Below are positions 1 to 36,207 of a DNA stretch of 36,207 nucleotides, one piece after another. How positions within the stretch are numbered: position 1 is the stretch's first letter; every line of letters begins with the position of its first letter. The stretch comes from a virus (taxonomy: Duplodnaviria > Heunggongvirae > Uroviricota > Caudoviricetes). A program made the translations under genes and the position numbers. The notes below the pieces were generated by a model. It saw nothing but the letters and a program-made list of their open reading frames with translations. It did no database searches and had not been told where the DNA came from. The stretch covers positions 1-36,207 of the IMG/VR virus record IMGVR_UViG_2541047897_000007; one strand, given 5' to 3'.

Positions 1-1002
1 TTACCCTCTATTGTCAAAAGGGTTCAATTCAACAGCAGCCTCTAAATGACCTGGAGCAAAATGCGCATAACGCATAGTCATTTTTATATCGCTATGCCCC
101 AGTATTTTTTGCAACACAAGAATATTTCCGCCCCGCATCATAAAATGACTGGCAAACGTGTGACGTAGCACATGAGTTAATTGCCCATCAGGAAGCTCGA
201 TCTTCGCTCTCTTAATTGCAGCGTCAAAAGCCTCATAACATGGTGAAAATAGCGCTCCTCGTTTTTTGGGAAGCATAGCCTGCAATTGAGGTGAAATCGG
301 TACAGTGCGGTTCTTCTTTCCTTTAGTTTTAACAAATGTGATTCGACCGGGCAGTACTTGAGATTGCTTTAATCCTTCTGCTTCACTCCACCGAGCACCA
401 GTCGCAAGCCCAATACGGACAACAACCCCCAAATCTTTATTCCGTGACTCATCACACGCAATCAGAAGGCGTTCAATCTCATCTACATACAGAAACGCCA
501 GTTCCTTTTCTTCCTCACGAAACTTGCGAATACCAGTCAGGGGGTTTTCACCAGACCACTCCCCAAGGCGCTTCAGTTCGGCAAAAACAGCATGTAGATA
601 TGACTGCTCGCGATTAACGGTTGCTTCACTAAGTTTTTTCTTCCCCTTGGGATTCCATTCTCCTGATAGCCTTCTTTCCCGATAAGTGGCAAACATATTT
701 TTGTCAAACTGAGAAGCAAATGGATCTCCCAGCCTGGAACAAATCGCCTCAAGTTTGACTTTGCGCTCTGCACCAGAGGACAAGGTTTTACCGTACATCT
801 CAAACCAACGAGCAATCAACTCAGAAAGACGAGGACCAGAACCATCTTGAAACTCGTCTCCAACTCTACTATTCATTAAACGGCGCTCATAAGAGAGCGC
901 CTCACTTTTTGTCGCAAACTGTTTACGAATGCGTTTTCCCGATGCCCCGTAGGGATAACATTCGCAAAGCCATTTACCTGATGGAATCTTACGAACCGAC
1001 AT
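1..1002 (-). CDS. int: tyrosine-type site-specific integrase
   Basis: 333-aa ORF with stop at 1..3; C-terminal catalytic region HVLRHTFASHFMMRGG...RYAHF matches the tyrosine recombinase signature; sits at the prophage end in P2-like orientation. Confidence 0.9.
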   Translation of the reverse strand: MSVRKIPSGKWLCECYPYGASGKRIRKQFATKSEALSYERRLMNSRVGDEFQDGSGPRLSELIARWFEMYGKTLSSGAERKVKLEAICSRLGDPFASQFDKNMFATYRERRLSGEWNPKGKKKLSEATVNREQSYLHAVFAELKRLGEWSGENPLTGIRKFREEEKELAFLYVDEIERLLIACDESRNKDLGVVVRIGLATGARWSEAEGLKQSQVLPGRITFVKTKGKKNRTVPISPQLQAMLPKKRGALFSPCYEAFDAAIKRAKIELPDGQLTHVLRHTFASHFMMRGGNILVLQKILGHSDIKMTMRYAHFAPGHLEAAVELNPFDNRG

Positions 1003-1007
1003 TTTAG

Positions 1008-1355
1008 TTACTTATCACATAAATCAAATGCAGCCTTAGTGACATCCCCTAGGCTCTTTTTTAACCCTGGGGCGGCATCATTATCTAGCCAAAATGGATT
1101 ATTGTTATCTAACGGTAACGCACCAAATGTTTTACCTTTTATTCGAGCCAAACCTGTAAGTGCATATAACTTATTATCGTCAAAATTCATCACATAAGGA
1201 TTACCATCAAGACACTGTAATTGAACCTCATCAGTATTAAATGGCCATACCCCATTGAAACTCTCACGTTCAATAGTTTTAAAAGGCATTGCGACGGCGG
1301 AAAAAGAAAACATAGATAAAAAAGTAACTAATAGTTGAACCTTTTTTACTTTCAT
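1008..1355 (-). CDS. hypothetical secreted protein
   Basis: 115-aa ORF with N-terminal signal-peptide-like segment MKVKKVQLLVTFLSMFSFSAVA; two Cys residues; lies between int and the repressor operon. Confidence 0.55.
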   Translation of the reverse strand: MKVKKVQLLVTFLSMFSFSAVAMPFKTIERESFNGVWPFNTDEVQLQCLDGNPYVMNFDDNKLYALTGLARIKGKTFGALPLDNNNPFWLDNDAAPGLKKSLGDVTKAAFDLCDK

Positions 1356-1384
1356 ATCATTACCTCAATTTAGCTCAAGTAAGA

Positions 1385-2035
1385 TTACAAATTAAAAAAC
1401 GCCCTAGAAATGACACCGCCTACCAAAACCCCTACGCAGATAAAGAATATTATTTCTTTTGGATAAAGTCGGATTAATTCTGAAGCACGAAGTCGGACTT
1501 CTGGTAAGGTCGAACTCTCTGTGTGGCTTGATGCCGATTGTTGCTCTAACCACGACAATGCAGACTGTAACTGAGAACGAGTAAGATCGTTTAAACGTCC
1601 TGTACCGAAATTGATATGGCAATACCGCAGAAGTTTTTGTCGAAGTCCACAGTCTTCACTGTTACGTAGTAATAAACTTACAAGAGCCTTACAGGCATCA
1701 TGATCTTTACATCGCTCAAGCATTGCATGCAGAAAACTCTCCGCTGTTTTATATTGATTTACTGTCATATCATCAATACCAGCTACACCAATCTCCGCAT
1801 GTACTTTTTGCCAAATAATAAACGCTTCAGTATTGCTAGCTTCTGCAATAGCAGCAACCAAGCTATTCAGCTCCTTACGCTGAGCCTTAAGCAAAGGGCG
1901 ATCGTCATCATCATTATTCGAAGGGATTGCGATATTGACGGTATGAGAACCATCATATCGCTCTATCTGAATATTCTTTTCGTGAAAATCACGCCCAGCA
2001 ACGCGATTGTTTGAACCGTTTGAGTTGACGGCCAT
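1385..2035 (-). CDS. hypothetical protein with C-terminal transmembrane anchor
   Basis: 216-aa ORF; C-terminal hydrophobic helix IIFFICVGVLVGGVISRAFF; starts 15 bp after the repressor stop so probably co-transcribed; N-terminus shares the motif NNR[IV]AGRD[YF] with the repressor C-terminus. Confidence 0.55.
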   Translation of the reverse strand: MAVNSNGSNNRVAGRDFHEKNIQIERYDGSHTVNIAIPSNNDDDDRPLLKAQRKELNSLVAAIAEASNTEAFIIWQKVHAEIGVAGIDDMTVNQYKTAESFLHAMLERCKDHDACKALVSLLLRNSEDCGLRQKLLRYCHINFGTGRLNDLTRSQLQSALSWLEQQSASSHTESSTLPEVRLRASELIRLYPKEIIFFICVGVLVGGVISRAFFNL

Positions 2036-2050
2036 GTCACCTCCCTACTA

Positions 2051-2455
2051 TCACCTACCCTTAGTTTCGTTATAGTCACGACCAGCGATACGGTTATTAC
2101 CACCAGAAATATTTAACTCACGTCCTGATGGCTGAGTTTCCTTTTCACTGATCGCACCTTTTAAAGCCCCAATCACCGCGTTTTTCACATCTAACGAAGC
2201 TGCTCGAAAGCGAGTAATCAACTCCTGCTCATCATCGTTATAAGTTTCAGGTGAGTGAATTCCCAACACAACATACTGAACATCAAGGCCAAAACGAGAC
2301 AGCGCTGCCAAATACGCAGCATCAGGAAAGCTATCTCCTTTCTCATATCTAAGCTGAGTTAGCTTTTTGACTCCACCAATGTCGCTCATGGCAACTTGAC
2401 TAAGTCCCAATCTTTCCCTTTCCTCACGCAACCGCTGACCAATATCATTTTTCAT
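2051..2455 (-). CDS. HTH XRE-family transcriptional regulator, probable prophage repressor
   Basis: 134-aa ORF; helix-turn-helix LSQVAMSDIGGVKKLTQLRYEKG; divergent from the early operon with a promoter/operator-like region between them. Confidence 0.75.
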   Translation of the reverse strand: MKNDIGQRLREERERLGLSQVAMSDIGGVKKLTQLRYEKGDSFPDAAYLAALSRFGLDVQYVVLGIHSPETYNDDEQELITRFRAASLDVKNAVIGALKGAISEKETQPSGRELNISGGNNRIAGRDYNETKGR

Positions 2456-2530
2456 ACAAAAACCTTGACAGGTATCTTTTTTGATACCAAAATGATTTCA
2501 CGAGCTATTAGATGATCACAATATACCACT
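2456..2530. promoter_or_regulatory. divergent promoter/operator region between repressor and early operon
   Basis: TTGACA at 2465..2470, 17-bp spacer, CAAAAT at 2488..2493; the spacer carries the dyad ggtatc-N6-gatacc (2471..2488), a candidate operator. Confidence 0.45.
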
Positions 2531-2737
2531 ATGAAACAAGTTCTTCACGATACCAGATCACGCATTCCGCGTAACACCGCCACAGGTCCAAGACTGGCAC
2601 TTCGGCTGTCCCTCGAGGAGCGAGCCGTCATTGATGAAATGGCAGCTAAAGAACAACGCTCATCCTCTAACATGGCGCGCATGATCTTCCTTCGCGGCCT
2701 AGAGCTAACCCAGAAAGAACAAAACAAATCTTCCTGA
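2531..2737 (+). CDS. small early regulator, possibly ribbon-helix-helix (Cro/Apl-like candidate)
   Basis: 68-aa first ORF of the divergent early operon; RLSLEERAVIDEMAAKEQRSSSNMARMIFLRGLE resembles an RHH/Arc-like fold; no clear Shine-Dalgarno, so the start is uncertain. Confidence 0.45.
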   Translation: MKQVLHDTRSRIPRNTATGPRLALRLSLEERAVIDEMAAKEQRSSSNMARMIFLRGLELTQKEQNKSS

Positions 2738-2753
2738 TCAGGAGGCTAGTGGG

Positions 2754-2957
2754 ATGTCAGGTATAACCATCAATATCAATGTGAATGCCCCCTATGTATC
2801 CCTGCAGAAATATGCAGAGATAACAGGTATCCCTCTTAATACATGCAAAAAGATGTTGGCTGACGGTCGAATTATTATCCGCCCCAAACGCGCCAAAATG
2901 GAAAAGCCTGAAGTAAACCTTGTGGCGATGTTAAAAGACGCTTTGGCTAACAGCTAA
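2754..2957 (+). CDS. Cox-like excisionase / early DNA-binding regulator
   Basis: 67-aa ORF with AGGAGG 6 nt upstream; YVSLQKYAEITGIPLNTCKKMLADGRI resembles the HTH of P2 Cox as recalled from memory. Confidence 0.55.
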   Translation: MSGITININVNAPYVSLQKYAEITGIPLNTCKKMLADGRIIIRPKRAKMEKPEVNLVAMLKDALANS

Positions 2958-2978
2958 AACAATGAACAGAGCACCATC

Positions 2979-3329
2979 ATGAAAAAAAACGCTAATAATC
3001 CATACTCCAAATTTCGTAATGGCGTAGAACGCCATGTACACCACGTCGCTACCAGTGCATCACGTAGTAACAGTCGCTATAACCTGAACGAAACACACGC
3101 AACACCGGATGGCCACGCTGTAAAACAAATCGGCGAGCATACCTGGCTGATTGAGAAAGCTGGAATCGTGGTCCACAAATGCCCACGCAATCCGTTTACC
3201 GGAAACCGCATTTTTGCATTGAGCTGCGGAGACAATCACTTCGGACAGGATTTCACATTATACGAAGCACTTCGCACGGTTGATCGTCTGCTTCGCGGGC
3301 AAAGTTTTATTAAACAGGCTGATTTATAA
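2979..3329 (+). CDS. hypothetical early protein
   Basis: 116-aa ORF in the early operon; no recognisable motif. Confidence 0.45.
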   Translation: MKKNANNPYSKFRNGVERHVHHVATSASRSNSRYNLNETHATPDGHAVKQIGEHTWLIEKAGIVVHKCPRNPFTGNRIFALSCGDNHFGQDFTLYEALRTVDRLLRGQSFIKQADL

Positions 3330-3339
3330 CAGGTGCTTT

Positions 3340-3654
3340 ATGACCAAAGAGCATGCACAAGGTGTATTTATCCGTTTTATTGATTTTCGCGGTGAACTGT
3401 TATTACGCGCATCCGCTATTGATGGAGTGGCTCCGGCGGGTAAAAACGGAGCCGACGAAGCCACTTACGTTTATCTGAACGGCACGCGACTGCTTGTGGA
3501 ACTTCCGTACCAGACCGTACGAGAAATCATTAGTGAAGCTGAAAAGGCACGCCTGGCTAATGGCGTGAACCCTATATCGAAATTATTTGTATGGATTCAG
3601 AAACTGAAATTCAGAAAGCAGATTAAAGGGCGTTGCGATGGGCAAAGAATATAA
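3340..3654 (+). CDS. hypothetical early protein
   Basis: ATG at 3340 chosen over the upstream-extended ORF-track start at 3280 to avoid overlap with the preceding gene; 104 aa. Confidence 0.45.
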   Translation: MTKEHAQGVFIRFIDFRGELLLRASAIDGVAPAGKNGADEATYVYLNGTRLLVELPYQTVREIISEAEKARLANGVNPISKLFVWIQKLKFRKQIKGRCDGQRI

Positions 3655-3880
3655 AACTCTCATTAACAAAGCACTTGAGCGTTTTTATTTTCGCTTAAGT
3701 GCATCAGGCGCTCATGCTGAACGAGCAGCCCGTGACTCATTGACCAGGGCAATCCGGAGTCTGTATGACGTGGCTTTTTACGCTGATGATCTGGATGCAC
3801 TTAACGAACTTTCCGAGCTGATCTGTGCCGCAGAATGCGGGGAACATATTGAACCGTATAAGCTGGGAAATATTGCATGA
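3638..3880 (+). CDS. hypothetical early protein
   Basis: 80-aa ORF, start overlaps the upstream stop (translational coupling). Confidence 0.5.
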   Translation: MGKEYKTLINKALERFYFRLSASGAHAERAARDSLTRAIRSLYDVAFYADDLDALNELSELICAAECGEHIEPYKLGNIA

Positions 3881-3990
3881 GTATATTTATCTCATGGCTT
3901 GTTCTGATTATTTCGGTGGCCTGCGCCATTGGGATTATGCGAATTATTCATTCAGTAAAAAAGATTGAACGCTTTTTCACTGGTGAATAA
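3877..3990 (+). CDS. small hydrophobic peptide (37 aa), putative membrane peptide
   Basis: ATG overlaps the previous stop (atga); MSIFISWLVLIISVACAIGIM is a single predicted TM helix; below the ORF-track size cutoff and read by hand. Confidence 0.3.
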   Translation: MSIFISWLVLIISVACAIGIMRIIHSVKKIERFFTGE

Positions 3991-4083
3991 CGATACAAAT
4001 AAAGCATCAAATTAAATAAGAAAACGTGAAAACCATCCGTATTAACGGAGGTATTCGCACACGCAAATAACGGAGATACAAAA

Positions 4084-4494
4084 ATGCACGCAAAAGAAGA
4101 AGGTATCATCAGAGCACTGAAAGAAATTTCAAAGACAGAAAACGAAGTAGCGAAAAAAGCCGTGGCAAATGCACATATGGACGTCGCAACCCACACACTG
4201 ATAGTCGCAAGAGTCACGGCAGAAGCAGCCGAAATTATCGCAAAACAGGATGCTGAACTGGCGGTTCTCAGAACACAACCAGTCACCGGACTGGATTTGT
4301 CTAACACCGGACGCCTTATTTACACAATTGGCTCGGAGCTACAGCGATACACCATTATCGCCGGATTACAGGATAAATACCTGATCACTCCTCACCCCAT
4401 AAGGGAATCAGAAATTCTGACAAATCTCCGCCTGATAGAACGCTCTCAAGTTGTATTCATTGATGACGCGCAATGTGCCGTATTTAACGCATAG
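4084..4494 (+). CDS. hypothetical protein
   Basis: 136-aa ORF preceded by a 94-bp AT-rich gap and a GGAG RBS; may have its own promoter. Confidence 0.55.
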   Translation: MHAKEEGIIRALKEISKTENEVAKKAVANAHMDVATHTLIVARVTAEAAEIIAKQDAELAVLRTQPVTGLDLSNTGRLIYTIGSELQRYTIIAGLQDKYLITPHPIRESEILTNLRLIERSQVVFIDDAQCAVFNA

Positions 4495-4517
4495 GGTTAC
4501 TGGACAAAGGGGGCGCA

Positions 4518-4721
4518 ATGGCAATTAAGCATTTTCCCGTCGTTCGCTTTACCTCCAGAGGGCGCGAATACGAGGTCGACGAACGCCTGATTACCACTAT
4601 CGACAAACATCGTTCGGAAAAGGATGCACACCACATCTACCTCACTGACGGCACTTACTTCTGCGCCACCAACGTGGCGCGGGTGAATCTTATCCGACAG
4701 GTACAGGAGCCACGCAGATGA
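4518..4721 (+). CDS. hypothetical protein
   Basis: 67-aa ORF with RBS aaggggg. Confidence 0.5.
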   Translation: MAIKHFPVVRFTSRGREYEVDERLITTIDKHRSEKDAHHIYLTDGTYFCATNVARVNLIRQVQEPRR

Positions 4722-4984
4722 CCATTCTGGACTACATCGCTACTCATCCGGGGTGTAGCGGCGGAGAGATCGCCGCAGCACTGAATACCCCAACCACAGC
4801 CATTAATGCTGAGTTACGCCGACTTTGGCGCGGCGGCTTAGTCATCAGAACAAACCGCAGCACAGGTGGTCGCGCTCGCAAAACAGGAGGCCAGGCTTCT
4901 TACCACGTAAACCCGATGCTGTTCGGGTGTAGTAATCCACTTACTCACATGTTTAACCAGCTACTGAAGGAAGCCAGAGCATGA
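4718..4984 (+). CDS. hypothetical protein, possibly winged-helix DNA-binding
   Basis: 88-aa ORF with AGGAG RBS; ILDYIATHPGCSGGEIAAALNTPTTAINAELRRLWRGGLV resembles a winged-helix recognition unit. Confidence 0.5.
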   Translation: MTILDYIATHPGCSGGEIAAALNTPTTAINAELRRLWRGGLVIRTNRSTGGRARKTGGQASYHVNPMLFGCSNPLTHMFNQLLKEARA

Positions 4985-5281
4985 GCACCATCAACCACCA
5001 GAAGCTACGCGAACTGGCATTTGCCCTGCAACGAATGGCAACGCCTCAAAAATTACTGGCATTTCGCGCAATGCTCTCGCCGTCTGCTGTGCTGGCACTG
5101 CTGGATCAGCTGGAGCACGCCAGAACCACTGCTCCAGCCATTCGCCTCACGCTCCATCATGAAATCGCTGATTTCTGCGCAACGCTGGGGGGCACCTGGC
5201 GAACCGGAAACGCCGGAAGCAATGCAGCAAGAGCTGCTGCAACGCATCGATAACGTTTTTGATTTTTTTCTGAACCAGTAA
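4981..5281 (+). CDS. hypothetical protein whose reading frame is broken at a G6 homopolymer
   Basis: ORF 4981..5253 and overlapping ORF 5021..5281 both look protein-like; they join into one product of about 100 aa if the G run at 5187..5192 were one G shorter. Confidence 0.4.
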
Positions 5282-5402
5282 GAAACCAGAACATGCACAC
5301 ACAAAAAAACCGCTTGCCATGCCTCAATCGGTCAGGTTACATTTCCGCTGCACCTCATAAAACGGGTGCCGGGATTCTCAACCCGATACAGAGCAAAGCG
5401 CA

Positions 5403-5428
5403 TAACCGCGCAAGCGGTTTTTTTGTGC
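5403..5428 (+). terminator. candidate rho-independent terminator
   Basis: aaccgc-GCAA-gcggtt hairpin followed by ttttt; also forms one arm of an 18-nt perfect inverted repeat with 5299..5316. Confidence 0.35.
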
Positions 5429-5603
5429 GTACTGTATTGCCACGTCTTTTTCGCGTCAGAATTATGGCGGGGCGTACGGGGCCGACTTCGGTCGGGCCGG
5501 ATTCTTTGCTCTCCGGTGTTGAGAACCCTGTACGTCTCGCCACCCCGAGATTCTCAACTCTGGATGGTGAGTTATTTCTATCACCGAGCAAAGAGGCCAC
5601 ACC

Positions 5604-5834
5604 ATGGCAGACCGCAAACAGCACCGCGCTATCGCGGAGCGTCGTCACATCCAGACTGAAATCAACCGCAGACTTTCCCGCGCATCACGCGTCGCGCAAA
5701 TCATGCACATCAATATGCTGCATGAGCGCAGCCACGCACTATCAAACATTTATTCCGCCTCTGTTTTCAGCTATCTGGCGGATGATCTGCACGAGCTTCA
5801 ACAGCTCATCCAGCAGCAAAACAAACTCCATTAA
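5604..5834 (+). CDS. hypothetical protein
   Basis: 76-aa ORF with RBS agagg 8 nt upstream; basic N-terminal half. Confidence 0.5.
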   Translation: MADRKQHRAIAERRHIQTEINRRLSRASRVAQIMHINMLHERSHALSNIYSASVFSYLADDLHELQQLIQQQNKLH

Positions 5835-5906
5835 TTCCTGTTCCGGGCCTTTCCTGCACCTTGCGGCGGGAGGCCTTCGCACATCTGTAACAAGAGGATT
5901 GCCGCA

Positions 5907-6272
5907 ATGATTCTCGCCAACGACTTTCTTGAATACCTGCTCAACACAGAGCGTGATCTTGCCGCTCGCGTGCGTGATCGTTATGACATGTACCTGAAAT
6001 CCCTGCCTGTACCGCAGCTCGCTGACGGAAAGATTGTTATTGATGGTCGCTACATGATTGACAGCCACGAGGGAAATTACAGGCTTTCCCGCATTGAAGG
6101 TGGCACCCCGTCCGTTATTGGCATTTACCAGCGCCCATCCTCTGCAATCGTCGATGTGATTGCCGACAGCATCCGCATCACACATCGCCATGCCGACACA
6201 GAAGACACCGTGCTGGAAATTCAGCGGCTGGCTACAGTCTGCCGCGACACCCTGAATGGCATGACGAAGTAA
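5907..6272 (+). CDS. hypothetical protein
   Basis: 121-aa ORF with RBS agagga; immediately upstream of gene A. Confidence 0.55.
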   Translation: MILANDFLEYLLNTERDLAARVRDRYDMYLKSLPVPQLADGKIVIDGRYMIDSHEGNYRLSRIEGGTPSVIGIYQRPSSAIVDVIADSIRITHRHADTEDTVLEIQRLATVCRDTLNGMTK

Positions 6273-6278
6273 ATCACT

Positions 6279-9101
6279 ATGACGGCAGAGTACATCAGGG
6301 ACTGGCAACAACCGCGCCACGCAGTGGGGCGTGAAGGAACGGGGATCCCCGCTCCTGAATCCGCGCTTTCCTCCTGGCTGGATGCCTACCGGGTAGAGAA
6401 CGAGCGCCGCCAGGAAATGGCTGATGCGGCGTTCTCCGCCACGCCGCTGGGCAACCTGATTAATAAAAGCCTGGACGCACAGGAAAAACAGGACAAAACC
6501 ATCACACTGGCAGGAGACGCCAGAAAACAGGCACGCGGCGCAGTGGATGAAGCCATGACCTCGCTGCGCCTGCTGCCGTCCTATCTGCGCGATCCGCTTA
6601 TTCGCCACCTCTCCTTCCTGCGCAAAAAACAGGAAGCCGATCGCCGGAAAGGCAAAAAGAGCTGGCAGGCGGAACGCTATGCACGCGGAACCCTGCGCAA
6701 AATATTCGAACGTCTGGACCGCACCGATCACCGCTGGCTGACACCGGGTTATCGCTCCCTTGCCGGACGCGAACGCCTGGACGATTTGCTTTACCTGCCG
6801 CAGCTCAACAAACACCAGATACAGACGCTGGCCACCATGACGGCGGCGATGTTCAGCAGCACCTTCGAAAAACTCTGCGATGGCTTTGGCGCGACTGATG
6901 GCGAACTGACCATGGATGTAACGCTGAAGGCGTATCAGATGCTGGCCCGCATGGCGTTACACCTGCACGCCATGCCTCCACATTATGACGCACTGACAAC
7001 AGACAAAGACCGGAGGAACGAACCGGACACAGAGCTGCTGCCGGGCGCAATCCTTCGCCTGACCTGTGCGGAATGGTGGAAACGCAAACTGTGGCTGTTA
7101 CGTTGCGAGTGGAGAGAAGAACAACTCCGCGCCGCCTGTCTGGTTTCCAGAAAAACATCGCCCTATCTGAGCCAGGACGCGTTAAGCGAGTTTCGCGCAC
7201 AGCGCGAGAAAACACGCGATTTCCTGAAAAGTTTCATGCTGGAAAACGAAGACGGGTTCACGATTGATCTCGAGACAGTGTATTACGCGGGAGTAAGTAA
7301 CCCGGTTCACCGTAAGGCAGAAATGATGGCCACCATGAAGGGACTGGAACTTCTGGCCGAAGCCCGTGGCGACAGAGCGGTGTTTCTGACTGTCACCTGC
7401 CCGTCAAAATACCACGCAACAACGGAGAACGGTCATCCGAACCCCAAATGGAACGGGGCCACCATGCGCGACTCCAGCGATTACCTGGTTAACACGTTTT
7501 TTGCGGCGGTCCGCAAAAAACTGAACCGCGACGGCCTGCGCTGGTATGGCATCCGCACGGTGGAGCCTCACCATGACGGCACCGTGCACTGGCATATGAT
7601 GGTCTTTGCTCATCCGGAAGAAATCGACAGCATCGTGGCCATCACCCGCGATATTGCCATTCAGGAAGACCGCCACGAGCTGGGCAATGATATTACTCCG
7701 CGCTTTAAAGTGGAGTATGTCGACGGCTCAAAAGGCACACCAACCAGCTATATCGCGACCTACATCGGGAAAAACCTGGACAGCCGCGCCGTGGATGGCA
7801 TCGACCCGAAAACGGGCAAACCACGCGTTGACCACGAAACCGGAAAATCAATGGCCGAGAGCGTGGAGCGCGCCATCGGTTGGGCACGCCTTCACCGGGT
7901 CCGCCAGTTCCAGTTCTTTGGCATCCCCTCCCGTCAGGTGTGGCGTGAACTCCGCCGCCTTGCCAGCCAGATGGCACGCAACCCGGAAGGCCCGCAACGG
8001 CTGAAGGATGACGCAATGGATGCGGTACTCGCTGCCGCTGATGCCGGATGTTTTGCCACCTACATAGAGAAACAGGGCGGCGTACTTGTTCCACGCAAAG
8101 ACTACCTGATTCGCACCGCCTACGACCTCGCCGATGAGCTGAACGATTACGGCGAACAGAGTGTACAGATTTACGGGATCTGGTCACCACTCATCGGGGA
8201 ATCCTCCCGTGTGTGCACGCACCCGGATAACTGGAAGCTGGTAAGACGTAAACCGGAACAGGAAGGCAGCGCCCACGAAAATGGTTTTGACCTTCAGGGC
8301 GGCCCTGCCGCCCCTTGGACTCGTGGCAATAACTGTCCCCGTGTACAGGAAACGGACAACAACGGGACAGAACAGCCGGAAGAACGGCCAGCACCGTGGC
8401 CGCAGCTCCCTGACGGCGTTGAAGTGAACGAATGGATGCGCTCACTGAAACGGCACGAACGCCGGGCGCTGATGCGTTCGCTTCGTGACAAACAGGCAAA
8501 AAACAGCAGTGATGAAATGCAGAGCTGGACACAGAGCCGCAAACAGCAGCGGCCTTTGCCTGATAACCACGAATTACTCGCTAAAGAATGGCGGGAGTCT
8601 GCTGAATCTCTCGGCCTGCATATCGGTGAACAACAGATGCAGCACCTGTTACGGGGCGGCAGTCTGTACGTTGACGGCAGCATCATTGCACCGCAGGGAT
8701 TTGAAATTGTACGCAAACCGGATACCCGCCCGGACAGCCGAATCACGCAGCTCTGGCAGCGCCTGAGCCGTAATCACGGCGTAAGCAGCACGGAGATCCG
8801 CCATAACCCGGTCGCCAGCTATCTGGCGCAACTGGGGGCATCAGACCCTGAAGCCGCCGCACGCCTGGCATCCACACTTCAGCAGGACCAGAACACCATG
8901 AAAACACCCGTTACCGTGCTTTCTGACATGCTGCGCGCCATCCGCGACACAGAGCACGCACAGAGAATCAGTGAAACCACTGAACGCGCCCGCCGCAAAG
9001 CAGACCTGCTGCGGGGTGGCCTGACCATTGGAAACAAAAAACAGACAGAAACGGGATTCACAAATCCCGTAAATGAGCAAAAAACGCGCCGCGATATATG
9101 A
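6279..9101 (+). CDS. A: replication initiation endonuclease (P2 gpA-like, rolling-circle HUH nuclease)
   Basis: 940-aa ORF; HUH-type motif VHWHMMVFAH and tyrosine pair in SYIATYIGK; position after the early operon as in P2. Confidence 0.9.
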   Translation: MTAEYIRDWQQPRHAVGREGTGIPAPESALSSWLDAYRVENERRQEMADAAFSATPLGNLINKSLDAQEKQDKTITLAGDARKQARGAVDEAMTSLRLLPSYLRDPLIRHLSFLRKKQEADRRKGKKSWQAERYARGTLRKIFERLDRTDHRWLTPGYRSLAGRERLDDLLYLPQLNKHQIQTLATMTAAMFSSTFEKLCDGFGATDGELTMDVTLKAYQMLARMALHLHAMPPHYDALTTDKDRRNEPDTELLPGAILRLTCAEWWKRKLWLLRCEWREEQLRAACLVSRKTSPYLSQDALSEFRAQREKTRDFLKSFMLENEDGFTIDLETVYYAGVSNPVHRKAEMMATMKGLELLAEARGDRAVFLTVTCPSKYHATTENGHPNPKWNGATMRDSSDYLVNTFFAAVRKKLNRDGLRWYGIRTVEPHHDGTVHWHMMVFAHPEEIDSIVAITRDIAIQEDRHELGNDITPRFKVEYVDGSKGTPTSYIATYIGKNLDSRAVDGIDPKTGKPRVDHETGKSMAESVERAIGWARLHRVRQFQFFGIPSRQVWRELRRLASQMARNPEGPQRLKDDAMDAVLAAADAGCFATYIEKQGGVLVPRKDYLIRTAYDLADELNDYGEQSVQIYGIWSPLIGESSRVCTHPDNWKLVRRKPEQEGSAHENGFDLQGGPAAPWTRGNNCPRVQETDNNGTEQPEERPAPWPQLPDGVEVNEWMRSLKRHERRALMRSLRDKQAKNSSDEMQSWTQSRKQQRPLPDNHELLAKEWRESAESLGLHIGEQQMQHLLRGGSLYVDGSIIAPQGFEIVRKPDTRPDSRITQLWQRLSRNHGVSSTEIRHNPVASYLAQLGASDPEAAARLASTLQQDQNTMKTPVTVLSDMLRAIRDTEHAQRISETTERARRKADLLRGGLTIGNKKQTETGFTNPVNEQKTRRDI

Positions 9102-9146
9102 AGCGCGCATAAAACAGGCAAAAACGGGATTTCAGAATCCCGTAAA
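9049..9146. promoter_or_regulatory. two 25-bp dyad repeats, candidate centromere/operator for the downstream parMR-like operon
   Basis: aaacgggattcacaaatcccgtaaa (9049..9073) and aaacgggatttcagaatcccgtaaa (9122..9146), each an 8-bp-arm inverted repeat, spaced 73 bp; the first lies inside the 3' end of gene A. Confidence 0.4.
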
Positions 9147-9177
9147 CGATTAATTAATCAACATAAGGAAAAGCGAC

Positions 9178-10137
9178 ATGAAAATTTGTATCGATGACGG
9201 CTCCACCAACATCAAGCTGGCATGGACTGAGAACGGCGAACGCCGCAACGCCATCAGCCCAAACAGCTTCAAGTCGGAATGGTCTGCGCCGTTCGGTGGC
9301 ACGCAGCCCGCGAACTACATGCTTGATGGCGTGCGCTATGGTTTTGATCCGGTCAGCGATCGCTTTGTCCAGACGACCGACACGCAATACCAGTACAGCG
9401 ATGTGAATGTCATTGCCATTCATCACGCGCTGGTCAAATCAGGCATCACACCACAGGAAGTGGATGTGGTTGTCACCCTGCCACTGAGCGAATATTTCGA
9501 CACAAACGCACAGCCGGTCATGGCCAACATCAACCGCAAAAAAGCAAACGTCATGCGCCCGGTGGCGTACCAGAACGGAAAAGCATTCACTATCCGTAAC
9601 GTACGGGTTATGCCTGAATCCATTCCGGCTGGTTTTAAAGCACTGGCTGACATGAGTCCGTTTGAATCCCTGCTGATTGTGGATTTAGGCGGAACCACGC
9701 TGGATGTGGCAAAGGTTCAGGGACAACTGGCAGGTATCAGCCAGGTGTTTTGCGATCCACACGTAGGCGTTTCCCTGATGGCCGATGCCGTACTGTCGGT
9801 GATGGCCACTAACGGTATGCGTACCAGTCACCACATCGCCAATACCATTATCGAACATCGCCATGATGAAGCTTGGCTGCGCCAGCACATCCACAATGAC
9901 GCGCATTACGACAGCCTGATAGCGGTTATTCGTGAAAAGGAAGAAACACTGAAACAACGCGTGATCCGCGCGCTGGCGGGTTTTTCGGGTTACGGGCGGG
10001 TGATGGTTGTCGGTGGCGGGGCGGAGATTGTGGCACCCGCTATCCGCGAAGCCTGCGGAGTTAATGCGACTTTCATCGCGGACGGGGTGCCACAGTTTGC
10101 TCTGGTTAATGGGCTGTACGCAATGGACAAGGAGTAA
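9178..10137 (+). CDS. parM: ParM/StbA-like actin-type segregation ATPase
   Basis: 319-aa ORF; actin-fold motifs IDDGSTNIKL, IVDLGGTTLD and VVGGGAE; close match along its length to plasmid R1 ParM as recalled from memory. Confidence 0.85.
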   Translation: MKICIDDGSTNIKLAWTENGERRNAISPNSFKSEWSAPFGGTQPANYMLDGVRYGFDPVSDRFVQTTDTQYQYSDVNVIAIHHALVKSGITPQEVDVVVTLPLSEYFDTNAQPVMANINRKKANVMRPVAYQNGKAFTIRNVRVMPESIPAGFKALADMSPFESLLIVDLGGTTLDVAKVQGQLAGISQVFCDPHVGVSLMADAVLSVMATNGMRTSHHIANTIIEHRHDEAWLRQHIHNDAHYDSLIAVIREKEETLKQRVIRALAGFSGYGRVMVVGGGAEIVAPAIREACGVNATFIADGVPQFALVNGLYAMDKE

Positions 10138-10141
10138 ACCA

Positions 10142-10453
10142 ATGACGACACCAACCAGACGGATAAGTTTCTATCTGAAGCCCGCCGCCGTCAAGAACGA
10201 AGGCGAAGCATGCGCCTGGCTGGACAGCCTTACACCAGAAGCCCGCAAAAGTGGTCAACGTGTGGCTTTTCTGGCCGGACTGGCACTTATGAAAATTAAT
10301 CCGGCAGAGGCTTACCGACTGGCTGCATGGGCTGACGATGAAGCGTTATCCCTGACACAAACCAGGACAGAACGCCCCGTGTCACAGCCAGCACCAACCG
10401 CACAGATAACCAGTCAGATGGCCGGAAATATCCGGGCGTTATTTCCCGAATAA
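10142..10453 (+). CDS. parR: ParR-like centromere-binding adaptor (candidate)
   Basis: 103-aa product from the ATG at 10142 with AGGAG RBS; RRISFYLKP...AGLAL...LFPE resembles R1 ParR as recalled from memory; position directly after the parM-like gene. Confidence 0.55.
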   Translation: MTTPTRRISFYLKPAAVKNEGEACAWLDSLTPEARKSGQRVAFLAGLALMKINPAEAYRLAAWADDEALSLTQTRTERPVSQPAPTAQITSQMAGNIRALFPE

Positions 10454-10516
10454 CACAACATCAGGGCGCATCCGCCCTGATGACTTTAACCCGGGAACAT
10501 AAACAAGGGGGACACA

Positions 10517-10849
10517 ATGCAACACATTGACAGAGAAAAAGCGCAGCGACTGATTGAGCGGATGGAAGCGCTGGCGCAAGAAGAAAATGTCAACATCCAA
10601 AAAATAGCTGAATGTGGCCAGATAGTTCTTCGTCGTGAAAAAGACCTCAAACAACTGATGTCTGGCAAAACCAGCAAAACATGGGATTCAGGCGAGGAAA
10701 TGATTTATTGCAGCTTCTGCAATAAATCCCAGTACGAAGTCACAAAGGTGATTGCTGGACCGTCTGTTTACATCTGCAATGAGTGCGTGGATTTGTGCAA
10801 TGAAATTATCAGGAGAGAAGTGGCAGACAAAAAGGGAAAAAACACATGA
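10517..10849 (+). CDS. stand-alone ClpX-type C4 zinc-finger (ZBD) domain protein
   Basis: 110-aa ORF with strong RBS; C-terminal [38 protein letters not shown] is near-identical in pattern to the E. coli ClpX N-terminal zinc-binding domain, including the spacing of all four Cys; no AAA+ module follows. Confidence 0.75.
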
Positions 10850-11160
10850 ACAGAAAACAAAAACAAGAGTTGAAATACTTTTTACGTAAAGAAATTGCCA
10901 GGCTTGAAGATGCAGAATCACGATCATCAGAAATTCCGTTCGGAATGGATATCAACGACGCCCGTATGCTCCAGGCATACCGTATAGCTCAGGCTGCACT
11001 ACAGGCAAAACCGTCAGATGGACTGGTTAGAGCAGTACGTTTCTATGAACTGGTAAAGCGTGAGAATCCGCCAACCGAAACCGGAGCATGGAAAGACGCT
11101 GTTGACTGGGTGCTCAGAGAAGCTTGCCAGACTGTAAACATTGGTATCAAAGGAGAGTGA
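10846..11160 (+). CDS. hypothetical protein
   Basis: 104-aa ORF, start overlaps the upstream stop. Confidence 0.55.
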
Positions 11161-11162
11161 GA

Positions 11163-11654
11163 GTGCAGATTTCACCGGTTACTCTTCGTGTTGCGAAGGC
11201 ATTTATATCCAGACATCACCGACACAATAAACCCCCGGTGGGGCATAAATTCAGCATTGGTCTGAGAAATGATGCCGGAGAATTGATAGGTGTGGCGACA
11301 GCCGGTCGACCTGTTGCACGACATTTGGACGATGGATTAACGCTTGAAGTAAATCGCACATGTACCACAGGAGAACGCAACGCTAACAGCGCGCTTTATG
11401 GTGCTGTCTGGCGGGCAGCAAAAGCTATGGGTTATCAACGTTGTATTACGTACACCCGGGCAGATGAATCAGGAGCATCTCTTCGCGCAGCTGGTTTTGT
11501 TCGTGTGAAAGAGCTTCCTCCAAGAAAAAGCTGGGCGGAATCAAGCGTCGCCCTGCGGAGTAAACGCGATCCGGTCGGAAACGGTGGTGTTCCTCGTGTG
11601 CTCTGGGAAATCAGGAGAATGAGTACCACTGGCATTCGCATCAAAGGAGAGTGA
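11163..11654 (+). CDS. hypothetical protein (weak GNAT-like resemblance)
   Basis: GTG start at 11163 with AGGAG 6 nt upstream preferred over the overlapping ATG at 11124; 163 aa. Confidence 0.45.
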   Translation: MQISPVTLRVAKAFISRHHRHNKPPVGHKFSIGLRNDAGELIGVATAGRPVARHLDDGLTLEVNRTCTTGERNANSALYGAVWRAAKAMGYQRCITYTRADESGASLRAAGFVRVKELPPRKSWAESSVALRSKRDPVGNGGVPRVLWEIRRMSTTGIRIKGE

Positions 11655-11655
11655 T

Positions 11656-11919
11656 ATGGCAACTTTAACAAAAAAAGAACGGGCATGGTTGAATGAATTA
11701 CAGGACGTTCTTGATCGCTGCCCATCACCGAAAAAAATTGGTTTTTACACCATTGGCGATAAAAGCATTTACCTGTATGACCTGCGCCGCATGGATGAAA
11801 TCATGGAGGCTCTTGATAATCGTTCGTCAATGGATTGGTGTGTTGCTGTTCATGATATGAATGCAGGGTTTGATGAAAAGATTTTGTTCCCCTCATCAGT
11901 TGAAAGCACAGCAGGATAA
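11656..11919 (+). CDS. hypothetical protein
   Basis: 87-aa ORF starting 2 nt after the upstream stop, preceded by the same aaaggagagtga junction seen at 11149..11160. Confidence 0.55.
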   Translation: MATLTKKERAWLNELQDVLDRCPSPKKIGFYTIGDKSIYLYDLRRMDEIMEALDNRSSMDWCVAVHDMNAGFDEKILFPSSVESTAG

Positions 11920-11929
11920 GGACTAACAC

Positions 11930-12190
11930 ATGACAACTTTCACCGACAAAGAACTGATTAAAGAAATCAAAGAGCGCATAGGCAGCCTGGACGTTCGAGA
12001 CAATATTGAGCGCCGTGCTTATGAAATTGCACTGGCATCACTGGAAGCAGAGCCAGTAGCATGGATGCATGTAAATAACGGCATCGGAATACCAGCAATA
12101 ACAAGGAGTAAAGAGGTTGCAGAGAGTTGGTTATCAAAAGGCTGGTATGTCCAACCCTTGCATCTAGCCCAGCCTGCATCAAAGCTATAG
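11930..12190 (+). CDS. hypothetical protein
   Basis: 86-aa ORF with RBS aggact; last gene of the island. Confidence 0.55.
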   Translation: MTTFTDKELIKEIKERIGSLDVRDNIERRAYEIALASLEAEPVAWMHVNNGIGIPAITRSKEVAESWLSKGWYVQPLHLAQPASKL

Positions 12191-12200
12191 AAATGAGCCA

Positions 12201-12229
12201 AAACGCCCTCTTCCAGGGCGTTTATTTTA
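12201..12229 (+). terminator. rho-independent terminator ending the early/accessory operon
   Basis: aaacgccct-cttcc-agggcgttt hairpin followed by a T-rich tract. Confidence 0.55.
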
Positions 12230-12681
12230 ATGCACAATAGTGCACAAATTTGCACAATTTTTTTGAACGACTTTTTGCCCTTCCGGCCCCCGTGGCGGCT
12301 GGATCCGTCAAGGATCCGTGCGTGCACAAAAAAACGCGTTTTTTCTGCGCGCAGGTGACGGGGGAACAGCCCGCGTTTCAGGGGGTAAATAGCGTTCCCT
12401 TAACGATGTCGCAGCGACACGACAGAATGGCCGTATTTCTCACGCTGAGCGTGAAAAATACGTGAGGGATTCTGATTTGATGGGGTGAAAGGTAAGGCCG
12501 TCAAAATCGCACTGAGGCGGCGAGAACATGCAGTCAACGCGGTGGGATTGCGTAAGAGTCTGACCGTCGATGGTGGCGATAAACTGGAAGGCGTCGTGAA
12601 ATTATCTGACTGATACAGGAGCTGGAGAGTCGGGGCATAAATTTTTTATGCCCCGGCGAAGCAGCAGACAAGCGAAGCGCG

Positions 12682-13728
12682 TCAGGATGTGGGCTGGATG
12701 TCTAACAGTGCGTAAGGGTTAAAGCGGATCACCTCTTCGCCAAGCCAGTCATTGATGTGCTTCATGGCCTCCATGACGGGCATCAGCTCGTTAATTGCGT
12801 AAACCCGCGCGGCCTTCTCCACATCACCAAACGCACTTTTTTCACCCGGCATCGCCCCCATCAGTTGCGGCGGAACGCGGTGCGCAGCCAGCACATCATC
12901 ACGGGATGCCGCCTTAACATTCATGAACTCATCCTTTGCGGTGATCTGCTGGAACGGCAAAATTTGCACCCCCTCTTTGCCCCCGTTGGGCGCATGAATG
13001 AGCACGTTTTTAAACGCACCACCACCACGCGCACCCTGTAGCGTTTCTTTCAGGGAGTCCATGCTTTCGCGGTTTACCTGCGCTGCACCGATGTAGATGA
13101 TGCACCCGGCGTGGGATCCGTTGTCGTAGTACAGTTTTCTGAACATGTCCGCCGAATGAGACAGGCTGGCCGAGAGTAATGCGCCGAGATATTCCGGCAT
13201 GCCGTAGATTTCCTGATTAATATCCGGATTCATCAGGTGACACACTTTGCCTGGGCGAAACTGAAACGCATCCTTGCCATCCTGCACATACCACCATGAT
13301 TCAAGATCGCTTCCGCGTCGCATGTATTTCGCCAGTGCGTGCCGTAATTTAAGCGGTTCGCCGAGCATATTGCTCCGAAGCTCAAGGAATGCGTTACCGA
13401 ACACAAACCAGTCCAGCGCCAGCGCCGAGAAATCCTGCCGGGAAAGCAGCGGGTGCGGGATGTAGCAACCGAGTAATACATTGCGCTTAAAGTAAAGCGC
13501 AGACTGATGCCAGGACGTTTGCCGGGCAGCTCTTGCCAGACCGTACCAGTCCACCGGGGTTTCATACCACCGCCCGTTATCAGCACAGTACATATTGTCC
13601 AGCAGATCATGCCCGGTCAGGCGATAAGGACCATCAAATGTGAATGCACTGAGCGATGATTCTTTCCTGAGCGCATCAGCGAGATCAATGCGTGAACTCA
13701 TGCGCACTTTTTTATTTTTTCTGCTCAT
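12682..13728 (-). CDS. Q: portal protein (P2 gpQ-like)
   Basis: 348-aa ORF; size and position match P2 Q, paired with the terminase ATPase gene directly upstream. Confidence 0.85.
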   Translation of the reverse strand: MSRKNKKVRMSSRIDLADALRKESSLSAFTFDGPYRLTGHDLLDNMYCADNGRWYETPVDWYGLARAARQTSWHQSALYFKRNVLLGCYIPHPLLSRQDFSALALDWFVFGNAFLELRSNMLGEPLKLRHALAKYMRRGSDLESWWYVQDGKDAFQFRPGKVCHLMNPDINQEIYGMPEYLGALLSASLSHSADMFRKLYYDNGSHAGCIIYIGAAQVNRESMDSLKETLQGARGGGAFKNVLIHAPNGGKEGVQILPFQQITAKDEFMNVKAASRDDVLAAHRVPPQLMGAMPGEKSAFGDVEKAARVYAINELMPVMEAMKHINDWLGEEVIRFNPYALLDIQPTS

Positions 13729-15479
13729 CAGAACTCCATAACCGTGAAACGCTCGTTTTCTCCTTCGCCGCCAATCGGTTCGTTAATGACAGCAAGCATG
13801 GTTGCCCACGCAAGGTCGCCGTGGCTGATCCCCCTCGCGCGGTCCGTTTCGTAAGTGATAAAGCCGCCCGGTGTTTTCACCTTACGCACGGCGTTAAAGG
13901 CCGCGACCAGCTCGCGTTCGGCGCGATCGTATTCCCACCGCCCGGCACGCATTATTTGCAGCATTTTCAGTACCAGCGACCGTTTTGATGACAGCGTGAA
14001 GGTGTACGGAATAGCAGCAGGGAAAAAACGTTTCACTATCTGATAAACAGCCTCCCCGTTCCCGCCCGTCACATCAATGCCGATGTGTTCCACGTTGTAG
14101 CGATACGTGAACTCTTCAATGACTCTGGCCTGTTCTTCAAACTCCAGCCCCTGAACGCGTCGCGTCTCCACCGTTCGAAAACGGCCACCAGGAACAGCCG
14201 GAGGAACCACCACGGACACAGCGCCGCTGTCGCCGTTGCCACTGCTGCCGTTTGCGTCATACCCAATCCATACCGGACGATTCCCCATCGGGCGGGGAGC
14301 AAAAGGTTTCCAGTCTTTCCAGTCGTCGTATCCGTCAACACCGCAGCCAATCAGGATATTCAGGTTAAATGCCGATTCCCCTTCGCGAACAAACTCACAC
14401 ATATAGAGATTGAGGAACTCGTCTTCGGTATTTTCATCACGAATTTCGTCGATATCGGTGTGTTTCCAGCCGTGATTAACCACATCTTCCAGCGTGACAA
14501 TTTGCCGCCACGTCCGGTCAGGGCAGATAAGCCCGTTATGCAGCGTTTTCCAGTCCACAGAAAAACGCTGGCGTTTATGCGAGGCCTTTTTCTCGTTCCA
14601 GCGGTCGCCGTTCCAGTAGGCGTATGCCTCGTGCGTTTCGGTGGATGGCGTGGAGAAGTAGGTGCGCCGCAGTCCGCTGAGGGTTGCCATAGCGCCAGCC
14701 ACCTTGCGCAGTTCAGCAAAGCGACTGACCCAGAAAAATTCATCAAAATAAAAATTGCCCGTATAGGACTGTGCCGACGCAGCAGAAGTGCCGAGAAAAT
14801 GCAGCTCTGCGCCGTTGGAGAGGATGATTTTATCGCCCCCTTTCAGCTCCACATCAACTTCAGCTGCGGCCTTCTGAATAATGCTTTTAAACTGGAACGC
14901 CTGACGACGCGACGCAGACAAAAAAATCTGGTTACGCTGGTAAGGTTGCGCCACATCGTCACGCAGCGCCATCAGCAGTGCTTCCTGTGCAAAATACCAG
15001 GTCGCCCCAATCTGTCGGGATTTCAGGATCATCCTGTTACGTATCCCGGCTTCCCTGCAAAGGGTCAGGGAGTCAAACCAGCCCCGCTGATGCCACTCCA
15101 GCCTGCTGATGATTTTTTCCCGCAGTGCGGCAATCTGTTCCGGCGTGAAATGATTTTTGAGTTTTTTCGCCCGGCCTTTCTTTCCTGCGGCCATCACATC
15201 CGGCTGGCCATCATGTAGCTTTTTAAGCTGCCGGGTCAGCAGGTCTATTTCCTTAAAGTCACCGCCTGTTTTATTCTGTTTTTCAGTAAGCTGGATGAGG
15301 CGCGCATCGATGGACTGCGTGACACGCTGCACGGGTGGCGTTTCATCCCACTGGTCACGTTTTTTCCACGCATAAATCGTGTTCGGGTTTATTCCCATCA
15401 GACGTGATATTTCTGCGGGCGGATAACCCTGCCAGTAAAGTTGCCGCGCACGCTGGCGCACAAAAGCGTCCTGAATCAT
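13728..15479 (-). CDS. P: terminase large (ATPase) subunit (P2 gpP-like)
   Basis: 583-aa ORF upstream of Q on the same strand and divergent from the capsid operon; size matches P2 P. Confidence 0.85.
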   Translation of the reverse strand: MIQDAFVRQRARQLYWQGYPPAEISRLMGINPNTIYAWKKRDQWDETPPVQRVTQSIDARLIQLTEKQNKTGGDFKEIDLLTRQLKKLHDGQPDVMAAGKKGRAKKLKNHFTPEQIAALREKIISRLEWHQRGWFDSLTLCREAGIRNRMILKSRQIGATWYFAQEALLMALRDDVAQPYQRNQIFLSASRRQAFQFKSIIQKAAAEVDVELKGGDKIILSNGAELHFLGTSAASAQSYTGNFYFDEFFWVSRFAELRKVAGAMATLSGLRRTYFSTPSTETHEAYAYWNGDRWNEKKASHKRQRFSVDWKTLHNGLICPDRTWRQIVTLEDVVNHGWKHTDIDEIRDENTEDEFLNLYMCEFVREGESAFNLNILIGCGVDGYDDWKDWKPFAPRPMGNRPVWIGYDANGSSGNGDSGAVSVVVPPAVPGGRFRTVETRRVQGLEFEEQARVIEEFTYRYNVEHIGIDVTGGNGEAVYQIVKRFFPAAIPYTFTLSSKRSLVLKMLQIMRAGRWEYDRAERELVAAFNAVRKVKTPGGFITYETDRARGISHGDLAWATMLAVINEPIGGEGENERFTVMEF

Positions 15480-15632
15480 TGCTCCCCCTGAGTAATTACA
15501 GGAAGATTACCCGCGCGCGAAACCGTTCTCCTTAACCCCCTGTTCTGACCGTTTTCTTACAACAAAAGCCCTTTGTATCAGCCTGTTACGCTTTGCCATC
15601 ATGACTGAAGAACCAGTCAGAGGGGCAAAACT
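15480..15632. promoter_or_regulatory. divergent late promoter region (P-Q leftward, O-N-M-L rightward)
   Basis: 153-bp gap between divergent late operons, as for the P2 late promoters; no individual promoter elements were confidently assigned. Confidence 0.35.
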
Positions 15633-16469
15633 ATGGCTAATGAAAAAAAGACATCCCGCAAAAAGTTTCGCGTGGCTGTCTCCGGATCAACTGTTGATGG
15701 CCGTGAAATCAGTCCGGTGCATCTGCGTGAAGCCGCCGAGAACTTCAACCCGGATGTTTACGCTGCCCGCGTGAACGTTGAGCACTATCTCTCGCCATGC
15801 CCGTCAAGCGAATTTTCCGCAATGGGCGATGTCACCGCACTGAGTACGGAAGACATTACGGAAGGTCCGCTGGCCGGACGTACTGCGCTGTATGCAGAAA
15901 TCGAACCGACCGAGCGCATGAAGCAGCTTGTCGCGGACGGCAAGAAAATCTATTCCAGTATCGAACTGCACCCGCAGTTCTCCGTTAACGGGCGCGCCTA
16001 TCTGGTCGGGCTGGCGATGACCGACACCCCGGCAAGCCTGGGCACTGAGCGCCTGAAATTCACGGCACAGCAACGTCAGGCGGTGATGACGTTCAACAGT
16101 ATCCAGGGTGAAGCGCCGCTTATCTCCGAAGCCATCGAGTCTGAAATCATCGAAATGGCAGAACAACGCCAGGAAGAAGGCACCCAGTGGTTTAACCGCG
16201 TAATGGGGATTATTGGCCGTGGCCGCAAAGCGGATGACGCCAGTTTTTCCCGTATTCAGGAAGCGGTGGAAGGCGTCGCAACGTCACAGGCCGACATTAT
16301 CGACCGTTTTAATGTGCTGGAAACCCGCCATCAGCAGGACCGCCAGAAAATCACGTCACTGACCACAGAGCTGGCAGCACTGAAGGAAAAACTGCGCACG
16401 CAGGACGGCGATCCGCAGAACCGGTTCACCGCAACAGGTGCAGCCTCCGACCAGCTGGCTGACTTCTGA
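15633..16469 (+). CDS. O: capsid scaffolding protein (P2 gpO-like)
   Basis: 278-aa ORF, first gene of the capsid operon, size matches P2 O. Confidence 0.8.
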   Translation: MANEKKTSRKKFRVAVSGSTVDGREISPVHLREAAENFNPDVYAARVNVEHYLSPCPSSEFSAMGDVTALSTEDITEGPLAGRTALYAEIEPTERMKQLVADGKKIYSSIELHPQFSVNGRAYLVGLAMTDTPASLGTERLKFTAQQRQAVMTFNSIQGEAPLISEAIESEIIEMAEQRQEEGTQWFNRVMGIIGRGRKADDASFSRIQEAVEGVATSQADIIDRFNVLETRHQQDRQKITSLTTELAALKEKLRTQDGDPQNRFTATGAASDQLADF

Positions 16470-16492
16470 TAAGACAAAGGAGCAAATTTTTT

Positions 16493-17545
16493 ATGAATCT
16501 GGTGATGTCAGATATTACCCGCAACAAGCTGGGTTGCTATATGGCGCAGCAGGCGTCGCTTAATAATATTCCGGTTTCCGCACTGGTATCGCGATTTACC
16601 GTGGAACCCTCGGTGCAGCAGCGTTTTGAAAACGCCTCAAAGGAAAGCACCGAATTTACAAAAAGAATTAACGTGATCGGCGTGACCGACCAGAAAGGCG
16701 AAAAAATCCTCCTGGACACCACCGGGCCAATTGCACGCACGAATACCAGTTATGACGGCACAAAACGCCGTAACCCGAATAACGTGGTTGATCTGAAAAA
16801 CCGCAAATACCAGTGCGAACAGGTGAACTACGACACGTTTATTTCATATCCGCAGCTTGATGCCTGGGCGGCACATCCTGATTTTCAGTCCCGCATCAGC
16901 GCACAGATTGCCCGACAGGTGGCGCTTGACCGCATCATGATCGGTTTCAACGGCACGTCTCACGCGGATGAGTCCAACTTCAGCACCAACAAGCTGCTTC
17001 AGGACGTTAACGTGGGATGGCTGGAGCACATCAGAACCGACGCCAGCGAACGCGTTATGAATGACGTGACGCTGACCTCCCGCAACATGGACAACACCGT
17101 GGCGCACGCGGGTAAGTATGCGAACGCTGATGCACTGGTACAGGACGCGCGTTCATCCCTGCTGGATGAATGGCACAAGGAAGCTGACGACCTTGTGGTG
17201 ATTATGGGGCGCAACCTGTTTAACTCGCTGCGTCTGCCCGTGCTGAACAGCATCAGCGGCCAGAATCCCAATGCGGAATTACTTGCCGGGCAGCTCATCC
17301 TGTCATCGCGCACCATTGGCGGGCTGGGCGTGTTCCTTGCGCCGTTCTTCCCGGATGCAACGATGCTGATCACCTCATTCAACAACCTGTCGATTTACTG
17401 GCAGAAAGGTTCAATGCGTCGTCTGATGAAAGACGAACCGGAATACAACCGCATCGCCACCTACCAGTCCATCAATGACGCTTATGTCGTTGAAGACTAT
17501 GGCAAGTGCGCGATGGTCACTGGCCTGAAGTTCGCCGACAGCTAA
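16493..17545 (+). CDS. N: major capsid protein (P2 gpN-like)
   Basis: 350-aa ORF with strong RBS, synteny O-N-M-L. Confidence 0.85.
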   Translation: MNLVMSDITRNKLGCYMAQQASLNNIPVSALVSRFTVEPSVQQRFENASKESTEFTKRINVIGVTDQKGEKILLDTTGPIARTNTSYDGTKRRNPNNVVDLKNRKYQCEQVNYDTFISYPQLDAWAAHPDFQSRISAQIARQVALDRIMIGFNGTSHADESNFSTNKLLQDVNVGWLEHIRTDASERVMNDVTLTSRNMDNTVAHAGKYANADALVQDARSSLLDEWHKEADDLVVIMGRNLFNSLRLPVLNSISGQNPNAELLAGQLILSSRTIGGLGVFLAPFFPDATMLITSFNNLSIYWQKGSMRRLMKDEPEYNRIATYQSINDAYVVEDYGKCAMVTGLKFADS

Positions 17546-17590
17546 TCAACTCACGGCGGGCATCATGCCCGCCTGTAACGGAGAGAAAAA

Positions 17591-18391
17591 ATGATTACTC
17601 CTGCACAGCAACACTGGCAGAACGTGATGGCACAGCGCGCAGGCCGGGCGAATGAAGGCGTGGACCACGCCGCGCGTACCGCGCATGAAGAGGTGCTGTA
17701 TCGTCTGCGTCTGGCACAGGCCCGGCTTAAGGGCGTACAGGCCAGAAGCGCGAAAGCCGCCATCAAAAAAGAGTTGTTGCCGGACTTTTCCGGCTGGATT
17801 GAGGGAACGCTGGAGGCTGACGGCGGGCAGCAGGATGAAGTGATTGCCACGCTGATGGTGTGGGCGATTGACTGCGGCGATCTTCCGCTGGCGCTGCGTA
17901 TTGGTGCATATGTGGTCCGTCACAACCTCATCATGCCGGATAACTTTGGACGTACTGCCGCCACGGTACTGACCGAAGAAATCTGTAATCCGGTGCTGAC
18001 GCAGGCCGGGACGGATGCCGACGCGGATTTATCCGCCTTTATCGAACCACTGGACACACTTTGGGAAATTGTCGCCAACCAGGACATGCCGGACGAAGTG
18101 CGCGCCAAATTATGCAAGGCGTGTGCCTTTGCCCGTCGTGGCCTGACCGATGCAGACAGCATGGCCTCATCACTGAAGCTGCTGCGCGAAGCGATGCACC
18201 TGAACCCGAACGCAGGTGTGAAACGCGAGATTGCAACCCTTTCCCGCGCCCTGAAAAAAGCCGATTCCGCAGACGCATCAGAAGACGCCAGCGCACAGCA
18301 GGCGCAGGACGAAAGCAGCAAAAGTAAAAAGACAACGCGGAAACCTGCAACACGAAAAACCACCGCGACGCAGAAGGCGAAGCGCGGTTAA
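17591..18391 (+). CDS. M: terminase small/endonuclease subunit (P2 gpM-like)
   Basis: 266-aa ORF with basic C-terminal tail; synteny. Confidence 0.8.
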   Translation: MITPAQQHWQNVMAQRAGRANEGVDHAARTAHEEVLYRLRLAQARLKGVQARSAKAAIKKELLPDFSGWIEGTLEADGGQQDEVIATLMVWAIDCGDLPLALRIGAYVVRHNLIMPDNFGRTAATVLTEEICNPVLTQAGTDADADLSAFIEPLDTLWEIVANQDMPDEVRAKLCKACAFARRGLTDADSMASSLKLLREAMHLNPNAGVKREIATLSRALKKADSADASEDASAQQAQDESSKSKKTTRKPATRKTTATQKAKRG

Positions 18392-18408
18392 CGACTGACC
18401 CCGTCAGC

Positions 18409-18480
18409 GGGCGGCGTGCGCGGTGTTCCGGTTTGACTCCGTGACCGTTTACACCGCGCACCCACCGCCCGATTTTTTTC
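18409..18480 (+). terminator. rho-independent terminator after M
   Basis: long imperfect inverted repeat gggcggcgtgcgcggtg (18409..18425) / caccgcgcacccaccgccc (18452..18470) followed by T7 at 18473..18479. Confidence 0.55.
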
Positions 18481-18493
18481 AGGAGTGAACCCC

Positions 18494-18988
18494 ATGAGTA
18501 TGGTTGCCAGAACTGAACCAGGACCCGCAGAGGACGACATCACCGATACCGATGATGGCGACACTCGCATTTCAGCAGGTGCATTCTGGCCGGATATTGT
18601 GCTGCGCGAGCTGCGTCTGGCGGTACGACTGCCGGGCCGCGTGACCACCTCCCGCCTGCTGCATACTGCCACCGGGGCTGTGGCACACGTTACCCGCGAG
18701 CTGGAAGCATGGCAGCAGGAACAGCAGGCGGCTGGCCATCAGACGCTGGCCGATGTTCCGGCACCCGTAATTAACGGAGAAAGCGTCAATCTCTGGCACT
18801 GGCGCAATGCTGTTTATACCGCCACACGCGCCCTGATACTGGAGCGTTACCGCGATGCGGACACAACGGACAAGGGCGACCGCCGGGCGGACGCACTGGA
18901 TATACAGACATCGGATTTGTGGCGCGATGTGAGCTGGGCCATCTCTGACATTCTGTGCCGCCCGCGAATCTTTGCGGAGTTGTGCTGA
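18494..18988 (+). CDS. L: head completion/stabilisation protein (P2 gpL-like)
   Basis: ATG at 18494 with AGGAG RBS preferred over the ORF-track GTG at 18485; 164 aa; synteny. Confidence 0.75.
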   Translation: MSMVARTEPGPAEDDITDTDDGDTRISAGAFWPDIVLRELRLAVRLPGRVTTSRLLHTATGAVAHVTRELEAWQQEQQAAGHQTLADVPAPVINGESVNLWHWRNAVYTATRALILERYRDADTTDKGDRRADALDIQTSDLWRDVSWAISDILCRPRIFAELC

Positions 18989-19188
18989 TGAAAGTGAAGG
19001 CACTGGAAGGCGACACCGTGGATTCGCTCTGTTTCCGGTACTACGGCACGACGCAGGGCGTCACCGAAAAGGTGCTGGATGCCAACCCCGGACTCTGTCA
19101 GCAGGTATTTCTGGACGCCGGGCAGGAAGTGGAGATGCCGGAGCCGGAGAAGAAGAAACGAGAAATGATTCAGTTGTGGGGGGAGTAG
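18988..19188 (+). CDS. X: tail protein X (P2 gpX-like)
   Basis: 66-aa product from the ATG at 18988 overlapping the L stop; ALEGDTVDSLCFRYYGTTQGVTEKVLDANPGL matches P2 gpX as recalled. Confidence 0.75.
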   Translation: MKVKALEGDTVDSLCFRYYGTTQGVTEKVLDANPGLCQQVFLDAGQEVEMPEPEKKKREMIQLWGE

Positions 19189-19190
19189 CA

Positions 19191-19514
19191 GTGAGCACCA
19201 TTCAAACAGGGATCACAGAGCAGGTTATTGCATGGCTCTTTGACCACCTGCCAACGGTGTATGCAGTAGGCGCGGCGGTCAGCATTTCCGCGCTGATGAG
19301 TCTTTATGACGGACGAACACTGGTTCAGACCGTAACGGGATCGCTGGCGTGCGGCGTTCTTGCCATGGCCGTGGCCGGGTCGTTGCGCTTCTTCGGTTTT
19401 CCTGAAGATGCCGTGACGTTTATCGGCGCATCAATCGGTTTTATGGGGGCAGAGAAAGCACGCGACAAGGTTATTGCGGCCTTTAATCGCAGGGTGAAGG
19501 AGAAGGACGAATGA
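19191..19514 (+). CDS. Y: holin (P2 gpY-like)
   Basis: GTG start with GGGGAG RBS; about 107 aa with hydrophobic segments and a charged C-terminus; directly upstream of the endolysin. Confidence 0.6.
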   Translation: MSTIQTGITEQVIAWLFDHLPTVYAVGAAVSISALMSLYDGRTLVQTVTGSLACGVLAMAVAGSLRFFGFPEDAVTFIGASIGFMGAEKARDKVIAAFNRRVKEKDE

Positions 19515-19903
19515 GCAATACATTTAAATTCAGCAGCCGGAGCGAAAAGAATTTGCAGGGCGTAAATCCTGATCTGGTGAAAGTGACCCGACGGGCACTG
19601 GAAATCTCGGAAGTGGATTTTGGTATCACCGAAGGGTTGCGCAGCCGTTACCGCCAGAAGCAACTTGTGGCCACGGGTAAGAGCCAGACCATGAACAGCC
19701 GCCACCTTACGGGGCATGCCGTGGATGTTGTGGCTTATATCGGCAGCCAGGTGTCATGGGAATGGCCGCTGTACGAAAAAATCGCAGCAGCATTCAGACA
19801 GGCCAGCCGGGAACTGAATATTCCGGTGGAATGGGGCGGCGACTGGAAGACCCTGAAAGACGGACCGCATTTTCAGTTACCACACGGAGCCTATCCGGCA
19901 TGA
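19511..19903 (+). CDS. endolysin, peptidase M15-type (L-alanyl-D-glutamate endopeptidase family)
   Basis: 130-aa ORF; SRHLTGHAVD metal-binding motif typical of M15 peptidases; between holin and spanin genes. Confidence 0.75.
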   Translation: MSNTFKFSSRSEKNLQGVNPDLVKVTRRALEISEVDFGITEGLRSRYRQKQLVATGKSQTMNSRHLTGHAVDVVAYIGSQVSWEWPLYEKIAAAFRQASRELNIPVEWGGDWKTLKDGPHFQLPHGAYPA

Positions 19904-20307
19904 AGCTCTGGCCCACGCTGGGCGTCGCTTTCCTTCTGATTGCCGCATGGGGAACATCCATGCGTCTGTCGTGGTCGCTGGGCCGGGAGAACGCCAGAAA
20001 CGAAGCGCAGGCCAGCGCCCTGAAACGTACCGTCGACACCCTGAATATCATCAGCGCCGGGGTACAGGATATGCAGCAGGTGCTGGCGCAACTCCGCGTG
20101 GAAAATCAACAGCGAAATCAGGACGGAGAGGCCAGACGTGAACAGCTACGCAACGATATTGCAAAAGATGAATGCGCCCACGCTTTGCCTGACGCTCGTT
20201 TTACTGACAGGTTGCGCAGGCACGCAGAACGCGCCACGGCCAGCGCCGTCAGTCCGGCTTATACCGCAGACGCTGACCATACCGGTAACGCCTCCCCCCT
20301 TCCCTGA
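19900..20307 (+). CDS. lysB: inner-membrane spanin (Rz/LysB-like)
   Basis: ATG at 19900 overlapping the endolysin stop; N-terminal TM helix LWPTLGVAFLLIAAW followed by charged coiled-coil-like sequence. Confidence 0.65.
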   Translation: MKLWPTLGVAFLLIAAWGTSMRLSWSLGRENARNEAQASALKRTVDTLNIISAGVQDMQQVLAQLRVENQQRNQDGEARREQLRNDIAKDECAHALPDARFTDRLRRHAERATASAVSPAYTADADHTGNASPLP

Positions 20308-20458
20308 CACTCCCACATGGGGAAATCTCGGTATATGGGGCGACCGCCTTCTGGATGCACTGGAAACCTGTAACGCGGATAAACGGGCCATTGAATTACT
20401 GGAACAGCGCAGGCTGCAACGACTGAACAACGAGGATAACAACCATGCTGAAAACTGA
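20138..20458 (+). CDS. lysC: outer-membrane lipoprotein spanin (Rz1/LysC-like), out of frame within and beyond lysB
   Basis: lipobox LVLLTGC, Pro-rich mature region; the internal start at 20168 is an alternative. Confidence 0.55.
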   Translation: MNSYATILQKMNAPTLCLTLVLLTGCAGTQNAPRPAPSVRLIPQTLTIPVTPPPFPDTPTWGNLGIWGDRLLDALETCNADKRAIELLEQRRLQRLNNEDNNHAEN

Positions 20459-20912
20459 TTCCCTGCGTGAAGCCATGACCCGTTCATGCCGATGGTGTCA
20501 GGCCAACCCGGAAAAATTCACCATTTTCGTGGAGAGCGGCAACATTGAAACGACCGGAGAAACGCCCTCGTTTGTTTACCGCTATCAGATGGTGATGTTT
20601 GTCATGGATTACGCCGGGGAGCTGGACGACCTCACGCTGCCGCTACTGGCGTGGTTATCCGAAAATCAGCCACAGTTGTTGCTCAATCCGGAGCGTAATC
20701 AGGACATCAAATTTTCCGCCGTTATCAATGACGATGACAGCGCCGATCTCCTGTTTACGCTCCCCCTGCGGGAACGCGTTCGCATCACGCGCAACAGTCA
20801 GGGCACACCGCAGGCAGAACACCTGCCGGAGCCAAAACCCCGTCTGCCCTCTTCCGAAGGCGACTGGTCGCATGTATTCCAGGATGTGACGTGGGGTGAA
20901 AGCGATGGATAA
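20445..20912 (+). CDS. R: tail completion protein (P2 gpR-like)
   Basis: 155-aa ORF, size and position as P2 R. Confidence 0.75.
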   Translation: MLKTDSLREAMTRSCRWCQANPEKFTIFVESGNIETTGETPSFVYRYQMVMFVMDYAGELDDLTLPLLAWLSENQPQLLLNPERNQDIKFSAVINDDDSADLLFTLPLRERVRITRNSQGTPQAEHLPEPKPRLPSSEGDWSHVFQDVTWGESDG

Positions 20913-21540
20913 GGCATTCACCCGTGTGGATGAAACCTTTGAGGCCATCCGTGACAGCCTGAATCAGCAGGTCATCAATAACATCGCCAGAAAGCTGGCA
21001 CAGGATTTACGCCGCGCCCAGCAGGCACGTATCCGGTCACAGAAAGCGCCGGACGGGACCGCGTGGACACCTCGCAGACGCCGCGTAACCCGGATACAGG
21101 AGCGCATTCGCTTTATCTGGAATAACGAAGCACGCACGCTGAAAAACTGGCATCACGACACGGGGAAATACGGGCGAACCATTACCGGGTGGGATGAGGA
21201 TAAAAACAATATCCGCACGTTTTACCGGGATGACATCGACCGTTTTCTGGAAATACGCACCCGGCGCATCAACCAGGACAGCACAAAGCGCGTCCCCATG
21301 TTCGTAAAACTGCGCACCGCCCGCTACCTGAAAGCCCGTGCAGATGCTTCCGGTGTGACGGTGGGTTACAGCGGCGTGGCCGCACGTATTGCCCGCGTTC
21401 ATCAGTTCGGTGAGCGCGATCAGGTTGCGCCGGGCATTTTCACCGATTACCCGGTACGTGAGCTGCTGGGTATCAGCCAGGCAGATGAGCGCCTGATTTA
21501 TAACACGGTGCTGGGCCGGATTGCGGAGGCTGTACGGTGA
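20896..21540 (+). CDS. S: tail completion / virion morphogenesis protein (P2 gpS-like)
   Basis: ORF-track start is a GTG at 20896; the ATG at 20905 is an alternative; synteny. Confidence 0.7.
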   Translation: MKAMDKAFTRVDETFEAIRDSLNQQVINNIARKLAQDLRRAQQARIRSQKAPDGTAWTPRRRRVTRIQERIRFIWNNEARTLKNWHHDTGKYGRTITGWDEDKNNIRTFYRDDIDRFLEIRTRRINQDSTKRVPMFVKLRTARYLKARADASGVTVGYSGVAARIARVHQFGERDQVAPGIFTDYPVRELLGISQADERLIYNTVLGRIAEAVR

Positions 21541-22118
21541 GCGCAGAACTCATGCGACTGCTGAGCAATATCATCCGCACCGGGATCATCTCTGAAGTTG
21601 ATGAGAAGTCCTGGCGCGTGCGCGTTCGCAGCGGCGAACTGGAAACAGGATGGTTGCGCTGGAACACCACGCGCGCGGGAGCTTTCAATGTGTGGCTGCC
21701 GCCATCACCCGGCGAACAGGTGGTAATTGCCTGCATTGGCGGCAACCCGGAAACCGCCATGATAATTGGCAGCCTGTGGAGTGATGCCAATCCGGCACCC
21801 GGCAAAAGCCTGAAAGAAATCGTGGTCAGCGCGCCGGATGGCGCGGTGTTCAGCTACGACGCGGACGCAGGCGCACTGAGCGCCAGCGGCATGAAAACGG
21901 CCACTTTACAGGCATCCGTCAGCGTGACACTGGATACGCCCGTCGTGGAATGCACAGACCTTCTGAGAACGGCGACGCTTGACGTCACAAAAGGGGGAAA
22001 GATGAGCGGCAATATCACGCACAGCGGCGGCAATTTCACCTCAAACGGCATTACCGTGCATACGCATAAACACGGTGGCGTGAAAGGTGGCAGCGATTCG
22101 ACAGGAGGCCCGCAGTGA
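21537..22118 (+). CDS. V: baseplate spike/assembly protein V
   Basis: 193-aa ORF with Gly-rich C-terminus HSGGNFTSNGITVHTHKHGGVKGG; synteny V-W-J-I. Confidence 0.8.
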   Translation: MSAELMRLLSNIIRTGIISEVDEKSWRVRVRSGELETGWLRWNTTRAGAFNVWLPPSPGEQVVIACIGGNPETAMIIGSLWSDANPAPGKSLKEIVVSAPDGAVFSYDADAGALSASGMKTATLQASVSVTLDTPVVECTDLLRTATLDVTKGGKMSGNITHSGGNFTSNGITVHTHKHGGVKGGSDSTGGPQ

Positions 22119-22465
22119 CAACCCGCTACACAGGAATGAACCCGGACGGAACGGGAAACCTGAACGATATGGAGCACCTGAAACAGTCAGTCAGGGACAT
22201 CCTGACCACCCCGCTGGCAAGCCGGGTTATGCGACGGGAATATGGCAGCCTTGTGCCTGATTTGATTGACGAACCCATGAATAACACCACGCGTCTGCAA
22301 TGCATGAGTGCTGCCGTGATTGCGCTGACACGATGGGAACCCCGCATTGCCCTGGATGCCATCGACGTTGTCTGGAAAGCGGGAGGCCGCGCCGGGGTGA
22401 CGCTGTCGGGCACTGTCATGCAGACCATGCAGAATGTTGAATTAACCATCACGCTGAGGGAGTAA
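22115..22465 (+). CDS. W: baseplate protein W (gp25-like)
   Basis: 116-aa ORF, translationally coupled to V; synteny. Confidence 0.8.
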   Translation: MTTRYTGMNPDGTGNLNDMEHLKQSVRDILTTPLASRVMRREYGSLVPDLIDEPMNNTTRLQCMSAAVIALTRWEPRIALDAIDVVWKAGGRAGVTLSGTVMQTMQNVELTITLRE

Positions 22466-22468
22466 ATC

Positions 22469-23365
22469 ATGCCCGCCGTTGACCTTTCACAGTTACCGGA
22501 ACCCGCCATCATCGCGGAGCCTGACTTTGAGGCAATTCTGGCTGACACAAAGGCCATGATGATTGCGTCCTATCCTGCCGAACAGCGTGAAGCCGTCTCC
22601 GCCGCGCTGGAGCTGGAATCAGAACCCCTGAACGTTATCGCTCAAACCATGTCGTTTCGTGAAATGCTGTTACGCCAGCGGGTTAACGAGGGCGCACGCG
22701 CCTGCATGTTAAGCCACGGTTCAGGGACAGACCTGGACAACCTCGCGGGCAATATGAACACAAAGCGCCTGGTTATCACTCCGGCAACGGATACCACCGA
22801 CGCGGTGATGGAAAGCGACACATCGCTGAGACTGCGGGCGCAACGGGCGTATGACGGTCTGAGTGTTGCTGGCCCGTCAGGCGCATACGAGTATTTTGCA
22901 CGCAGCGCCAGCGGTCTGGTACGCGACGCGCGAGCCATCAGCCCGTCTCCGGCCAACGTGACGGTTTCCATTCTGTCCACTGAAGGCGACGGCACAGCAA
23001 CGGAGGCGTTGCTTAATACCGTTCGCGCCACTCTGAATGCAGAGGATACCCGCCCGGTGGCCGACCGCCTGACCGTACAGAGCGCCAGAATCGTGACATG
23101 GCGGCTGAATGCAAAACTGTACTTTTACCCCGGCCCGGAATCCGAACCTATTCTGGCCGCGGCTGAATCGTCGTTCAGGAAGTGGCTGGCTGAGCAGGGG
23201 CTTATCGGTCAGGACGTGGCGTTGTCCGCCATTGCTGCCGCACTGCATGTGCACGGTGTGCAACGCGTGGAGATAATCGAACCCACACAGAATATGGCCA
23301 TCAGCGACATACAGGCGGCGCGCTGTGAGTCATTCACCATCAGCGAAGGTGGACGCAATGAGTAA
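22469..23365 (+). CDS. J: baseplate assembly protein J
   Basis: 298-aa ORF; synteny and size. Confidence 0.8.
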   Translation: MPAVDLSQLPEPAIIAEPDFEAILADTKAMMIASYPAEQREAVSAALELESEPLNVIAQTMSFREMLLRQRVNEGARACMLSHGSGTDLDNLAGNMNTKRLVITPATDTTDAVMESDTSLRLRAQRAYDGLSVAGPSGAYEYFARSASGLVRDARAISPSPANVTVSILSTEGDGTATEALLNTVRATLNAEDTRPVADRLTVQSARIVTWRLNAKLYFYPGPESEPILAAAESSFRKWLAEQGLIGQDVALSAIAAALHVHGVQRVEIIEPTQNMAISDIQAARCESFTISEGGRNE

Positions 23366-23966
23366 TTCGTTGTTACCCCCATCAGCCAGCAATTTCATGC
23401 GTTGTGCCGAAGCCGTCGGAACACGCATTACAGACATTCCGGTAGACCTCAACACGTTGTGGTCGCCGGACACCTGCCCGGTGCATCTGCTGCCTTATCT
23501 CGCCTGGGCGTTTTCCGTTGACCGCTGGGATCGCAACTGGCCGGAAGAGACAAAGCGACAGGTGATTCGTGATGCATGGCTGATACACCGACACAAAGGG
23601 ACCATCAGCGCACTGCGAAGAGCCGTGGAGCCTCTCGGCTACCTGATTGAAGTAAAGGAGTGGTGGCAACTCAATGAGGAGCCTGGGACATTTCGCATTG
23701 TTGTCGGAGTACTTGATCAGGGCATCACCGATGAAATGCATCAGGAACTTGAACGCCTTATTGCGGATGCAAAACCAGTAAGTCGCCATCTGACAGGGCT
23801 GGCGATCAGTCTGAGTGTGAACGGAAAGATTTTCGTTGGTACGGGATGCTATCACGGCGATGCCCTGACGGTTTACCCCTACACCCCGGAGTCCATTATT
23901 GTCGAAGGGGATTATTTCTCTGCCCCGGCCATTCATTTAATTGATAATCTGAGAGTAAACGCATGA
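23358..23966 (+). CDS. I: baseplate/tail protein I
   Basis: ATG at 23358 preferred over the upstream ORF-track start; WSPDTCPVHLLPYLAWAFSVD matches the conserved P2 gpI N-terminal region as recalled. Confidence 0.8.
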   Translation: MSNSLLPPSASNFMRCAEAVGTRITDIPVDLNTLWSPDTCPVHLLPYLAWAFSVDRWDRNWPEETKRQVIRDAWLIHRHKGTISALRRAVEPLGYLIEVKEWWQLNEEPGTFRIVVGVLDQGITDEMHQELERLIADAKPVSRHLTGLAISLSVNGKIFVGTGCYHGDALTVYPYTPESIIVEGDYFSAPAIHLIDNLRVNA

Positions 23967-26134
23967 CAATGAAATACTACGCCATTCTGACTAATCAGGG
24001 CGCGGCACGACTGGCTAACGCGACGATGCTCGGCAGTAAGCTGAATCTGACGCAAATGGCCGTTGGTGATGCAAATGGTGTGTTACCAACACCAAACCCT
24101 GCACAAACAAAACTGATTAACCAGAAACGCATTGCACCGCTGAATCTTCTGAGTGTTGACCCTAACAATCAGAGCCAGATTATTGCGGAGCAAATTATCC
24201 CTGAAGACGAGGGAGGATTCTGGATCCGTGAGATTGGTCTTTATGATGATAAAGGTGTACTCATTGCGGTGGCAAACTGCCCGGAAACGTACAAACCGCA
24301 GTTGCAGGAAGGCAGTGGACGCACCCAGACTATCCGCATGATTCTGGTTGTCACGAACACCAAAGCCATCACGCTGAAAATCGACCCGTCTGTGGTTCTG
24401 GCAACCCGCAAATATGTGGATGATAAAATCTCAAAGCACGAGCAGTCACGACGTCACCCGGACGCCTCGCTGACCGCAAAAGGCTTTGTTCAACTTAGCA
24501 GCGCCACGGACAGTCAATCAGAAACTGAGGCTGCCACGCCGAAGGCTGTGAAAATCGCGTATGATCTGGCCCGGGGAAAATACACAGCCCAGGATGCAAC
24601 AACGACCCGTAAAGGGATCGTACAACTGAGCAGTGCCATCAACAGCACGTCTGAAACGCTGGCCGCCACACCAAAAGCCGTCAAGGCTGCATACGACCTT
24701 GCAGCTGGCAAGGCACCCGTCAGCCACACTCACCCGTGGAGTCAGATAACGGGAGTGCCTGCTGCCTCGCTGACGGCAAAAGGCACCGTACAACTGAGCA
24801 GTGCCACGGACAGTCAATCAGAAACTGAGGCTGCCACGCCGAAGGCTGTGAAAATCGCGTATGATCTGGCCCGGGGAAAATACACAGCCCAGGATGCAAC
24901 AACGACCCGTAAAGGGATCGTACAACTGAGCAGTGCCACCAACAGCACCTCTGAAACGCTGGCCGCCACACCAAAAGCCGTCAAGGCTGCATACGACCTT
25001 GCAGCCGGCAAGGCGCCCGTCAGCCACACTCACCCGTGGAGTCAGATAACGGGAGTGCCTGCTGCCTCGCTGACGGCAAAAGGCACCGTACAACTGAGCA
25101 GTGCCATCAACAGCACGTCTGAAACGCTGGCCGCCACACCGAAGGCCGTCAAGGCTGCATACGACCTTGCAGCCGGCAAGGCGCCCGTCAGCCACACTCA
25201 CCCGTGGAGTCAGATAACGGGAGTGCCTGCTGCCTCGCTGACGGCAAAAGGCACCGTACAATTGAGCAGTGCCATCAACAGCACGTCTGAAATACTGGCC
25301 GCCACACCGAAAGCGGTCAAGGCTGCATACGACCTTGCAGCTGGCAAGGCACCCGTCAGCCACACTCACCCGTGGAGTCAGATAACGGGAGTGCCTGCTG
25401 CCTCGCTGACGGCAAAAGGCACCGTACAATTGAGCAGTGCCATCAACAGCACGTCTGAAATACTGGCCGCCACACCGAAAGCGGTCAAGGCTGCATACGA
25501 TCTGGCAAACGGAAAACAACCGGCAGATGCCACGCTCACTGCTCTGGCAGGACTTGTCACTGCAGCAGATCGGTTGCCTTATTTTACCGGAGCAGACCGC
25601 GCAGCGCTGGCAACCCTTACAGCTATTGGTCGCGCTATTATCGCTAAGGGCAGTATAAAAGATGTCCTCAATTACCTTGGTTTGGGAGAAGGTTCTCCAG
25701 CTATTGGCGTTCCGTTCTTCTGGCCGTCCGCCGCAATGCCAGATACCGTAATCAAAAGCTGGTCCAGTATGGTGTTTTTGAAGTTCAACGGGGCGAAATT
25801 TTCTGCCTCTGATTACCCTGTGCTGGCAAAAGTGTTTCCTTCGCTGGTATTACCTGAAGCCCGCGGTGATTTCATTCGTATCTGGGATGACGGGCGAGGT
25901 GCAGACGGTGGTCGCAAATTATTAAGCTGGCAGGCAGCTACAAACTTTTCTCAGTTTGCCGGGAATATAGGCGGAGGTGCGGGACACGCAATTAATTTTC
26001 ATGATGGCATCGCCGGAAATCAGCCAGGATTTTCACGATTTAATTTCACCAGTAACTCTTTGGGTGATGGTGTGAATTTTGTTGCTGTCAGACCGCGAAA
26101 TATTGCATTTAACTTTCTGGTGAGGGCTAAATAA
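23963..26134 (+). CDS. H: tail fibre protein (P2 gpH-like) with internal tandem repeats and an invertible C-terminal segment
   Basis: 723-aa ORF; N-terminus MKYYAILTNQGAARLANA is gpH-like; internal 100-aa and 56-aa repeats; C-terminal 148 aa lie inside the invertible segment. Confidence 0.9.
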   Translation: MTMKYYAILTNQGAARLANATMLGSKLNLTQMAVGDANGVLPTPNPAQTKLINQKRIAPLNLLSVDPNNQSQIIAEQIIPEDEGGFWIREIGLYDDKGVLIAVANCPETYKPQLQEGSGRTQTIRMILVVTNTKAITLKIDPSVVLATRKYVDDKISKHEQSRRHPDASLTAKGFVQLSSATDSQSETEAATPKAVKIAYDLARGKYTAQDATTTRKGIVQLSSAINSTSETLAATPKAVKAAYDLAAGKAPVSHTHPWSQITGVPAASLTAKGTVQLSSATDSQSETEAATPKAVKIAYDLARGKYTAQDATTTRKGIVQLSSATNSTSETLAATPKAVKAAYDLAAGKAPVSHTHPWSQITGVPAASLTAKGTVQLSSAINSTSETLAATPKAVKAAYDLAAGKAPVSHTHPWSQITGVPAASLTAKGTVQLSSAINSTSEILAATPKAVKAAYDLAAGKAPVSHTHPWSQITGVPAASLTAKGTVQLSSAINSTSEILAATPKAVKAAYDLANGKQPADATLTALAGLVTAADRLPYFTGADRAALATLTAIGRAIIAKGSIKDVLNYLGLGEGSPAIGVPFFWPSAAMPDTVIKSWSSMVFLKFNGAKFSASDYPVLAKVFPSLVLPEARGDFIRIWDDGRGADGGRKLLSWQAATNFSQFAGNIGGGAGHAINFHDGIAGNQPGFSRFNFTSNSLGDGVNFVAVRPRNIAFNFLVRAK
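24461..25500 (+). repeat. in-frame tandem repeat array within H (2 x 300 bp, then 2 x 168 bp plus a partial unit)
   Basis: near-identical units starting at 24461, 24761, 25061, 25229 and 25397, encoding ASLTAKGTVQLSSA...HTHPWSQITGVPA. Confidence 0.85.
25665..25690. repeat. left crossover site of invertible segment (gix/hix-like), inside H
   Basis: ttggtttgggagaa at 25677..25690 is the exact reverse complement of ttctcccaaaccaa at 27501..27514; it encodes the LGLGE junction of H. Confidence 0.6.
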
Positions 26135-26727
26135 TGAAACCTGTTTTTGATGAAAATGGGCTGGCTACAGTGCCGGGCGATATGCGTTGTTTTTATTATG
26201 ATGCTGAAACATCTGAGTATACGGGCTGGTCTGATGAATATATTAATACTGGCGTAAGTATGCCCGCCTGTTCCACTGGTATTGACCCTGGCGAAAACAT
26301 TCCGGGAAGAGTGGCAGTATTTACAGGTAAGGGATGGAGCCTTGAAGAAGACCATCGCAATGAGACTGTTTACTCAATCGAAAATGGTGCTGCTGTTACA
26401 GTGGATTATATCGGTGCCATCAAAAACGGTTATGTCACGCTTTCACCGTTAACGCCATATGATAAATGGGATGGTGAGAAATGGGTGACAGATACTGAGG
26501 CACAACACGGTGCCGCAGTAGAAGCGGCAGAAGCACAGCGCCAGTCACTGATTGATGCTGCAATGGCCTCCATCAGTCTGATTCAGCTGAAATTACAGGC
26601 CGGGCGGAAGCTGACGCAGGCAGAAACCACCCGGCTTAACGCCGTGCTTGATTACATTGACGCGGTGACGACAACAGATACCAGCACCGCGCCGGATGTC
26701 ATCTGGCCTGAACTGCCGGAGGCGTAG
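26134..26727 (+). CDS. G: tail fibre assembly chaperone (P2 gpG-like)
   Basis: 197-aa ORF translationally coupled to H; conserved Tfa-like C-terminus LDYIDAVTTTDTSTAPDVIWPELP. Confidence 0.8.
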   Translation: MKPVFDENGLATVPGDMRCFYYDAETSEYTGWSDEYINTGVSMPACSTGIDPGENIPGRVAVFTGKGWSLEEDHRNETVYSIENGAAVTVDYIGAIKNGYVTLSPLTPYDKWDGEKWVTDTEAQHGAAVEAAEAQRQSLIDAAMASISLIQLKLQAGRKLTQAETTRLNAVLDYIDAVTTTDTSTAPDVIWPELPEA

Positions 26728-27139
26728 GCCATTCAATATCTGGCGCACCGGAAGTATCGACCAGTTCCAGTGCGTCCAGATAATCCAGCCACAAATTATA
26801 TTGCGCCAGTTCCTCACCTTTCAGACGACCAATAGCCGCTTTACCAGGCCATTGTTTACTGTTCATATAATCGTTGGCCTGATTAATCAGTTGCTGCTTT
26901 TCCTGTTCGGCTGCAGCAATCTGTTCCTCATGTGTTGGTGGTGGAATTTCAGACCATGCAGGAAAACCATTTTCTCCAGCGATACGGATTTTTCCTTTCG
27001 GCGGTAATCCGGAAAACTCAATATACACTTGCTCATCAACTTCAACAGCATCATCTGGCCATGAGTCAGCTTGTGTGTAATCCTCTTTCATCTCCAAGGG
27101 ATAGAAAGAGTTTGTCGTCGCGGAATATATGTAATTCAT
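26699..27139 (-). CDS. alternative tail fibre assembly chaperone (G'), inverted orientation
   Basis: 146-aa ORF on the opposite strand with Tfa-like C-terminus LDYLDALELVDTSGAPDIEWPTPP; convergent with and overlapping G, as in Mu G-segment / P1 C-segment architecture. Confidence 0.75.
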   Translation of the reverse strand: MNYIYSATTNSFYPLEMKEDYTQADSWPDDAVEVDEQVYIEFSGLPPKGKIRIAGENGFPAWSEIPPPTHEEQIAAAEQEKQQLINQANDYMNSKQWPGKAAIGRLKGEELAQYNLWLDYLDALELVDTSGAPDIEWPTPPAVQAR

Positions 27140-27161
27140 TTTTTCACTCCATATAGCTAAA

Positions 27162-27514
27162 TTAACAGCCTAACGCTAAAAATGAAGCGCCGAGGCCAGG
27201 AGTACTGGCTCTGGATATAAATTTAACCGGGTCGGAACTAAAACCTGCACAGGCAATATAACCAACAGCCCCGCTATCTGGTGTGTAGTCTTGTGAGACC
27301 AAAACACGCAGACATCTGTTTGGAAATGCAATCGGGAAATGGGTTACTACATCCTGTGCAATGCCTGGTGCGCCGATTGAGCCCCACTGAAGAATAAAAC
27401 CAGATGGTAATTTTTGATATCCAGTACCTGAAACAGAAAGCGTGAAGCTACCCATATCAGGTATCTGATTCGTCCCTGTCCCCACATTCCTTTTTGCCGC
27501 TTCTCCCAAACCAA
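27162..27514 (-). other. promoter-less alternative C-terminal coding segment of the tail fibre (H' variable part)
   Basis: minus-strand frame open from the right crossover site to a stop at 27162; encodes ...[10 protein letters not shown]..., matching the LGLGE junction in H; would fuse to H after inversion. Confidence 0.6.
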
Positions 27515-27526
27515 CGTTTTCGTTTT
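27501..27526. repeat. right crossover site of invertible segment (gix/hix-like)
   Basis: ttctcccaaaccaacgttttcg fits the Din-family crossover pattern (TTCTC..AAACC-NN-GGTTT) recalled from memory; 55 bp upstream of the invertase start. Confidence 0.6.
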
Positions 27527-27580
27527 TATCCCTACCTATACCAACTCTGTATTTTTCACGAAACAAAGAGGATGTTTTTT

Positions 27581-28180
27581 ATGCAAATTGGCTATATTCG
27601 TGTGTCAACAAACGACCAGAACACGGATTTACAACGCAATGCACTGAACTGCGCAGGATGTGAACTGATTTTTGAAGATAAAATCAGCGGAACGAAATCA
27701 ACCAGACCGGGATTGAAAAAACTGCTCAGAACGCTATCAGAAGGAGATACGCTGGTTGTCTGGAAGCTGGACAGACTGGGCAGAAGTATGAAACACCTGA
27801 TCACGCTTATTGAGGAATTGCGGGAAAAAGGTGTTAATTTCCGTAGTCTGACGGACAGCATTGACACGTCAACACCCATGGGGCGTTTCTTTTTTCACGT
27901 CATGGGGGCTTTAGCCGAAATGGAACGTGAATTAATTGTAGAACGTACACTGGCCGGGCTGGCAGCAGCACGCGCACAAGGACGCATTGGCGGACGTCGC
28001 CCGAAGTTGACAAAAGAACAACACGAGCAAATAGCAAGGCTGATTAAAAACGGTCATGACAGGAAACAACTGGCGATCATTTACGACATCGGCATATCGA
28101 CGATTTATCGTTATCACCCTGTAGGCGATATACAGGCTGAAGCAACAACTAGGCAGACTCAGGAAAATGAAAACCGCTAA
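27581..28180 (+). CDS. serine recombinase, DNA invertase of the Gin/Hin/Pin/Cin family
   Basis: 199-aa ORF; N-terminus MQIGYIRVSTNDQNTDLQRNAL with catalytic Ser, LVVWKLDRLGRSMKHL and C-terminal HTH; close to Gin as recalled. Confidence 0.9.
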   Translation: MQIGYIRVSTNDQNTDLQRNALNCAGCELIFEDKISGTKSTRPGLKKLLRTLSEGDTLVVWKLDRLGRSMKHLITLIEELREKGVNFRSLTDSIDTSTPMGRFFFHVMGALAEMERELIVERTLAGLAAARAQGRIGGRRPKLTKEQHEQIARLIKNGHDRKQLAIIYDIGISTIYRYHPVGDIQAEATTRQTQENENR

Positions 28181-28197
28181 TCTGACCATTAGCGGTT
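28171..28197. terminator. hairpin between convergent invertase and U genes (candidate bidirectional terminator)
   Basis: aaaccgctaat-ctgacc-attagcggttt, an 11-bp perfect stem overlapping the invertase stop. Confidence 0.4.
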
Positions 28198-28206
28198 TTG
28201 CGTTAA

Positions 28207-28701
28207 TCAAAACAGCCCTTTAACGGAGCTGGCCGCGCTGTTAAGGGATGATGTGACCTTATCTTTGAAGCCGGACAGCATATCACTGAACGATGAGGAT
28301 TGCAGGCGCTCCCGCAAATCCTCATCACAGCGTTCAAGGGTCAGTGAAAATTCTATCTTTTTCGCCTTACCGTAGCGATCAAACTCGGAACGGGTCGTAT
28401 TCGTTTCGGTCAGGACATACATGCCGTAAATCTGCCCGACACCATCAATCAGAGGCCAGGGGCGTCCTGTATATGCCTGCGTGGTCAGCAACGAAAGCGA
28501 CACTTCGCCACCTGTAATTTCAGGATAAAGCACGCCTGAAAGCACGATGCGATCATCACCTGCACCGATATACTGCCAGCTTGCTGAACGGTTAACGCGT
28601 TCATTTTTCACATGCCGCCAGCTTTTGCTTTGCTGTAACTGCTGATGCGGCAACGTGCGCAGCTCAAAAACAAACATGCCGTAGATCATCATCATGGCCA
28701 T
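28207..28701 (-). CDS. U: tail protein U (tail terminator, P2 gpU-like)
   Basis: 164-aa ORF directly downstream of the tape measure gene on the minus strand; size and position as P2 U. Confidence 0.75.
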   Translation of the reverse strand: MAMMMIYGMFVFELRTLPHQQLQQSKSWRHVKNERVNRSASWQYIGAGDDRIVLSGVLYPEITGGEVSLSLLTTQAYTGRPWPLIDGVGQIYGMYVLTETNTTRSEFDRYGKAKKIEFSLTLERCDEDLRERLQSSSFSDMLSGFKDKVTSSLNSAASSVKGLF

Positions 28702-28707
28702 GACTCC

Positions 28708-31700
28708 TCAATCTTTATCGTAAAAACTGCCACGCCCGGCACGGGCGCGCCGTTCCATTTCTGCCCTGACCATTTCACCGACCAGTTTCGCCAGTTCGCG
28801 GGGATTCTGCGTAACAACGTTATGCAGATGAACATGAATTTCACCACCAAATCCGGAGGCAACAGGCTCCCGGTTACGGGAAGTTACAGGAACTGATGCC
28901 ACTGGCGATCGTATGGCCTCCGCCACCGGGCGGGAGCTGGCCGCAACAACAGGGACCAGCGCCGGAGGCAGCGGAGCCGGGACCACGGGTGTGGTATTAA
29001 TTGCGGGGGCAGGCTTACTGACCTGCGCAATCTTCCGCTCCTGCCACTCCCCACCAGGGACCAGCGCCAGAGGCAGCGGAGCAGGGACCACGGGTGTGAT
29101 ATTAATTGCGGGGGCAGGCTTACTGACCTGCGCAATCTTCCGCTCCTGCCACTCCCCACCAGGGACCAGCGCCGGAGGCAGCGGAGCAGGGACCACGGGT
29201 GTGATATTAATTGCGGAGGCAGGCTTACTGACCTGCGCAATCTTCCGCTCCTGCCACTCCCCACCAGGGACCAGCGCCAGAGGCAGCGGAGCAGGGACCA
29301 CGGGTGTGATATTAATTGCGGGGGCAGGCTTACTGACCTGCGCAATCTTCCGCTCCTGCCACTCCCCACCAGGGACCAGCGCCAGAGGCAGCGGAGCAGG
29401 GACCACGGGTGTGATATTAATTGCGGGGGCAGGCTTACTGACCTGCGCAATCTTCCGCTCCTGCCACTCCCCACCAGGGACCAGCGCCGGAGGCAGCGGA
29501 GCAGGGACCACGGGTGTGATATTAATTGCGGAGGCAGGCTTACTGACCTGCGCAATCTTCCGCTCCTGCCACTCCCCACGAACGGCAAGTGCGCGGGGCA
29601 GGTTCTTAAAGACAATATCACCGGGGCCAATGCGTTTTTTCGTCTCATCAACCAGCTTACCTGTGTTATCAGCAATTTTGCTGAGTCTGCGTAGCGTACC
29701 GGTATTGCTGTCTGTGAGCGGTTTGTTGTCTTTGGGTTTATCGCCTCCGGTGCCATTGCCATTTTCCGCAGACTTCGGCGGATTGATTTTCGCAATGTCT
29801 CCCTGAAACAGAGCAACCTTGTCCTGAAGAATGGCCGCACGCTGTGCGTCTTCAATTTTCTTGCGCGCCCTTTCCGCTTCATCCGGAAGGACGCCAAGTT
29901 TTTCAAGTATCCACGCCAGCGTATCCAGTAGCATTTTTGCAGGTGTCAGAACAAGCTGTAACGCACCGCCAAGAACGTTACCGAATATCTCGCCAGCACT
30001 GGTACATTTATCCAGCGTTTCCTTGCTGGACTCCATCGGTGACAGCAGCGATTTAAACCAGTTAAAGACCTGAATAATCCCATCGCGCACGACATCAAAA
30101 ACAGGACCGAACCGTTCAAAGGTTTCGCGCAACGGAGCCAGTCGTTCCATAATCCCGTTGAACACCCCGATATAAAACGCCTTGATGGGTTCCCAGTATT
30201 TCCAGATGAGAACTGCCGCAGCCACAAACGCGGCAACAATCAATCCGACCGGACTGAACAGCGCCCCGATAGCGCCACCCAGCAACGAGATGGAACCTGT
30301 TACCATTCCCCATAGTGCTGGCAGCACCCTGACGACATTCATTGATCCTGTCAGGAGAGAAAAACCGAGACGTAACGTAGCCAGCTTCCCGTGAAGCACC
30401 CCAATAACCAGAGACAACGAACCAACCGTTGCTGTTGTCGCCAGCAGTGCGCCTCCCGCTATCAGTAACTGGCGCGTCAGTACCGGATGGGCCTGCGCCA
30501 GCGCCGTCACCTTTGAGACCACCCGCGTGAGCCACTGCGTGACAGAACGCAGCGGACCGTCAATCAGATCTGCAATGCGGATGCGCAACCCTTCCCATGC
30601 ACTGCCGAGTGATTTCAGATCGCCATCAAGGTTGTTGGCCATAACCTTTGCCGTGCGTTCAGCCTCACCGCGTGCGCCCTCAAGTTCTTTTCTCAGTTTG
30701 GGTAAGGAACCGTCACCCGCCGCATCAACGAGTGCCATAAACGATGTGAAAGCCTCTTCCCCGGCGATGTCCTTAAAGAAGGATACCCGGTCAACTTCCC
30801 CGTATTTGCGGGTGGCTTTATAAAGGTCAGCCAGCAGATCTTCCATCGGGCGCATTTTGCCCCCGGCATCCGAGACGGACACGCCCAGCTCTTTCAGAGC
30901 TTCTGCCGCCGCCTTTGGCGGTGATGCCAGACGAGCCAGGCTGGCACGCATTGCCGTCCCGGCATCACTCCCTCTGATGCCCATATTCGCCAGCACGCCC
31001 GCCATCGCTGCGGCCTGCTCCAGCGATATCCCCAGCTTACCCGCCACCGGACCGGCATATTTCATGGTTTCGCCCAGTGCGCGAAGGTCAGTGTTGGTAC
31101 GGGTAAACGCTGCGGTGAGTGTGTCTCCGACCCGGTCCATCTGGTCAGCAGAAAGGCCGAACTGCGTCAGGATATTTGAGCCAATATCTGCCGTCTCGCC
31201 GAGATCCATACCGCCAGCCGTTGCCATGCTCAGTACGCCGGGAAGCGCAGCCTGAATGGCCTGCGGAGTGAAGCCTGCCATTGCAAGAAATGCCTGCCCA
31301 CTGGCGGCATCGCCTGCGGTGAACTGCGTTTCAGAGCCAAGTTTTAACGCCTGCTCACGCAGCGCCTTAAACTGCGGGCTGTTTTTGTCGATTCGCGTCA
31401 GTGCCTGAACGCGGGACATCTCTTTCCCGAACCCGATCGCAGGCTGCAAAAAACGCCCGGCAGCATAGCCGCCAGCCGCTGCCGCACCAATTGCCAGCGC
31501 ACCACCTGTTTTCAGTTTTCCTGCTGTTTCCTGCGCGCGCGAATACCGCTCACGCGCACGCGTTACACGCGCAAGCGCCTGCTGTTCGCGTTCAAGCTGA
31601 TTGTTGTACTGTTCGGTGCGTCTGATGGCCTGCTGGATGGTGTTATCGCTGCCTGTCAGGGAAATGCCGTGGCGTTTCAGCTCTCCGCCAAGCTCCCGCA

Positions 31701-32076
31701 TTTTCTGAATTTCCCGTGTGCGCGATTCATTCAGGCGTTCAAGCCGGGTGCTTAACTGCTGCATCAGCTTTTGTTGTTTTTCGCTGAGCACTGTACCCGT
31801 GCGTTGTAACTGATTAAGGGCGTTAAGCTGGCGTCGTGCTTTCACGATGCCAGCATCCGCTTTACTGACAGCGTCACGGGCGCGCTCAAATGAACGCGCC
31901 TGACGCTCGAGATTTTTGATCGCCCCCTGCGTTCGCTGGATGGAGTCACCAAACTGCCCCATCAGGCGGCGGGCGTTTTCGGCAGGCCGGGTCAGCCTGT
32001 CAACGGCGCTGAAAGCGACCCGGATATCAAGAGTCTTCATTGTCTGCATTCCCGCTGCGAAGTGCCGCCCGCTCAC
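28708..32076 (-). CDS. T: tail tape measure protein (P2 gpT-like) with proline-rich tandem repeats
   Basis: 1122-aa ORF; Ala/Gly-rich helical N-terminal two thirds with hydrophobic segments; follows the E/E' frameshift genes; six 35-aa repeats near the C-terminus. Confidence 0.85.
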   Translation of the reverse strand: MSGRHFAAGMQTMKTLDIRVAFSAVDRLTRPAENARRLMGQFGDSIQRTQGAIKNLERQARSFERARDAVSKADAGIVKARRQLNALNQLQRTGTVLSEKQQKLMQQLSTRLERLNESRTREIQKMRELGGELKRHGISLTGSDNTIQQAIRRTEQYNNQLEREQQALARVTRARERYSRAQETAGKLKTGGALAIGAAAAGGYAAGRFLQPAIGFGKEMSRVQALTRIDKNSPQFKALREQALKLGSETQFTAGDAASGQAFLAMAGFTPQAIQAALPGVLSMATAGGMDLGETADIGSNILTQFGLSADQMDRVGDTLTAAFTRTNTDLRALGETMKYAGPVAGKLGISLEQAAAMAGVLANMGIRGSDAGTAMRASLARLASPPKAAAEALKELGVSVSDAGGKMRPMEDLLADLYKATRKYGEVDRVSFFKDIAGEEAFTSFMALVDAAGDGSLPKLRKELEGARGEAERTAKVMANNLDGDLKSLGSAWEGLRIRIADLIDGPLRSVTQWLTRVVSKVTALAQAHPVLTRQLLIAGGALLATTATVGSLSLVIGVLHGKLATLRLGFSLLTGSMNVVRVLPALWGMVTGSISLLGGAIGALFSPVGLIVAAFVAAAVLIWKYWEPIKAFYIGVFNGIMERLAPLRETFERFGPVFDVVRDGIIQVFNWFKSLLSPMESSKETLDKCTSAGEIFGNVLGGALQLVLTPAKMLLDTLAWILEKLGVLPDEAERARKKIEDAQRAAILQDKVALFQGDIAKINPPKSAENGNGTGGDKPKDNKPLTDSNTGTLRRLSKIADNTGKLVDETKKRIGPGDIVFKNLPRALAVRGEWQERKIAQVSKPASAINITPVVPAPLPPALVPGGEWQERKIAQVSKPAPAINITPVVPAPLPLALVPGGEWQERKIAQVSKPAPAINITPVVPAPLPLALVPGGEWQERKIAQVSKPASAINITPVVPAPLPPALVPGGEWQERKIAQVSKPAPAINITPVVPAPLPLALVPGGEWQERKIAQVSKPAPAINTTPVVPAPLPPALVPVVAASSRPVAEAIRSPVASVPVTSRNREPVASGFGGEIHVHLHNVVTQNPRELAKLVGEMVRAEMERRARAGRGSFYDKD
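28953..29578 (-). repeat. six tandem 105-bp in-frame repeats inside T
   Basis: period of exactly 105 bp (marker ggct at 29012, 29117, 29222 ...), encoding GEWQERKIAQVSKPA[SP]AINITPVVPAPLP[PL]ALVPG. Confidence 0.85.
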
Positions 32077-32556
32077 GCCAGCTAACCACTTCGCCGGGCG
32101 TCATCATGAAGATTTCAGCGGGCGACCAGTTAAAAATAACGGCAATATCTGCCACAAAGTCTTCTATGTGCTCAAAGCACACAACCGTGATCAGGCTTCC
32201 GTCGCCTGTTCGTTCTTCCCGCCAGAGTCCGCACCGCTCAAAAAATTTACGGCAACCACACATAACTGAATAAAGTCACGGGATGCCATTTTTTTGATCG
32301 TCACTTCATCCAGTCGCGGTGATGTCACGCGTGACAGCAGCGTAAACATGGATTCCGCTTTCAGATTCAGCACATCAGACAACGACAAATCTCGCAGAGA
32401 TCCAGCCTGCTCAATAGCTCCGGTGATCTCCACATACGTGATTTTTTCGCCGCCTCGCTCAATTGGTTGGGTAAGTTTTACGCCACGCTCACTGGTTTCT
32501 TTCACAGTGTCAGTAACTACCGTGTTTTCGGTATCGATGTTTTTCGTCTCTTTCAT
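32027..32556 (-). CDS. tail assembly chaperone E+E' made by programmed -1 frameshift
   Basis: the -1 frame is open from the slippery site to a stop at 32027 and overlaps the start of T, as in P2. Confidence 0.65.
32191..32556 (-). CDS. E: tail assembly chaperone E (P2 gpE-like)
   Basis: 121-aa ORF with AGGAG RBS; contains a T6G slippery heptamer near its 3' end. Confidence 0.75.
   Translation of the reverse strand: MKETKNIDTENTVVTDTVKETSERGVKLTQPIERGGEKITYVEITGAIEQAGSLRDLSLSDVLNLKAESMFTLLSRVTSPRLDEVTIKKMASRDFIQLCVVAVNFLSGADSGGKNEQATEA
32239..32245 (-). other. programmed -1 ribosomal frameshift slippery heptamer TTTTTTG
   Basis: minus strand gta aat ttt ttg agc in the E frame becomes aaa ttt ttt gag cgg in the -1 frame, which continues as FFERCGLWREER... 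Confidence 0.65.
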
Positions 32557-32610
32557 CAGGAAACTCCTTTCAGTCAGAGGCGACGCACTGCGCCGCCTGC
32601 ATATTACTTA

Positions 32611-33123
32611 TCAGCCAAGCCCAAGCGCGGAACGGATACGGTCAGGCACAATGTCCTTGCCGTCCTTCCGGTAAATGAAGTTCAGCAGGTCAATCTCCCA
32701 CAACGGGCGATCGTTAACACTCAGCTTGTAGTAGGTGTTTTTAATGGCGTAAGTGTGTGATGTGGCTTCGCCCTGTTTGGCTTCCCCCATATCAATTTCC
32801 GTCACACGTCCGCGCATCTCGATTTCATACAGATCGCTTTCTGCATCGGTGTAGTATTCACCCGCAAAACGCAGCAGCGTGCCGTCAATCGTGCCGCCAT
32901 ATTTAAGGAACAGCGCACGAACAGCTCCCCCCATAACAAAACTCGCATCAAGCGCGGAGTCGTCCAGACCGAGATCAATACTTACCGCCCCCATCATGCC
33001 ACCACCACGATAGCTGTCGGTTTTGCGCGTCAGTTTGGGCGGCGTGACGGATGTCACTTTACCCACTTCGTTTTCACCATCCACAAACAACGTAAAAAAG
33101 CGAAGATGTTTTGGTACAGCCAT
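32611..33123 (-). CDS. FII: tail tube protein (P2 gpFII-like)
   Basis: 170-aa ORF between sheath and E genes; size as P2 FII. Confidence 0.8.
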   Translation of the reverse strand: MAVPKHLRFFTLFVDGENEVGKVTSVTPPKLTRKTDSYRGGGMMGAVSIDLGLDDSALDASFVMGGAVRALFLKYGGTIDGTLLRFAGEYYTDAESDLYEIEMRGRVTEIDMGEAKQGEATSHTYAIKNTYYKLSVNDRPLWEIDLLNFIYRKDGKDIVPDRIRSALGLG

Positions 33124-34307
33124 CAGGCACCTCCCAGCACCGCAAATGCGGGACCAAAGAATTCATCAGTAAACGTCTGGTAAAGCTCCATGTCTTCCAG
33201 TGGCGGAACGGGCGTATATTTGTAGCGAATACGCACACGTCCCTGACGTAAATTCGTGGTGCCGTTATCCACCACGTCATACCAGCACTCCGCACCAATC
33301 AGTTTCCCGGCAGTAACCAGCGAATCCAGTTTTGCCCTGATGGCACTGATAACATCCTTCACGTTCGCAGGCGTCAGTGGACTGTCGATGGTTTCAAACT
33401 GCGCTTCCGCAATTGAATCAGCCAGCACCTGTGCGGTTCGGGTATACACCTCAAAGATGTAGGCGTTCGTTTCCGGTGTGCGGTTGCCCCAGAAGCGGAA
33501 CCCGTTGCGACGAATAATGGTCGTGATTTCTTTGTTGTTGAGGCTGTTGGCATCGCTGTCTTCGGCCTGCAACGACCAGAACACATGCCTCGACATCCCC
33601 AGCACATTTTTAACCGGAACGTTGGACAGTGATTTGTGCCATCCCTGCTCATGGTCAATGTACGCACGAAGGCCGCACGCATAGGCAGGCGCGGGGAACG
33701 TTTCGTTTTTGCCACTTTTCGGGTTGTAGGCGATGAAGTCCGGCCATAAGAGCATCACCTCACGTTCGTTGAATTTCTGGCGGTAGGTAATCGCCTCAGC
33801 CATCGTGTTACAGCCGTGACATGAGGCATACACAAACGCGCGCAGTTTACCCGCAATCACGCACAGGGATTTTGTTACCGCCTCCGTGTCCAGCTCCGGC
33901 GCGGCCAGAATACGCGGACGGTATCCGATGCTTTCATCCTGCTCTGCAACAAGCAGCGCATACATCCCCGTATAGCTGCCGTCAGATTCAGAACCACCGA
34001 TAACCAGTTGATCCTGCGTCTTTCCGTCTTCTTCTTTGTGTTCAGCCACGCGAACGACGATCACCTTTGTGCTCACCTGGTCTGCGATGGCCTTAAGCGC
34101 ACGATAAAGCGTCCCCGTTGTCCCGCATTTTCCCAGCACGTCATTGACGCGGGTCAGCAGTGTGGGCTTGTTCAGCGGGAACAGCTTCGCGTCCGCATCA
34201 TCCGCCGTTGCCACGATACCGATAACGCTGGAATCAACATCGTTAATCGCTGTTACCAGGTCGGTACTTTCCGTAACACGGGCACCATGAAAACGAGTTT
34301 CACTCAT
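33123..34307 (-). CDS. FI: contractile tail sheath protein (P2 gpFI-like)
   Basis: 394-aa ORF, first gene of the tail operon; size as P2 FI. Confidence 0.85.
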   Translation of the reverse strand: MSETRFHGARVTESTDLVTAINDVDSSVIGIVATADDADAKLFPLNKPTLLTRVNDVLGKCGTTGTLYRALKAIADQVSTKVIVVRVAEHKEEDGKTQDQLVIGGSESDGSYTGMYALLVAEQDESIGYRPRILAAPELDTEAVTKSLCVIAGKLRAFVYASCHGCNTMAEAITYRQKFNEREVMLLWPDFIAYNPKSGKNETFPAPAYACGLRAYIDHEQGWHKSLSNVPVKNVLGMSRHVFWSLQAEDSDANSLNNKEITTIIRRNGFRFWGNRTPETNAYIFEVYTRTAQVLADSIAEAQFETIDSPLTPANVKDVISAIRAKLDSLVTAGKLIGAECWYDVVDNGTTNLRQGRVRIRYKYTPVPPLEDMELYQTFTDEFFGPAFAVLGGA

Positions 34308-34464
34308 AGCTTCAGCCCCTTGTATCCGTTAAATGATTCGGCAACAATCATCACCCACCACGCGCGTAATCTCACCCCTGCGCCGTTCTCCCGCCACGGC
34401 GACAACAAAAAGCAGTAACCCCCTCCGCACGCACATGCGACCATGCCGCACAGGGAGGGAGCAG

Positions 34465-35574
34465 ATGACCGACACCACCATGCAATTGCTCAGTCAGGGC
34501 ACAGACCCCGTAAAAATGCCGGATTTTGATATTCTCGCGGAGGGTAAAACGCTGTCAGGCGTGGCAGAGCGCCTGATGAGCCTGTCACTGACCGACAACC
34601 GGGGATTTGACGCGGACCAGCTCACCATCACGCTGGATGATGCGGATGGTCAGTTGCAGCTACCGCCACGGGGCGCGCGCCTGACGGTTCTCATTGGCTG
34701 GAAAGGAGAACCGCTGACAGAAAAAGGCACTTACATTGTTGATGAAATCGCTCACGAAGGACCGCCGGACAGGCTGACTGTTTCAGCCAGAAGCGCAGAT
34801 TTTCGGGATGAATTTAACGTTAAACGTGAGGTGTCCTGGCATGATGTGACCGTTGAGCGTGTGGTATCCGCCATCGCTCATCGGTATGGTCTGAAACCGC
34901 AAATCAGCGAAATGCTGATGGATATCGAAATCGACCACGCCGACCAGACCGAAGAAAGCGACATGTCCTTTCTTACGCGCATGGCGGAAATGCTGGGCGC
35001 AATCACCACGGTAAAAAGCGGTAATCTGTTATTCATTATGCCCGGTGGTGGCGTGAACGCACAGGGCCAGCCGTTGCCATCGTTCGCCATCACACGCAGC
35101 AGCGGCGATCGCCATCAGTTCCGCATTGCTGACCGCGAGGCGTATACGGGGGTACGCGCTTACTGGCTTGATCTTAATTACGGGAAAAAGAAAAAAGTCA
35201 GCGTGAAACGCCGTAAACCGCCAAAACCGAAAAAAGAGAAAAGCAGCAGCCGTGAAGGTGATTATATGGAAGGCGCGGAAGGCAATGTGTTTGTGTTACG
35301 CAAGACTTATCAGAACGAGCAGGCAGCAAGACGCGCAGCGGCGGCAAAGTGGCAACAACTACAACGCGGAGCCGCATCATTCTCCATCACGCTGGCACGT
35401 GGACGAGCAGAACTCTACCCCGAAATGCATGGCACGGTAACAGGCTTTAAAAGCGAGATTGATAATCAGGACTGGATTATTGCGAAAGCCGAGCACACCA
35501 TTGATAACAGCGGCTTTACCACGCAGCTTGAGCTTGAGGCAAAAATCCCGGAATGGATAGCGGAAACAGAGTGA
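34465..35574 (+). CDS. D: tail protein D (late control gene D family)
   Basis: 369-aa product from the ATG at 34465 (GGGAGGGAG RBS); lies immediately upstream of ogr as in P2; a KKKK/basic patch follows in the C-terminal half. Confidence 0.75.
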   Translation: MTDTTMQLLSQGTDPVKMPDFDILAEGKTLSGVAERLMSLSLTDNRGFDADQLTITLDDADGQLQLPPRGARLTVLIGWKGEPLTEKGTYIVDEIAHEGPPDRLTVSARSADFRDEFNVKREVSWHDVTVERVVSAIAHRYGLKPQISEMLMDIEIDHADQTEESDMSFLTRMAEMLGAITTVKSGNLLFIMPGGGVNAQGQPLPSFAITRSSGDRHQFRIADREAYTGVRAYWLDLNYGKKKKVSVKRRKPPKPKKEKSSSREGDYMEGAEGNVFVLRKTYQNEQAARRAAAAKWQQLQRGAASFSITLARGRAELYPEMHGTVTGFKSEIDNQDWIIAKAEHTIDNSGFTTQLELEAKIPEWIAETE

Positions 35575-35616
35575 GCAACTTAGAATAGCGGCAGCACCAC
35601 GTTAAAGGAGGTCGCT

Positions 35617-35877
35617 ATGTTCCGTTGTCCGCTTTGTGGCGCATCTGCCCGTATCCGCACCAGTCGTCCGGAAAATGATTCAAACACCGTGCGGCAAAAG
35701 TATTACCAGTGTAACAACCTGGAATGCGGCGTATGCTTCTCAACACTGGAAGCTTTCCATAAATTCACATCGAAACACGCCTCCGGCGTTCACTCATCAG
35801 AAGGTATCCCGTGGCATGAGCTGCCAGCTTCACACAGGGGAAACAATCAGATGAGTTTGCCTTTACCTCAGAATTAA
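35617..35877 (+). CDS. ogr: Ogr/Delta-family zinc-finger late transcription activator
   Basis: 86-aa ORF; MFRCPLCGASARIRTSR...YYQCNNLECGVCFSTLEAF has the C-x2-C...C-x4-C zinc-finger pattern and matches P2 Ogr as recalled. Confidence 0.85.
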   Translation: MFRCPLCGASARIRTSRPENDSNTVRQKYYQCNNLECGVCFSTLEAFHKFTSKHASGVHSSEGIPWHELPASHRGNNQMSLPLPQN

Positions 35878-36066
35878 CAGGCAGAATTGCCGGAGTAACA
35901 AAAAAGCGATAGATTACGTGCGGGTGCCTTTCGGCTGATGGTCGGAGGGAATACCCGAAGGCCGGATGTGGAAAGGCCCCGGAAAACATTTCTGTTTAAC
36001 CGAGGCCCTAACCCGTCAACCTAGCAAGTGATAGGTTAGCGCCTCTCCAACAAAGGAGCAAGCGCT

Positions 36067-36207
36067 ATGTCGCAAAAATCGCTTACGGCCATCACGTTCT
36101 GCGTGACGGTAATCCTCATCATCTGGATGCTGCACGGTTCGCTGTGTGAAATACGGATGAGCTTCTGGGGAGCGGAGTTTGCGGCGTTCTTACAGTGTAA
36201 GCAGTAA
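36067..36207 (+). CDS. hok: Hok/Gef-family type I toxin (small membrane peptide)
   Basis: 46-aa ORF read by hand; TM helix LTAITFCVTVILIIWML followed by GSLCEIR...EFAAF, matching the Hok signature SLCEIR...EVAAF as recalled; hairpin-rich leader upstream. Confidence 0.6.
   Translation: MSQKSLTAITFCVTVILIIWMLHGSLCEIRMSFWGAEFAAFLQCKQ

What the first reader, a model, noticed from the sequence alone, without database searches (positions are those of the whole stretch)
1008..2455. Two cargo genes embedded in the repressor transcript between int and the repressor
P2 and 186 have no genes between int and the repressor. Here a 216-aa protein with a C-terminal membrane anchor and a 115-aa signal-peptide protein follow the repressor after gaps of 15 bp and 29 bp, so they are probably expressed in the lysogen. 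Membrane and periplasmic proteins expressed from a lysogenic transcript are classic superinfection-exclusion or abortive-infection candidates.
Basis: partly seen in the sequence, partly recalled or inferred. Interest (0 to 1): 0.6.

Follow-up and report, generated by a model that had tools for sequence, protein, structure and literature searches.

The report
Phage repressor's membrane partner plus cargo
Of the two genes between the repressor and integrase of this P2-like E. coli prophage, only the small periplasmic one is swappable cargo; the other is a conserved membrane-anchored partner of the repressor that shares a short co-evolving peptide motif with it, pointing to an undescribed way of controlling phage dormancy.

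Summary
The ORFs, the 15/29/5 bp gaps, the C-terminal anchor and the signal peptide are all real. P2, 186 and P88 have nothing between int and the repressor. The phrase "two cargo genes" is only half right.

**115-aa gene (1008-1355):** true cargo. It is a YebY/DUF2511-fold periplasmic protein in a hypervariable slot. That slot holds 0-3 genes from at least 8 unrelated families in related prophages.

**216-aa gene (1385-2035):** not cargo.
- It is a tail-anchored Flk_N-domain protein that followed the HTH repressor in 100 of 100 related loci.
- The same repressor-plus-membrane-partner pairing also occurs in Mu-like transposable phages.
- The repressor's C-terminal tail (LNISGGNNRIAGRDYNE) matches the partner's N-terminus (VNSNGSNNRVAGRDFHE).
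- In 22 divergent lineages the motif differs but still matches within each pair (0 of 100,000 permutations reach the observed score). More than half of the conserved residues use different codons.
- Nearly all partners (99 of 102) are membrane proteins.

**Best reading:** the repressor and this membrane-tethered partner form one immunity module and contact each other through the motif, probably to set repressor availability or prophage induction. This is inferred, not shown.

No defence-system model matches either gene. Superinfection exclusion remains a plausible but untested role for the cargo gene, by analogy with Vibrio phage K139 Glo.

The parts
2051..2455 (-). Immunity repressor, 134 aa: N-terminal XRE-type HTH, an Ala-rich helix, then a C-terminal tail
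   Evidence: Pfam HTH_31/HTH_3 hits are below the gathering cut-offs; phrog_8/4/3 are repressor families. It resembles the P22 C2 HTH. Its position is opposite a Pe-like promoter and a cox-like gene, as in P2.
2066..2116 (-). Repressor tail motif LNISGGNNRIAGRDYNE (residues 114-130), followed by the basic end TKGR
   Evidence: BLASTP against residues 3-19 of the 216-aa protein: 10/17 identical, 15/17 positive, E 2e-5. The motif is conserved in repressor homologues.
2036..2050 (-). Intergenic 15 bp: two further in-frame stops (TAG TAG after the TGA), then GGAGGTGAC as the ribosome-binding site
   Evidence: Sequence read. The three tandem stops argue against a read-through fusion.
1385..2035 (-). 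216-aa tail-anchored Flk_N-domain protein, the conserved partner of the repressor
   Evidence: PF27202 Flk_N. NCBIfam Flk E 8.6e-16 over residues 37-166. phrog_5825 E 4e-103. Found downstream of the repressor in 100 of 100 loci.
1979..2029 (-). Partner N-terminal motif VNSNGSNNRVAGRDFHE (residues 3-19), within a region predicted to be disordered (residues 1-42)
   Evidence: AlphaFold pLDDT is below 50 for residues 1-42. At DNA level the two copies are a 34-nt direct repeat of only 74% identity.
1520..1900 (-). Helical Flk_N domain (residues 46-172) containing an internal two-fold repeat
1394..1459 (-). C-terminal transmembrane anchor (residues 193-214)
   Evidence: Kyte-Doolittle 2.42. Helix 192-215. 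G202 and G206 are invariant.
1008..1355 (-). 115-aa secreted DUF2511/YebY-fold protein, the occupant of the variable cargo slot
   Evidence: Pfam PF10709 28.4 bits against a cut-off of 21. YebY 7n0j by sequence E 0.0027 and by fold E 1.5e-4, TM 0.64-0.80; MlbQ E 0.01. W37, C48 and C113 are conserved as in YebY (PMC8689200).
1290..1355 (-). Signal peptide (residues 1-22, with an AVA|M cleavage motif)
   Evidence: Assigned by rule of thumb; no dedicated predictor was available.
1..1002 (-). Tyrosine integrase, starting 5 bp after the cargo gene's stop
   Evidence: Pfam Int_N 5e-32 and Phage_integrase 2.5e-22.
2465..2493 (+). Early lytic promoter candidate (TTGACA-17-CAAAAT) facing the repressor gene
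   Evidence: The geometry is the same as P2 Pe.
2520..2525 (-). Candidate -10 box (TATATT) of the repressor promoter, face to face with the early promoter
   Evidence: My reading of the sequence. The scan did not call it because the -35 is weak. Inference only.

Best explanation
The stretch 1-2455 is the lysogenic operon of a P2-like (Xuanwuvirus) prophage that carries an alternative immunity cassette: repressor, membrane partner, cargo slot, integrase.

**Partner gene.** The 216-aa gene is an obligate partner of the repressor. It is a cytoplasm-facing Flk_N-domain protein held at the inner membrane by a C-terminal anchor. Its disordered N-terminus carries the same short Gly/Asn/Arg-rich motif as the repressor's C-terminal tail.

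**Proposed mechanism.** I propose that the two motifs pair, by strand-to-strand homotypic contact. The partner would thereby hold or release part of the repressor pool at the membrane. This would tune repressor availability and offer an SOS-independent route to induction, in the manner of a membrane-tethered anti-repressor or sensor.

**Cargo gene.** The 115-aa gene is unrelated cargo in the hypervariable slot before int. It is a disulfide-stabilised YebY/MlbQ-fold periplasmic binder. It most likely protects the lysogen at the envelope, either by excluding phage or by binding a peptide toxin.

**Shown:** gene order, conservation, co-occurrence, motif co-variation, folds and topology.

**Inferred:** co-transcription, physical contact, direction of regulation, and the role of the cargo gene.
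For: **Linkage**
- The repressor lies immediately upstream of the Flk_N gene in 100 of 100 loci from many Enterobacterales.
- The same pairing occurs in Mu-like transposable prophages of Pectobacterium, Gilliamella and Pseudomonas.
- P88, in the same phage genus, has a P2-type C repressor and no partner.
- A related repressor without the tail has no partner. It is followed directly by a cargo cassette seen elsewhere in the third slot.

**Motif**
- Within the window the match has E 2e-5.
- Across 22 lineage representatives, own-pair score averages 41.2 against 26.7 for cross-pairs. The summed score is 907 against 602 +/- 49 for permutations, and 0 of 100,000 permutations reach it.
- Composition controls score 20.5 (reversed) and 19.8 (shuffled). 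In 17 of 22 lineages the real pair beats at least 199 of 200 shuffles.
- Only 77 of 161 conserved residues share a codon, against 60.6 expected.

**Topology**
- 99 of 102 distinct partners have a transmembrane segment, with the motif at the cytoplasmic N-terminus.
- Some partners add a 60-100 residue periplasmic Cys-containing domain.
- Gaps are -4 to about 30 nt, consistent with coupled translation.

**Precedent**
- Salmonella Fluke is a cytoplasmic, C-terminally anchored protein. It contacts FlhA-C in a two-hybrid assay and is modelled as holding it in its early-substrate state (PMC13344023).

**Cargo**
- The slot is 302-1850 bp, holds 0-3 genes and draws on at least 8 families.
- The DUF2511 gene is combined with different repressor and partner types.
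- The YebY fold is supported.
- K139 has the periplasmic exclusion protein Glo at the same position.
Against: - No physical interaction was tested. AlphaFold leaves the motif region disordered in the monomer, and a fused or complex prediction was not possible.
- No natural repressor-partner fusion appeared among the 120 listed repressor homologues.
- One lineage (L120) keeps the tail motif but has a signal-peptide protein next to it instead.
- Five of 22 lineages show no significant match in the fixed windows used.
- The slight excess of shared codons leaves room for some gene conversion.
- The direction of regulation is a guess. The partner could sequester the repressor, stabilise it, or play a different role altogether.
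- For the cargo gene there is no functional evidence at all.
Confidence: 0.5

Rival explanations
1. One reading: both genes are cargo expressed from the lysogenic transcript, and they act as superinfection-exclusion or abortive-infection factors at the membrane and periplasm.
For: The position and topology match K139 Glo, which is periplasmic, acts in exclusion, and lies between cI and int (PMC4870250). Rousset et al. describe a defence hotspot between cI and int in K139-like phages (PMC9122126). Other occupants of the third slot match the candidate defence family PDC-S48 (1.4e-8) or BRCT with a weak WYL-like hit.
Against: The 216-aa gene never varies in presence and co-evolves with the repressor. 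Neither protein has a PADLOC hit. The 115-aa protein is not similar to Glo (E 7.5).
Confidence: 0.2
2. Amyloid-type signalling pair. The matched motifs template each other, as in Bab/Agp (BASS11) or HET-s/NWD2. A change of state in one protein would then convert the other. The outcome would be either repressor inactivation or activation of the membrane protein as a cell-killing effector.
For: The genomic signature is the same: adjacent genes, a C-terminal motif on one and an N-terminal motif on the next, with the motif co-varying (bioRxiv 10.1101/2024.11.07.622273; 10.1101/2020.01.06.895854). The motifs are rich in Gly, Asn, Gln and alternating hydrophobic residues, and are predicted to be disordered in the monomer.
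Against: There is no NLR-type sensor and no Bell/HeLo-type pore domain. The window's motif lacks the G-phi-Q-phi-G core that is the only BASS signature quoted in the text I read. It also contains charged residues (R, D, E). Amyloid formation was not testable. Both proteins are made constitutively from one operon.
Confidence: 0.12
3. The two motifs do not touch each other. Both are recognised by a third factor, such as a host protease, a chaperone, or the Flk_N domain itself. The partner would then act as a competitor or decoy, for example against satellite or heterologous anti-repressors.
For: Co-variation is equally expected if both motifs must fit one binding site. The Flk_N domain contains Red-beta-CTD-like helical units, and the Red-beta CTD is a peptide-binding module.
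Against: A host factor would not be expected to change with each phage lineage. Partners lacking a full Flk_N domain still carry a matched motif.
Confidence: 0.13
4. Evolutionary relic. The motif duplication is left over from a local duplication or a gene fission and has no present function.
For: The two copies form a tandem 34-nt direct repeat 87 nt apart. Shared codons are slightly in excess of expectation.
Against: Independent drift from one ancient duplication cannot make own pairs more alike than cross pairs. The motif is kept at the protein level with different codons, across gamma- and other proteobacterial lineages.
Confidence: 0.05

Closest known systems
Vibrio phage K139 lysogenic operon cI-orf2-glo-int
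   Same: It is a P2-related phage with two genes between the repressor and int, annotated as one lysogenic operon. The int-proximal gene encodes a small periplasmic protein (Glo) involved in phage exclusion. orf2 is a BRCT protein like some occupants of the variable slot here.
   Different: Glo is not sequence-similar to the 115-aa protein. K139 orf2 is not an Flk_N protein. K139 cI was not compared with orf2 for a matched motif.
Flk (Fluke), Salmonella/E. coli flagellar secretion-switch inhibitor
   Same: It has the Flk_N domain, is cytoplasmic, and has a C-terminal membrane anchor. It acts by contacting a partner protein at the membrane.
   Different: Flk is 320-430 aa and matches the profile in two stretches. 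It starts MQPxSGP, without the motif. It is chromosomal, and its partner is FlhA rather than a repressor. The NCBIfam score here is 58 against a cut-off of 353.
Bab/Agp (BASS11) and fungal HET-s/NWD2 amyloid signalling pairs
   Same: Adjacent genes carry a short matched motif at the C-terminus of one product and the N-terminus of the next.
   Different: The domains differ: HTH repressor and Flk_N membrane protein here, against a pore-former and an NLR/TPR-type sensor there. Fibril formation is untested. No such pair involving a phage repressor was found in the literature searched.
ImmR/ImmA of ICEBs1 and many Gram-positive phages (from my own knowledge; not checked here)
   Same: The operon order is repressor, dedicated anti-repressor, integrase. 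The partner gene is conserved with the repressor.
   Different: ImmA is a soluble metalloprotease that cleaves ImmR. The partner here has no peptidase domain and is membrane-bound.
Membrane or aggregate sequestration of regulators: Mlc-PtsG, RseA-sigmaE, Qtip-cI of phage VP882 (from my own knowledge)
   Same: A regulator is controlled by tethering or sequestration rather than by cleavage.
   Different: None of these uses a matched peptide motif on both proteins. None was tested here.
YebY (E. coli AZY operon) and MlbQ (lantibiotic self-resistance lipoprotein)
   Same: They share the DUF2511 fold, the conserved Trp and Cys-Cys disulfide, and an extracytoplasmic location.
   Different: Identity is only 26-32%. 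The gene lies in a prophage lysogenic operon, not with yobA-yebZ or ABC transporters. The prophage subfamily comprises only 18 clusters. PMC8689200 already noted YebY homologues lying between a recombinase gene and a CI-type HTH gene.
Defence/accessory hotspots of P2-like phages
   Same: There is a hypervariable slot flanked by conserved genes. A minor fraction of P2 defence systems lies between int and the primase (PMC13586616).
   Different: The main described P2 hotspots lie elsewhere: between gpA and the portal gene, and within the tail genes. This slot sits inside the lysogenic operon and holds mostly small proteins of unknown function.

Membership tests
Flk_N domain proteins (PF27202) | Match to the Flk_N domain | tested here: met
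   A precomputed PF27202 hit is recorded for essentially all homologues and for the called genes in related loci. NCBIfam Flk aligns residues 37-166, E 8.6e-16. The profile search recovers Flk-length proteins.
Flk (Fluke) equivalog, NF007987 | Full-length match above the curated cut-off, with the roughly 330-aa two-unit architecture | tested here: not met
   58 bits against a cut-off of 353. The protein is 216 aa with one Flk_N unit. Chromosomal Flk proteins begin MQPxSGP and lack the motif.
Flk (Fluke) equivalog, NF007987 | C-terminal membrane anchor with a cytoplasmic body | tested here: met
   Described for Fluke in PMC13344023.
DUF2511 / YebY family (PF10709) | Pfam match above the gathering score | tested here: met
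   28.4 bits against 21.
DUF2511 / YebY family (PF10709) | Conserved Cys pair and Trp, signal peptide, and YebY/MlbQ fold | tested here: met
   C48, C113 and W37 are invariant and correspond to YebY Cys48, Cys113 and Trp37. Foldseek gives 7n0j E 1.5e-4 and 2mvo E 0.011. The signal-peptide-like N-terminus is shown.
DUF2511 / YebY family (PF10709) | AZY (yobA-yebZ-yebY) copper-linked operon context | tested here: not met
   The gene is flanked by the Flk_N gene and int. The family is known to occur in other contexts as well.
Superinfection-exclusion proteins of the K139 Glo type | Small periplasmic protein encoded between the repressor and int in the lysogenic operon | tested here: met
Superinfection-exclusion proteins of the K139 Glo type | Homology to Glo | tested here: not met
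   BLASTP E 7.5.
Superinfection-exclusion proteins of the K139 Glo type | Blocks infection at an early step | not testable with these tools
   Needs plating assays.
Known anti-phage defence systems (PADLOC-DB 2.0) | Match to any defence protein model | tested here: not met
   No hits for either protein at E up to 1.
Amyloid signalling motif pairs (HET-s/NWD2, BASS, Bab/Agp) | Adjacent genes with a shared short motif at the C-terminus of one product and the N-terminus of the other | tested here: met
Amyloid signalling motif pairs (HET-s/NWD2, BASS, Bab/Agp) | One partner is an NLR/STAND-type or comparable sensor and the other is a Bell/HeLo-type membrane-targeting executioner | tested here: not met
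   The domains found are an HTH and Flk_N plus a membrane anchor.
Amyloid signalling motif pairs (HET-s/NWD2, BASS, Bab/Agp) | The motif forms transmissible cross-beta fibrils | not testable with these tools
   AlphaFold shows only a low-confidence, unstructured N-terminus.
ImmR/ImmA-type repressor/anti-repressor operons | The partner is a metalloprotease | tested here: not met
   No peptidase domain appears in Pfam, NCBIfam or the fold searches.
P2 C / 186 CI immunity regions | The repressor gene directly abuts int | tested here: not met
   P2, 186 and P88 have the two genes adjacent. Here 1,048 bp with two genes lie between them.

The most novel reading that the evidence does not exclude
A previously unrecognised type of lysis-lysogeny control. 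In it, a phage repressor carries a C-terminal address motif that is matched, lineage by lineage, by the cytoplasmic N-terminus of a co-translated membrane protein. That protein is either tail-anchored or bitopic with a small periplasmic domain.

Homotypic, possibly templated cross-beta, pairing of the two motifs would transmit a membrane or envelope signal to the repressor. This would give SOS-independent induction, or membrane-localised immunity.

The module is portable between P2-like and Mu-like phages of Enterobacterales, Orbaceae and Pseudomonas. This one allele alone is present in about 10% of complete E. coli genomes.
Probability: 0.3. Interest if true: 0.85.

Novelty: new variant of a known kind. 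Interest (0 to 1): 0.66.

Why it matters
How non-SOS temperate phages such as the P2-like and Mu-like phages decide to leave lysogeny is poorly understood.

A conserved repressor-plus-membrane-partner module with a co-evolving contact motif would supply a concrete, testable mechanism. It would also be the first link between matched-motif gene pairs, known so far from immune cell-death systems, and a phage genetic switch.

The allele studied here sits in 521 of 5,426 complete E. coli genomes, including O157:H7, O145, O103, O111 and O121 strains. It may therefore affect prophage stability in important pathogens.

It also corrects how the int-proximal region should be read in defence-hotspot surveys. 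Only the gene next to int is variable cargo.

Tried and rejected
1. **Read-through or frameshift fusion of repressor and partner.** The two ORFs are in frame in the window, but three tandem stops separate them. Only 9 of 22 lineages are in frame, and 7 have an ATGA overlap. Rejected.
2. **Natural repressor-Flk_N fusions.** None appeared among the 120 listed repressor homologues.
3. **Recent gene conversion as the cause of the similarity.** The DNA repeat is only 74% identical, and 84 of 161 conserved residues use different codons. Largely rejected.
4. **Amino-acid composition as the cause.** Reversed, shuffled and internal-segment controls score about 18-20 against 41 for real pairs. Rejected.
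6. **Defence annotation.** PADLOC gave nothing.
7. **Glo homology.** None.
8. **Fold of the Flk_N domain.** Only small helical-bundle matches were found: Red-beta CTD, NinB and DnaD; ORF6C and a RecT C-terminus weakly in BFVD. These suggest a protein-binding module and nothing more specific.
9. **Pfam scan of the alternative partner architectures.** Nothing above threshold.
10. **Promoter and terminator scan.** It finds the early promoter but no convincing repressor promoter or internal terminator. Total hits were no more than expected from shuffles.
11. **Literature.** Searches found nothing on phage Flk_N proteins or on repressor/amyloid-motif pairs. The original K139 paper (Nesper 1999) is not held in the library.
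Full report
**Observation**

On the minus strand the window encodes four genes: int (1-1002), a 115-aa ORF (1008-1355), a 216-aa ORF (1385-2035) and a 134-aa HTH protein (2051-2455). The gaps are 5, 29 and 15 bp.

The junctions read as follows:
- repressor to 216-aa gene: ...AAG GGT AGG TGA TAG TAG GGAGGTGAC ATG
- 216-aa gene to 115-aa gene: TAA...GAGGTAATGAT ATG
- 115-aa gene to int: TAA CTAAA ATG

No terminator-like hairpin lies on the minus strand across the four genes. A TTGACA-17-CAAAAT promoter faces the repressor gene, as Pe does in P2.

The 216-aa protein has a single hydrophobic segment at its extreme C-terminus. The 115-aa protein has a signal-peptide-like N-terminus.

P2, 186 and P88 all have the repressor directly beside int.

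**What the element is**

The window is a P2-like prophage of the genus Xuanwuvirus. It is 96.9% identical over 1-3400 to Escherichia phage 520873. The segment 1003-2460 occurs in 521 of 5,426 complete E. coli genomes, 479 of them at 99% identity or more. These include O157:H7, O145, O103, O111 and O121 strains.

Among 50,697 deposited phage genomes, the 216-aa gene is found only in phage 520873, where it is fragmented and unannotated, and weakly in three Ralstonia phages. No cultured model phage carries it intact.

**The 115-aa gene is cargo**

It belongs to DUF2511 (28.4 bits against a cut-off of 21; phrog_2950).
- It aligns to E. coli YebY (7n0j, E 0.0027), with both cysteines in register.
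- W37, C48 and C113 are invariant in the prophage subfamily. They are the residues described for YebY (PMC8689200).
- That paper already noted YebY homologues lying between a recombinase gene and a CI-type HTH gene.

Between the Flk_N gene and int, related prophages carry 302-1850 bp with 0-3 genes from at least eight unrelated families:
- DUF2511
- acidic DUF8087 proteins
- two kinds of BRCT protein, one matching the candidate defence family PDC-S48 at 1.4e-8
- a Zn-ribbon plus tail-anchored coiled-coil cassette
- 2-TM proteins
- a signal-peptide protein
- nothing at all

DUF2511 is combined with different repressor and partner types (L010, L076, L098, L104). Conversely, a repressor 94% identical to the window's is followed by a 72%-identical partner and DUF8087 instead (L071, L072).

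This is a classic accessory-gene hotspot. It parallels K139, where the periplasmic exclusion protein Glo occupies the int-proximal position (PMC4870250). It also parallels the cI-int hotspot that Rousset et al. noted in K139-like phages. Glo and the 115-aa protein are not similar in sequence, and PADLOC has no model for the 115-aa protein. Its function is unknown. An envelope-protective role is an inference.

**The 216-aa gene is not cargo**

It carries the Flk_N domain (PF27202; NCBIfam Flk E 8.6e-16 but far below the equivalog cut-off; phrog_5825). AlphaFold gives three regions:
- a disordered N-terminus, residues 1-42
- a confident six-helix domain, residues 46-172, with an internal two-fold repeat
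- a C-terminal transmembrane helix

The family is tiny. Only 139 cluster representatives exist among 1.84 billion. They split into phage-type proteins of about 185-225 aa, and chromosomal Flk proteins of 320-430 aa that lack the N-terminal motif.

In all 100 related loci examined, an HTH repressor ends 0-30 nt upstream of this gene.

The same repressor-plus-partner pairing also sits in Mu-like transposable prophages of Pectobacterium, Gilliamella and Pseudomonas. These loci carry an rve transposase, a MuB-like ATPase and a short Ner-sized gene opposite the repressor.

A closely related repressor that lacks the Ala-rich helix and tail has no partner. It is followed directly by a cargo cassette and int.

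**The matched motif**

The repressor's tail LNISGGNNRIAGRDYNE matches residues 3-19 of the partner, VNSNGSNNRVAGRDFHE: 10/17 identical, 15/17 positive, E 2e-5.

In other lineages the motif is different, but it again matches within the pair:

| Lineage | Repressor tail | Partner N-terminus |
|---|---|---|
| Pectobacterium | QIFNGDISGQFAGNQIIN | QEFNGTAQGQFSSRDIIN |
| L110 | QTFHGSVGQSVAGNVTN | QDFHGDVGQAAAGDINN |
| L130 | QVFNSKVSGQVSAENIYN | QNFYGQVDQVAANNIYN |
| L122 | QVFHGAVSGGVAARDIIN | QEFQGNVDGGVAGRDIVN |

Tests on 22 lineage representatives:
- Own-pair local alignment scores average 41.2, against 26.7 for cross pairs. The summed score of 907 exceeds all 100,000 permutations (mean 602, sd 49, maximum 832).
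- Reversed, shuffled or internal partner segments score about 18-20. In 17 of 22 pairs the real score beats at least 199 of 200 shuffles.
- Of 161 conserved degenerate residues, only 77 use the same codon (60.6 expected).
- In the window the two coding copies are 74% identical over 34 nt.

The likeness is therefore maintained mainly at the protein level. Independent drift from a single old duplication cannot make own pairs more alike than cross pairs, so this is co-evolution or repeated concerted change.

**Partner architecture**

Partners are not always Flk_N tail-anchored proteins. Some are 118-152-aa proteins with two TM segments. Others are 260-340-aa bitopic proteins with a coiled coil and a 60-100-residue periplasmic Cys-containing domain.

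However, 99 of 102 distinct partners have a membrane segment, and the motif is always at the cytoplasmic N-terminus. Repressor tails end in a basic cluster.

**Mechanism**

The shared denominator is a soluble DNA-binding repressor and a membrane protein, made from one operon, each displaying the same short strand-prone motif.

The most economical reading is direct homotypic pairing that tethers or releases repressor at the membrane. This would work like Fluke, which contacts FlhA-C in a two-hybrid assay and is modelled as stabilising it in the early-substrate conformation (PMC13344023). From general knowledge, it would also work like Mlc-PtsG, RseA-sigmaE or Qtip-cI. In operon logic it would resemble ImmR-ImmA-int.

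The variants with periplasmic domains suggest signal input from the envelope.

The gene-pair signature is also exactly the one used to find amyloid signalling pairs, such as Bab/Agp BASS11 in E. coli and HET-s/NWD2. The partner domains differ, however, and fibril formation is untested.

I found no paper describing phage Flk_N proteins or repressor motif pairs.

**Limits**

- Contact, co-transcription and phenotype are all inferred.
- AlphaFold could not be run on the complex.
- One lineage (L120) has the tail motif but no matching neighbour.
- Five of 22 lineages fail the fixed-window test.

**Verdict**

The more interesting result is the conserved, co-evolving repressor-membrane partner module.

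Noticed in passing
window 9178-10453: The gpA-to-portal accessory region carries a ParM/StbA actin-like segregation ATPase (PF06406 5e-81, PF21523 2e-68) and a Plasmid_stab_B protein (5e-25). This is a plasmid-type partition system inside a P2-like prophage.
   Followed up: partly
window 10517-10849 and 11124-11654: The same region holds a small protein with a ClpX-type C4 zinc finger (2.7e-18) and a weak Mom-like protein (1.2e-4, below cut-off). Neither has a PADLOC hit.
   Followed up: partly
window 2531-2737: An Arc-like ribbon-helix-helix gene (phrog_3431, 1e-28) is the first gene of the early operon, ahead of the Cox-like gene (2754-2957). P2, 186 and P88 start their early operons with cox/apl.
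   Followed up: no
L001 (NC_049344, phage 520873) 1039-3485: In the only deposited phage with this region, int is annotated as two CDSs. The Flk_N and DUF2511 genes are unannotated, and tblastn recovers the Flk_N gene in three pieces. This indicates frameshifts or sequencing errors.
   Followed up: partly
L122 2911-3720; L125 2929-3918; L129 3014-4039; L145 2920-3864; L168 2917-3702: These alternative repressor partners have the matched N-terminal motif, a coiled coil, one TM segment, and a conserved periplasmic domain of about 60 residues with two Cys (pattern C-x-F-x-G-x-x-[YF]-S-x-G...C-V). No Pfam family matches them. They are candidate sensor domains.
   Followed up: partly
window 1520-1900 (residues 46-172 of the 216-aa protein): The Flk_N domain contains an internal repeat: IIWQKVHAEIGVAGIDDMTVNQYKTAESFL resembles LLRYCHINFGTGRLNDLTRSQLQSALSWL. 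Each unit resembles the Red-beta C-terminal/ORF6C-type helical module.
   Followed up: partly
L120 2501-3526: This is an exception to the pairing rule. The repressor keeps a motif-bearing tail (SFHGPVGQAAQGDIKN), but the next gene encodes a 199-aa signal-peptide protein without the motif.
   Followed up: partly
L190-L192 3501-4632: In these P2-like prophages at the same chromosomal site, the repressor (119 aa) has a near-identical HTH but no Ala-helix or motif tail and no Flk_N gene. It is followed by a Zn-ribbon (117 aa) plus tail-anchored coiled-coil (140 aa) cassette that also occurs in the variable slot elsewhere.
   Followed up: yes
L015 5663-6538; L002 6647-7513: Variable-slot occupants in relatives include a 291-aa protein matching the PADLOC candidate PDC-S48 (1.4e-8), with a K139 orf2-like C-terminal BRCT-type stretch. 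Another is a 288-aa protein with an N-terminal BRCT domain (Pfam 5e-5) and a weak WYL-like match.
   Followed up: partly
window 1-3: The window begins exactly at the integrase stop codon. The attachment site and the prophage-host junction therefore lie outside it and could not be examined. Close E. coli relatives of the integrase sit next to yecA. More distant Klebsiella prophages (integrase 75% identical) sit at a different site, next to pgsA-uvrC.
   Followed up: no

Follow-up and report, generated by a model that had tools for sequence, protein, structure and literature searches.

Between the Cox-like switch gene of a P2-family prophage and its replication gene A lies a run of small early genes, and the question raised by this locus is whether those at positions 2979-5281 are effectors directed against the host or parts of the phage's own early programme. 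A sequence-only reading of the window, that is, of the whole stretch of 36,207 nucleotides analysed here, had described nine small ORFans filling the interval from the cox-like gene to gene A, and had proposed them as a plausible source of host-takeover and anti-defence functions. The prophage DNA is 91-95% identical to that of P88-type phages and 99.9% identical to a prophage of E. coli O145:H28 and, by its sequence, the prophage is of the P88 type, a P2-family type very common in E. coli, with 2979-5281 as an ordinary part of its early operon. Of 5426 complete E. coli genomes, 1055-1456 contain the module, 1055 being a minimum, and so does phage P88; its gene set is already catalogued, as hypothetical early genes near-identical (99.9%) to those of RefSeq-annotated prophages. 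The earlier assignment to the early operon of a P2-family prophage, with genes of no known function, was sound; the label of ORFans was wrong, as shown by this distribution and by the matches of seven of the eight genes to families of Pfam or PHROG (DUF4761, DUF4754, a winged helix of the MarR type and five PHROGs without known function).

The stretch contains eight tightly packed genes, and its ORFs cover 94.5% of it. The features are the following:

2979-3329, plus strand: g1, 116 aa, DUF4761 (PF15958 and phrog_2492)
3340-3654, plus strand: g2, phrog_3800 gene, 92-95 aa when intact
3638-3880, plus strand: g3, 80 aa, DUF4754 (PF15946)
3877-3990, plus strand: g4, 37 aa, predicted single-span membrane peptide, its start overlapping the g3 stop (ATGA)
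3991-4065, plus strand: intergenic spacer between g4 and g6, conserved and containing a hairpin (about 4026-4058)
4084-4494, plus strand: g5, 136 aa, phrog_9338 (E 3e-75), in an optional cassette at about 4066-4506
4518-4721, plus strand: g6, 67 aa, phrog_3459 (E 1.1e-45), translationally coupled to g7
4718-4984, plus strand: g7, 88 aa, minimal MarR-type winged helix-turn-helix (PF12802 MarR_2, phrog_1687)
4981-5281, plus strand: g8, one 99-aa gene, phrog_4144, split here into ORF 8 (4981-5253) and ORF 9 (5021-5281)

The run of real ORFs claimed earlier is thus present, but it amounts to eight genes and not nine, ORFs 8 and 9 being the halves of one. Shine-Dalgarno sequences are plausible for most of the eight, weak for g1 and g4, and ATGA overlaps are found at three gene junctions. 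To follow conservation, we compared 83 related loci, in which g1 was present in 80 (dN/dS 0.15), g2 in 80 (0.23), g3 in 83, g4 in 83 (0.24), g5 in 33 (0.37), g6 in 82 (0.13), g7 in 69 and g8 in 57; these loci are the best matches to g3, so that the invariance of g3 and the frequencies of the core genes are biased upwards. Across all eight genes dN/dS ranged from 0.13 to 0.37, indicating purifying selection and, since it is well below 1 for every one of them, g1-g8 are real genes and not chance ORFs.

The first block begins with g1, which aligns with the complete PF15958 profile (positions 1-105 of 105; 219 bits, cut-off 27) and belongs to DUF4761. Its AF2 model (mean pLDDT 71, core 86-91) predicts a disordered basic N-terminal tail of about residues 1-35, followed by a sheet of five strands and a single helix; fold searches of PDB and BFVD gave no match with E < 0.01, and AcrIF24, considered as a fold relative, was discarded as noise (E 0.5, TM 0.31). 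An exhaustive DUF4761 profile search among 1.84 billion representative proteins returned 23 matches, nearly all of them fragments of the same family, and no domain fusion informative of function. The second gene, g2, is frameshifted in the window by a 1-nt deletion after 3565, revealed by DNA alignment with P88 and PV468777, which puts the last 23 aa out of frame, replaces the C-terminus and extends the ORF 17 nt into g3; the phrog_3800 match ends at position 81 of 95, and RefSeq tags the same gene as 'frameshifted' in O145. A paralogy of g2 and g6, suspected from a similar 'YL.(N/D)GT' stretch at the same position, was rejected (BLASTP E 0.3, hhalign probability 0.2%). As for g3, it matches PF15946 over profile positions 1-80 of 80 (181.7 bits, cut-off 27), which places it in DUF4754, and its protein is identical in the 83 loci despite 36 distinct DNA sequences and a mean dS of 0.11, an identity partly built in by the ranking of the loci on g3. 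The 37-aa peptide g4, picked out earlier for its single transmembrane segment, was confirmed as such: read directly, MSIFISWLVLIISVACAIGIM-RIIHSVKKIERFFTGE consists of one hydrophobic span and a basic tail. It is 89-100% identical among the loci, and has no family match in Pfam, PHROG or NCBIfam.

The 136-aa gene had been said to be preceded by its own AT-rich gap. Both the ORF and the gap (93 nt, 34% G+C) exist, but the gap is the g4-g6 spacer rather than a property of g5: in an alignment with P88 and a second locus, L014, both without g5, the spacer is conserved whether or not the gene follows. Its hairpin has a fold z-score of -3.05, and the loop-closing pair is T-A here and C-G in P88. The g5 cassette is inserted between this spacer and the g6 ribosome-binding site, and is absent from P88. 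Its alleles are 52-100% identical, with dN 0.18, N-termini that differ as swapped modules and a linker whose length varies by repeats, and we collected 89 homologues from Escherichia, Shigella and Citrobacter. The protein is predicted to consist of an N-terminal helical hairpin, the variable linker and a small SH3-like beta-barrel (AF2 pLDDT 81), for which the PDB gave no match with E < 0.01 and only a generic small-barrel likeness (SH3, Sm, KOW, chromo). Homologue searches with g5, g1 and g6 delineated narrow families within the enterobacteria and gave no relative that is named or part of a fusion.

In the second block, g6-like and g7-like segments are both contained in a single PHROG profile of 246 positions, phrog_19053. 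Full-length MarR proteins run to about 140 aa and dimerise through N- and C-terminal helices. The g7 product is only 88 aa long; it scores above the cut-off on PF12802 MarR_2 (31.5 bits, cut-off 27; positions 9-61 of the 61 in the profile) and on the 'MarR family' phrog_1687 (E 1.3e-30), and reaches 18 bits against a cut-off of 24.6 on the classical MarR model PF01047. A sequence search found no relative of it in the PDB, and it is best described as a minimal winged helix-turn-helix protein, occurring in two allele classes of about 97% and 76% identity. The last gene, g8, is interrupted by one additional G, since a run of six G at 5187-5192 replaces the run of five present in the 99.9%-identical O145 prophage; the phrog_4144 match to ORF 8 covers only positions 1-71 of 99, and ORF 9 is the frame-shifted tail, ending at 5281. 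A likeness to the lambdoid Ead/Ea22 proteins is suggested by the helical character of g8 and of the g5 N-terminus, by a weak match of g8 to PF13935 Ead_Ea22 and by the annotation of g8 in P88; however, that match (20.2-20.5 bits, cut-off 27) is below threshold and aligns about 25 residues, so that it is no evidence of membership.

How these genes may be expressed is suggested by the switch region to their left, with the following features:

2465-2493, plus strand: predicted early-promoter-like site (TTGACA, 17-nt spacer, CAAAAT; 10 of 12 matches in a consensus scan)
2531-2737, 5' of the Cox-like gene: possible ribbon-helix-helix ORF, 68 aa, with RHH Pfam matches only at E 0.075
2754-2957, plus strand: Cox/Apl-like excisionase-repressor gene, 67 aa (phrog_575, E 1.2e-27), the left boundary of the stretch considered earlier

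The site at 2465-2493 faces the operon from between a CI-like repressor gene (2051-2455, minus strand) and the first plus-strand ORF, a position analogous to that of P2 Pe and 186 pR. From it we infer transcription through the Cox-like gene towards gene A; the promoter is proposed from its consensus match, in a scan that gave 5 such sites where the chance expectation was 4.9.

On these grounds we favour, with a probability of about 0.6, an explanation intrinsic to the phage, in which a P88-like E. coli prophage (Xuanwuvirus, Peduoviridae) would carry, as the middle part of its early lytic operon, the stretch 2979-5281, built of two translationally coupled blocks, g1-g4 and g5-g8, parted by the conserved hairpin-bearing spacer. 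The int-cox region of the window was found in only 8 of the 83 loci, among 13 upstream types, and g1, g2, g3, g4 and g6 represent a lineage-specific core, near-invariant and under strong constraint behind many immunity regions; it is because they are kept in this way behind different immunity regions that a phage-intrinsic role is suggested for them. The core proteins would act in the early programme of the phage itself, possibly by binding conserved phage or host components of replication, division or transcription; g7, coupled with its partner g6, would bind DNA as a small winged-helix protein, and the inner membrane would be the place where g4 acts. The genes g5, g7 and g8 are patchy or occur in divergent alleles and g5, without which P88 is viable, would be the best candidate for an accessory effector. 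The frameshifts in g2 and g8 count against the phage-intrinsic explanation, as they show that these genes can be lost in a resident prophage. Searches of databases and literature found no experiment, structure match or homologue assigning a function to g1-g6 or g8.

The same two frameshifts, affecting two of eight genes in the window, could be taken as a sign that the ORFs are decaying or non-functional filler of a defective prophage. This is very improbable: it is largely refuted by the purifying selection on all eight genes; the same genes, apart from the absent g5, are moreover intact in P88, a phage obtained by induction that lyses its hosts, according to its published description (PMC5285337). 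The change in g8 is a single homopolymer insertion, absent from relatives 99.9% identical, and could be a sequencing error. The proposal that makes the small proteins effectors of host takeover or anti-defence, inhibiting host immunity or essential machines early in infection, deserves more attention, and yet we consider it doubtful. All of them are indeed small, early and without known function, none matches a housekeeping protein of P2 or 186, and the corresponding slot of phage 186 contains genes directed at the host (fil, dhr). The signature expected of such cargo is seen in g5, with its presence in a minority of loci, alleles diverging to 52% identity, swapped N-terminal modules and a linker varying in repeat length; it is, however, the only gene that fits, as typical anti-defence cargo is patchy whereas g1-g4 and g6 are near-universal and highly conserved across immunity types, and even for g5 the overall dN/dS indicates no positive selection. 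For the folds of g1 and g5, PDB and BFVD gave no significant match, a situation often met with inhibitors, but the likeness of g1 to AcrIF24 is not significant.

Positive evidence for effectors of this kind was not obtained from PADLOC, NCBIfam, PDB sequences, the two AlphaFold models, the profile search or the literature. Of the sensitive homology and structure searches that the sequence-only reading had recommended, the homology searches covered g1-g8 and the fold searches g1 and g5; they gave no function-revealing match for g1-g6 or g8. With PADLOC, which covers defence systems and not anti-defence proteins, no ORF had a match below E 0.008, and the matches that exist are generic HTH ones for g7; across NCBIfam, PADLOC and the PDB sequences no ORF obtained a significant match, and no anti-defence annotation (Acr, Ocr, Ard and similar) was found for g1-g8 in PHROG, Pfam or NCBIfam. 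A literature search on DUF4761, DUF4754, the early genes of P88 and Xuanwuvirus, and six RefSeq protein accessions retrieved no functional study. A bolder conjecture, to which we give rather less than even odds, is that at least one conserved small early protein is an inhibitor of new fold acting on a defence system or an essential host machine, with g5 and g4 as best candidates; a separate part of the conjecture is the cassette switch described below. By themselves, the genes in 2979-5281 are of small significance, being a catalogued set from a prophage type that is among the commonest in E. coli; they can be used as a short and defined list for experiments, comprising five near-universal P88-type proteins without assigned function and one optional cassette.

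The region between g8 and gene A had been overlooked. Contrary to the earlier description, the small ORFs do not fill the interval up to gene A, and in 5282-6278 there are two RNAs known to Rfam and two further genes, namely a P4-type cassette of isrK, C4 RNA and epsilon-like derepression protein, and a 121-aa gene:

5314-5343, plus strand: promoter-like site, predicted by promoter scan
5350-5424, plus strand: isrK / P4 seqA-like small RNA (Rfam RF01394, 63.1 bits against 50)
5460-5547, plus strand: C4 / P4 CI-type antisense RNA (Rfam RF01695, 78.5 bits against 45)
5604-5834, plus strand: epsilon-like derepression-protein gene, 76 aa (PF25738, 32.5 bits against 27)
5907-6272, plus strand: 121-aa gene directly 5' of gene A, in 56 of 83 loci, dN/dS 0.23
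6279-9101, plus strand: gene A, replication endonuclease (PF05840 Phage_GPA, E 1.7e-130), the right boundary of the early small-gene region

This cassette is the only part of the region with a readable mechanism, and it is more informative than g1-g8. The isrK-like RNA has a predicted intrinsic-terminator-like hairpin at 5404-5419 and two sites (5375-5382 and 5390-5398) complementary to the C4-like RNA, whose pairing boxes are at 5503-5512 and 5518-5525; a second pair of targets lies at 5551-5558 and, overlapping the Shine-Dalgarno AAGAGG of the gene at 5604, at 5586-5594. The boxes and their targets are exact complementary 8-9-mers. Twelve alleles of box 1 and four of box 2 were found, covarying with both target sets in a three-way pairing, and all four target sites are exactly matched in 47 of 53 loci; in both representatives of the exceptions inspected (L014 and L017) the mismatch is one substitution that still allows a G-U pair, although for the L014 allele the box-1 site on the downstream side was read only in part. 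The RNA duplex energies discriminated weakly from mononucleotide shuffles (11-16 of 500 shuffles equalled them), and for this reason the pairing is argued from the exact boxes and their covariation. Both RNAs were found in 13 of 13 scanned loci with the 76-aa gene and in none of four without it, and the order isrK, C4, anti-repressor gene is the same in all 13, and in P4. With its Rfam matches, gene order and covarying boxes, 5296-5834 is recognisable as a C4 / P4-CI cassette, in which an RNA cut from the leader would act against translation or transcription of the anti-repressor gene. The specificity alleles of the cassette are numerous and reassort independently of repressor type. A 205-aa ORF at 5293-5910 with a weak 'Ash' match was rejected as a gene: Phage_ASH matches the obsolete 'cI protein' ORF of P4, which overlaps the CI RNA, so that the similarity reflects the RNA sequence. 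The 121-aa protein matches DUF5405 below cut-off (E 0.05), and its P2 Orf81 or DUF5405 matches at E 0.005-0.05 are a lead only; it is possibly a remote relative of P2 Orf83 (DUF5405), and its gene has the position of P2 orf83 and 186 orf83.

Compared with known phages, the locus is closest to P88 (Xuanwuvirus P88, NC_026014, gp04-gp16) and to P88-type prophages such as that of E. coli O145:H28, with which it shares the gene order DUF4761, phrog_3800, DUF4754, 37-aa peptide, 67-aa gene, winged helix-turn-helix, Ead-like gene, derepression protein, 121-aa gene and A. P88 differs in lacking the g5 cassette and in three additional genes that separate its Ead-like gene from the isrK cassette, while the window differs in its int-repressor-cox module, the one shared by few loci, and in the two frameshifts. 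The early operon of P2 is organised as cox, orf78, B, orf80-83 and A, that of 186 as apl, cII, fil, dhr, orf79-84 and A; as in these phages, small tightly packed genes with an internal non-coding break lie here between the Cox/Apl switch protein and gene A. g1-g8 fill the slot of P2 orf78, B and orf80-83 and of 186 cII, fil, dhr and orf79-84, but are unrelated to them in sequence. The sequence-only reading had named as its counter-case that all ORFs might be known P2 or 186 early proteins; this did not hold, since against 26 early-region proteins of the two phages (blastp, phmmer --max), no real gene among g1-g8 had a match better than E 0.009, the best being that of g3 to part of P2 B (E 0.009-0.02 in this 26-protein database), a lead only. 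A match of ORF 9 to Tum (E 0.001) was dismissed, as ORF 9 is mostly read in a non-coding frame, and only the Cox-like gene matched the P2/186 early set (Apl of 186, E 1e-4 to 3e-4).

The likeness to P4 concerns the cassette. The Rfam isrK and C4 models match the P4 immunity region (seqA / CI RNA / seqC / epsilon) in the same order directly 5' of eps, the derepression protein is in the same Pfam family as epsilon, and the boxes pair with one upstream pair of sites and with one at the ribosome-binding site. The protein itself differs from P4 epsilon (95 aa; 170 bits on PF25738), with which the 76 aa share only 32% identity over 50 aa (E 6e-9). Related systems are c4-icd-ant of P1/P7 and isrK-STnc1160-anrP of Gifsy-1 (PMC4825925, together with general knowledge). 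Unlike in P4, the cassette belongs here to the early operon of a P2-family phage of the helper type, which is no satellite. According to a survey of P4-like satellites (PMC8628076), P2-like phages have clear homologues of only one P4-specific gene, delta, and it is against this statement that the occurrence of a P4-style RNA immunity unit in a helper-type phage should be viewed, as it bears on the induction of P2-family prophages and on the exchange of control modules between helpers and satellites. The P4-type RNA / epsilon cassette may provide the phage with a satellite-style, allele-specific derepression switch which, if real, could serve in conflicts among P2-family prophages sharing a host, or in conflicts with P4-like satellites.

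The stretch 2979-5281 most likely belongs to the early operon of a P88-type phage. Over 2400-6400 the DNA shares 91-95% identity with Escherichia phage P88 and further P88-type phages (Xuanwuvirus, Peduoviridae); for 2979-5910, identity to an E. coli O145:H28 prophage is 99.9%. The latter region was matched in 1456 of 5426 complete E. coli genomes, with at least 80% covered in 1055 of those, which places the element among the most frequent prophage types of E. coli, one already annotated many times. Transcription of the operon would start at a promoter-like site at 2465-2493, and the small ORFs run between the Cox/Apl-like gene and gene A.

Features of the window up to gene A. For g1 to g8, the number of loci with the gene is out of 83 (80 related viral contigs and three annotated records; the contigs are the best 80 matches to g3, so that its perfect conservation is partly by construction), and dN/dS is by Nei-Gojobori across these loci.
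1-1002, − strand: tyrosine integrase
followed, − strand, by a DUF2511 lipoprotein-like gene and a 216-aa gene (1385-2035)
2051-2455, − strand: HTH repressor-like (CI-like) gene
2531-2737, + strand: possible RHH ORF, 68 aa (RHH matches weak, E 0.075)
2754-2957, + strand: Cox/Apl-like gene (phrog_575)
2979-3329, + strand: g1, Pfam DUF4761 (219 bits); 80 loci; dN/dS 0.15
3340-3654, + strand: g2, phrog_3800; 80 loci; 0.23
3638-3880, + strand: g3, Pfam DUF4754 (182 bits); 83 loci; 0.00
3877-3990, + strand: g4, single-span membrane peptide; 83 loci; 0.24
4084-4494, + strand: g5, phrog_9338; 33 loci (alleles of 52-100% identity); 0.37
4518-4721, + strand: g6, phrog_3459; 82 loci; 0.13
4718-4984, + strand: g7, MarR_2 winged helix (31.5 bits vs 27) and phrog_1687; 69 loci (two allele classes); 0.25
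4981-5281, + strand: g8, phrog_4144, sub-threshold Ead/Ea22 match; 57 loci; 0.21
5350-5424: isrK RNA (Rfam 63.1 bits vs a cut-off of 50)
5460-5547: C4 antisense RNA (Rfam 78.5 bits vs 45)
5604-5834: 76-aa ORF, Pfam 'Derepression protein' family (32.5 bits vs 27)
6279-9101, + strand: gene A replication endonuclease, 940 aa

All eight dN/dS values are well below 1, and g1 to g8 are thus genuine protein-coding genes; one identical g3 protein was encoded by 36 distinct DNA sequences (mean dS 0.11). The + strand ORFs occupy 94.5% of 2979-5281, with gaps of 10, −17, −4, 93, 23, −4 and −4 nt between successive ORFs and a recognisable Shine-Dalgarno or ATGA stop-start overlap at most starts. The sequence-only reading had counted nine genes, its eighth (4981-5253) and ninth (5021-5281) ORFs being in fact the single gene g8: relatives carry one 300-nt gene at this place, and the phrog_4144 match is confined to positions 1-71 of 99. 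Positions 5187-5192 are G6 in the window and G5 in both the O145 prophage and a related locus, L075; the extra G could be a sequencing error. In g2, a 1-nt deletion after 3565 replaces the C-terminus, and since RefSeq flags the O145 g2 as frameshifted, this lesion is common to the window and an independently assembled prophage.

The same reading had called these genes ORFans, a label that does not hold: all but the 37-aa g4 match a Pfam or PHROG family. The families of g1-g3, g5, g6 and g8 carry no assigned function, the winged helix of g7 being the exception, and literature searches found no paper mentioning any of these families. When blastp and phmmer --max were run with every window protein against the P2 and 186 early-region proteins, 26 in total, the Cox-like protein matched 186 Apl (E 1e-4) and the repressor weakly matched P2 C and 186 CI. 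None of g1-g8 gave a match that would be meaningful in so small a database, and so the outcome that would have refuted the earlier reading, a match of all the ORFs to well-characterised P2 or 186 early proteins, did not occur; the genes stand in place of the early accessory genes of these phages, not as counterparts of them.

The int / DUF2511 / 216-aa / repressor / RHH / cox module (1-2957) is present in only 8 of the 83 loci sharing the downstream early genes, and the 1.3 kb upstream of g1 fall into 13 types. The same g1-g4 block follows at least 13 distinct upstream modules, the join lying just before g1. Set against these figures, the gene counts identify g1-g4 and g6 as a conserved core travelling with many immunity modules; g5 is variable, g7 and g8 less so.

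Some further observations concern the regions flanking these genes. The strand of 2531-2737 is ambiguous: its + strand ORF is named 'Arc-like repressor' in phage 520873, and RefSeq has instead a 45-aa hypothetical on the − strand in the O145 prophage. A 13-residue motif recurs at the C-terminal end of the CI-like repressor (GGNNRIAGRDYNE) and at the N-terminal end of the adjacent 216-aa protein (GSNNRVAGRDFHE), the latter ending in a hydrophobic stretch; the C-terminal part of 186 CI aligns to the motif-bearing part of the repressor (E 0.02). Downstream of gene A, 9178-12465 encodes a plasmid-type partition pair, ParM (271 and 230 bits) and StbB-like Plasmid_stab_B (87.6 bits). The same stretch specifies a 110-aa protein bearing a C4 zinc finger of the ClpX type (66 bits), a 176-aa ORF whose Mom-family match lies below threshold (22 bits) and several small family-less ORFs.

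From conservation pattern, position and predicted structure, the likeliest task of the core genes is in the early programme of the phage itself, via conserved partners; g7 and the translationally coupled g6 may form a small DNA-binding pair, and g4 may act on the membrane. The host-takeover or anti-defence role proposed earlier gained no evidence from family, PADLOC, PDB or fold searches; NCBIfam, PADLOC and PDB sequence searches with the window ORFs were empty. It is rather unlikely that at least one of the small early genes is anti-defence: nothing positive supports it and, for the core, near-universal conservation speaks against it. The g1 model (mean pLDDT 71) has a basic, disordered N-terminus of 31 residues and a core of a five-strand sheet plus a helix (pLDDT 86-91), with no significant match in PDB or BFVD, and an exhaustive profile search of 1.84 billion representative proteins gave 23 matches only, nearly all fragments of the same family. 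A suspected g2-g6 paralogy was rejected.

Among the small genes, g5 is the best candidate for an accessory effector. It is a cassette of ~440 bp inserted between the g4-g6 spacer and the g6 ribosome-binding site, and the AT-rich gap (93 nt, 34% G+C) that had been taken as its own is this conserved spacer, found also in phages without g5. The family ranges over Escherichia, Shigella and Citrobacter; homologues have swapped N-terminal alleles and linkers varying in length by copies of a DTGLNLS-like repeat. Its AlphaFold2 model (23 homologues, mean pLDDT 81) starts with an N-terminal hairpin of two helices (pLDDT ~95), from which a flexible linker leads to a small barrel of five strands. A Foldseek search of the PDB with this model returned no match below E 0.01; the resemblances were to generic barrels of the SH3, Sm or KOW kind. 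P88 is reported to have been recovered by induction and to lyse hosts (PMC5285337); since P88 has no g5, the gene appears dispensable for growth. The spacer also holds a conserved hairpin at 4026-4058 (fold z-score −3.05), whose loop-closing pair is T-A in the window and C-G in P88; having no T-tract, it is not an obvious intrinsic terminator, and in position it recalls the internal break seen in the early operons of P2 and 186.

On the whole, 2979-5281 is real but ordinary: its early genes are uncharacterised, known and already annotated, and the prophage is a very common one. The nine ORFs do not fill the cox-to-A interval; a further 1 kb (5282-6278) had been overlooked, and the most interesting item of the interval, an RNA and anti-repressor cassette, lies there. 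At gathering thresholds Rfam matches just two RNAs anywhere in the 36-kb window, isrK and C4, both between g8 and gene A and directly upstream of the derepression ORF. A promoter-like site at 5314-5343 would place the transcription start at the isrK 5' end, and the left end of the cassette is conserved across three different upstream contexts. Both RNAs were found in 13 of 13 related loci with the derepression gene and in 0 of 4 without it (17 scanned).

A perfect 18-nt inverted repeat (CACAAAAAAACCGCTTGC) has one arm at the cassette left end (5299-5316), where it overlaps the −35 element of the promoter-like site for isrK; the other (5409-5426) forms the 3' half of the isrK terminator together with its U-tract. 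Conservation extends over 15-18 nt in 13 of 13 loci checked. The repeat could compete with terminator formation when transcripts read through from the early promoter.

The C4-like RNA has two boxes (5503-5512 and 5518-5525) exactly complementary to two pairs of sites, one within isrK (5390-5398 and 5375-5382) and one downstream (5586-5594 and 5551-5558), where 5586-5594 overlaps the Shine-Dalgarno of the derepression gene. The 53 parsed loci contain 12 box-1 and 4 box-2 alleles in 15 combinations, and in 47 of them complementarity is exact at all four target sites; the remaining 6 belong to two allele types, and in the representative inspected of each (L014 and L017) one substitution leaves a G-U pair, although for the L014 type only part of the downstream box-1 site was read. 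The boxes can pair with their targets, and covariation is three-way, between the boxes, the sites in isrK and those downstream. The C4-like RNA would block translation by pairing at the anti-repressor ribosome-binding site, and the isrK-borne sites may compete for or modulate this pairing; P1/P7 c4 and P4 CI are precedents. The RNA alleles reassort freely over the 13 upstream immunity types. The two epsilon-like protein alleles, by contrast, depend on immunity type: E2 is confined to types I4, I5 and I10 (Fisher p ~5e-8, with no correction for shared ancestry), which is consistent with, and no proof of, a protein acting on the phage's own repressor.

An 'ash family' pseudogene that is put at 5293-5560 in some annotations (ORF 5293-5910, + strand) was discarded as an RNA region read as protein. 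In P4, the obsolete 'cI protein' ORF (8168-8584, − strand), which overlaps the CI RNA, reaches 59.7 bits with the Phage_ASH model. What Pfam 'Phage_ASH' or 'ash family protein' labels thus appears to be a translation of the conserved CI/C4 RNA region; the model served as the epsilon marker in a survey of P4-like satellites (PMC8628076).

By its sequence, 5296-5834 reads as a P4-type immunity cassette within the early operon of a helper-type phage, in the order promoter-like site, isrK (seqA-like), C4/CI-like RNA and epsilon-like derepression protein. The 76-aa protein shares 32% identity with P4 epsilon across 50 aa (E 6e-9), IsrK was described in the Gifsy-1 study as a structural homologue of P4 seqA (PMC4825925), and P4 itself has the same two Rfam matches, in the same order, immediately upstream of eps.

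Follow-up and report, generated by a model that had tools for sequence, protein, structure and literature searches.

Does the early gene that begins at position 4981 of this prophage encode one protein broken by a genuine mutation, is it switched or recoded, or does the break reflect a sequencing error? The initial annotation had placed a run of six Gs (G6) at 5187–5192 within an early gene of roughly 100 aa, and had offered a recent pseudogenising indel, a sequencing error, and a slippage-prone contingency site as explanations. The window, that is, the whole 36,207-nt stretch that was analyzed, belongs to the P88 type of P2-like prophages (Xuanwuvirus, Peduoviridae). Its integrase gene is at 1–1002 (minus strand), the early operon is oriented to the right, and the gene for the replication endonuclease gpA (6279–9101) is followed by those for head, lysis, and tail. 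The replication, head, tail, and lysis genes are full-length ORFs of the expected sizes, and the prophage is apparently intact.

Directly upstream of the broken gene lies an 88-aa MarR-like winged-helix gene (4718–4984, plus strand; PF12802, 31.5 bits, in agreement with the annotation in relatives). Its stop codon overlaps the ATG of the broken gene within the ATGA at 4981–4984, and the two genes are therefore probably translationally coupled in the early operon. Since the related phages 520873 and 503458 match the MarR-like gene and show no match to the broken gene, the latter is an accessory gene. On its downstream side, an isrK Hfq-binding sRNA (5350–5424, plus strand; Rfam, 63.1 bits) and a C4 antisense RNA (5460–5547, plus strand; Rfam, 78.5 bits), both above the gathering score, are followed by a 76-aa gene of the 'Derepression' family (5604–5834; PF25738). 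Promoter-like hexamers precede each RNA gene (5314–5343 for isrK and 5437–5465 for C4), the isrK terminator lies at 5404–5419, and isrK, C4, and the 'Derepression' gene together look like an sRNA-controlled anti-repressor module. Two long ORFs, at 5293–5910 (plus strand, 205 aa) and 5742–6815 (minus strand, 357 aa), overlap the isrK/C4/derepression region and the gpA start; the former is called in place of the 76-aa gene by some gene callers (loci L017, L018, L021, and L023). These ORFs are probably spurious because they cross two RNA genes.

Read directly from the letters, the six Gs lie at 5187–5192 within 5180–5199 (caacgctGGGGGGcacctgg, plus strand). The frameshifted ORF (4981–5253, plus strand) starts with ATG and encodes 90 aa; its first 70 residues are the authentic N-terminal part of the protein, and residues 71–90 (GTWRTGNAGSNAARAAATHR) form an out-of-frame tail that runs up to a premature stop codon. 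It is overlapped by an ORF in the +1 frame (5021–5281, plus strand) in the ORF list, with a TTG start, 86 codons, and a stop codon at 5279–5281. When one G is deleted from the run, the two ORFs are joined into a single 99-aa product, MSTINHQKLRELAFALQRMATPQKLLAFRAMLSPSAVLALLDQLEHARTTAPAIRLTLHHEIADFCATLGAPGEPETPEAMQQELLQRIDNVFDFFLNQ, which is identical, residue for residue, to WP_000104305.1, the product of an annotated 300-nt CDS in close relatives. The initial annotation was thus right that the run splits a gene of about 100 aa and that removal of one G restores a single product. Its assignment of the two halves was borne out: the N-terminal part lies in the ORF at 4981–5253 (plus strand, residues 1–70), and of the ORF at 5021–5281 (plus strand), only 5193–5281 is real coding sequence, its first 170 nt being an alternative frame of the N-terminal part. 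This stranded segment (5193–5281, plus strand), now in the +1 frame, encodes APGEPETPEAMQQELLQRIDNVFDFFLNQ followed by the stop codon, and comprises a linker and the conserved last helix. Insertion of the G thus shifts the frame past residue 70, exchanges the last 29 residues for 20 unrelated ones, and brings the stop codon forward by 28 nt. Independent translation of the stranded C-terminal piece was considered and rejected: no Shine-Dalgarno-like sequence was seen before the only internal ATG (5159), and the corresponding 40-aa product was absent from the protein collection.

In an alignment with three relatives, the only gap fell exactly inside the G run, showing that the break is not a matter of chance, and G6 versus G5 was the sole change in the gene relative to loci L001 and L004. 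In its G6 form, as opposed to the G5 form, the site reads GCAACGCTGGGGGGCACCTGG. A 351-nt region had matches in 1,051 of 5,426 complete E. coli genomes, and the best of these was 99.7% identical with 350 record bases, so that one missing G is the only difference. The gene is present in a single frame in about 860 of the 5,426 genomes, or about one in six, and homologues at 71–97% identity are likewise single proteins of 98–104 residues; among the orthologues, none consisted of two conserved small proteins. The G5 tract that the initial annotation had proposed to look for in related prophages was found as predicted, and its first explanation, a recent pseudogenising indel, is supported both by these single-frame G5 orthologues and by the recurrence of the allele in independent assemblies.

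The intact counterpart, WP_000104305.1, is annotated as a 99-aa 'hypothetical protein' and occurs in the P88-like prophages of E. coli O157, O145, and many other strains, where its gene occupies the same place as the broken gene, between the MarR-like gene and the isrK/C4/derepression module. The window differs from it in having G6 instead of G5, with residues 71–99 replaced and a product of 90 aa. In P88, the type phage of the genus, the orthologue at the same early-operon position is gp10 (YP_009113053.1, 104 aa, labelled 'ead/Ea22-like family protein'). The C-terminal segment of gp10 is almost identical at the protein level to that encoded in the window, and is followed by a 5-residue C-terminal extension overlapping the next gene; P88 also has extra downstream genes, for a membrane protein and a lipoprotein, that the window lacks. 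At the place of the G run, P88 reads CTG GAG TCA (Leu-Glu-Ser) and thus has no slippage-prone tract, and in most homologues residue 71 is Ser or Val instead of Ala.

The repaired protein belongs to phrog_4144 (E = 3.9e-62, residues 1–99 on profile positions 1–99), a family listed in PHROGs as of unknown function. An NCBIfam search with the 99-aa protein gave nothing meaningful, and a PDB profile search returned one chance-level match and no sequence relative. Pfam PF13935 (Ead_Ea22) scored 20.2 bits, below its gathering threshold of 27, for residues 25–50 (...LLAFRAMLSPSAVLALLDQLEHARTT) on profile positions 57–82; the same family has precomputed matches in some close relatives, and RefSeq labels P88 gp10 'ead/Ea22-like'. 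The Ea22 protein of phage lambda, which is expressed early and is pro-lysogenic, forms a tetramer and contains a coiled coil as well as a separate C-terminal domain (PMC10834534, PMC7093339). Like Ea22, the protein studied here is a small prophage product expressed early. By contrast, the Ea22 architecture of an N-terminal domain, a coiled coil, and a carboxy-terminal alpha-beta domain (PMC10834534) was not found in the 99 residues and four helices of the protein studied here. In view of the missing Ea22 C-terminal domain, the protein cannot be assigned to that family, nor can the pro-lysogenic function be carried over to it.

An AlphaFold model of the 99-aa protein was of moderate confidence (pLDDT 67) and all-helical, with helices at residues 6–18, 22–31, 34–69, and 78–98 and no strands. 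The break at residue 70/71 would fall after helix 34–69 and before helix 78–98, so that the PGEPETPE linker and the last helix are lost. Residues 72–96 were invariant or nearly so in 33 homologues of 71–100% identity, and the dN/dS values relative to P88 were 0.030/0.513 (a ratio of about 0.06) for codons 71–99 and 0.074/0.167 for codons 1–70. The sequence downstream of the run is thus constrained in the orthologous frame and not in the new one, and, judged from these substitution patterns, no part of the protein is under stronger constraint than the C-terminal segment that the insertion removes. It is tempting to speculate that the 99-aa protein is probably a modulator acting through protein–protein contacts.

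Given that the insertion removes the most constrained helix, the 90-aa product is probably inactive and the allele probably null, as far as can be judged from conservation; in terms of the model, the retained 70 residues with their three predicted helices could still fold and act. No polar effect would be expected, because the premature stop is displaced by only those 28 nt and the next protein gene lies 320 nt downstream, behind its own RNA genes. The gene is presumably dispensable for the phage, which would allow the allele to persist as a nearly neutral pseudogene.

The exact 90-aa product was found on 55 contigs from independent projects, including EQX76083.1 (strain UMEA 3193-1) and GDQ92016.1 in the protein collection. 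At the DNA level, G6 was present in the assembled sequence of ten loci, in seven NCBI assemblies and three SRA runs, so that at the level of assemblies the allele is reproducible in independent data from different projects. Over 15,253 nt, the window matched contig KE701963.1 (E. coli UMEA 3193-1) at 100% identity. It differed by three single-base indels from its closest complete relative, O145 RM8988-C1 (99.0% identity over 23.6 kb); two of these (15627 and 18473) are intergenic, and G6 is the only indel inside a coding region. An error-prone assembly was rejected on account of this low number of indels.

In the sequence index, 74 blocks contained the G6 product and 18,183 the intact 99-aa sequence, which puts the frameshifted form at about 0.4% and the intact form ahead by more than 200 to 1; since index blocks are not genomes, the value of 0.4% is approximate. 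With an 81-nt probe that had G6 at its centre, 859 near-full matches were obtained in complete E. coli genomes, and the best of those listed all showed 98.8% identity over 80 record bases. An exact match to G6 over the full length would have ranked first, and none did so among the approximately 860 complete-genome matches, indicating that no complete genome has G6. At a frequency of 0.4%, about three would be expected in some 860 genomes, so that the absence of G6 is a mild shortfall.

To trace the origin of the allele, we compared its surroundings; from the 74 indexed blocks, 24 contigs were read and 10 inspected. Because the look-up was by exact protein sequence, any copy that it returned necessarily shared both the 70 N-terminal residues and the tail. 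The sampled G6 copies lie in P88-like prophages at four chromosomal sites, yecA/tyrP, pdxB/truA, pheA/tyrA, and btuC/btuE, with integrases of 333, 334, 329, and 310 residues and with different immunity genes. Over the 5 kb surrounding the gene, G6 copies differ by up to approximately 230 SNPs. By contrast, all eleven copies are identical to the window across 4496–5320, except for one (L012) at position 5136. The identical block that they have in common around the run measures at least about 1.2 kb. The left part of the block (4496–5135, plus strand) is the same in all eleven and contains a rare synonymous T at 5130 (T5130). It is interrupted at 5136, where L012 has T and the others A, and continues without any difference through the core with the G6 run (5137–5320, plus strand). 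On the left, the first differences appear at 4495 in L013 and at 4451 in the pdxB-site copies L005, L008, and L009. On the right, L010 has a private SNP at 5321, identity continues to 6718 in L005, L008, L009, and L013, and it extends over the whole compared 5 kb in L006, L007, and L014.

T5130 was present in all eleven G6 copies, A5136 in ten, and T5367 in all eleven. An 82-mer with T5130/A5136 was found in 11 of 859 complete genomes, mostly O145 strains, all of them G5, and the sampled G5 copies of this haplotype carry C5367. The marker SNP T5367, by which the G6 haplotype can be told apart from those O145-type G5 copies that were sampled, falls within isrK. None of the ten sampled loci had G6 on the common G5130/T5136 haplotype, which the exact-protein look-up, being blind to these synonymous differences, could equally have returned. 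From the combination of one identical block and the rare T5130/A5136 with differing flanks, integrases, and sites, we infer that a single event gave rise to the main G6 allele, in a rare haplotype known otherwise from O145-type yecA-site prophages, and that homologous recombination later moved it into other P88-like prophages. The O145-like background proposed for this event differs from L004 and L024 by 3 SNPs in 5 kb. For the sampled copies, the haplotype analysis led us to reject recurrent slippage as the origin of the 74 G6 blocks. Since the run has changed length independently elsewhere, a minor fraction of these blocks could still stem from separate events.

Traces of module exchange were also apparent on a larger scale. 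The prophage at the btuC site with the 310-aa integrase (L014) was 99.9% identical to the window over 3026–11672 and unrelated to the left of 3026, and the pdxB-site prophages (L005, L008, and L009) aligned with the window from 4344 on at 98.2% and differed over 1–4343. These are clear mosaic joints: next to a common early region, the modules for integration and immunity have been exchanged.

Several other features of the window were recorded. A second early gene (3340–3654, plus strand) is also frameshifted, with the break between 3565 and 3566, where one A of GGCGATGAACC is missing outside any homopolymer; its normal product of 92 aa becomes a 104-aa read-through product overlapping the next gene. 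This deletion also occurs in O145 RM8988-C1 and in 2011C-3911, in which PGAP labels the gene 'frameshifted', and is for this reason probably older than the G6 insertion. In the tape-measure gene (28708–32076, minus strand), a 105-bp (35-codon) unit is present in six tandem copies at 28950–29579 with 98% matches; the closest complete relative has one unit, and the ORF has 1,122 codons here compared with a 2,808-nt gene there, a difference that could alter tail length. The tail-fibre gene (23963–26134, plus strand) contains in-frame tandem repeats at 24464–25507, with periods of 300 (2.1 copies) and 168 (3.6 copies) and 96% matches each. This repeat region and 23649–27586 showed the strongest divergence of the window from its closest relative.

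Taken together, these results make it highly likely that the break is an inherited, vertically and horizontally transmitted +1 insertion, G5 to G6, that turned an accessory early gene of a P88-like prophage into a slippage pseudogene. Most likely, replication slippage at the Gly-Ala codon pair GGG-GCA would have expanded G5 to G6. A single such mutation would have occurred on the rare O145-type haplotype of a yecA-site prophage, and homologous recombination would then have carried the G6 block into other P88-like prophages. The truncated product would be non-functional and the gene dispensable, so that the allele would be kept as a nearly neutral pseudogene. Ordinary homopolymer-slippage pseudogenes share the change of one nucleotide within a coding mononucleotide run, and the run studied here has also lost a G in other lineages.

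Against this stands the view that the G6 allele is alive, either because a low, tuned level of +1 slippage still yields the 99-aa protein or because the 90-aa three-helix remnant has been selected for an altered function; we consider this very unlikely as a whole. Were the altered-function remnant real, the spread into four P88-like backbones would reflect selection and not neutral hitch-hiking. Selection in its more general form, in which the allele moved into four prophage backbones because either its 90-aa protein or losing the gene confers an advantage, is very unlikely in our judgment. It accords with the occurrence of one identical G6 block in prophages that occupy four insertion sites and differ in their integrase and immunity modules, and with the second frameshifted early gene (3340–3654) in the same lineage. 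Nevertheless, the allele is still rare, nothing apart from identity by descent suggests that the new 20-residue tail is conserved, and module exchange is routine among P2-like prophages, so that a neutral hitch-hiker predicts the same pattern.

Less probable still is recoding, whereby the full-length protein would be made from G6 by +1 ribosomal slippage on CUG-GGG-GGC or by transcriptional slippage. On the sequence alone, re-pairing of the glycine tRNA in the +1 direction on the first GGG would restore exactly ...TLGAPGE.... Slippage at the classic +1 site of E. coli, in prfB, depends on an A-site stop codon together with an upstream Shine-Dalgarno-like element. At the G6 run, by contrast, the next codon, GGC, is neither rare nor a stop, and no stimulator is evident. 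Efficient slippage of RNA polymerase occurs on runs of about nine or more As or Ts and is not known for G6. A leak of about one percent would be expected at best. Moreover, the arrangement in two frames is not conserved: the orthologues are single-frame and P88 lacks the run altogether, which excludes a programmed two-frame gene.

A contingency locus, in which the G run would flip the gene ON and OFF at high frequency to adaptive effect, is lower again in our estimation. Its appeal lies in the repeated length changes of the run: on the common haplotype there are G4 alleles (L025–L029; P0019 on 17 contigs read and P0017 on 5 contigs), and two metagenome contigs of low coverage (L030 and L031) carry G6 on a divergent haplotype. 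These independent G4 and G6 events are rare, however, and no frequent, recurrent ON/OFF length polymorphism was observed. Phase-variable G/C tracts are typically 7–8 nt or longer, whereas the present tract has 5–6 nt, and products of G7 and G8 were absent from the protein collection. Neither is the tract conserved, given GGAGT in P88 and the variable residue 71, mostly Ser or Val. OFF alleles make up well below 1% of copies, with none among the matches listed in the approximately 860 complete genomes, and the main G6 allele is identical by descent across backgrounds and not recurrent. In each of these respects (tract length, rarity and common descent of OFF alleles, and lack of tract conservation), the locus differs from the contingency loci of Neisseria, Haemophilus, and Campylobacter. 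The slippage-prone contingency site suggested by the initial annotation is rejected in view of the shortness of the tract, the frequency of about 0.4% of blocks, and the single origin of the main allele; the length changes at the run are the background behavior of any short homopolymer.

The least probable reading of all, also raised by the initial annotation, is that the true sequence is G5 and the extra G a homopolymer miscall; homopolymers are the classic site of indel errors, G6 was seen in no complete (mostly long-read and polished) E. coli genome among the matches listed, and several one-off frameshift variants near the site, found only in raw-read Logan assemblies, may well be errors, but the identical allele occurs on the 55 contigs of unrelated projects and in at least ten independent assemblies or runs, the window has just those three indels in 23.6 kb, and G6 is always linked to T5130, and to A5136 in ten of eleven copies, a haplotype present in 1.3% of complete genomes, whereas errors would strike haplotypes according to their abundance, so that a one-off miscall is excluded.

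A homopolymer-slippage pseudogene is an ordinary feature of an already known kind, and the finding matters little beyond annotation. There, the two overlapping ORFs should be replaced by one frameshifted pseudogene of WP_000104305.1, and the deposited 90-aa 'phage protein' EQX76083.1 is its truncated form. As a null allele identical by descent across four integrases and attachment sites, G6 would provide a natural marker for the pace of module exchange among P88-like prophages, and the pattern of conservation points to the C-terminal helix as functionally critical in a very widespread, uncharacterised early protein.

Follow-up and report, generated by a model that had tools for sequence, protein, structure and literature searches.

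Between positions 5290 and 5600 of the prophage considered here, genome annotation shows either empty space, a 'hypothetical protein' or an 'ash family protein' pseudogene, which raises the question of what this part of an early operon encodes and what role its long inverted repeat might play. The window, i.e. the whole stretch of DNA analysed (36,207 nt), is a P88-like (Xuanwuvirus, P2 family) prophage of Escherichia coli, the closest phage records being P88-like with 92% identity, and at least 80% of the sequence from 5260 to 5610 is present in 1142 of 5426 complete E. coli genomes (about one fifth), including O157:H7 and ST131. An integrase gene, a minus-strand HTH repressor gene and a rightward operon surround the region, with genes for an epsilon-like protein and for gpA downstream, and the C-type repressor of the phage is encoded at 2051-2455 on the minus strand; tRNA or tmRNA genes were not found in the window. 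As outlined in the following, the region is almost certainly a prophage RNA immunity module of the P4 type, and the explanation as a whole, which adds to this immunity an eta-like open reading frame (ORF) and the inverted repeat as a second antitermination device, appears probable. A literature search returned neither a study of this module in P88-like phages nor transcript, processing, ribosome or termination data for the group; how the module is transcribed, processed, translated and terminated is what we infer here.

Table 1. Features of the module and of the genes downstream (positions in the window)
Feature	Position	Strand	Basis or remark
205-codon ORF, P4 eta analogue (Pfam Phage_ASH frame)	5293..5910	+	start upstream of the isrK promoter
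Left arm of the inverted repeat	5297..5317	+	perfect core 5300-5317; codons 2-9 of the 205-codon ORF
Candidate isrK promoter	5314..5343	+	TTGCCA, 18 nt spacer, TACATT; predicted start ~5350
IsrK / P4 seqA-like RNA	5350..5424	+	Rfam RF01394, 63.1 bits (gathering cut-off 50)
a1 target	5369..5382	+	CCGGGATTCTCAAC, complementary to C4 loop a'; in isrK
b1 target	5388..5398	+	ACAGAGCAAAG, complementary to C4 loop b'; in isrK
isrK terminator	5398..5430	+	terminator scan and folding
Right arm of the inverted repeat	5410..5430	+	terminator loop, 3' strand, U-run, GUGCGU
C4 / P4 CI-type antisense RNA	5460..5547	+	Rfam RF01695 (clan CL00128), 78.5 bits (cut-off 45), model positions 1-87 of 87
C4 loop b'	5503..5512	+	TCTTTGCTCT
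C4 loop a'	5518..5528	+	GTTGAGAACCC
a2 target	5545..5558	+	CCGAGATTCTCAAC
b2 target	5583..5596	+	ACCGAGCAAAGAGG, overlaps the Shine-Dalgarno sequence of the epsilon-like gene
Homologue (76 aa) of the P4 epsilon 'derepression' protein (anti-repressor)	5604..5834	+	Pfam PF25738 Derepression, E 7.5e-8
orf121	5907..6272	+	
Replication gene A	6279..9101	+	PF05840 Phage_GPA, E 1.7e-130

With respect to RNA families, only isrK and C4 were matched by Rfam in the whole 36-kb window, both of them inside 5290-5600 and above the curated cut-offs (Table 1), and membership in these families is established. The isrK match comprises a 5' hairpin, the a1 hairpin, the b1 site and, as the last of three hairpins, an intrinsic terminator, and the same pair of isrK and C4 is found by Rfam in P88, a Citrobacter phage, Stx phages, P4 and eight distant relatives. 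RF01394 was treated here as equivalent to P4 seqA and to the c4-a1b1 motif (Weinberg et al. 2010, PMC2864571); IsrK has been described as a structural homologue of P4 seqA (PMC4825925), and the Rfam C4 and isrK models detect relatives of CI and seqA (PMC10111431). The suggestion of a first-pass annotation, made from the letters alone, that the region holds a small structured RNA or a cis regulatory element is thus borne out by two curated RNA families together with their cis target sites, and the GC hairpins it had noticed do exist as parts of the C4 RNA. Among 60 distinct C4 sequences the fold, a 17-bp closing stem and two hairpins, is paired in 99.7% of cells, with compensatory change on both sides in 17 of its 27 pairs.

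The inverted copies of ttctcaac/gttgagaa remarked upon at first pass are indeed present, directly at 5375-5382 and 5551-5558 and inverted at 5518-5525, and a further set, gagcaaag/ctttgctc, occurs at 5391-5398, 5586-5593 and 5504-5511. These copies are the two loops of the C4 RNA (a' and b') and their targets a1/b1 and a2/b2. Some 60 variants comprise 37 distinct loop types, and loops and targets change together. Cognate duplexes have energies of -28.9 kcal/mol for loops with a1b1 and -35.3 kcal/mol for loops with a2b2, in contrast to -18.5 and -22.8 kcal/mol, respectively, for non-cognate ones, and a variant's own a2b2 is the best partner of its C4 RNA in 51 of 56 cases. Both the complementarity of the targets and its co-variation are therefore established for the module.

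The b2 target overlaps the AAGAGG preceding the ATG at 5604, and the epsilon-like gene that begins there would be the first gene under control of the C4 RNA. Its product reaches 32.5 bits with PF25738, above the gathering cut-off of 27, P4 epsilon matches the same family (E 9e-51), and the frame displays an excess of third-position changes; a contig search with the protein as query returned three close loci only. By pairing with a2 and b2, the two C4 loops would mask the ribosome-binding site of this putative anti-repressor gene and, by analogy with P1 and P4, might also terminate transcription ahead of orf121 and replication gene A, whose expression (5907..9101) would then depend on passing the module. 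The a1 and b1 sites of the IsrK-like RNA are predicted to bind the same loops and could in this way set the level of free C4 RNA.

As to the origin of the two RNAs, the start predicted for the candidate isrK promoter falls on position 1 of the isrK model in Rfam, and its -35 and -10 hexamers are invariant across 14 P88-like variants. The stem of the isrK terminator is formed by AACCGC/GCGGTT (5404-5409 / 5414-5419) and is accompanied by a run of seven T (5418-5424). Its co-varying lower stem GCGCAT/GTGCGT (5398-5403 / 5425-5430), which forms only in read-through RNA, shows compensatory changes and is fully paired (6/6) in 38 of the 49 types of terminator. In a lysogen, the promoter would be constitutively active and yield a short IsrK-like RNA stopped at its own intrinsic terminator, while read-through would give rise to the C4-like RNA; in P1 and P4, the mature form of the C4-type RNA is cut from a longer transcript by RNase P. 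A second promoter specific for C4 (TTGCCA, 17 nt, AATTAT, 5437-5465) was judged unlikely because its -35 hexamer varies among relatives (TTGCCA or TCGCCA) and because AATTATGG is part of the C4 model.

The region had initially been taken as non-coding, with overlapping ORF candidates dismissed as spurious. However, a conserved frame of 205 codons runs through it, spanning isrK, C4 and the a2/b2 targets. It overlaps the epsilon-like gene in a different frame and ends in a TGA that shares its first two letters with the start codon of orf121 (ATGA, 5907-5910). This frame is open in 46 of 47 distinct P2-family variants, in all eight members of a distant lineage and in 35 of 45 variants from other contexts. 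The mean number of stop codons per frame across the module is 1.65, 3.3 and 0.02 in the P2 family compared to 4.24, 6.05 and 0.40 in other contexts, the depletion being confined to the frame of the 205-codon ORF. In the P88 lineage, no stop codon interrupts it between an ATG immediately 5' of the left repeat arm and the ATGA, with either of two different junction alleles, and the same holds for the eight members of the distant lineage (L217-L224), in which epsilon is about 45% identical; this lineage came from a viral search with an epsilon alignment headed by a divergent sequence. When nine epsilon alleles were recoded synonymously, the overlapping frame stayed open in just 0.3-32% of cases.

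In turn, the 205-codon ORF shows no third-position excess, i.e. no sign of selection at the protein level, so that its openness alone, and not its product, is the conserved trait. Its translation matches PF10554 (Phage_ASH) with E 0.0027 over residues 16-108, at 18.6 bits below the cut-off of 26, whereas the old P4 'cI protein' ORF reaches 59.7 bits with this family. A BLASTP comparison with P4 eta is weak (E 0.09), and the aligned part covers the portion encoded by promoter and isrK only. The meaning of Phage_ASH can also be corrected: it represents a reading frame overlapping RNA genes and not epsilon.

It is nevertheless likely that this eta-like ORF is translated. The Shine-Dalgarno sequence of the ATG at 5293 is weak in the window, and across all three upstream contexts the upstream gene stops 1 or 11 nt before this ATG; in the window's own copy the upstream gene is frameshifted, and its ribosomes would stop 40 nt instead of 11 nt before it. 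The lambdoid copies have a long ORF with a canonical Shine-Dalgarno sequence, which runs in frame into the anti-repressor gene, nested like P4 eta/kil. Since the start codon lies upstream of the isrK promoter, the ORF would be translatable only from RNA begun upstream, at the early promoter. According to the summary of Forti et al. 1999 in PMC10111431, CI and seqA of P4 are nested in eta, and termination is averted when eta is translated from upstream-promoter RNA. Ribosomes crossing the module here might likewise block termination, strip off C4 RNA and be passed on to orf121 via the ATGA overlap, which would allow early-promoter transcripts to escape the phage's own RNA immunity.

A perfect 18-nt inverted repeat had also been reported at first pass and does exist, albeit with coordinates that were off by one: its arms are cacaaaaaaaccgcttgc at 5300-5317 and gcaagcggtttttttgtg at 5410-5427. 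With one mismatch the repeat extends to 21 nt (5297-5317 / 5410-5430), leaving 92 nt between the arms. As a perfect inverted pair of 18-mers is expected by arithmetic only about 1e-6 times in 311 nt, the repeat cannot be attributed to chance, and RNA from 5290 to 5435 folds at -55.3 kcal/mol compared to -34.4 +/- 3.6 kcal/mol for 200 shuffled sequences (z = -5.8); no further copy of either arm with up to four mismatches was found in the 36-kb window. The perfect 18 nt are, however, the window's own allele, and most relatives have the terminator loop GCCA in place of GCAA and an exact core of 15 nt (13 of 14 aligned P88-like sequences). In the left arm, an A7 tract immediately precedes the -35 hexamer of the isrK promoter and the TTGC overlaps this hexamer; RNA started at that promoter lacks the arm. 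A terminator on the minus strand at the left arm was considered and rejected, as the local hairpin has just 3-4 bp and no minus-strand gene lies nearby.

With respect to its distribution, the repeat is confined to the P2-family copies of the module. At all loci with epsilon or gpA downstream, arm and terminator are exactly complementary over at least 10 nt, and over at least 15 nt in 61 loci, whereas complementarity stays below 10 nt in 69 of the remaining 70; the last of these, on a contig ending 130 nt beyond the isrK site, has the P88-type upstream genes. Duplex energies of arm and terminator range from -25 to -31.5 kcal/mol in the P2 family compared to -7 to -17 kcal/mol elsewhere, i.e. 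the non-cognate level. In the distant lineage the flanks ACGCAC...GTGCGT are replaced by CACGTAC...ACGTG with complementarity kept. The repeat can therefore be rejected as a general trait of isrK modules, being absent from 69 lambdoid loci and from P4, and is a secondary feature of the module and not its core.

What the repeat might do is suggested by equilibrium folding. Across 17 P2-family variants, the probability of the terminator stem in RNA started upstream is about 0 at or beyond the end of the U-run, whereas in RNA starting at the isrK 5' end it ranges from 0.3 to 0.9 where the U-run ends and from 0.84 to 0.99 twelve nucleotides further; in P4 and most lambdoid controls it is high in both transcript classes. 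These are equilibrium values, and a local 6-bp hairpin may outpace a helix closing a 92-nt loop. The repeat would accordingly be a second, RNA-level device letting early-promoter RNA pass the module: the left arm, present only in upstream-started RNA, would pair with the 3' strand of the isrK terminator and the U-run and thereby block the terminator hairpin. That it acts as an antiterminator in this manner is a tentative proposal with a little less than an even chance. It would in any event not be a classical terminator/antiterminator attenuator, in which the upstream arm has to pair with the 5' strand of the terminator; here, the arm repeats the 5'-strand sequence and is a competitor for the 3' strand and the U-run, so that antitermination by the arm, if it occurs, would be non-classical.

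The arms themselves are near-invariant, and the lone variable site, base 3 of the terminator loop (C, A, T or G), has no compensating change in the left arm. Because the arms hardly vary, there is little true co-variation for the long-range helix, and the co-variation test within the P88 lineage encountered no variation in the arms to compare. Other constraints, namely the A-tract, the -35 hexamer of the isrK promoter and the ORF start, could by themselves account for the conservation of the left arm. The repeat might then be devoid of any function at the RNA level, the left arm being kept as an UP-like A-tract, -35 region and first ORF codons and its complementarity to the terminator being a historical by-product, e.g. 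of a partial inverted copy of the terminator recruited as a promoter. UP elements of promoters usually lie directly upstream of the -35 hexamer, which is the position of the A7 tract. In line with a by-product are further the invariance of the arms with their uncompensated pair, the fact that the left arm reads like the 3' half of the terminator, up to the loop, in reverse complement, and four lambdoid lineages (L072, L116, L051 and L078) that keep A6-7-CC(GC/AG)TTGAT upstream of the same promoter position with unmatched terminators, L072 and L116 retaining AAAAAAACCGCTTGA there. Yet parts of the arm that are dispensable for the promoter (CCGC, and ACGCAC or CACGTAC preceding the A-tract) either stay constant or vary together with the right arm even where the spacer between -35 and -10 has fully diverged, and the association with the P2 family is complete (66 loci versus 69), so that a by-product appears unlikely. 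It is also rather improbable, although compatible with antitermination and not exclusive of it, that the long helix acts after transcription, its 21-26 bp burying the AUG at 5293 and the first codons, with translation of the ORF coupled to the upstream gene, and/or offering RNase III a site at which the upstream early mRNA would be split off the part for immunity and replication. The minimum-energy fold of 5290-5435 does pair 5291-5317 with 5410-5434, AUG included, the perfect 18-bp core plus extension nears the length of known RNase III substrates, and the upstream stop codon is close to the ATG in all three contexts; most relatives, however, have an internal mismatch in the helix and the distant lineages a bulge.

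Two readings that concern the stretch itself fare considerably worse. That it is a decayed protein gene with incidental RNA-like features has very little probability, even though PGAP marks the homologous stretch in several genomes as an incomplete 'ash family protein' and a weak Phage_ASH match exists: two Rfam models score above curated cut-offs, the C4 helices are compensated and loops and targets co-vary, the frame is intact instead of decayed, substitutions show no codon-position pattern, and the Phage_ASH family is based on the old P4 'cI protein' ORF, which itself overlaps the CI RNA gene. The first-pass annotation had named a protein-coding gene in homologues as an outcome that would refute its RNA reading, and in this regard a frame is indeed conserved and annotated as a pseudogene in some relatives, but it does not displace the RNAs, and both coexist as does P4 eta with seqA and CI. 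Hardly credible, finally, is the notion, likewise put forward at first pass, that the early operon has received an insertion from 5297 to 5430, bounded by the arms, which would be a miniature mobile element with inverted repeats or a DNA structure of the origin type. It has terminal inverted repeats of 18-21 nt, and homology to the three upstream gene contexts ends precisely where the left arm begins; however, neither flanking direct repeats or a target-site duplication nor a second copy was found in the window, at every locus examined the arms occur together with the C4 gene, itself located outside them, and a1 and b1 inside the arms co-vary with the C4 loops outside. As to an origin, no iterons were found in the stretch, and the replication origin of phage P2 lies inside gene A.

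Returning to antitermination by the arm, it is possible, though less likely than not, that P2-family phages with this module have evolved a switch sensing the promoter of origin, made up of the terminator-disabling arm and a 'bridge' ORF, both present only on early-promoter RNA. Translation of this ORF, and not its product, would carry ribosomes through the immunity RNAs, over the anti-repressor gene in another frame and via the ATGA to the replication genes, so that the same DNA would be silent from the internal promoter and fully expressed from the upstream one. If repeat and overlapping ORF do tell transcripts apart by their promoter, a single segment would comprise two RNAs, a regulatory frame and a structural switch, which would refine a known mechanism and not constitute a new one. 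The recognition of a C4/CI-type RNA and an epsilon-like anti-repressor accounts for how P2-family prophages can have a further layer of immunity that is based on RNA and comes in many heteroimmune types.

The module is already known in kind, its design being that of seqA-CI-seqC in P4, of a1b1-c4-a2b2 in P1 and of isrK/STnc1160 in Gifsy-1, with the inverted repeat as its one local peculiarity. In P4, the PLE promoter, seqA, the CI RNA (seqB) and seqC are nested in eta/kil and followed by epsilon and alpha, with the same two Rfam families in the same order and orientation as here. In both, an ORF with some 200 codons contains the promoter and is read in one and the same frame with respect to isrK, and the RNA module is followed by an epsilon-family gene, a small ORF and a replication gene. 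Transcripts from an upstream promoter must in either case pass the immunity site, for P4 according to the passages of PMC10111431 that cite Forti 1999. In contrast to the P4 satellite, the element here is a full P2-family phage with gpA and not alpha as replication gene; kil is missing, and the C4 target lies directly on the ribosome-binding site of epsilon. Moreover, kil is in frame within eta in P4, as is the nested gene in lambdoid copies, whereas the long ORF here overprints the epsilon-like gene in another frame. An arm complementary to the terminator is missing from P4, whose terminator is predicted to form in both transcript classes.

The immI region of P1 and P7 (a1 b1, c4, a2 b2, icd, ant; RF01695) shares with the module a two-loop antisense RNA whose pair of targets is present twice, once upstream and once downstream, where it covers the ribosome-binding site of the first ORF ahead of an anti-repressor, and many heteroimmune specificities generated by co-variation of loops and targets. 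P1 immunity involves RNase P processing and Rho-dependent polarity. Unlike in P1 and P7, the controlled protein here belongs to the epsilon (Derepression) family and not to Icd/Ant, and the module resides inside the early replication operon. The isrK - orf45 (STnc1160) - anrP segment of Gifsy-1 in Salmonella (PMC4825925) matches the same isrK family and resembles the design proposed here in that one promoter gives a short terminated RNA as well as a read-through mRNA, with a stable RNA after isrK and then an anti-repressor gene. In the published Gifsy-1 model, the short IsrK activates translation in trans (PMC4825925). Gifsy-1 is, however, lambdoid, and the upstream arm, found in none of the lambdoid copies examined, sets the P2-family module apart from it.

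Over the whole window, the curated Rfam thresholds return exactly two matches, isrK and a C4 antisense RNA, and both lie within the segment 5290-5600 of the early operon (see table); a scan of the window for tRNAs found none. That this segment specifies a structured RNA, as the first-pass annotation had proposed, is borne out by folding, the RNA 5290-5435 reaching -55.3 kcal/mol as compared to -34.4 +/- 3.6 kcal/mol for shuffled sequences (0 of 200 shuffles as good), and by covariance, with compensatory changes in 17 of the 27 C4 pairs and 99.7% of cells paired in 60 sequences. As a prophage, the window belongs to the P2 family and is of the P88 / Xuanwuvirus type. P88-like coliphages match the region at 92% identity, one E. 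coli chromosome has a 100% identical copy, and among 5426 complete E. coli genomes 1142 hold most of it. At the left end, an integrase and a helix-turn-helix repressor on the minus strand are followed by the rightward operon, in which a 76-aa Pfam 'Derepression' protein (P4 epsilon family), a 121-aa ORF (orf121) and the replication protein gpA are encoded 3' of the module.

Positions in the window of features of the isrK-C4 module and its surroundings
Feature	Position	Remark
isrK (RF01394)	5350-5424	63.1 bits, cut-off 50
C4 antisense RNA (RF01695)	5460-5547	78.5 bits, cut-off 45
C4 loop b'	5503-5512	TCTTTGCTCT
C4 loop a'	5518-5528	GTTGAGAACCC
Target a1	5369-5382	inside isrK
Target b1	5388-5398	inside isrK
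Target a2	5545-5558	complement of C4 loop a'
Target b2	5583-5596	covers AAGAGG preceding the ATG at 5604
Left arm of inverted repeat	5297-5317	codons 2-9 of the long ORF
Right arm of inverted repeat	5410-5430	isrK terminator loop, 3' strand and U-run, plus GUGCGU
Long ORF	5293-5910 (+)	205 codons
Promoter-like site ahead of C4	5437-5465 (+)	TTGCCA, 17 nt, AATTAT
ParM/StbA-type gene	9178-10137 (+)	Pfam StbA_N, E 5e-81

Directly 3' of gpA lies a ParM/StbA-type actin-like segregation gene, a cargo uncommon in integrated P2-family prophages. At 88% identity, the enterobacterial prophage region also occurs in a contig labelled Vagococcus sp. (L009 among the related isrK-C4 loci collected here, NZ_JBQPOM010000071.1), which may reflect contamination or mislabelling of the assembly. 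Some viral contigs carry two tandem isrK-C4 modules about 680 bp apart (L220, at 1577-1768 and 2256-2447; L123; L038), and in L038 one long ORF spans both.

The inverted copies of ttctcaac/gttgagaa described in the first-pass annotation were recovered by a repeat search together with a second set that it had not listed, gagcaaag/ctttgctc, likewise with two direct copies and one inverted copy, and these short repeats are working parts of the module. The complements of both C4 loops occur twice, within isrK and 3' of the C4 loops. An alignment of 14 P88-like variants is nearly invariant save for six loop and target segments, which vary in concert, and the 56 distinct variants taken from phages of the P2 family and lambdoid phages comprise 37 loop types. 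Across these 56, the mean pairing of C4 is -28.9 kcal/mol with cognate versus -18.5 kcal/mol with non-cognate a1b1, and -35.3 versus -22.8 kcal/mol with a2b2, where the best partner is the variant's own in 51 of 56. This pattern is the classical heteroimmunity of P1/P7 c4 and P4 CI. By analogy, C4 would block translation of the epsilon-like anti-repressor and let transcription end ahead of orf121 and gpA, while a1/b1, binding the same C4 loops, may serve as a competing site. In the aligned P88-like variants the a and b specificities assort independently, a-type TTCTCAAC being found with b-types GAGCAAAG, TAACGAAG, ACACACG and AAACGAAG, which suggests that the two determinants recombine and that immunity types form a combinatorial set. 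The promoter-like site ahead of C4 is probably no promoter, as relatives have either TTGCCA or TCGCCA at the first hexamer, and the second falls within the C4 model.

The view that this segment holds no convincing ORF could not be upheld, since a long ORF covers it entirely. Starting upstream of the promoter, the frame stays open all the way through C4 in 46 of the 47 P2-family variants and in 35 of the 45 remaining ones; from 88 distinct isrK-C4 loci, the mean numbers of stops per frame across the module are 1.65, 3.3 and 0.02 in P2-family copies and 4.24, 6.05 and 0.40 in the remainder. In lambdoid copies a good Shine-Dalgarno sequence precedes the long ORF, which continues in frame into a Rha-type anti-repressor gene, a nested layout like that of P4 eta/kil. 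In P2-family copies it overlaps the epsilon-like gene in another frame, and its TGA stop lies inside the ATGA that begins the next gene. This junction is kept by two different alleles in the P88 lineage and throughout a distant lineage, L217-L224 (8 of 8), whose epsilon is about 45% identical. Among synonymous recodings of nine epsilon alleles the overlapping frame is open in only 0.3-32%, and the chance openness of the overlap comes to about 1e-4 (Fisher's method, seven roughly independent alleles, our own arithmetic). A third-position excess of substitutions is present in the epsilon frame and absent in that of the long ORF; what is conserved is thus the open frame and its coupling to the next gene, not a protein. 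In P4, only RNA from the upstream promoter allows eta to be translated, and this translation keeps immunity-specific termination from occurring (PMC10111431). The long ORF is consistent with this mechanism as given there, the early promoter of the operon being the putative upstream promoter whose RNA would allow long-ORF translation.

In several genomes PGAP labels the homologous stretch an incomplete 'ash family protein', and Pfam Phage_ASH matches the long-ORF translation weakly (E 0.0027, residues 16-108, below cut-off); a decayed pseudogene is, however, rejected in view of the intact frame and the strong RNA evidence. The old P4 'cI gene product' CDS matches Phage_ASH with E 4e-16 and forms the C-terminal portion of an ORF of 214 codons that passes through seqA and CI; we take this ORF to be eta, whose last 65 codons are reportedly kil (Forti 1999; the lengths agree). 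PF10554 (Phage_ASH), located at 5338-5617 in the window and at 4169-4585 (minus strand) in P4 (L137), accordingly corresponds to the eta C-terminal ORF overlapping the CI RNA gene, and because it matches this old P4 ORF, PGAP calls isrK-C4 regions 'ash family protein' pseudogenes. P4 epsilon itself matches PF25738, not PF10554, which at least one survey took as an epsilon marker (PMC8628076).

Immediately 5' of the module, an ead/Ea22-like gene (4981-5281) is frameshifted at a six-G run (5187-5192), so that its stop lies 40 nt, not 11 nt, ahead of the ATG at 5293. In nine related loci that share this allele the run has five G and the gene, of 99 codons, is intact; the sixth G marks a true pseudogene or else an error in sequencing the homopolymer.

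With respect to the inverted repeat, inspection of 4800-6100 and the repeat search show that the perfect 18-mers reported earlier do exist, but one base away from where they had been placed, at 5300-5317 and 5410-5427; allowing one mismatch, the arms are 21 nt long with 92 nt between them. The left arm lies just 5' of the isrK promoter's -35 hexamer, which it overlaps, and is therefore missing from RNA begun at that promoter. The general core of the repeat is 15 nt, the 18 nt of the window being due to a terminator-loop change, GCCA to GCAA, present in the window's own allele group. Distant lineages keep the arm with A5 in place of A7, and their flanks differ yet are complementary (CACGTAC...ACGTG, not ACGCAC...GTGCGT), which by sequence comparison provides modest evidence for selection on pairing. 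Among 135 loci in total, every one with a downstream epsilon or gpA has at least 10 nt of exact arm complementarity, and 61 loci have at least 15 nt. Fewer than 10 nt are found in 69 of the other 70 loci, the exception being a contig with P88-type upstream genes that stops 130 nt past the isrK site. In P2-family loci the arms form duplexes of -25 to -31.5 kcal/mol, and elsewhere of -7 to -17 kcal/mol, no better than non-cognate pairs; P4 has no terminator-complementary arm.

Homology to three upstream gene contexts (ead/Ea22-like, helix-turn-helix and SPFH genes) ends exactly at the left edge of the left arm. An extra 183-aa helix-turn-helix gene sits between the ead/Ea22-like gene and the arm in some relatives, among them Citrobacter phage phiSM, and an SPFH-domain gene in others (loci L003, 2096-2647; L010, 1940-2491; L014), the junction always being this edge. 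Also, the six bases before the isrK terminator hairpin (5398-5403) pair with the six after the U-run (5425-5430). This outer helix (GCGCAY/RTGCGT, CGATAC/GTATCG, CGACAT/ATGTCG and others) is fully paired (6/6) in 38 of 49 terminator types, with compensatory changes; read-through RNA alone can form it, and the Rfam isrK model stops short of it on the 3' side.

A miniature inverted-repeat insertion, as initially considered, is rejected: there is no target duplication, the window has a single copy, the arms are always linked to C4, and sites within the arms co-vary with C4 loops outside them. An origin-like element was likewise suggested, but the repeat search revealed no iterons. For upstream-started RNA, equilibrium folding puts the probability of the terminator stem at about 0 already when only 5410-5416 has emerged, with long-range pairs at 0.90, as opposed to about 0.9 for the stem in RNA started at 5350. 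In 17 P2-family variants, upstream starts leave the predicted stem at about 0 at and beyond the end of the U-run, and isrK starts give 0.3-0.9 at that point and 0.84-0.99 twelve nt on; in P4 and most lambdoid controls the terminator is retained for both starts.

The left arm may therefore act as an antiterminator for upstream-started RNA, a reading to which we give slightly less than an even chance because the folding is an equilibrium calculation, the arm competes for the 3' strand of the terminator whereas classical antiterminators sequester the 5' strand, the arm is also under promoter and ORF-start constraint, and AAAAAAACCGCTTGA is kept in some lambdoid lineages with unrelated terminators. 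The main alternatives are that the repeat is a by-product without function, or that it acts post-transcriptionally by burying the AUG at 5293 or through RNase III cleavage. If the arm is an antiterminator, its distribution might be explained by the other phages having different means of bypass: lambdoid phages use N/Q antitermination and P4 relies on eta translation, while in a P2-family early operon, where a strong intrinsic terminator precedes gene A, a separate bypass would be needed.

In the immunity region of P4, too, Rfam finds first isrK, over the seqA region, and then C4, over the CI RNA; epsilon, a small ORF and the replication gene come next, resembling the order in the window. Relatives of CI and seqA are found with the Rfam models for C4 and isrK (PMC10111431). 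IsrK has been called a structural homologue of P4 seqA, and a stable RNA, STnc1160, lies just 3' of isrK in Gifsy-1 (PMC4825925). Weinberg et al. 2010 list the c4-a1b1 motif (PMC2864571). Both RNAs belong to curated families, and the design of targets, C4, targets and anti-repressor within a long ORF has been described for P4, P1, Gifsy-1 and related satellites. We found nothing published on a P4-type module with an epsilon homologue before gpA in P88-like helper-type phages, on the out-of-frame 'bridge' over epsilon or on the terminator-complementary arm, all three of which are variations on the known mechanism.

Follow-up and report, generated by a model that had tools for sequence, protein, structure and literature searches.

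What use would an integrating phage have for a plasmid segregation motor, and where on its DNA would such a motor be loaded? The question is raised by the window analyzed here, a stretch of 36,207 nucleotides from a P88-like (Xuanwuvirus, P2 family) prophage of Escherichia coli, in which two inverted repeats (dyads) are situated between the replication gene A and a parM-parR pair of the R1/pB171 type. Positioning of replicating genomes, a transient episomal phase and incompatibility against plasmids are all possible uses. We consider it reasonably probable that the dyads, the A-rich leader of each and the phased spacer between them (about 9036-9149) together constitute a compact parC-like, ParR-binding centromere of P88-like phages. 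The candidate site is most likely an uncharacterised member of a well-known plasmid partition system, carried by a phage that is nearly always found integrated. The features of the locus are as follows.

6279 to 9101, plus strand: gene A, replication endonuclease, 940 aa (PF05840 at 1.7e-130), with its stop TGA at 9099-9101
8296 to 8335, plus strand: homolog of the P2 ori nick region, inside gene A (from the P2 nick annotation and a gpA alignment)
about 9036 to 9076, plus strand: repeat unit 1 of the 42-nt repeat family, with leader AAAAAACAGACAGAA, dyad 1 and TAAATGA
9051 to 9070, strandless: dyad 1, ACGGGATT-CACA-AATCCCGT, candidate site for a pair of ParR dimers
9071 to 9123, plus strand: inter-dyad spacer, 53 bp (haplotype table; A-tract periodicity)
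9108 to 9149, plus strand: repeat unit 2, with leader CATAAAACAGGCAAAA, dyad 2 and TAAACGA
9124 to 9143, strandless: dyad 2, ACGGGATT-TCAG-AATCCCGT, second candidate ParR site
9165 to 9169, plus strand: parM Shine-Dalgarno AAGGA, 8 nt 5' of the ATG and kept in all relatives
9178 to 10137, plus strand: parM, actin-like partition ATPase, 319 aa (PF06406 at 5e-81, PF21523 at 2e-68)
10142 to 10453, plus strand: parR, 103-aa adaptor of the ParR/StbB family (PF10784 at 1.9e-25; alignments)
10459 to 10482, plus strand: hairpin with perfect 10-bp arms directly 3' of parR, approximate right end of the cassette

The partition genes and the anatomy of the dyads

ParM aligns with the R1 ParM structures in the PDB over residues 2-316 (E=7e-92) and is 94-99% identical throughout the phage lineage. 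The parR gene starts 5 nt past the parM stop. As a single sequence, its product returned only noise in a PDB search, which did not reach 2JD3, the ParR (StbB) of pB171 par1; a profile of phage and plasmid ParRs matches this protein over its full length (E=1e-14). 2JD3 is a ribbon-helix-helix ParR of known structure, which assembles into a helical array on its iterons. An AlphaFold2 model of the monomer, built from a 13-sequence alignment, had a pLDDT of 50.5 and was left out of the fold search. At 103 aa the protein is shorter than plasmid-type ParRs (130-140 aa), with some 35 residues missing between the N-domain and the C-terminal tail. Within the phage lineage the N-terminal strand RRISFYLKP and the C-terminal NIRALFPE are invariant and the linker is hypervariable, the former constant although ParR variants are overall only 52-97% identical, and the latter aligning with the plasmid ParR ends N-x-x-x-(L/M)-F-P-D-D.

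By homology, ParM and ParR are a genuine type II partition pair of the R1/pB171 class. Among the elements of a type II locus, the window holds the actin-like ATPase, a small adaptor gene directly 3' of parM (recognized by sequence, its fold being predicted) and, ahead of parM, a repeated cis site that moves together with the genes. A parC in the style of R1, with about ten direct 10-11-bp iterons flanking the par promoter, is not present, the repeats being two inverted-repeat dyads only. That iteron architecture is a feature of R1 and is not general to type II loci.

The pattern ACGGGATT-N4-AATCCCGT has exactly two matches in the 36-kb window, at 9051-9070 and 9124-9143, and the search for the dyad elsewhere in the genome that the sequence-only reading had proposed brought no further copy in the window, even with three mismatches tolerated. 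Each dyad is 20 bp long and its 8-bp arms are perfect, as had been described, with a spacer of four nucleotides (CACA in dyad 1, TCAG in dyad 2) instead of the five given earlier. The start-to-start distance is 73 bp, or 6.95 turns for a helical repeat of 10.5 bp, in agreement with the seven helical turns first estimated. Dyad 1 does fall inside the end of gene A, within its final 17 codons; dyad 2 lies before parM where it had been placed, its end 34 nt short of the ATG (9178).

Both dyads are part of a larger repeated unit, a 42-nt direct repeat (9035-9076 and 9108-9149, 81% identity) in which an A-rich leader, CA(A/T)AAAACAG(A/G)CA(G/A)AA, is followed by the dyad and then by TAAA(T/C)GA. 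The 53-bp spacer contains the stop codon of gene A, a GC-rich inverted repeat around GATATAT and a variable patch at 9090-9098, and its A-tracts are phased with the dyads, as are weaker AAAAC sub-sites. Across the region, the phasing power of the A-tracts at 10.5 bp reaches 0.97, where the 99th percentile of the background is 0.38; among all 141-nt windows this periodicity ranks within the top 0.06% (p about 0.007 by shuffling). The half-site 8-mer ACGGGATT occurs five times in the window versus 0.86 expected, a count reached in none of 100 shuffles, and four of the five occurrences are dyad arms. Moreover, the window holds 20 perfect hairpins with 8-bp arms versus a mean of 4 per dinucleotide shuffle (n=300), and two hairpins with a common arm appeared in 0 of the 300.

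Conservation of the site and the edge of the cassette

The large sequence sample (L035 onward) was mostly selected by the motif and includes about 18 unbiased loci, most of them close relatives; the motif-biased sample of viral contigs is used here solely for spacing and variant counts. A dyad scan of these contigs gave 119 loci: 76 with parM, three with gene A only, at a contig end, and 40 unrelated, the single dyad matches of this last group being at about the chance level for 14 specified bases. The 73-bp spacing is kept in 61 of 66 distinct variants, with 72 bp in two and 74 bp in one.

A more distant comparison is provided by a Hafnia relative that was found via ParR and not via the dyad motif. 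There the core GGGATT/AATCCC is identical at 24 of 24 bases, compared with 80 of 118 non-core upstream positions and 57% of parM fourfold sites, so that the chance of full core identity would be 0.68^24, about 1e-4. The spacing is again 73 bp despite an indel in the spacer, and 22 nt of repeat unit 2, AAAACAGGCAAAAACGGGATTT, are wholly conserved. Furthermore, the Hafnia gene A ends inside the loop of dyad 1 and its left arm is read in a different frame. As these alignments indicate, the dyad DNA is under purifying selection, independent of the reading frame of gene A. The invariance of RRISFYLKP, presumed to be the DNA-reading strand of ParR, matches that of the dyad cores. In species-representative genomes ParM identity is either 97-98% or at most 52%, the Hafnia relative standing at 94%, and no intermediates between phage and plasmid ParMs that would serve for ParR/site co-variation occur among them.

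The edge of the conserved block is revealed by another locus, L098, whose gene A encodes 773 aa, is only 31% identical and is accompanied by an extra ORF. From AAAAAACAGACAG (9036) on, its DNA is the same as that of the window, through both dyads and into parM; both dyads are intergenic there, and in the gene A protein only residues 920-940 match at 100%. By this comparison, the left boundary of the mobile parMRC cassette is the left edge of repeat unit 1, and the final 22 codons of gene A in the window (9036-9101) are read from cassette DNA. On the other side, sequences diverge beyond about 10490. The earlier proposal that the genes were recruited with their own cis element is thus borne out by an identity that begins at 9036 behind an unrelated gene A. 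They are not variable cargo: parMR is a fixed cassette in the phage lineage, and the variable hotspot lies 3' of parR.

This locus also bears on the idea that the dyads are recognized by a protein different from ParR (gpA or another replication factor, Cox, C, Ogr or a host regulator) acting in replication or in control of the early operon. Such a role would suit their overlap with the end of a replication gene and the GC-stem/AT-loop element in the spacer, and the binding of the dyads by ParR is itself predicted from sequence. Nevertheless, we hold it to be unlikely. In L098 the dyads accompany parMR downstream of a gene A of only 31% identity, and hence do not co-vary with gpA. The dyad is absent elsewhere in the phage genome, unlike the operators of phage-wide regulators, and to our knowledge its motif bears no resemblance to the sites of P2 C, Cox or Ogr. 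Moreover, the alignment puts the counterpart of the P2 nick (position 29892 in P2) at about 8296-8335 (gccgc..gga.tc.tg.caataactgt), 750 bp before the dyads, which rules them out as the replication origin.

The variants were also informative for two proposals that place the function of the dyads in transcripts. According to the first, which we regard as improbable, they would be two intrinsic terminators of leftward transcription, protecting gene A and the early operon against antisense transcription that enters from the parMR and cargo side. On the minus strand a T-rich tail does come after each hairpin (ACGGGATTCTGAAATCCCGT TTTTGCCTGTTTTATG and ACGGGATTTGTGAATCCCGT TTCTGTCTGTTTTTTG), a pattern scan flagged both dyads as terminators on that strand, and the A-rich leaders that form the tails belong to the conserved 42-nt repeat. 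On the plus strand no U-tract follows the dyads and the terminator pattern is not found. However, the distance to the closest minus-strand gene, the portal gene (12682-13728), exceeds 3.5 kb and plus-strand genes intervene, the stem has only four G-C pairs, and independent terminators would have no reason to share identical arms or an exact 73-bp spacing. In addition, the stem changes in 65 variants are all one-sided and none is compensatory, and several of them disrupt minus-strand pairing, for example A-to-G at pair 1 of dyad 2 (26 variants) and C-to-T at pair 3 (6 variants).

The second proposal is that the dyads act in the early-operon mRNA, between the cistrons A and parM, as hairpins or as a long-range helix between the two copies, controlling processing, stability or parM translation. 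The plus strand folds far above shuffles (z = -5.9), and in the minimum free energy structure the two copies pair with each other around the stop codon of gene A. But two identical palindromes suffice to produce such a score, and the fold z-scores, being the same for both strands, carry no information. Among the same 65 variants, compensatory changes occur at 0 of 16 pairs, and frequent variants introduce C.A mismatches on the plus strand, namely GGGACT (14 variants) and AATCCCAT (several); this strand has no U-tract either, and what the Hafnia relative keeps is the arm sequence rather than the pairing. We therefore find a role in RNA very unlikely. A known RNA family was ruled out, with no Rfam match at E<=1, as was an RNA structure supported by covariation, with no double change that restores pairing.

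Possible operator and centromere roles, and related systems

In plasmid R1, parC comprises two arrays of five 11-bp direct iterons that flank the promoter, in DNA reported to be strongly curved (PMC2241845). The phage dyads occupy the canonical parC position immediately 5' of parM and resemble that site in having repeats in two groups around a spacer, on phased and presumably curved DNA, as well as in the partner genes, a ParM that matches R1 ParM at E=7e-92 and a ParR in PF10784. They differ from it in several respects: R1 parC, with its 2 x 5 direct iterons and a promoter core of 39 bp, extends over 159 bp, whereas the phage has two inverted-repeat dyads (four strong half-sites) around a 53-bp spacer without a recognizable promoter, and an integrating phage as carrier. 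Besides, the dyad region has no sequence similarity to plasmid parC, and ParM is at most 53% identical to plasmid ParMs.

The same comparison introduces the possibility that the dyads are primarily an operator at which ParR autoregulates a parMR promoter, as in R1, the role as centromere being secondary or lost. In R1 the same sites serve as both operator and centromere (PMC2241845), and -35-like hexamers occur in the dyad loops (TTCACA and TTCAGA, with TTGAAA in the Hafnia relative). Against this, a promoter scan of 8800-10700 found none; scored by hand, no pair exceeds 8/12, the -10 elements (AAAAAC, ATTAAT) being poor, the sole balanced candidate would initiate inside the Shine-Dalgarno sequence, and variation in the region is highest in the spacer, which is the place of the promoter in plasmid parC loci. 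A sigma-70 promoter with its operator was rejected on the empty scan and the 8/12 pairs. Since no sigma-70 promoter is detectable, the operator role is not supported, and we rate it as highly improbable. In the sequence-only reading the dyads had been either a parC-like centromere or an operator; the first of these options is strengthened by the ParM/ParR pair, the position, the conservation and the phasing, and the second is weakened by the missing sigma-70-like promoter.

Inverted half-sites are not foreign to this kind of protein. Ribbon-helix-helix dimers (pSK41 ParR, Arc/Mnt, omega) bind short direct or inverted half-sites, a 20-bp unit corresponding to a dimer of dimers, and the window dyads presumably share this geometry, with half-sites about one turn apart. 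The ParR of pSK41 is from a different sequence family, with repeats in tandem. The ParR of L029, a plasmid-like contig of Hafnia paralvei, is of the same family as that of the window. Upstream of the L029 parM stand units of an A-tract and then a palindrome (AAAAACACATATATGTAT, with the form AAAAAC-ACATATATGT-AT) at a whole-turn spacing of 63 bp, so dyad-type sites do occur in this ParR family. Unlike the phage site, L029 has an unrelated palindrome, more copies and a good promoter-like core, and its ParM is 47% identical.

In the P1-like phage-plasmid D6, too, repeats stand ahead of a parM on phage DNA, whose product is 48% identical, and a gene of the ParR family comes next; the D6 record notes similarity to P88 StbA. 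In contrast with the window phage, D6 is kept as a plasmid, and its repeats are three direct copies of TCTCAAATTTATCTCA, unrelated in sequence.

The AlpACS system of the CGP3 prophage of Corynebacterium glutamicum consists of an actin-like filament protein and an adaptor that binds alpS near its own operon, and it is required for efficient replication and transport of the phage DNA (PMC4446434, PMC5539076). By analogy, it offers the best precedent, in terms of function, for an integrating phage that has a system like ParMRC. It differs from phage ParMR in that AlpC is a distant actin-like protein, AlpA is outside PF10784, the host is Gram-positive and the sites are unrelated.

Proposed mechanism, distribution and significance

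If the dyads are a centromere, the following sequence of events may be envisaged. A ribbon-helix-helix dimer of ParR would bind each half-site (A/T)ACGGGATT, and the inverted half-sites, 12 bp apart from start to start, would take up a pair of dimers per dyad. As 73 bp amounts to seven helical turns, on A-tract-phased DNA that is predicted to be intrinsically bent, both complexes would come to lie on the same face and could close into a small U-shaped partition complex like that of R1 ParR-parC. The ParR tail NIRALFPE would then couple this complex to the growing end of a ParM filament, which would push phage DNA copies apart. After infection or induction, parMR would be expressed by transcription running on from the early operon, and the system would act on free, replicating phage circles and not on the integrated prophage. 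Such read-through is probable because no promoter is detectable and the cassette lies behind gene A on the same strand.

The cassette is present in 1307 of 5426 complete E. coli genomes (24%), O157:H7 strains included, and in these genomes it occupies 1453 chromosomal places versus two on plasmids. The prophage of strain NU14 has 99.7% identity to the cassette. Similarity to the dyad-region DNA was sought in 72,556 plasmids and not found outside P88-like inserts, six in number. A classic role in plasmid stability is unlikely, given that the cassette is almost always chromosomal. A transient episomal phase has been suggested for P88 (PMC7969092). Our search of the literature found P88 mentioned only as a possible phage-plasmid, with no description of a P88 parC.

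A broader interpretation is offered here tentatively, as a possibility to which we give less than even weight: a plasmid-type actin segregation machine with a minimal, promoter-less centromere would be a regular component of the early operon in an integrating P2-like phage found in about a quarter of E. coli genomes, where it would position or separate replicating circles after infection or induction or, alternatively, give a facultative episomal state, rather than maintain a plasmid. If this were true, a parMR acting on replicating circles would be the E. coli counterpart of CGP3 AlpACS or of the phage tubulin spindles, and the two dyads would be the smallest natural ParR-loading site known. 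In turn, such a two-dyad centromere would provide a minimal substrate for asking how few ParR dimers can capture a ParM filament. The strong half-sites are four, and capping of a ParM filament by four ParR dimers is questionable unless the weaker AAAAC sub-sites are also filled.

Should the dyads be the site of ParR, the cis and trans parts of the 1.45-kb ParMRC cassette (9036 to about 10490) would be complete. The practical value is modest and concerns annotation: P88-like phages could be given a parC feature, and in gene A the final 22 codons could be marked as read-through into the cassette.

Two dyads at the gene A-parM junction

The window corresponds to an entire prophage of the P2 family, of the P88 type (genus Xuanwuvirus). 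Phage P88, P884B11, Citrobacter phage phiSM and others match its stretch 8900-10500 at 94-98% identity. Gene A is followed by parM, parR, a variable cargo stretch and the portal gene.

Features of the dyad region (window coordinates)
6279-9101: gene A, replication endonuclease (PF05840, E=1.7e-130)
8296-8335: P2 ori nick-region homolog within gene A (ggccctgccgccccttggactcgtggcaataactgt; in P2, gcatcgccgcgcctcggagtcctgtcaataactgt)
9051-9070: dyad 1, ACGGGATT-CACA-AATCCCGT, exact pattern match
9124-9143: dyad 2, ACGGGATT-TCAG-AATCCCGT, exact pattern match
9178-10137: parM (PF06406 and PF21523; R1 ParM crystal structures matched at E=7e-92)
10142-10453: parR, 103 aa (PF10784, E=1.9e-25)
10459-10482: hairpin with perfect 10-bp arms, CATCAGGGCG-CATC-CGCCCTGATG, directly after parR

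The parMR pair has the same orientation as gene A and lies 76 bp behind it, with AAGGA 8 nt before the parM ATG; the gene A stop (TGA, 9099-9101) falls in the spacer between the dyads. Furthermore, a profile made from phage and plasmid ParRs matches the solved pB171 ParR (2JD3) over its whole length (E=1e-14).

Reading the window bears out the sequence noted at 9049-9146 by the sequence-only reading, together with the perfect 8-bp inverted arms of both copies and the 73 bp, start to start, that separate them; the spacer inside each copy is of four bases (CACA, TCAG), not five as claimed. Dyad 1 does lie within the end of gene A, in its last 17 codons, and dyad 2 does precede parM, with 34 nt between its end and the ATG. 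Both are enclosed in longer direct repeats of 42 nt (9035-9076 and 9108-9149, 81% identical), in which an A-rich leader precedes the dyad and TAAA(T/C)GA follows it. This arrangement is far beyond chance, since half-site ACGGGATT is found five times where 0.86 would be expected in the window, all but one of these being dyad arms, and none of 300 dinucleotide-preserving shuffles gave two 8-bp-arm hairpins with a common arm. The proposed search for further ACGGGATT-N4-AATCCCGT copies found none among the 36,207 bp of the window, also when three mismatches were tolerated.

Conservation and phasing of the dyads

ParR homologs span 97% to 40% identity. Throughout the lineage ParM is 94-99% identical, and the only fixed parts of ParR are the N-terminal strand RRISFYLKP with the helices that follow and the C-terminal NIRALFPE; its linker (residues about 65-95) is hypervariable, overall ParR identity being 52-97%. 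Recombination or diversifying selection are possible causes of this linker variability.

Among relatives whose upstream region is available, the most divergent one, from Hafnia, was retrieved through ParR and not through the motif. Its GGGATT/AATCCC cores are identical to those of the window at 24 of 24 bases in both dyads, against 80 of 118 other upstream positions and 57% of parM fourfold-degenerate sites. Moreover, its gene A stops at a TGA inside the dyad 1 loop and the left arm is read in a different frame, so that coding constraint cannot account for the conservation of the dyads and selection acts on the DNA itself. The spacing is likewise 73 bp in this relative, in spite of a spacer indel. 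In the larger upstream sample, used only for spacing and variant counts because it was mostly retrieved with the dyad motif, 61 of 66 distinct sequences have 73 bp, two have 72 and one has 74.

The most variable upstream positions are both dyad loops and a patch at 9090-9098. The latter, which holds the last gene A codons just ahead of the stop, occurs as discrete haplotypes (GCGATAT, ATAAAAC, AAAATAT, GTGAAAT) flanked by fixed GC-rich inverted repeats.

A-tracts over 9030-9170 are phased at about 10.5 bp: the spectral power is 0.97, and the 99th percentile over every 141-nt window along the sequence is 0.38 (shuffle p about 0.007). The parC of plasmid R1 is described as having strong curvature and as joining with ParR in a U-shaped complex (PMC2241845). 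Each dyad is preceded, at a distance of exactly 10 bp, by a weaker sub-site containing AAAAC, with one more in the spacer; speculatively, these may be additional low-affinity ParR sites.

Candidate functions of the dyads

A replication origin was considered and rejected: the annotated P2 nick site, placed in the window by protein and DNA alignment, falls 750 bp upstream of the dyads. An RNA element is improbable, as the region has no Rfam match, the low fold z-scores (near -5.8 for plus and minus strand alike) are a trivial result of two identical palindromes, and pairing-restoring double changes affect none of the 16 stem pairs among 65 variants, the common ones introducing stem mismatches. 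That the dyads are intrinsic terminators of the minus strand is quite improbable: T-rich tails do follow both hairpins on that strand and a pattern scan flags both, but the first 3.5 kb upstream contain no gene on the minus strand, the plus strand lacks a U-tract, and independent terminators would not be expected to show identical arms and fixed helical phasing.

The suggested operator role fares poorly too, as a scan found no sigma-70-like promoter in 8800-10700 and hexamer pairs scored by hand reach 8/12 at best, their -10 elements being poor. At 2465, next to the repressor gene, is a promoter-like site that fits the P2 early promoter; from this site, the failure to find a local promoter and the co-orientation of parMR with gene A, we infer that parMR is expressed by early-operon read-through.

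The comparative evidence favours the other reading proposed, namely that the dyads are a ParR-binding, parC-like site, which we consider probable. ParR dimers would occupy the four (A/T)ACGGGATT half-sites, with a dimer-of-dimers on each dyad; the dyads, seven helical turns apart on presumably bent DNA, would be gathered into a compact partition complex, which the conserved ParR C-terminus would link to ParM filament ends. The analysis establishes the gene identities, the anatomy of the repeats, selection at the DNA level, the phasing and the linkage to the cassette; ParR binding, its stoichiometry, the bending, the timing of expression and the biological role are inferences. In plasmid parMR loci (ParM about 50% identical), a good promoter is surrounded by T-rich direct iterons of unrelated sequence, and no DNA similarity to the dyad region was found in the plasmid collection beyond six P88-like inserts. 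At least one plasmid parMR locus, on a plasmid-like Hafnia paralvei contig, has A-tract-plus-palindrome units repeated 63 bp apart, so that dyad-type sites are not foreign to the family. The locus is an uncharacterised member of a well-known class, unusual in its minimal dyad architecture and in the element that hosts it.

A mobile cassette in a mostly chromosomal phage

The order gene A-parM-parR, in a P2-like phage, is kept in every contig that covers the upstream side, and the genes after parR differ; parMR is therefore a fixed module of the lineage, with a variable hotspot downstream. On one viral contig (L098, 4166-7122), gene A is a different one (773 aa, 31% identical) accompanied by an extra ORF (159 aa, 6460-6939), and identity with the window sets in at AAAAAACAGACAG (window 9036), where repeat unit 1 has its left edge, and runs across both dyads, here fully intergenic, into parM. 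On the right, the sequence common to different cargo contexts stops just after hairpin 10459-10482. The dyads therefore belong to a mobile parMR cassette of roughly 1.45 kb and not to gene A, the cassette moves between P2-like backbones, and the last 22 codons of gene A in the window are read-through into cassette DNA. The right-end hairpin has no plus-strand T-run; at this position the relatives from Hafnia, L136 and L005 form a hairpin of different sequence, so that a structure may be conserved at this end.

The window cargo (10517-12190), replaced by different genes in other relatives, encodes a ClpX-type zinc-finger protein of 110 aa (PF06689, 2.7e-18), a protein of 176 aa whose match to the Mom family (PF25680) is weak and below the cut-off, and several small ORFs without family hits. 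Two loci (L008 and L010, 3309-3437) have a 42-aa ORF right after parR with the ParM fragment VDVVITLP, which looks like a scar of recombination between two parMR cassettes. Another (L063, 505-3275) is a decayed prophage: its gene A is truncated (residues 1-762), about 2.7 kb of inserted DNA separates this from dyad 2, the spacer and dyad 1 are absent, and parM is broken by a short duplication.

Of 5426 complete E. coli genomes, 1307 carry the cassette (9036-10453), at 1453 chromosomal places against 2 on plasmids; a partition system of plasmid type is thus nearly always found on chromosomes here, and classic plasmid maintenance seems unlikely as its main function. By analogy with AlpACS of the Corynebacterium glutamicum prophage CGP3 (PMC4446434, PMC5539076), the more attractive possibility would be that it acts, after induction or infection, on free phage circles undergoing replication. 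Pfeifer et al. (PMC7969092) noted that P88 may exist as an episome as well as integrated. A complete P88-like genome with int, cox, A, parM, parR and structural genes, deposited from an E. coli isolate as a 34,461-bp circular 'plasmid' (NZ_CP148288.1, 1-34461), could be an episomal or excised form. In a 228-kb IncC KPC plasmid, a cassette-bearing P88-like prophage segment (NZ_MK439959.1, 39050-52006) adjoins IS26.

Follow-up and report, generated by a model that had tools for sequence, protein, structure and literature searches.

The locus and its features

The window, that is, the whole stretch of 36,207 nucleotides that was analysed, is a P88-like (Xuanwuvirus) P2-family prophage of Escherichia coli, and the phage that it contains is thus P88-like rather than P2 itself. 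A prophage of E. coli strain C325, which is integrated adjoining dmsA, is 99.8% identical to the window. An initial annotation had described seven co-directional, tightly coupled genes on the plus strand, closed by a terminator at 12201-12229 and located in the P2 gpA-gpQ (tin/old) hotspot. The open reading frames and the RefSeq gene calls of C325, which match seven window ORFs, agree with this description, as do the 9-bp stem followed by a T-run at the terminator and the presence of gpA on the left, the portal gene on the right and cos adjoining. In its flanks the locus keeps the gene order of P2 (A, cargo, cos, Q, P), and the GC content drops to 0.43-0.50 in the cargo, compared with 0.55-0.60 in gpA. 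The features of the locus are as follows.

6279-9101, plus strand: gpA (Pfam Phage_GPA, 1.7e-130)
8343-9101, plus strand: 3' part of gpA, about the last 250 codons, unlike that of a parMR-less relative (gpA comparison; nucleotide coordinate derived from the residue number)
9035-9149, no strand assigned: candidate parC, a pair of direct repeats of 42 nt at 9035-9076 and 9108-9149, 73 bp apart, from a repeat and palindrome search
9178-10137, plus strand: parM, actin-like segregation ATPase, 319 aa (Pfam, R1 ParM match)
10142-10453, plus strand: parR-type adaptor, 103 aa (Pfam Plasmid_stab_B, PHROG)
10459-10482, plus strand: 10-bp GC-rich hairpin without a U-tract, at the start of the ClpX-type cargo cassette
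10517-10849, plus strand: ClpX zinc-finger protein, 110 aa (Pfam zf-C4_ClpX)
10846-11160, plus strand: 104-aa modular protein (phrog_660 / phrog_26213)
11163-11654, plus strand: 163-aa XF1762-family protein, GNAT fold (NCBIfam, PHROG, AlphaFold2 model)
11656-11919, plus strand: 87-aa protein (phrog_1714)
11930-12190, plus strand: 86-aa modular protein (phrog_5117 / 660 / 60)
12201-12229, plus strand: intrinsic terminator of the cargo cassette (stem 12201-12223)
12231-12258, no strand assigned: fixed right junction of the cargo slot on the cos side, TGCACAATAGTGCACAAATTTGCACAAT, with three GCACAA repeats (sibling loci comparison)
12682-13728, minus strand: portal gene, right flank
13728-15479, minus strand: terminase gene, right flank

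Successive spacings from parM to the 86-aa gene are +4, +63, -4, +2, +1 and +10 nt, where the minus sign denotes an overlap. The ParM-like, ParR-like and ClpX zinc-finger identities proposed earlier were confirmed by Pfam matches, together with a PHROG match for ParR and PDB matches for the other two, and the four products that had been called ORFans proved to have relatives: each of the four matches PHROG families at 1e-27 to 1e-51.

A narrow variable slot within a known hotspot

Rousset et al. 2022 (PMC9122126) reported that the gpA-gpQ hotspot is a reservoir of defence systems and that roughly one in four P2-like phages has a putative partition system there. The same study already catalogues this hotspot with its partition genes as well as the present gene arrangement; the arrangement is listed in its supplementary table, where six of the seven protein accessions are those of strain C325 and the ParR accession alone differs. 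The locus resembles the P2 hotspot in lying between A and the portal gene, in adjoining cos and in carrying highly variable cargo. It differs in that only part of the gpA-gpQ interval is swappable, namely a slot from the parR stop to the fixed TGCACAA-repeat junction, and in that the slot here is without a recognisable defence gene.

The seven genes had been regarded as a single island. We found that positions 10454-12230 are variable, with at least 29 architectures among 56 complete sibling loci, and that parMR is not: the pair was present in every locus surveyed and is fixed in the lineage under purifying selection. Only the five downstream genes are swappable. These five (encoding the ClpX zinc-finger, 104-aa, XF1762, 87-aa and 86-aa proteins) are found elsewhere in many other combinations. 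The variable slot proper runs from the parR stop (10453) to 12230, with sharp junctions at the parR stop and at TGCACAATAGTG, and the conserved right flank resumes at TGCACAATAGTG or a close variant in all complete sibling loci, whatever the cargo. On the left side, the gpA of L095, a relative lacking parMR, is near-identical to the gpA of the window up to about residue 688, after which the similarity decays and ends by about residue 738. Because the 3' part of gpA differs from that of L095, the left edge of the parMR-linked module lies inside gpA. The block can be divided into three layers, namely parMR, the ClpX zinc-finger protein and a lambdoid/P22-like cassette.

The ParM/ParR segregation pair

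ParM matches Pfam StbA_N (5e-81) and ParM_N (2e-68), and aligns over its full length with ParM of plasmid R1 (PDB 1MWK; E 7e-92, 46% identity), the nucleotide-binding motifs DDGST, PES, DLGGTT and GGGAE aligning identically. Of 87 loci, 86 carry an intact parM, and its dN/dS is 0.057. ParR matches Pfam Plasmid_stab_B (4.8e-25) and the PHROG partition protein (4.6e-57). Its N-terminal 60 residues (dN/dS 0.18) and its C-terminal tail (0.10) are constrained, and the linker between them (0.76) is free to vary. A sequence search of the PDB with ParR gave no match, and hence its ribbon-helix-helix fold is assumed. Among isolated phages, parMR was found in P88-like phages only, plus phage D6 at 48%. 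parMR is a plasmid-type segregation pair that has become fixed in the P88-like lineage under purifying selection, not variable cargo.

The pair resembles ParMRC of plasmid R1 not only in ParM and its motifs, but also in having a ParR-family gene 4 nt downstream and repeats just upstream of parM. It differs in its replicon, which is here an integrating prophage and there a low-copy plasmid. True homology to a plasmid partition system raises the possibility that the prophage itself persists as a low-copy plasmid, a phage-plasmid lifestyle already suggested by Rousset et al. 2022 (PMC9122126), and a complete 34.5-kb P88-like genome (NZ_CP148288.1) was deposited as a free circular "plasmid". We consider this lifestyle improbable. 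Among 5426 complete E. coli genomes, 1307 contain parMR DNA, at 1453 chromosomal places versus 2 on plasmids; an integrase is encoded in the window and its relatives, and the C325 prophage is chromosomally integrated. The free circle NZ_CP148288.1 also has an integrase, and could be an excised, replicating form. As these prophages are almost always integrated, ParMR likely acts after infection or induction rather than in long-term plasmid carriage.

A prophage precedent is available for such a role. AlpAC/alpS of the Corynebacterium glutamicum prophage CGP3 (PMC4446434, PMC5539076) likewise pairs an actin-like protein with a DNA-binding adaptor, both encoded in an integrated prophage, and is reported to serve efficient replication and transport of viral DNA rather than the inheritance of a plasmid. 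AlpAC/alpS offers the best functional analogy for P88-like ParMR, with the difference that it represents another actin-like family in another phage type.

A candidate centromere upstream of parM

Each of the two 42-nt repeats at 9035-9149 bears a 20-bp palindrome, ACGGGATT-N4-AATCCCGT, at 9051-9070 and 9124-9143, respectively. Two perfect palindromes were found, versus 0.13 expected by chance. Between the repeats lie the stop codon of gpA and an AT-rich core, and the candidate overlaps the 3' end of gpA. The repeats are present, imperfectly conserved, in 85 related loci. The layout of R1 parC is an array of ten 11-bp iterons, in contrast to the two palindrome-bearing 42-nt repeats of the candidate described here. 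Some palindrome variants in relatives retain their pairing only by way of G-U, which would be more in keeping with an RNA hairpin than with a site bound by protein. If the repeats do serve as a centromere, ParR bound to them would capture ParM filaments and so move or separate circular copies of the phage DNA. P2-family replication yields monomeric circles.

A stand-alone ClpX-type zinc-binding domain

In the 110-aa protein, a helical N-terminal region of some 55 residues, specific to the lineage, precedes a ClpX-type C4 zinc-binding domain (E. coli ClpX N-domain, PDB 1OVX, 1.8e-20; Pfam zf-C4_ClpX, 2.7e-18, 66 bits with the cut-off at 27). The AAA+ module is absent: TIGR00382 scored 50 bits against a cut-off of 370.75, covering only the N-domain. 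In comparison with K-12 ClpX, 34 of 53 residues are identical and third codon positions are identical in only 19 of 53, so that the likeness to ClpX has been maintained by selection and does not reflect recent capture. The four cysteine ligands are kept, as are F16 and I46 of the hydrophobic patch, the part of the ClpX N-domain on which lambda O, SspB and RssB are described to dock (PMC7804408).

Homologues with 46-53% identity lie between gpA and the portal gene in P2-like phages of E. coli and Salmonella that lack parMR, with the gene again downstream of gpA. The N-terminal region had just 11 matches among 1.84 billion representative proteins, and no published function for a stand-alone ClpX-type zinc-domain protein was found in the literature searched. 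The protein shares with the E. coli ClpX N-domain (PDB 1OVX, 2DS5-8) the zinc ligands, the patch and nearly two-thirds of its residues, and differs from ClpX in standing alone, without the AAA+ unfoldase and with a family-specific helical extension at the N-terminus. Such a protein would be suited to act as a decoy or poison subunit of ClpX, either competing for adaptors and substrates that dock on the ClpX N-domain or pairing with that domain, and the outcome would be a shift in ClpXP proteolysis during phage development. As no P2-family protein is known to be a ClpXP substrate, the proposed decoy would be without a named beneficiary.

The XF1762-family protein and its resemblance to Mom

The 163-aa protein belongs to NCBIfam XF1762_fam (NF045478; 203.3 bits against a cut-off of 50), a name under which RefSeq also lists its positional counterpart in the C325 prophage, and its family comprises more than 5000 clusters. 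An AlphaFold2 model (pLDDT 84.7) has a GNAT fold. The best PDB match of the model in Foldseek is Mom of phage Mu (8BV8; E 4.6e-8, TM 0.72), and PHROG 1384, labelled "Mom-like", matches the sequence at 9.5e-42. These matches would be expected if the protein carried out Mom-type adenine hypermodification against restriction, in which case the cargo would be an anti-restriction module.

Several results make that function doubtful. In Foldseek, the scores of generic GNAT acetyltransferases come close to that of Mom. The Pfam Mom profile (PF25680) did not reach its gathering threshold (22.2 bits versus 27.1), with coverage of profile positions 3-126 of 202, and direct comparison with Mu Mom gave a BLASTP E value of 0.27 and an hhalign probability of 3%. 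The essential residues of Mom are R111, S124, D149 and R151 (PMC13219725). In the low-probability hhalign alignment, two invariant residues, R65 and H19, fall opposite Mom R111 and H58, respectively, which would speak for the Mom assignment; S76 is two positions from S124, and Mom D149 and R151 lie outside the alignment. [quoted passage not shown] A Pfam scan of the island detected no Com-type regulator. Thus, the protein is like Mu Mom in being a GNAT-fold product of a phage accessory gene, with Mom as its closest solved structure, and unlike it in lacking the essential insertion, falling under the Pfam Mom threshold, having no Com and belonging to the XF1762 family.

A cassette shared with lambdoid phages

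The 104-aa gene is itself mosaic, with a junction to lambdoid DNA at about position 11015: lambdoid megablast matches begin at query positions 1912-1921, which correspond to window positions 11013-11022, and at the nucleotide level the segment 11015-12057 is 95-97% identical to DNA of lambdoid and P22-like phages. The counterparts of the cassette genes in lambdoid phages sit in the early-left or nin regions. From these alignments, the cassette from about 11015 to 12230 appears to have been recombined in from the lambdoid/P22-like early accessory-gene pool. The same XF1762 gene occurs among lambdoid/P22-like ea and nin genes, and in one prophage the 87-aa gene likewise comes after it; here, in contrast, the genes have been transplanted into a P2-family early operon, downstream of gpA-parMR. 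The 87-aa protein has 132 homologue clusters, and a short N-terminal module is common to the 104-aa and 86-aa proteins (E 3e-4).

Expression signals and the likely role of the block

The terminator at 12201-12229 has a folding energy of -13.4 kcal/mol (z -3.2), and terminators at the shared right junction differ with the type of cargo among siblings. No U-tract terminator was found between gpA and 12201, and a simple scan of the plus strand from 8800 to 12750 revealed no sigma-70-like promoter, with a crude consensus that would miss weak or ParR-regulated ones. The hairpin at 10459-10482 folds at -22.9 kcal/mol (z -4.3); it lies in a 63-bp segment (10454-10516) found chiefly in sibling loci with ClpX-zinc-finger or related 104/135-aa cargo. 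The seven genes are tightly coupled, share the orientation of the early replication operon and have one terminator; the block would most likely be an extension of that operon, transcribed together with it.

The initial annotation had also noted that none of the seven is an obvious known defence gene, and PADLOC-DB 2.0 bears this out, with zero matches for all seven proteins (no families at E <= 0.01). The neighbourhood nevertheless invites a different proposal, namely that the block or its five-gene cargo is expressed from the prophage as anti-phage defence or superinfection exclusion, as are tin and old of P2. The hotspot is a defence reservoir (Rousset et al. 2022, PMC9122126), the cargo GC content is below that of the phage core, and the same slot in sibling prophages holds IetAS, AbiL-like, RmrA-like, PDC-M04A/DUF3800, DUF4760 and Fic/Doc modules, among which IetA/IetS, AbiL, RmrA and PDC-M04A are PADLOC matches. 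Most of the sibling cargo that bears defence or toxin-antitoxin domains is encoded on the opposite strand and has expression signals of its own; some sibling defence systems, such as IetAS, are on the plus strand, and position and orientation therefore leave room for a defence role. We regard this role as quite unlikely, since, besides the lack of PADLOC matches, the five cargo genes are not inherited together as a unit but occur in other combinations, the XF1762 gene and its neighbours belong to early lytic operons of lambdoid phages, and no promoter of their own was found in the simple scan, all of which make defence expressed in the lysogen less likely.

On balance, we favour the view that the block is a composite of three layers in the gpA-portal hotspot, and that its genes probably extend the early lytic operon of P88-like phages. 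In such an extended operon, ParMR would contribute DNA positioning, the ClpX-type zinc-domain protein interference with ClpXP, and the XF1762-family protein acyl transfer.

Position and make-up of the locus

The window prophage belongs to the P2 family, in the P88-like group and the genus Xuanwuvirus. Seven genes at 9102-12230, encoding ParM, ParR, a ClpX-finger protein and proteins of 104, 163, 87 and 86 aa, are flanked on the left by gpA and on the right by the leftward portal and terminase genes, an arrangement that follows the P2 gene order. The hotspot between gpA and gpQ was defined by Rousset et al. 2022, who reported a putative plasmid partitioning system in about one-quarter of P2-like phages at this position and listed the gene arrangement of the block in a supplementary table (PMC9122126). 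When that table was compared with E. coli strain C325, six of the seven RefSeq protein accessions agreed and the ParR accession differed. The stretch 9102-12680, which includes the adjacent cos region, is 99.8% identical to the C325 prophage, integrated beside dmsA, and the Escherichia phages PhiR44_2 and P88 show 97% identity to 9102-12230.

Features of the locus (window coordinates)
6279-9101, + strand: gpA (Pfam Phage_GPA, 1.7e-130)
8343-9101, + strand: gpA tail differing from the gpA of a relative without parMR (residues ~689-940, the C-terminal ~250)
Astride the gpA stop codon: candidate parC, a 42-nt direct repeat in two copies, 73 bp apart
9178-10453, + strand: parM and parR
10517-10849, + strand: ClpX-finger gene (110 aa)
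~11015-12230, + strand: lambdoid-derived cassette (104-, 163-, 87- and 86-aa genes)
12231-12258: right junction, three GCACAA repeats, TGCACAATAGTGCACAAATTTGCACAAT

The initial annotation had described seven tightly spaced + strand ORFs ending in a terminator, and this stands; its placement of the block in a variable hotspot is likewise borne out by the gpA/portal position, the P2 order and the varied cargo of sibling prophages. Its view of the block as one accessory island is not, since the genes form three layers and are not co-inherited. Variability among relatives, which it had set as a check for the whole block, holds from the parR stop codon to 12231, whereas parM and parR are fixed in the lineage. 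The locus is thus ordinary, a further fill of a published hotspot with a known lineage-fixed partition cassette attached; its parts are catalogued protein families, and near-identical copies occur in dozens of sequenced E. coli. Literature searches gave no functional work on parMR, on the ClpX-finger protein or on the 163-aa product (the XF1762 protein), nor any on Xuanwuvirus or P88 with ParM.

The variable slot and the possibility of defence

We surveyed the slot in 80 IMG/VR loci with near-identical ParM, plus annotated hits. The part that is swapped lies between the parR stop codon and a fixed junction, TGCACAATAGTG (window 12231), and every sibling cargo variant ends directly before the GCACAA repeats, which could be a cos-side protein-binding site or a recombination anchor. 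The 56 complete loci show at least 29 architectures, with cargo of 537-1938 nt from parR to the cos-side anchor; terminators differ by cargo type, each type carrying its own. The full cargo set of the window is rare: it was found in strain C325, in two of the IMG/VR loci surveyed and in 49 of 5426 complete genomes.

Defence cargo in sibling prophages (locus coordinates)
L014:5931-7127 and L038:5391-5924: AbiL-like pair of AAA_15 and OLD-type TOPRIM proteins
L075:5610-8935: IetAS (IetA/IetS matches 4e-89 and 3e-40)
L050:5458-6600: RmrA-like HTH-peptidase
L044:5511-6314: PDC-M04A/DUF3800

Further sibling cargo includes DUF4760 and a Fic/Doc pair. Cargo with defence or toxin-antitoxin domains is mostly encoded against the direction of the early operon; IetAS and the RmrA-like gene depart from this. 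The presence of known defence genes in sibling slots indicates that this is a real defence hotspot, and a location within it makes it possible that the seven genes are themselves a defence system expressed in the lysogen. However, a PADLOC scan of all seven proteins gave no hit to any defence model, in keeping with the earlier remark that no obvious known defence gene is present; the lack of co-inheritance and the derivation of the genes from early lytic regions also speak against defence.

A 2026 preprint describes minor P2 defence hotspots adjoining the integrase gene (integrase-att site and integrase-gpA). In the window, a low-GC block (0.35-0.43) on the - strand at 1008-2455, just inside the integrase gene, encodes a 115-aa DUF2511 protein, a product of 216 aa without a Pfam family and an HTH protein of 134 aa, and may include a second cargo slot.

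A lineage-fixed partition cassette

Both Pfam ParM domains are present in ParM, which aligns over its full length with ParM of plasmid R1 (PDB 1MWK; E 7e-92, 46% identity), the nucleotide-binding segments being identical. ParR matches Pfam Plasmid_stab_B (4.8e-25), and a sequence search of it against the PDB returned nothing meaningful. parM is intact in 86 of 87 related loci, with a dN/dS of 0.057. Within ParR, dN/dS is 0.18 for the N-terminal 60 residues, 0.76 (near neutral) for the linker and 0.10 for the C-terminal tail, a pattern in line with a DNA-binding head joined by a flexible linker to a tail that binds ParM. Among isolated phages parMR was seen in P88-like phages only, plus the phage-plasmid D6 at 48%. 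parM and parR are therefore a lineage-fixed partition cassette and not part of a unified island.

parMR DNA is carried by 1307 of 5426 complete E. coli genomes (~24%), and its places in them are chromosomal in 1453 cases and on a plasmid in two. Long-term carriage as a plasmid by means of ParMR, for which one complete 34.5-kb free circle in PLSDB speaks, is accordingly poorly supported, and that circle itself encodes an integrase. This circle, L091 (NZ_CP148288.1), comes from an E. coli isolate and was deposited as a 'plasmid'; it is a P88-like genome that has parMR as well as the integrase, and also carries a Hok/Gef toxin gene and, beside a DNA methyltransferase, a Com-family regulator.

We infer that the two 42-nt repeats are parC. 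Each contains a perfect palindrome, ACGGGATT-N4-AATCCCGT; the repeats recur in relatives with imperfect conservation, and some variants would pair only as RNA. When ParR variants were compared with the upstream palindromes in a search for covariation, the N-terminal residues RRISFYLKP were nearly invariant. The first palindrome repeat falls within the divergent gpA tail. In the near-identical relative L095, which lacks parMR, gpA (822 aa) is near-identical to that of the window to about residue 688, past which similarity decays until it is gone by about residue 738. This divergence places the start of the parMR-linked module within gpA, near 8343, and the gpA tail thus seems to travel with parMR. 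At the parMR position, L095 has two small ORFs (143 and 55 aa; L095:4364-4959) between gpA and the ClpX-finger gene, with no Pfam hits on record.

The ClpX-finger protein

Over residues 52-104, the 110-aa protein resembles the zinc-binding domain at the N-terminus of E. coli ClpX, as seen in a solved structure (1.8e-20), with 34 of 53 residues identical, including the four zinc-binding cysteines; the AAA+ module of ClpX is absent. The phenylalanine and isoleucine of the ClpX hydrophobic patch, described as the surface on which lambda O, SspB and RssB dock (PMC7804408), are retained. Third codon positions are identical to those of ClpX at only 19 of 53 sites (36%), which rules out recent capture from the host and indicates that the resemblance is old and maintained. 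The helical N-terminal half is nearly unique to the family: in an exhaustive HMMER search, the first 56 aa gave 11 hits among 1.84 billion representative proteins, almost all short proteins of the same kind (one, weak, in a 1212-aa protein), and no new informative domain context. In both Salmonella and E. coli, P2-like phages without parMR carry homologues of 46-53% identity at the position between gpA and portal. No other cargo gene was as frequent in the survey (21 of 76 loci with ParR called).

The lambdoid-derived cassette

Megablast matches to lambdoid/P22-like phages (95-97% identity) begin inside the 104-aa gene and extend across the 163-, 87- and 86-aa genes. The corresponding genes lie in the early-left region of Kapi1, adjoining recombination genes and xis, and in the nin region of other lambdoid/P22-like carriers. 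GC is 0.43-0.50 in the cassette versus 0.55-0.60 in gpA. The initial annotation had called these four products ORFans, which does not hold. The 163-aa protein belongs to XF1762 (203 bits against a cut-off of 50), a very large and highly conserved family, and the 104- and 86-aa proteins, which have a short N-terminal module in common, fall in modular PHROG families without assigned function. The latter two are not Ead/Ea22 proteins, with no Pfam Ead_Ea22 match and a BLASTP E of 4.7 against a true Ead_Ea22 sibling protein. A 90-aa early-region ORF at 4981-5253 has a weak, sub-threshold Ead_Ea22 match (E 7.6e-4), suggesting lambdoid-type modular genes upstream of gpA as well. The 87-aa protein has a confident predicted fold (pLDDT 92), for which structure search found no analogue.

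The AlphaFold2 model of the 163-aa protein (pLDDT 84.7) has a GNAT fold, in line with an acyltransferase; a sequence search against the PDB gave nothing meaningful. Its best solved structural match is Mu Mom (8BV8; E 4.6e-8, TM 0.72), and ordinary acetyltransferases score close behind. The protein is nevertheless not a Mom, and a Mom-type anti-restriction role is unlikely, since two defining features of Mom are lacking. The Pfam Mom score is under threshold, with only the first two-thirds of the profile matched, comparison with Mu Mom gives a BLASTP E of 0.27 and an hhalign probability of 3%, and the chain stops short of the HTH-like insertion shown to be essential in Mom (PMC13219725).

Expression and proposed function

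All seven genes share the direction of gpA, are closely packed for translation and have one common terminator; between gpA and 12201, neither a + strand promoter nor a U-tract terminator was detected by a simple scan. We accordingly interpret the genes as continuing the early lytic operon. Most plausibly, ParMR would move or separate circular copies of phage DNA after infection or induction, the nearest analogy being the AlpAC system of prophage CGP3, which is reported to support replication of viral DNA. An R1-type ParMRC machine, maintained by strong selection in about one-quarter of E. coli genomes, may position replicating phage circles rather than partition a plasmid. The ClpX-finger protein, for its part, would most plausibly compete for, or pair with, the ClpX N-domain and so alter the substrate choice of ClpXP. 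Such a mimic would be a decoy to which adaptors and substrates that depend on the N-domain (SspB, RssB and lambda-O-like clients) bind or, alternatively, a poison partner for the N-domain of ClpX itself. That P2-family phages carry, downstream of gpA and co-directional with it, a stand-alone ClpX N-domain mimic serving as a selective ClpXP modulator is a tentative proposal that we regard as possible rather than probable, and the positioning role for ParMRC is raised alongside it. Literature searches found no description of a phage-encoded selective ClpXP modulator of this kind and no functional study of phage-encoded ClpX zinc-finger inhibitors.

Knowing the exact recombination junctions of the slot should help to mine this lineage for defence and counter-defence genes. 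An intact plasmid-type ParMR motor is kept by selection in integrated prophages and is common in E. coli, and a conserved copy of the ClpX docking domain recurs beside the P2-family replication gene. If the ClpX-finger protein does redirect host ClpXP, it would represent a new phage route to tuning host protein turnover.

Follow-up and report, generated by a model that had tools for sequence, protein, structure and literature searches.

A plasmid-type ParM/ParR gene pair in a P88-like prophage of Escherichia coli and its possible action on the free phage circle

Introduction

Why would a phage that lysogenises its host by integration carry an actin-type partition system of the kind found on plasmid R1? 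The question is raised by a window of 36,207 nucleotides, i.e., the whole stretch of viral DNA analysed here, in which a preliminary description, made from the letters alone, had recognised a ParM/ParR pair inside a P2-like prophage with no obvious need for it. An episomal phase, the positioning of replicating phage DNA, and a co-opted function such as exclusion were the explanations offered.

The genes have already been annotated in phage P88, whose RefSeq record lists a “plasmid segregation protein ParM” and a “partition protein”, and the puzzle has been recognised in print (Pfeifer et al.; Rousset et al. 2022, PMC9122126). A literature search on the function or expression of the ParM of P88 or of P2-like phages returned nothing past annotation and passing remarks. 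The value of the present case thus lies in testing the role of the pair, rather than in discovering the puzzle, and the system is a tractable one: P88 is inducible and the P88 lysogen is open to engineering (PMC5285337).

The prophage and its integration

The window is a P88-like (Xuanwuvirus) prophage of the P2 family, with a P2-like set of genes that includes an integrase (1-1002), the replication gene A (6279-9101), and those for portal, terminase, capsid, gpD, and Ogr. It contains no host flank, being bounded by the stop codon of the integrase at one end and that of hok at the other, and the insertion site is provided by matching chromosomes. Chromosomal prophages that have the same left end and the exact ParM adjoin yecA/tyrP, while a 100%-identical right end adjoins leuZ-cysT-glyW-pgsA in E. 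coli O145:H28, and in the matching genomes the prophage sits between leuZ and yecA. The description of the element as an integrating P2-like prophage is thus borne out by both its gene content and its chromosomal flanks, and P88 itself has been reported with attL and attR in strain K88 (PMC5285337).

The right end of the prophage is occupied by a hok/sok-type toxin-antitoxin locus (35922-36207, plus strand), a homologue of the second stability locus of R1, parB. The Hok reading frame (36067-36207) matches the Pfam family HOK_GEF at 3.7e-7 (30.1 bits against a cutoff of 22), and positions 35922-36077 match the Rfam sok family RF01794 with 47.3 bits, which is under its gathering score of 59 (E=1.2e-9 in a 408-nt search). 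Hok/Gef is annotated in the matching genomes, and hok/sok is also found in the P88 phage genome record, NC_026014. The occurrence of hok/sok and ParMR in a single phage parallels the pairing of toxin-antitoxin and partition functions in R391, and the two loci possibly cooperate in maintenance.

The parM and parR genes

The first gene of the pair, parM (9178-10137, plus strand), has exactly the limits given in the preliminary description and encodes an actin-like segregation ATPase of 319 aa. Both of its Pfam domains score far over the gathering thresholds, namely, StbA_N (PF06406) over residues 1-157 (5.3e-81, 270.7 bits, cutoff 24.6) and the C-terminal domain (PF21523) over residues 159-316 (2e-68, 229.9 bits, cutoff 27.4), and PHROG 691, “partition protein”, matches at 3.3e-89. 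In a phmmer search of the PDB, residues 2-316 aligned with residues 2-318 of R1 ParM (1MWK and other entries) at E=7.2e-92.

All of the motifs that had been listed for this reading frame were found in it (IDDGSTNIKL, IHHAL, VMPESIPAG, IVDLGGTTLD, and VVGGGAE), and the functional ones are those of R1 ParM residue for residue: DDGSTN..K (phosphate-1), the glutamate of PES, DLGGTT (phosphate-2), and GGGAE (adenosine), which make up the nucleotide-binding and hydrolysis site. As judged from the primary structure, the product is a full-length ParM of the R1 type.

The second gene, parR (10142-10453, plus strand), encodes a predicted centromere-binding adaptor of 103 aa. Its true start is the ATG at 10142, inside a longer listed reading frame (10007-10453), and its stop is at 10453. 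It begins 4 nt past the stop of parM, and its AAGGAG ribosome-binding site overlaps the end of that gene, an arrangement that indicates the translational coupling of parR to parM. The profile searches proposed in the preliminary description thus matched both families over the Pfam cutoffs, and the resemblance of this second product to ParR was corroborated by Plasmid_stab_B (ParR/StbB, PF10784; 1.9e-25, 88.9 bits, cutoff 25) and by PHROG 2515, “partition protein” (1.5e-57).

The search of the PDB with the single ParR sequence gave no match, while a profile of 19 phage ParRs had the ParR/StbB of pB171 (2JD3) as its sole significant match there (E=8e-4, residues 9-75 against 11-76), which rose to E=5.7e-15 once plasmid ParRs were added to the profile. 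The AlphaFold2 monomer, built on a 19-sequence alignment, had a mean pLDDT of 58, with helices at 20-29, 32-52, 54-61, and 86-100 and an unresolved N-terminal strand, as expected for an obligate dimer. Given the low confidence of this model and its Foldseek search against the PDB, which returned only noise, the profile-sequence evidence was relied on instead.

The layout predicted for ParR consists of an N-terminal domain of the ribbon-helix-helix type, a variable linker, and a putative C-terminal ParM-binding motif. In alleles that share only 42-92% identity elsewhere, neither the RRISFYLKP stretch nor the C-terminal NI..(L/F)FP varies, with a hypervariable linker between them, and N96 and L100 are common to the plasmid ParRs encoded beside R1-type ParM. 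What is conserved is exactly what an adaptor needs, i.e., a DNA-binding N-terminus and a C-terminal motif, with a linker free to vary, and this was counted in favour of the role proposed below.

The replication region

Directly 5' of parM, on the same strand, lies gene A (6279-9101), which encodes a P2-type rolling-circle replication endonuclease of 940 aa (Pfam Phage_GPA, 1.7e-130; PHROG 91, “nicking at origin of replication”, 5e-276) that shares 30% identity with P2 A across ~750 residues. The stretch homologous to the P2 ori was located through the annotated P2 record and the protein alignment. The P2 nick is annotated at 29892, within gene A, and the surrounding P2 sequence is identical to window positions 8299-8334 at 28 of 36 bases, despite the proteins being only 30% identical. 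The predicted nick region is thus at 8296-8340 on the plus strand, inside gene A, with the nick itself probably, by homology, between 8314 and 8315.

By homology with P2, gene A would belong to the repressor-controlled block of early genes. The start of parM lies 76 bp past the gpA stop, on the same strand and with no plus-strand terminator between the two genes, and parMR may well be expressed together with the early replication genes. A scan for sigma-70 promoters around parM found none; the scan likewise failed on an R1-type parC control whose promoter region is known, so this negative is uninformative, and an autoregulated parMR promoter may be active in lysogens.

Downstream, directly 3' of the parR stop, there is a GC-rich hairpin with a 10-bp stem (10459-10482, plus strand), which is probably a terminator at the end of the module, an insulator, or a stabiliser of the RNA 3' end. 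A hairpin is found at this position in most related loci, some of which share the CAGGGCG/CGCCCTG stems with different loops, while others have unrelated hairpins after parR, followed by plus-strand T-runs. The hairpin was also considered as a centromere and rejected, given that the similarity to many relatives stops at the parR stop and that the hairpin sequence differs by variant.

The upstream palindromes

The preliminary description had also referred to repeats upstream of the pair, and these do exist, in the form of two 42-nt direct repeats on the plus strand, 81% identical, each with a 20-bp palindrome of the pattern ACGGGATT-N4-AATCCCGT. Copy 1 (9035-9076) has its palindrome, ACGGGATTCACAAATCCCGT, at 9051-9070, within the last codons of gene A, and copy 2 (9108-9149) has ACGGGATTTCAGAATCCCGT at 9124-9143, in the 76 bp that separate the gpA stop from the start of parM. 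The degenerate pattern of the palindrome would be matched by chance 0.13 times per window, and two matches were obtained in 2 of 100 shuffles.

Copy 2 is present in all of the parMR loci (83/83), where the core GGGATT-N4-AATCC is retained. The core of copy 1 is likewise conserved in 83 related loci, although this copy is not exclusive to the par module, since it is also found in a P2-like prophage without parMR (L007), from which copy 2 is absent. In relatives from Hafnia, Plesiomonas, and Serratia, the N-termini of ParR are nearly identical to that of the phage protein, and a CGGG(A/T) motif related to the palindrome recurs upstream of parM. Within E. coli, both the DNA-binding end of ParR and the palindrome barely vary.

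Copy 2 is therefore the best candidate for a parC centromere/operator, and copy 1 is a candidate for either a further ParR site or a minus-strand, terminator-like hairpin. Both palindromes resemble minus-strand intrinsic terminators, a role which is plausible here given that transcription of the cargo at this hotspot can run leftward, as for old/tin in P2, and their assignment as centromere is a weak one. The candidate centromere would be made up of only two 20-bp palindromes, with four half-sites, 73 bp apart and one of them inside the upstream gene, at ~0.75 kb from the predicted ori nick. Arrays of the R1 type, with around ten 11-bp direct iterons flanking the promoter, were not found upstream of parM by a repeat finder that recovered both iteron blocks in an R1-type control locus (L006).

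Distribution and selection

The pair is found in 1308 of 5426 complete E. coli genomes (~24%). In parM, dN/dS is 0.059 over 72 unique sequences, with dS up to 0.21, and ~99% of the copies are intact (83/84 for parM and 77/78 for parR), which demonstrates strong purifying selection. The order gpA, parM-parR, portal is kept in Escherichia, Citrobacter, Hafnia, Plesiomonas, Serratia, and Enterobacter, with ParM identities down to 53-62%, and the phage ParMs cluster apart from those of plasmids. Among at least 5000 plasmid ParMs, the nearest is no more than 52% identical, and none falls between 60% and 95%. The pair is a long-standing part of the replication region in one lineage of P2-like phages.

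These data bear on the idea that parMR is an inert remnant of plasmid origin, without a present function and carried along by its proximity to an essential gene. The pair has no known phenotype and degenerate copies do occur, such as a locus (L079) in which parR is scrambled and parM partially duplicated, a parM cut to 182 aa, and a parR cut to 79 aa. An inert passenger would be hard to reconcile with the low dN/dS, the intactness of nearly all the copies, the synteny kept across genera at such divergence, and the presence in roughly one complete E. coli genome in four, which together make this idea highly improbable.

A second possibility is that the pair is a cargo of lysogenic conversion, expressed from the prophage and acting in trans, either on incoming ParMRC plasmids and phage-plasmids, through partition incompatibility, or on superinfecting phages or the organisation of the host cell. 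In P2-like phages, the interval between gpA and gpQ is a known hotspot for genes of exclusion and defence (PMC9122126; old/tin in P2), the genes just 3' of parR are a variable cargo that includes defence-like AAA+ and protease genes, the pair may have a promoter of its own, and ParM is ~47-52% identical to the ParMs of IncF-type plasmids and of the phage-plasmid D6. On the other hand, the pair is fixed in place and order beside gpA across genera, unlike true hotspot cargo, and is accompanied by a repeat that is a candidate cis-acting site. The putative motif for the interaction of ParR with ParM is conserved, which would be superfluous for a dominant-negative or decoy function, and cross-binding to plasmid centromeres is unlikely, given that tBLASTn with ParR found only plasmid records that bear prophages. 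No PADLOC defence model was matched by ParM, ParR, or the five downstream proteins, and the exclusion function suggested in the preliminary description gained no support. We therefore consider a role as conversion cargo to be quite unlikely.

Integrated and free forms

The element resides almost exclusively in chromosomes, which account for 1454 of its 1456 places in complete E. coli genomes. Prophages with the exact ParM protein lie beside five different sets of host genes, host genes are found directly beside the integrase in 10 of the 10 longest contigs that encode it, and the integrase is kept in every example. Given this residence and these varied host settings, any partition role must concern a transient free form.

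In the search for extrachromosomal copies, suggested in the preliminary description, the chromosomal residence stands against a single circular record of 34,461 bp in PLSDB (pZ1323PEC0009-2) that comprises a whole P88-like genome, integrase included, and could be induced phage DNA. A 26.8-kb Shigella “plasmid” was rejected as evidence of an episome, being a linear, IS1-riddled fragment without most of the early genes, and the remaining PLSDB matches are replicons of 0.2-1.4 Mb with an inserted prophage. A Plesiomonas relative lies on a phage-sized contig of 32 kb. The contigs with the exact ParM have a size peak at 20-50 kb (71 of 198 blocks), a distribution which is not interpretable without coverage data.

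These observations bear on a facultative plasmid-prophage, an idea that Pfeifer et al. and Rousset et al. had already put forward, in which P88-like phages would also be kept as stable low-copy plasmids, with ParMRC and hok/sok, homologues of both R1 stability loci, as a maintenance kit. The circular record and the Plesiomonas contig would fit such a state. An episomal phase as a habitual, plasmid-like lifestyle is nevertheless argued against by the chromosomal places and by the constant presence of the integrase with adjoining host genes, and no plasmid-type replicon was seen beside the module, where gpA is the only replication initiator identified. The near-invariance of the ParR DNA-binding end and the palindrome within E. 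coli also tells against it, as incompatibility pressure among co-resident plasmids would not give that pattern. A stable plasmid state is thus poorly supported, and we judge the facultative plasmid-prophage to be unlikely.

It seems similarly doubtful that there is a second mode of lysogenic carriage, in which the rolling-circle replicon of gpA would persist for generations as a low-copy circle held by a two-palindrome ParMRC and hok/sok. If this were true, the phage would switch between integrated and plasmid states, and about a quarter of the P2-like prophages of E. coli would be cryptic phage-plasmids.

Proposed role of the pair

The reading towards which we lean, with a confidence slightly above even, is that parMR is a complete, selectively maintained type II module, of the ParMRC class, which acts on the extrachromosomal phage circle during gpA-driven replication or transient excision. 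Dimers of ParR would attach to the palindromes at the junction of gpA and parM, ~0.75 kb from the predicted nick, and the conserved C-terminal helix of ParR would capture the ends of ATP-ParM filaments, whose growth would drive the copies of the circular genome apart. The substrate would be the extrachromosomal circle that follows infection or excision, while rolling-circle replication by gpA is running, rather than the integrated prophage. In this scheme, the palindromes would serve as the centromere and the target would be the excised or infecting circle.

As a benefit, phage genomes would be distributed evenly within the cell and to both daughters, which may result in more efficient replication and fewer abortive losses before integration, re-integration, or packaging. 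Any benefit to the establishment of lysogeny depends on gpA replication at that time, given that partition cannot rescue a non-replicating circle.

Action on a free circle has precedents in integrating elements. The AlpC/AlpA pair, encoded by the integrated prophage CGP3, undergoes early induction, and phage DNA is not replicated efficiently without it (PMC4446434), and SrpMRC stabilises excised SXT/R391 (PMC4489591). By analogy, both were counted in favour of the action of parMR on the free phage circle.

Should the module work in the way proposed, it would represent the first actin segregation machine of the R1 type that serves an integrating virus, and it would extend the precedents of AlpAC, in Actinobacteria, and SrpMRC, in an integrative and conjugative element (ICE), to a prophage family that is among the most common in E. 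coli. The question also bears on how temperate phages avoid the abortive loss of their free circular form, on the borders between prophages, ICEs, and plasmids, and on whether ParM can drive segregation from a palindromic centromere of such unusually small size.

Comparison with known systems

A close relative in molecular terms is ParMRC of R1 and related IncF plasmids (parA/stb), with which the phage module shares parM followed by a coupled parR, the repeats upstream, a ParR of the family PF10784, and, within it, the DNA-binding region at the N-terminus and the N..L motif at the C-terminus. In the control locus L006, the R1-type iteron has a GGGTTT core (AAACCC on the opposite strand), to which the phage half-site, GGGATT, is similar. 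The carrier is nevertheless an integrating P2-like phage rather than a plasmid, the phage ParM is ~47% identical to R1-type ParM, its ParR has 103 aa rather than ~116, and two 20-bp palindromes take the place of the two blocks of five 11-bp direct iterons found around the R1 promoter. Integrated carriers of R1-type ParMR that are not phages do exist, as a Dickeya ICE has one, with 49% identity.

Among phages, D6 encodes a StbA/ParM-type partition protein that is 47.8% identical to the ParM described here. D6, P1, and N15, however, lysogenise as plasmids and need partition at each division, whereas P88-like phages integrate.

A similar combination is seen with SrpMRC of SXT/R391, a ParMRC-like system on a normally integrated element that also has a toxin-antitoxin system, just as the phage has ParMRC and hok/sok with a gpA replicon. 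SrpMRC stabilises the transient, rolling-circle-replicating excised form and works with the toxin-antitoxin system (PMC4489591). SrpM and SrpR show only distant kinship with the ParM and ParR of R1, SrpR has no recognisable domain, and the element is conjugative, not viral.

Finally, the AlpC/AlpA/alpS system of CGP3, in Corynebacterium glutamicum, is also encoded by an integrated prophage and comprises an actin-like ATPase and a DNA-binding adaptor. AlpC is described as a distant actin-like protein rather than an R1-type ParM, and AlpA as unrelated to the ParR of PF10784; the host is Gram-positive and the phage is of another type. AlpC and AlpA act on excised circular phage DNA (PMC4446434), and in function they are the nearest parallel to the proposed mechanism.

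Identity of the Partition Genes

The parM gene occupies positions 9178-10137 of the plus strand and encodes 319 aa, exactly as the preliminary description had placed it and with every quoted motif present. The profile search proposed there recovered the actin-like ATPase (ParM) family, with the Pfam domains StbA_N (ParM N-terminal domain, 5.3e-81) and ParM C-terminal domain (2e-68) jointly covering residues 1-316. The product also matches PHROG 691 (“partition protein”, 3.3e-89) and aligns end to end with the solved R1 ParM (E=7.2e-92), with which it shares identical phosphate-1, PES, DLGGTT, and GGGAE motifs. The next gene, which had been said to resemble ParR, is indeed parR (10142-10453, plus strand, 103 aa), given its matches to Pfam Plasmid_stab_B (ParR/StbB, 1.9e-25) and PHROG 2515 (1.5e-57); it ends at 10453, and its true start is the ATG at 10142, four bases past the parM stop, with an AAGGAG within the end of parM. 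A single-sequence ParR search of solved structures gave no match, and the predicted monomer structure was too uncertain for use. With a profile of 19 phage ParRs alone, the pB171 ParR (2JD3) was the only PDB entry to match significantly (E=8e-4), and it reached E=5.7e-15 when two plasmid ParRs were included.

Both genes are already annotated in RefSeq, and in Escherichia phage P88 (genus Xuanwuvirus), which is 97% identical over 9000-10700, they are named “plasmid segregation protein ParM” and “partition protein”, while no functional study of a ParM from P88 or P2-like phages was found in the literature. What the present analysis adds is a distinct clade of phage ParMs whose synteny holds from genus to genus, a measure of how strong purifying selection is, the finding that ParR is conserved in modules, a non-canonical palindromic candidate centromere near a predicted origin, a co-carried hok/sok locus, and counts that weigh against a stable plasmid state.

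Association with P2-like Prophages

Among 50,697 phage records, ParMs of this kind are limited to P88-like phages and one phage-plasmid, D6 (47.8% identity). At least 5000 plasmid records hold a ParM homologue, all below 60% identity (best 52%) except where the replicon includes the prophage, as a few do, and the ParR matches in plasmid records were confined to prophage-bearing ones. Relatives in Hafnia and Plesiomonas (62%), Serratia (58%), and Enterobacter (53%) likewise belong to P2-like prophages, where they occupy the interval from gpA to the portal gene and a ParR comes next in every case, and a neighbour-joining tree (no bootstrap) sets the phage-borne ParMs apart from those of plasmids, ICEs, and integrated plasmids. 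Such sequence comparisons point to an old association between parMR and these phages. R1-type partition genes on integrated elements are not confined to phages, since pairs with 49-50% identity to the ParM of the window were found in an integrated conjugative element (TraG/TraU, integrase) of a Dickeya chromosome (L095) and in an integrated Rep3 plasmid of a Mangrovibacter chromosome (L096).

The gpA-gpQ interval is a hotspot of variable cargo (PMC9122126), and this phage type and its relatives carry such cargo elsewhere in the interval, unlike parMR, which is fixed in position. Directly after parR, a gene at 10517-10849, mis-annotated as “carboxylate-amine ligase” in P88, encodes a 110-aa protein with little beyond a C4 zinc finger of the ClpX type (Pfam zf-C4_ClpX, 2.7e-18; PHROG 6797, function unknown), which could mimic or titrate the ClpX N-domain. 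In the same interval, 11124-11654 (annotated start about 11164) encodes a Mom-like/XF1762-family protein (PHROG 1384, “Mom-like DNA modification protein”, 9.5e-42; a weak Pfam Mom match, 1.2e-4) that may have a DNA-modification anti-restriction function.

Selection and Allelic Variation

The dN/dS of parM is 0.059, with dS up to 0.21 (72 unique sequences), and intact copies make up 83/84 of parM and 77/78 of parR, so that purifying selection excludes the reading of parMR as a dead relic. A rare degenerate copy of the module exists in one IMG/VR contig (L079, 4958-5380), where a scrambled parR precedes a second, partial copy of a parM segment (EEVDVV.TLPLSEYFDT).

ParR is divided into several allele families, 42-92% identical. 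RRISFYLKP at the N-terminus, the LDSL/R..AFLAGLAL helices, and NI..(L/F)FP at the C-terminus are common to all of them, whereas residues about 65-95 are hypervariable; within the C-terminal motif, N96 and L100 also occur in plasmid ParRs whose genes adjoin an R1-type parM. Such conservation is what one would expect if an adaptor had to bind one DNA site and one ParM. In loci L008-L087, ParM remains at least 97% identical where ParR splits into these families with a hypervariable linker, and similarity to many relatives breaks at about parR codon 18 (10196-10430, codons about 18-96); apparently, recombination involving the adjacent cargo hotspot extends into parR.

Candidate Centromere and Link to Replication

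The upstream repeats mentioned in the preliminary description do exist, as two 42-nt direct repeats (81% identical), each with a 20-bp palindrome, ACGGGATT-N4-AATCCCGT. Palindrome 1 (9051-9070, plus strand) lies within the last codons of gpA and palindrome 2 (9124-9143, plus strand) in the 76-bp gap before parM, with a spacing of 73 bp, or about seven helical turns. The same tool recovered two classical blocks of 11-bp iterons in the R1-type control locus, so the architecture here differs from the R1 type: R1 parC has ten direct iterons, the phage candidate four inverted half-sites, although the half-site GGGATT resembles the R1-type iteron core GGGTTT. Palindrome 2 is found in 83/83 parMR loci with its core conserved and is absent from a sister prophage without parMR, and the other genera, with ParR N-termini that are almost the same, again show a CGGG(A/T) motif upstream of parM. 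On the other hand, palindrome 1 also occurs in the parMR-less prophage, and both palindromes score as minus-strand intrinsic terminators, a role made plausible by the leftward transcription, toward gpA, that hotspot cargo can show; the P2 record annotates old/tin in this way. Weighing these sequence features, the chances that the palindromes are parC stand roughly level.

The P2 record places the ori nick inside gene A, and 8299-8334 is identical to that region at 28/36 bases, in genes whose proteins are only 30% identical. The nick region is accordingly predicted at 8296-8340 (plus strand, in gene A; 78% DNA identity to the annotated P2 region), with the putative nick at 8314/8315 and the palindromes about 0.75 kb downstream of it. 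As parMR is on the same strand as gpA, the scan found no plus-strand terminator between gpA and parM, and a hairpin directly follows parR in most variants, parMR may form the end of the early replication transcription unit. The promoter scan around parM is uninformative, given that it also missed the known promoter of the R1 control. Elsewhere in the early region, at the place of a gene for a “derepression protein” in relatives, the Hfq-binding RNA isrK (5350-5424, 63 bits) and a C4 antisense RNA (5460-5547, 78.5 bits) both exceed their Rfam gathering scores, and 5350-5547 resembles a P1/P7-style switch, here in a P2-like phage, in which an antirepressor is under antisense control.

Integration and the Circular Form

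The P2-family genome in the window is complete, with integrase, HTH repressor, gpA, portal, terminase, capsid, tail genes, gpD, and Ogr all present; it ends at the integrase stop codon on the left and the hok stop on the right, without host flank. Prophages with the same left end and the exact ParM protein adjoin yecA/tyrP, and a 100%-identical right end adjoins leuZ-cysT-glyW-pgsA in O145:H28 chromosomes, so the earlier view of an integrating P2-like prophage is correct for the phage type. Between integrase and repressor, two minus-strand genes (1008-2035) encode a 115-aa protein of DUF2511/YebY-like type and another of 216 aa, which has a Flk_N match in matching contigs; GC is 38.6% for 1001-2000 against about 55% elsewhere, and the genes are probably lysogenic-conversion cargo.

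The parMR region is present in 1308/5426 complete E. coli genomes, and the identical ParM protein occurs in prophages beside five different host gene sets. The proposed check for extrachromosomal copies did yield one, a plasmid-labelled circle of 34,461 bp (NZ_CP148288.1, pZ1323PEC0009-2) with an entire P88-like phage genome, including integrase, gpA, parMR, and structural genes; this circle may be a genuine episome or else phage DNA released by induction. There is nevertheless little support for a habitual plasmid lifestyle, because this single 34.5-kb record stands against 1454 chromosomal places (of 1456) and the DNA-binding end of ParR is undiversified.

Function and Comparison with Known Systems

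A defence or exclusion role for parMR received no positive support from a search of defence families. On balance, parMR is somewhat more likely than not to be a functional ParMRC-class machine whose substrate is the free circle of the phage genome during gpA replication, and two uses of such a machine may be envisaged. It could spread the copies of the phage genome for efficient replication, as AlpAC does for prophage CGP3 (PMC4446434), or it could prevent the loss of the transient excised form, as SrpMRC does for SXT/R391 elements (PMC4489591).

A hok/sok-type toxin-antitoxin locus (35922-36207, plus strand) accompanies parMR, in the stretch from ogr to the right prophage end, and is also present in the P88 record. 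Its Hok ORF (36067-36207) matches Pfam HOK_GEF (3.7e-7), and the Rfam sok match at 35922-36077, with 47.3 bits, falls short of the gathering score of 59. Given this, the phage holds homologues of both stability loci of plasmid R1, parA (ParMRC) and parB (hok/sok), which echoes the pairing of toxin-antitoxin and partition functions in R391.
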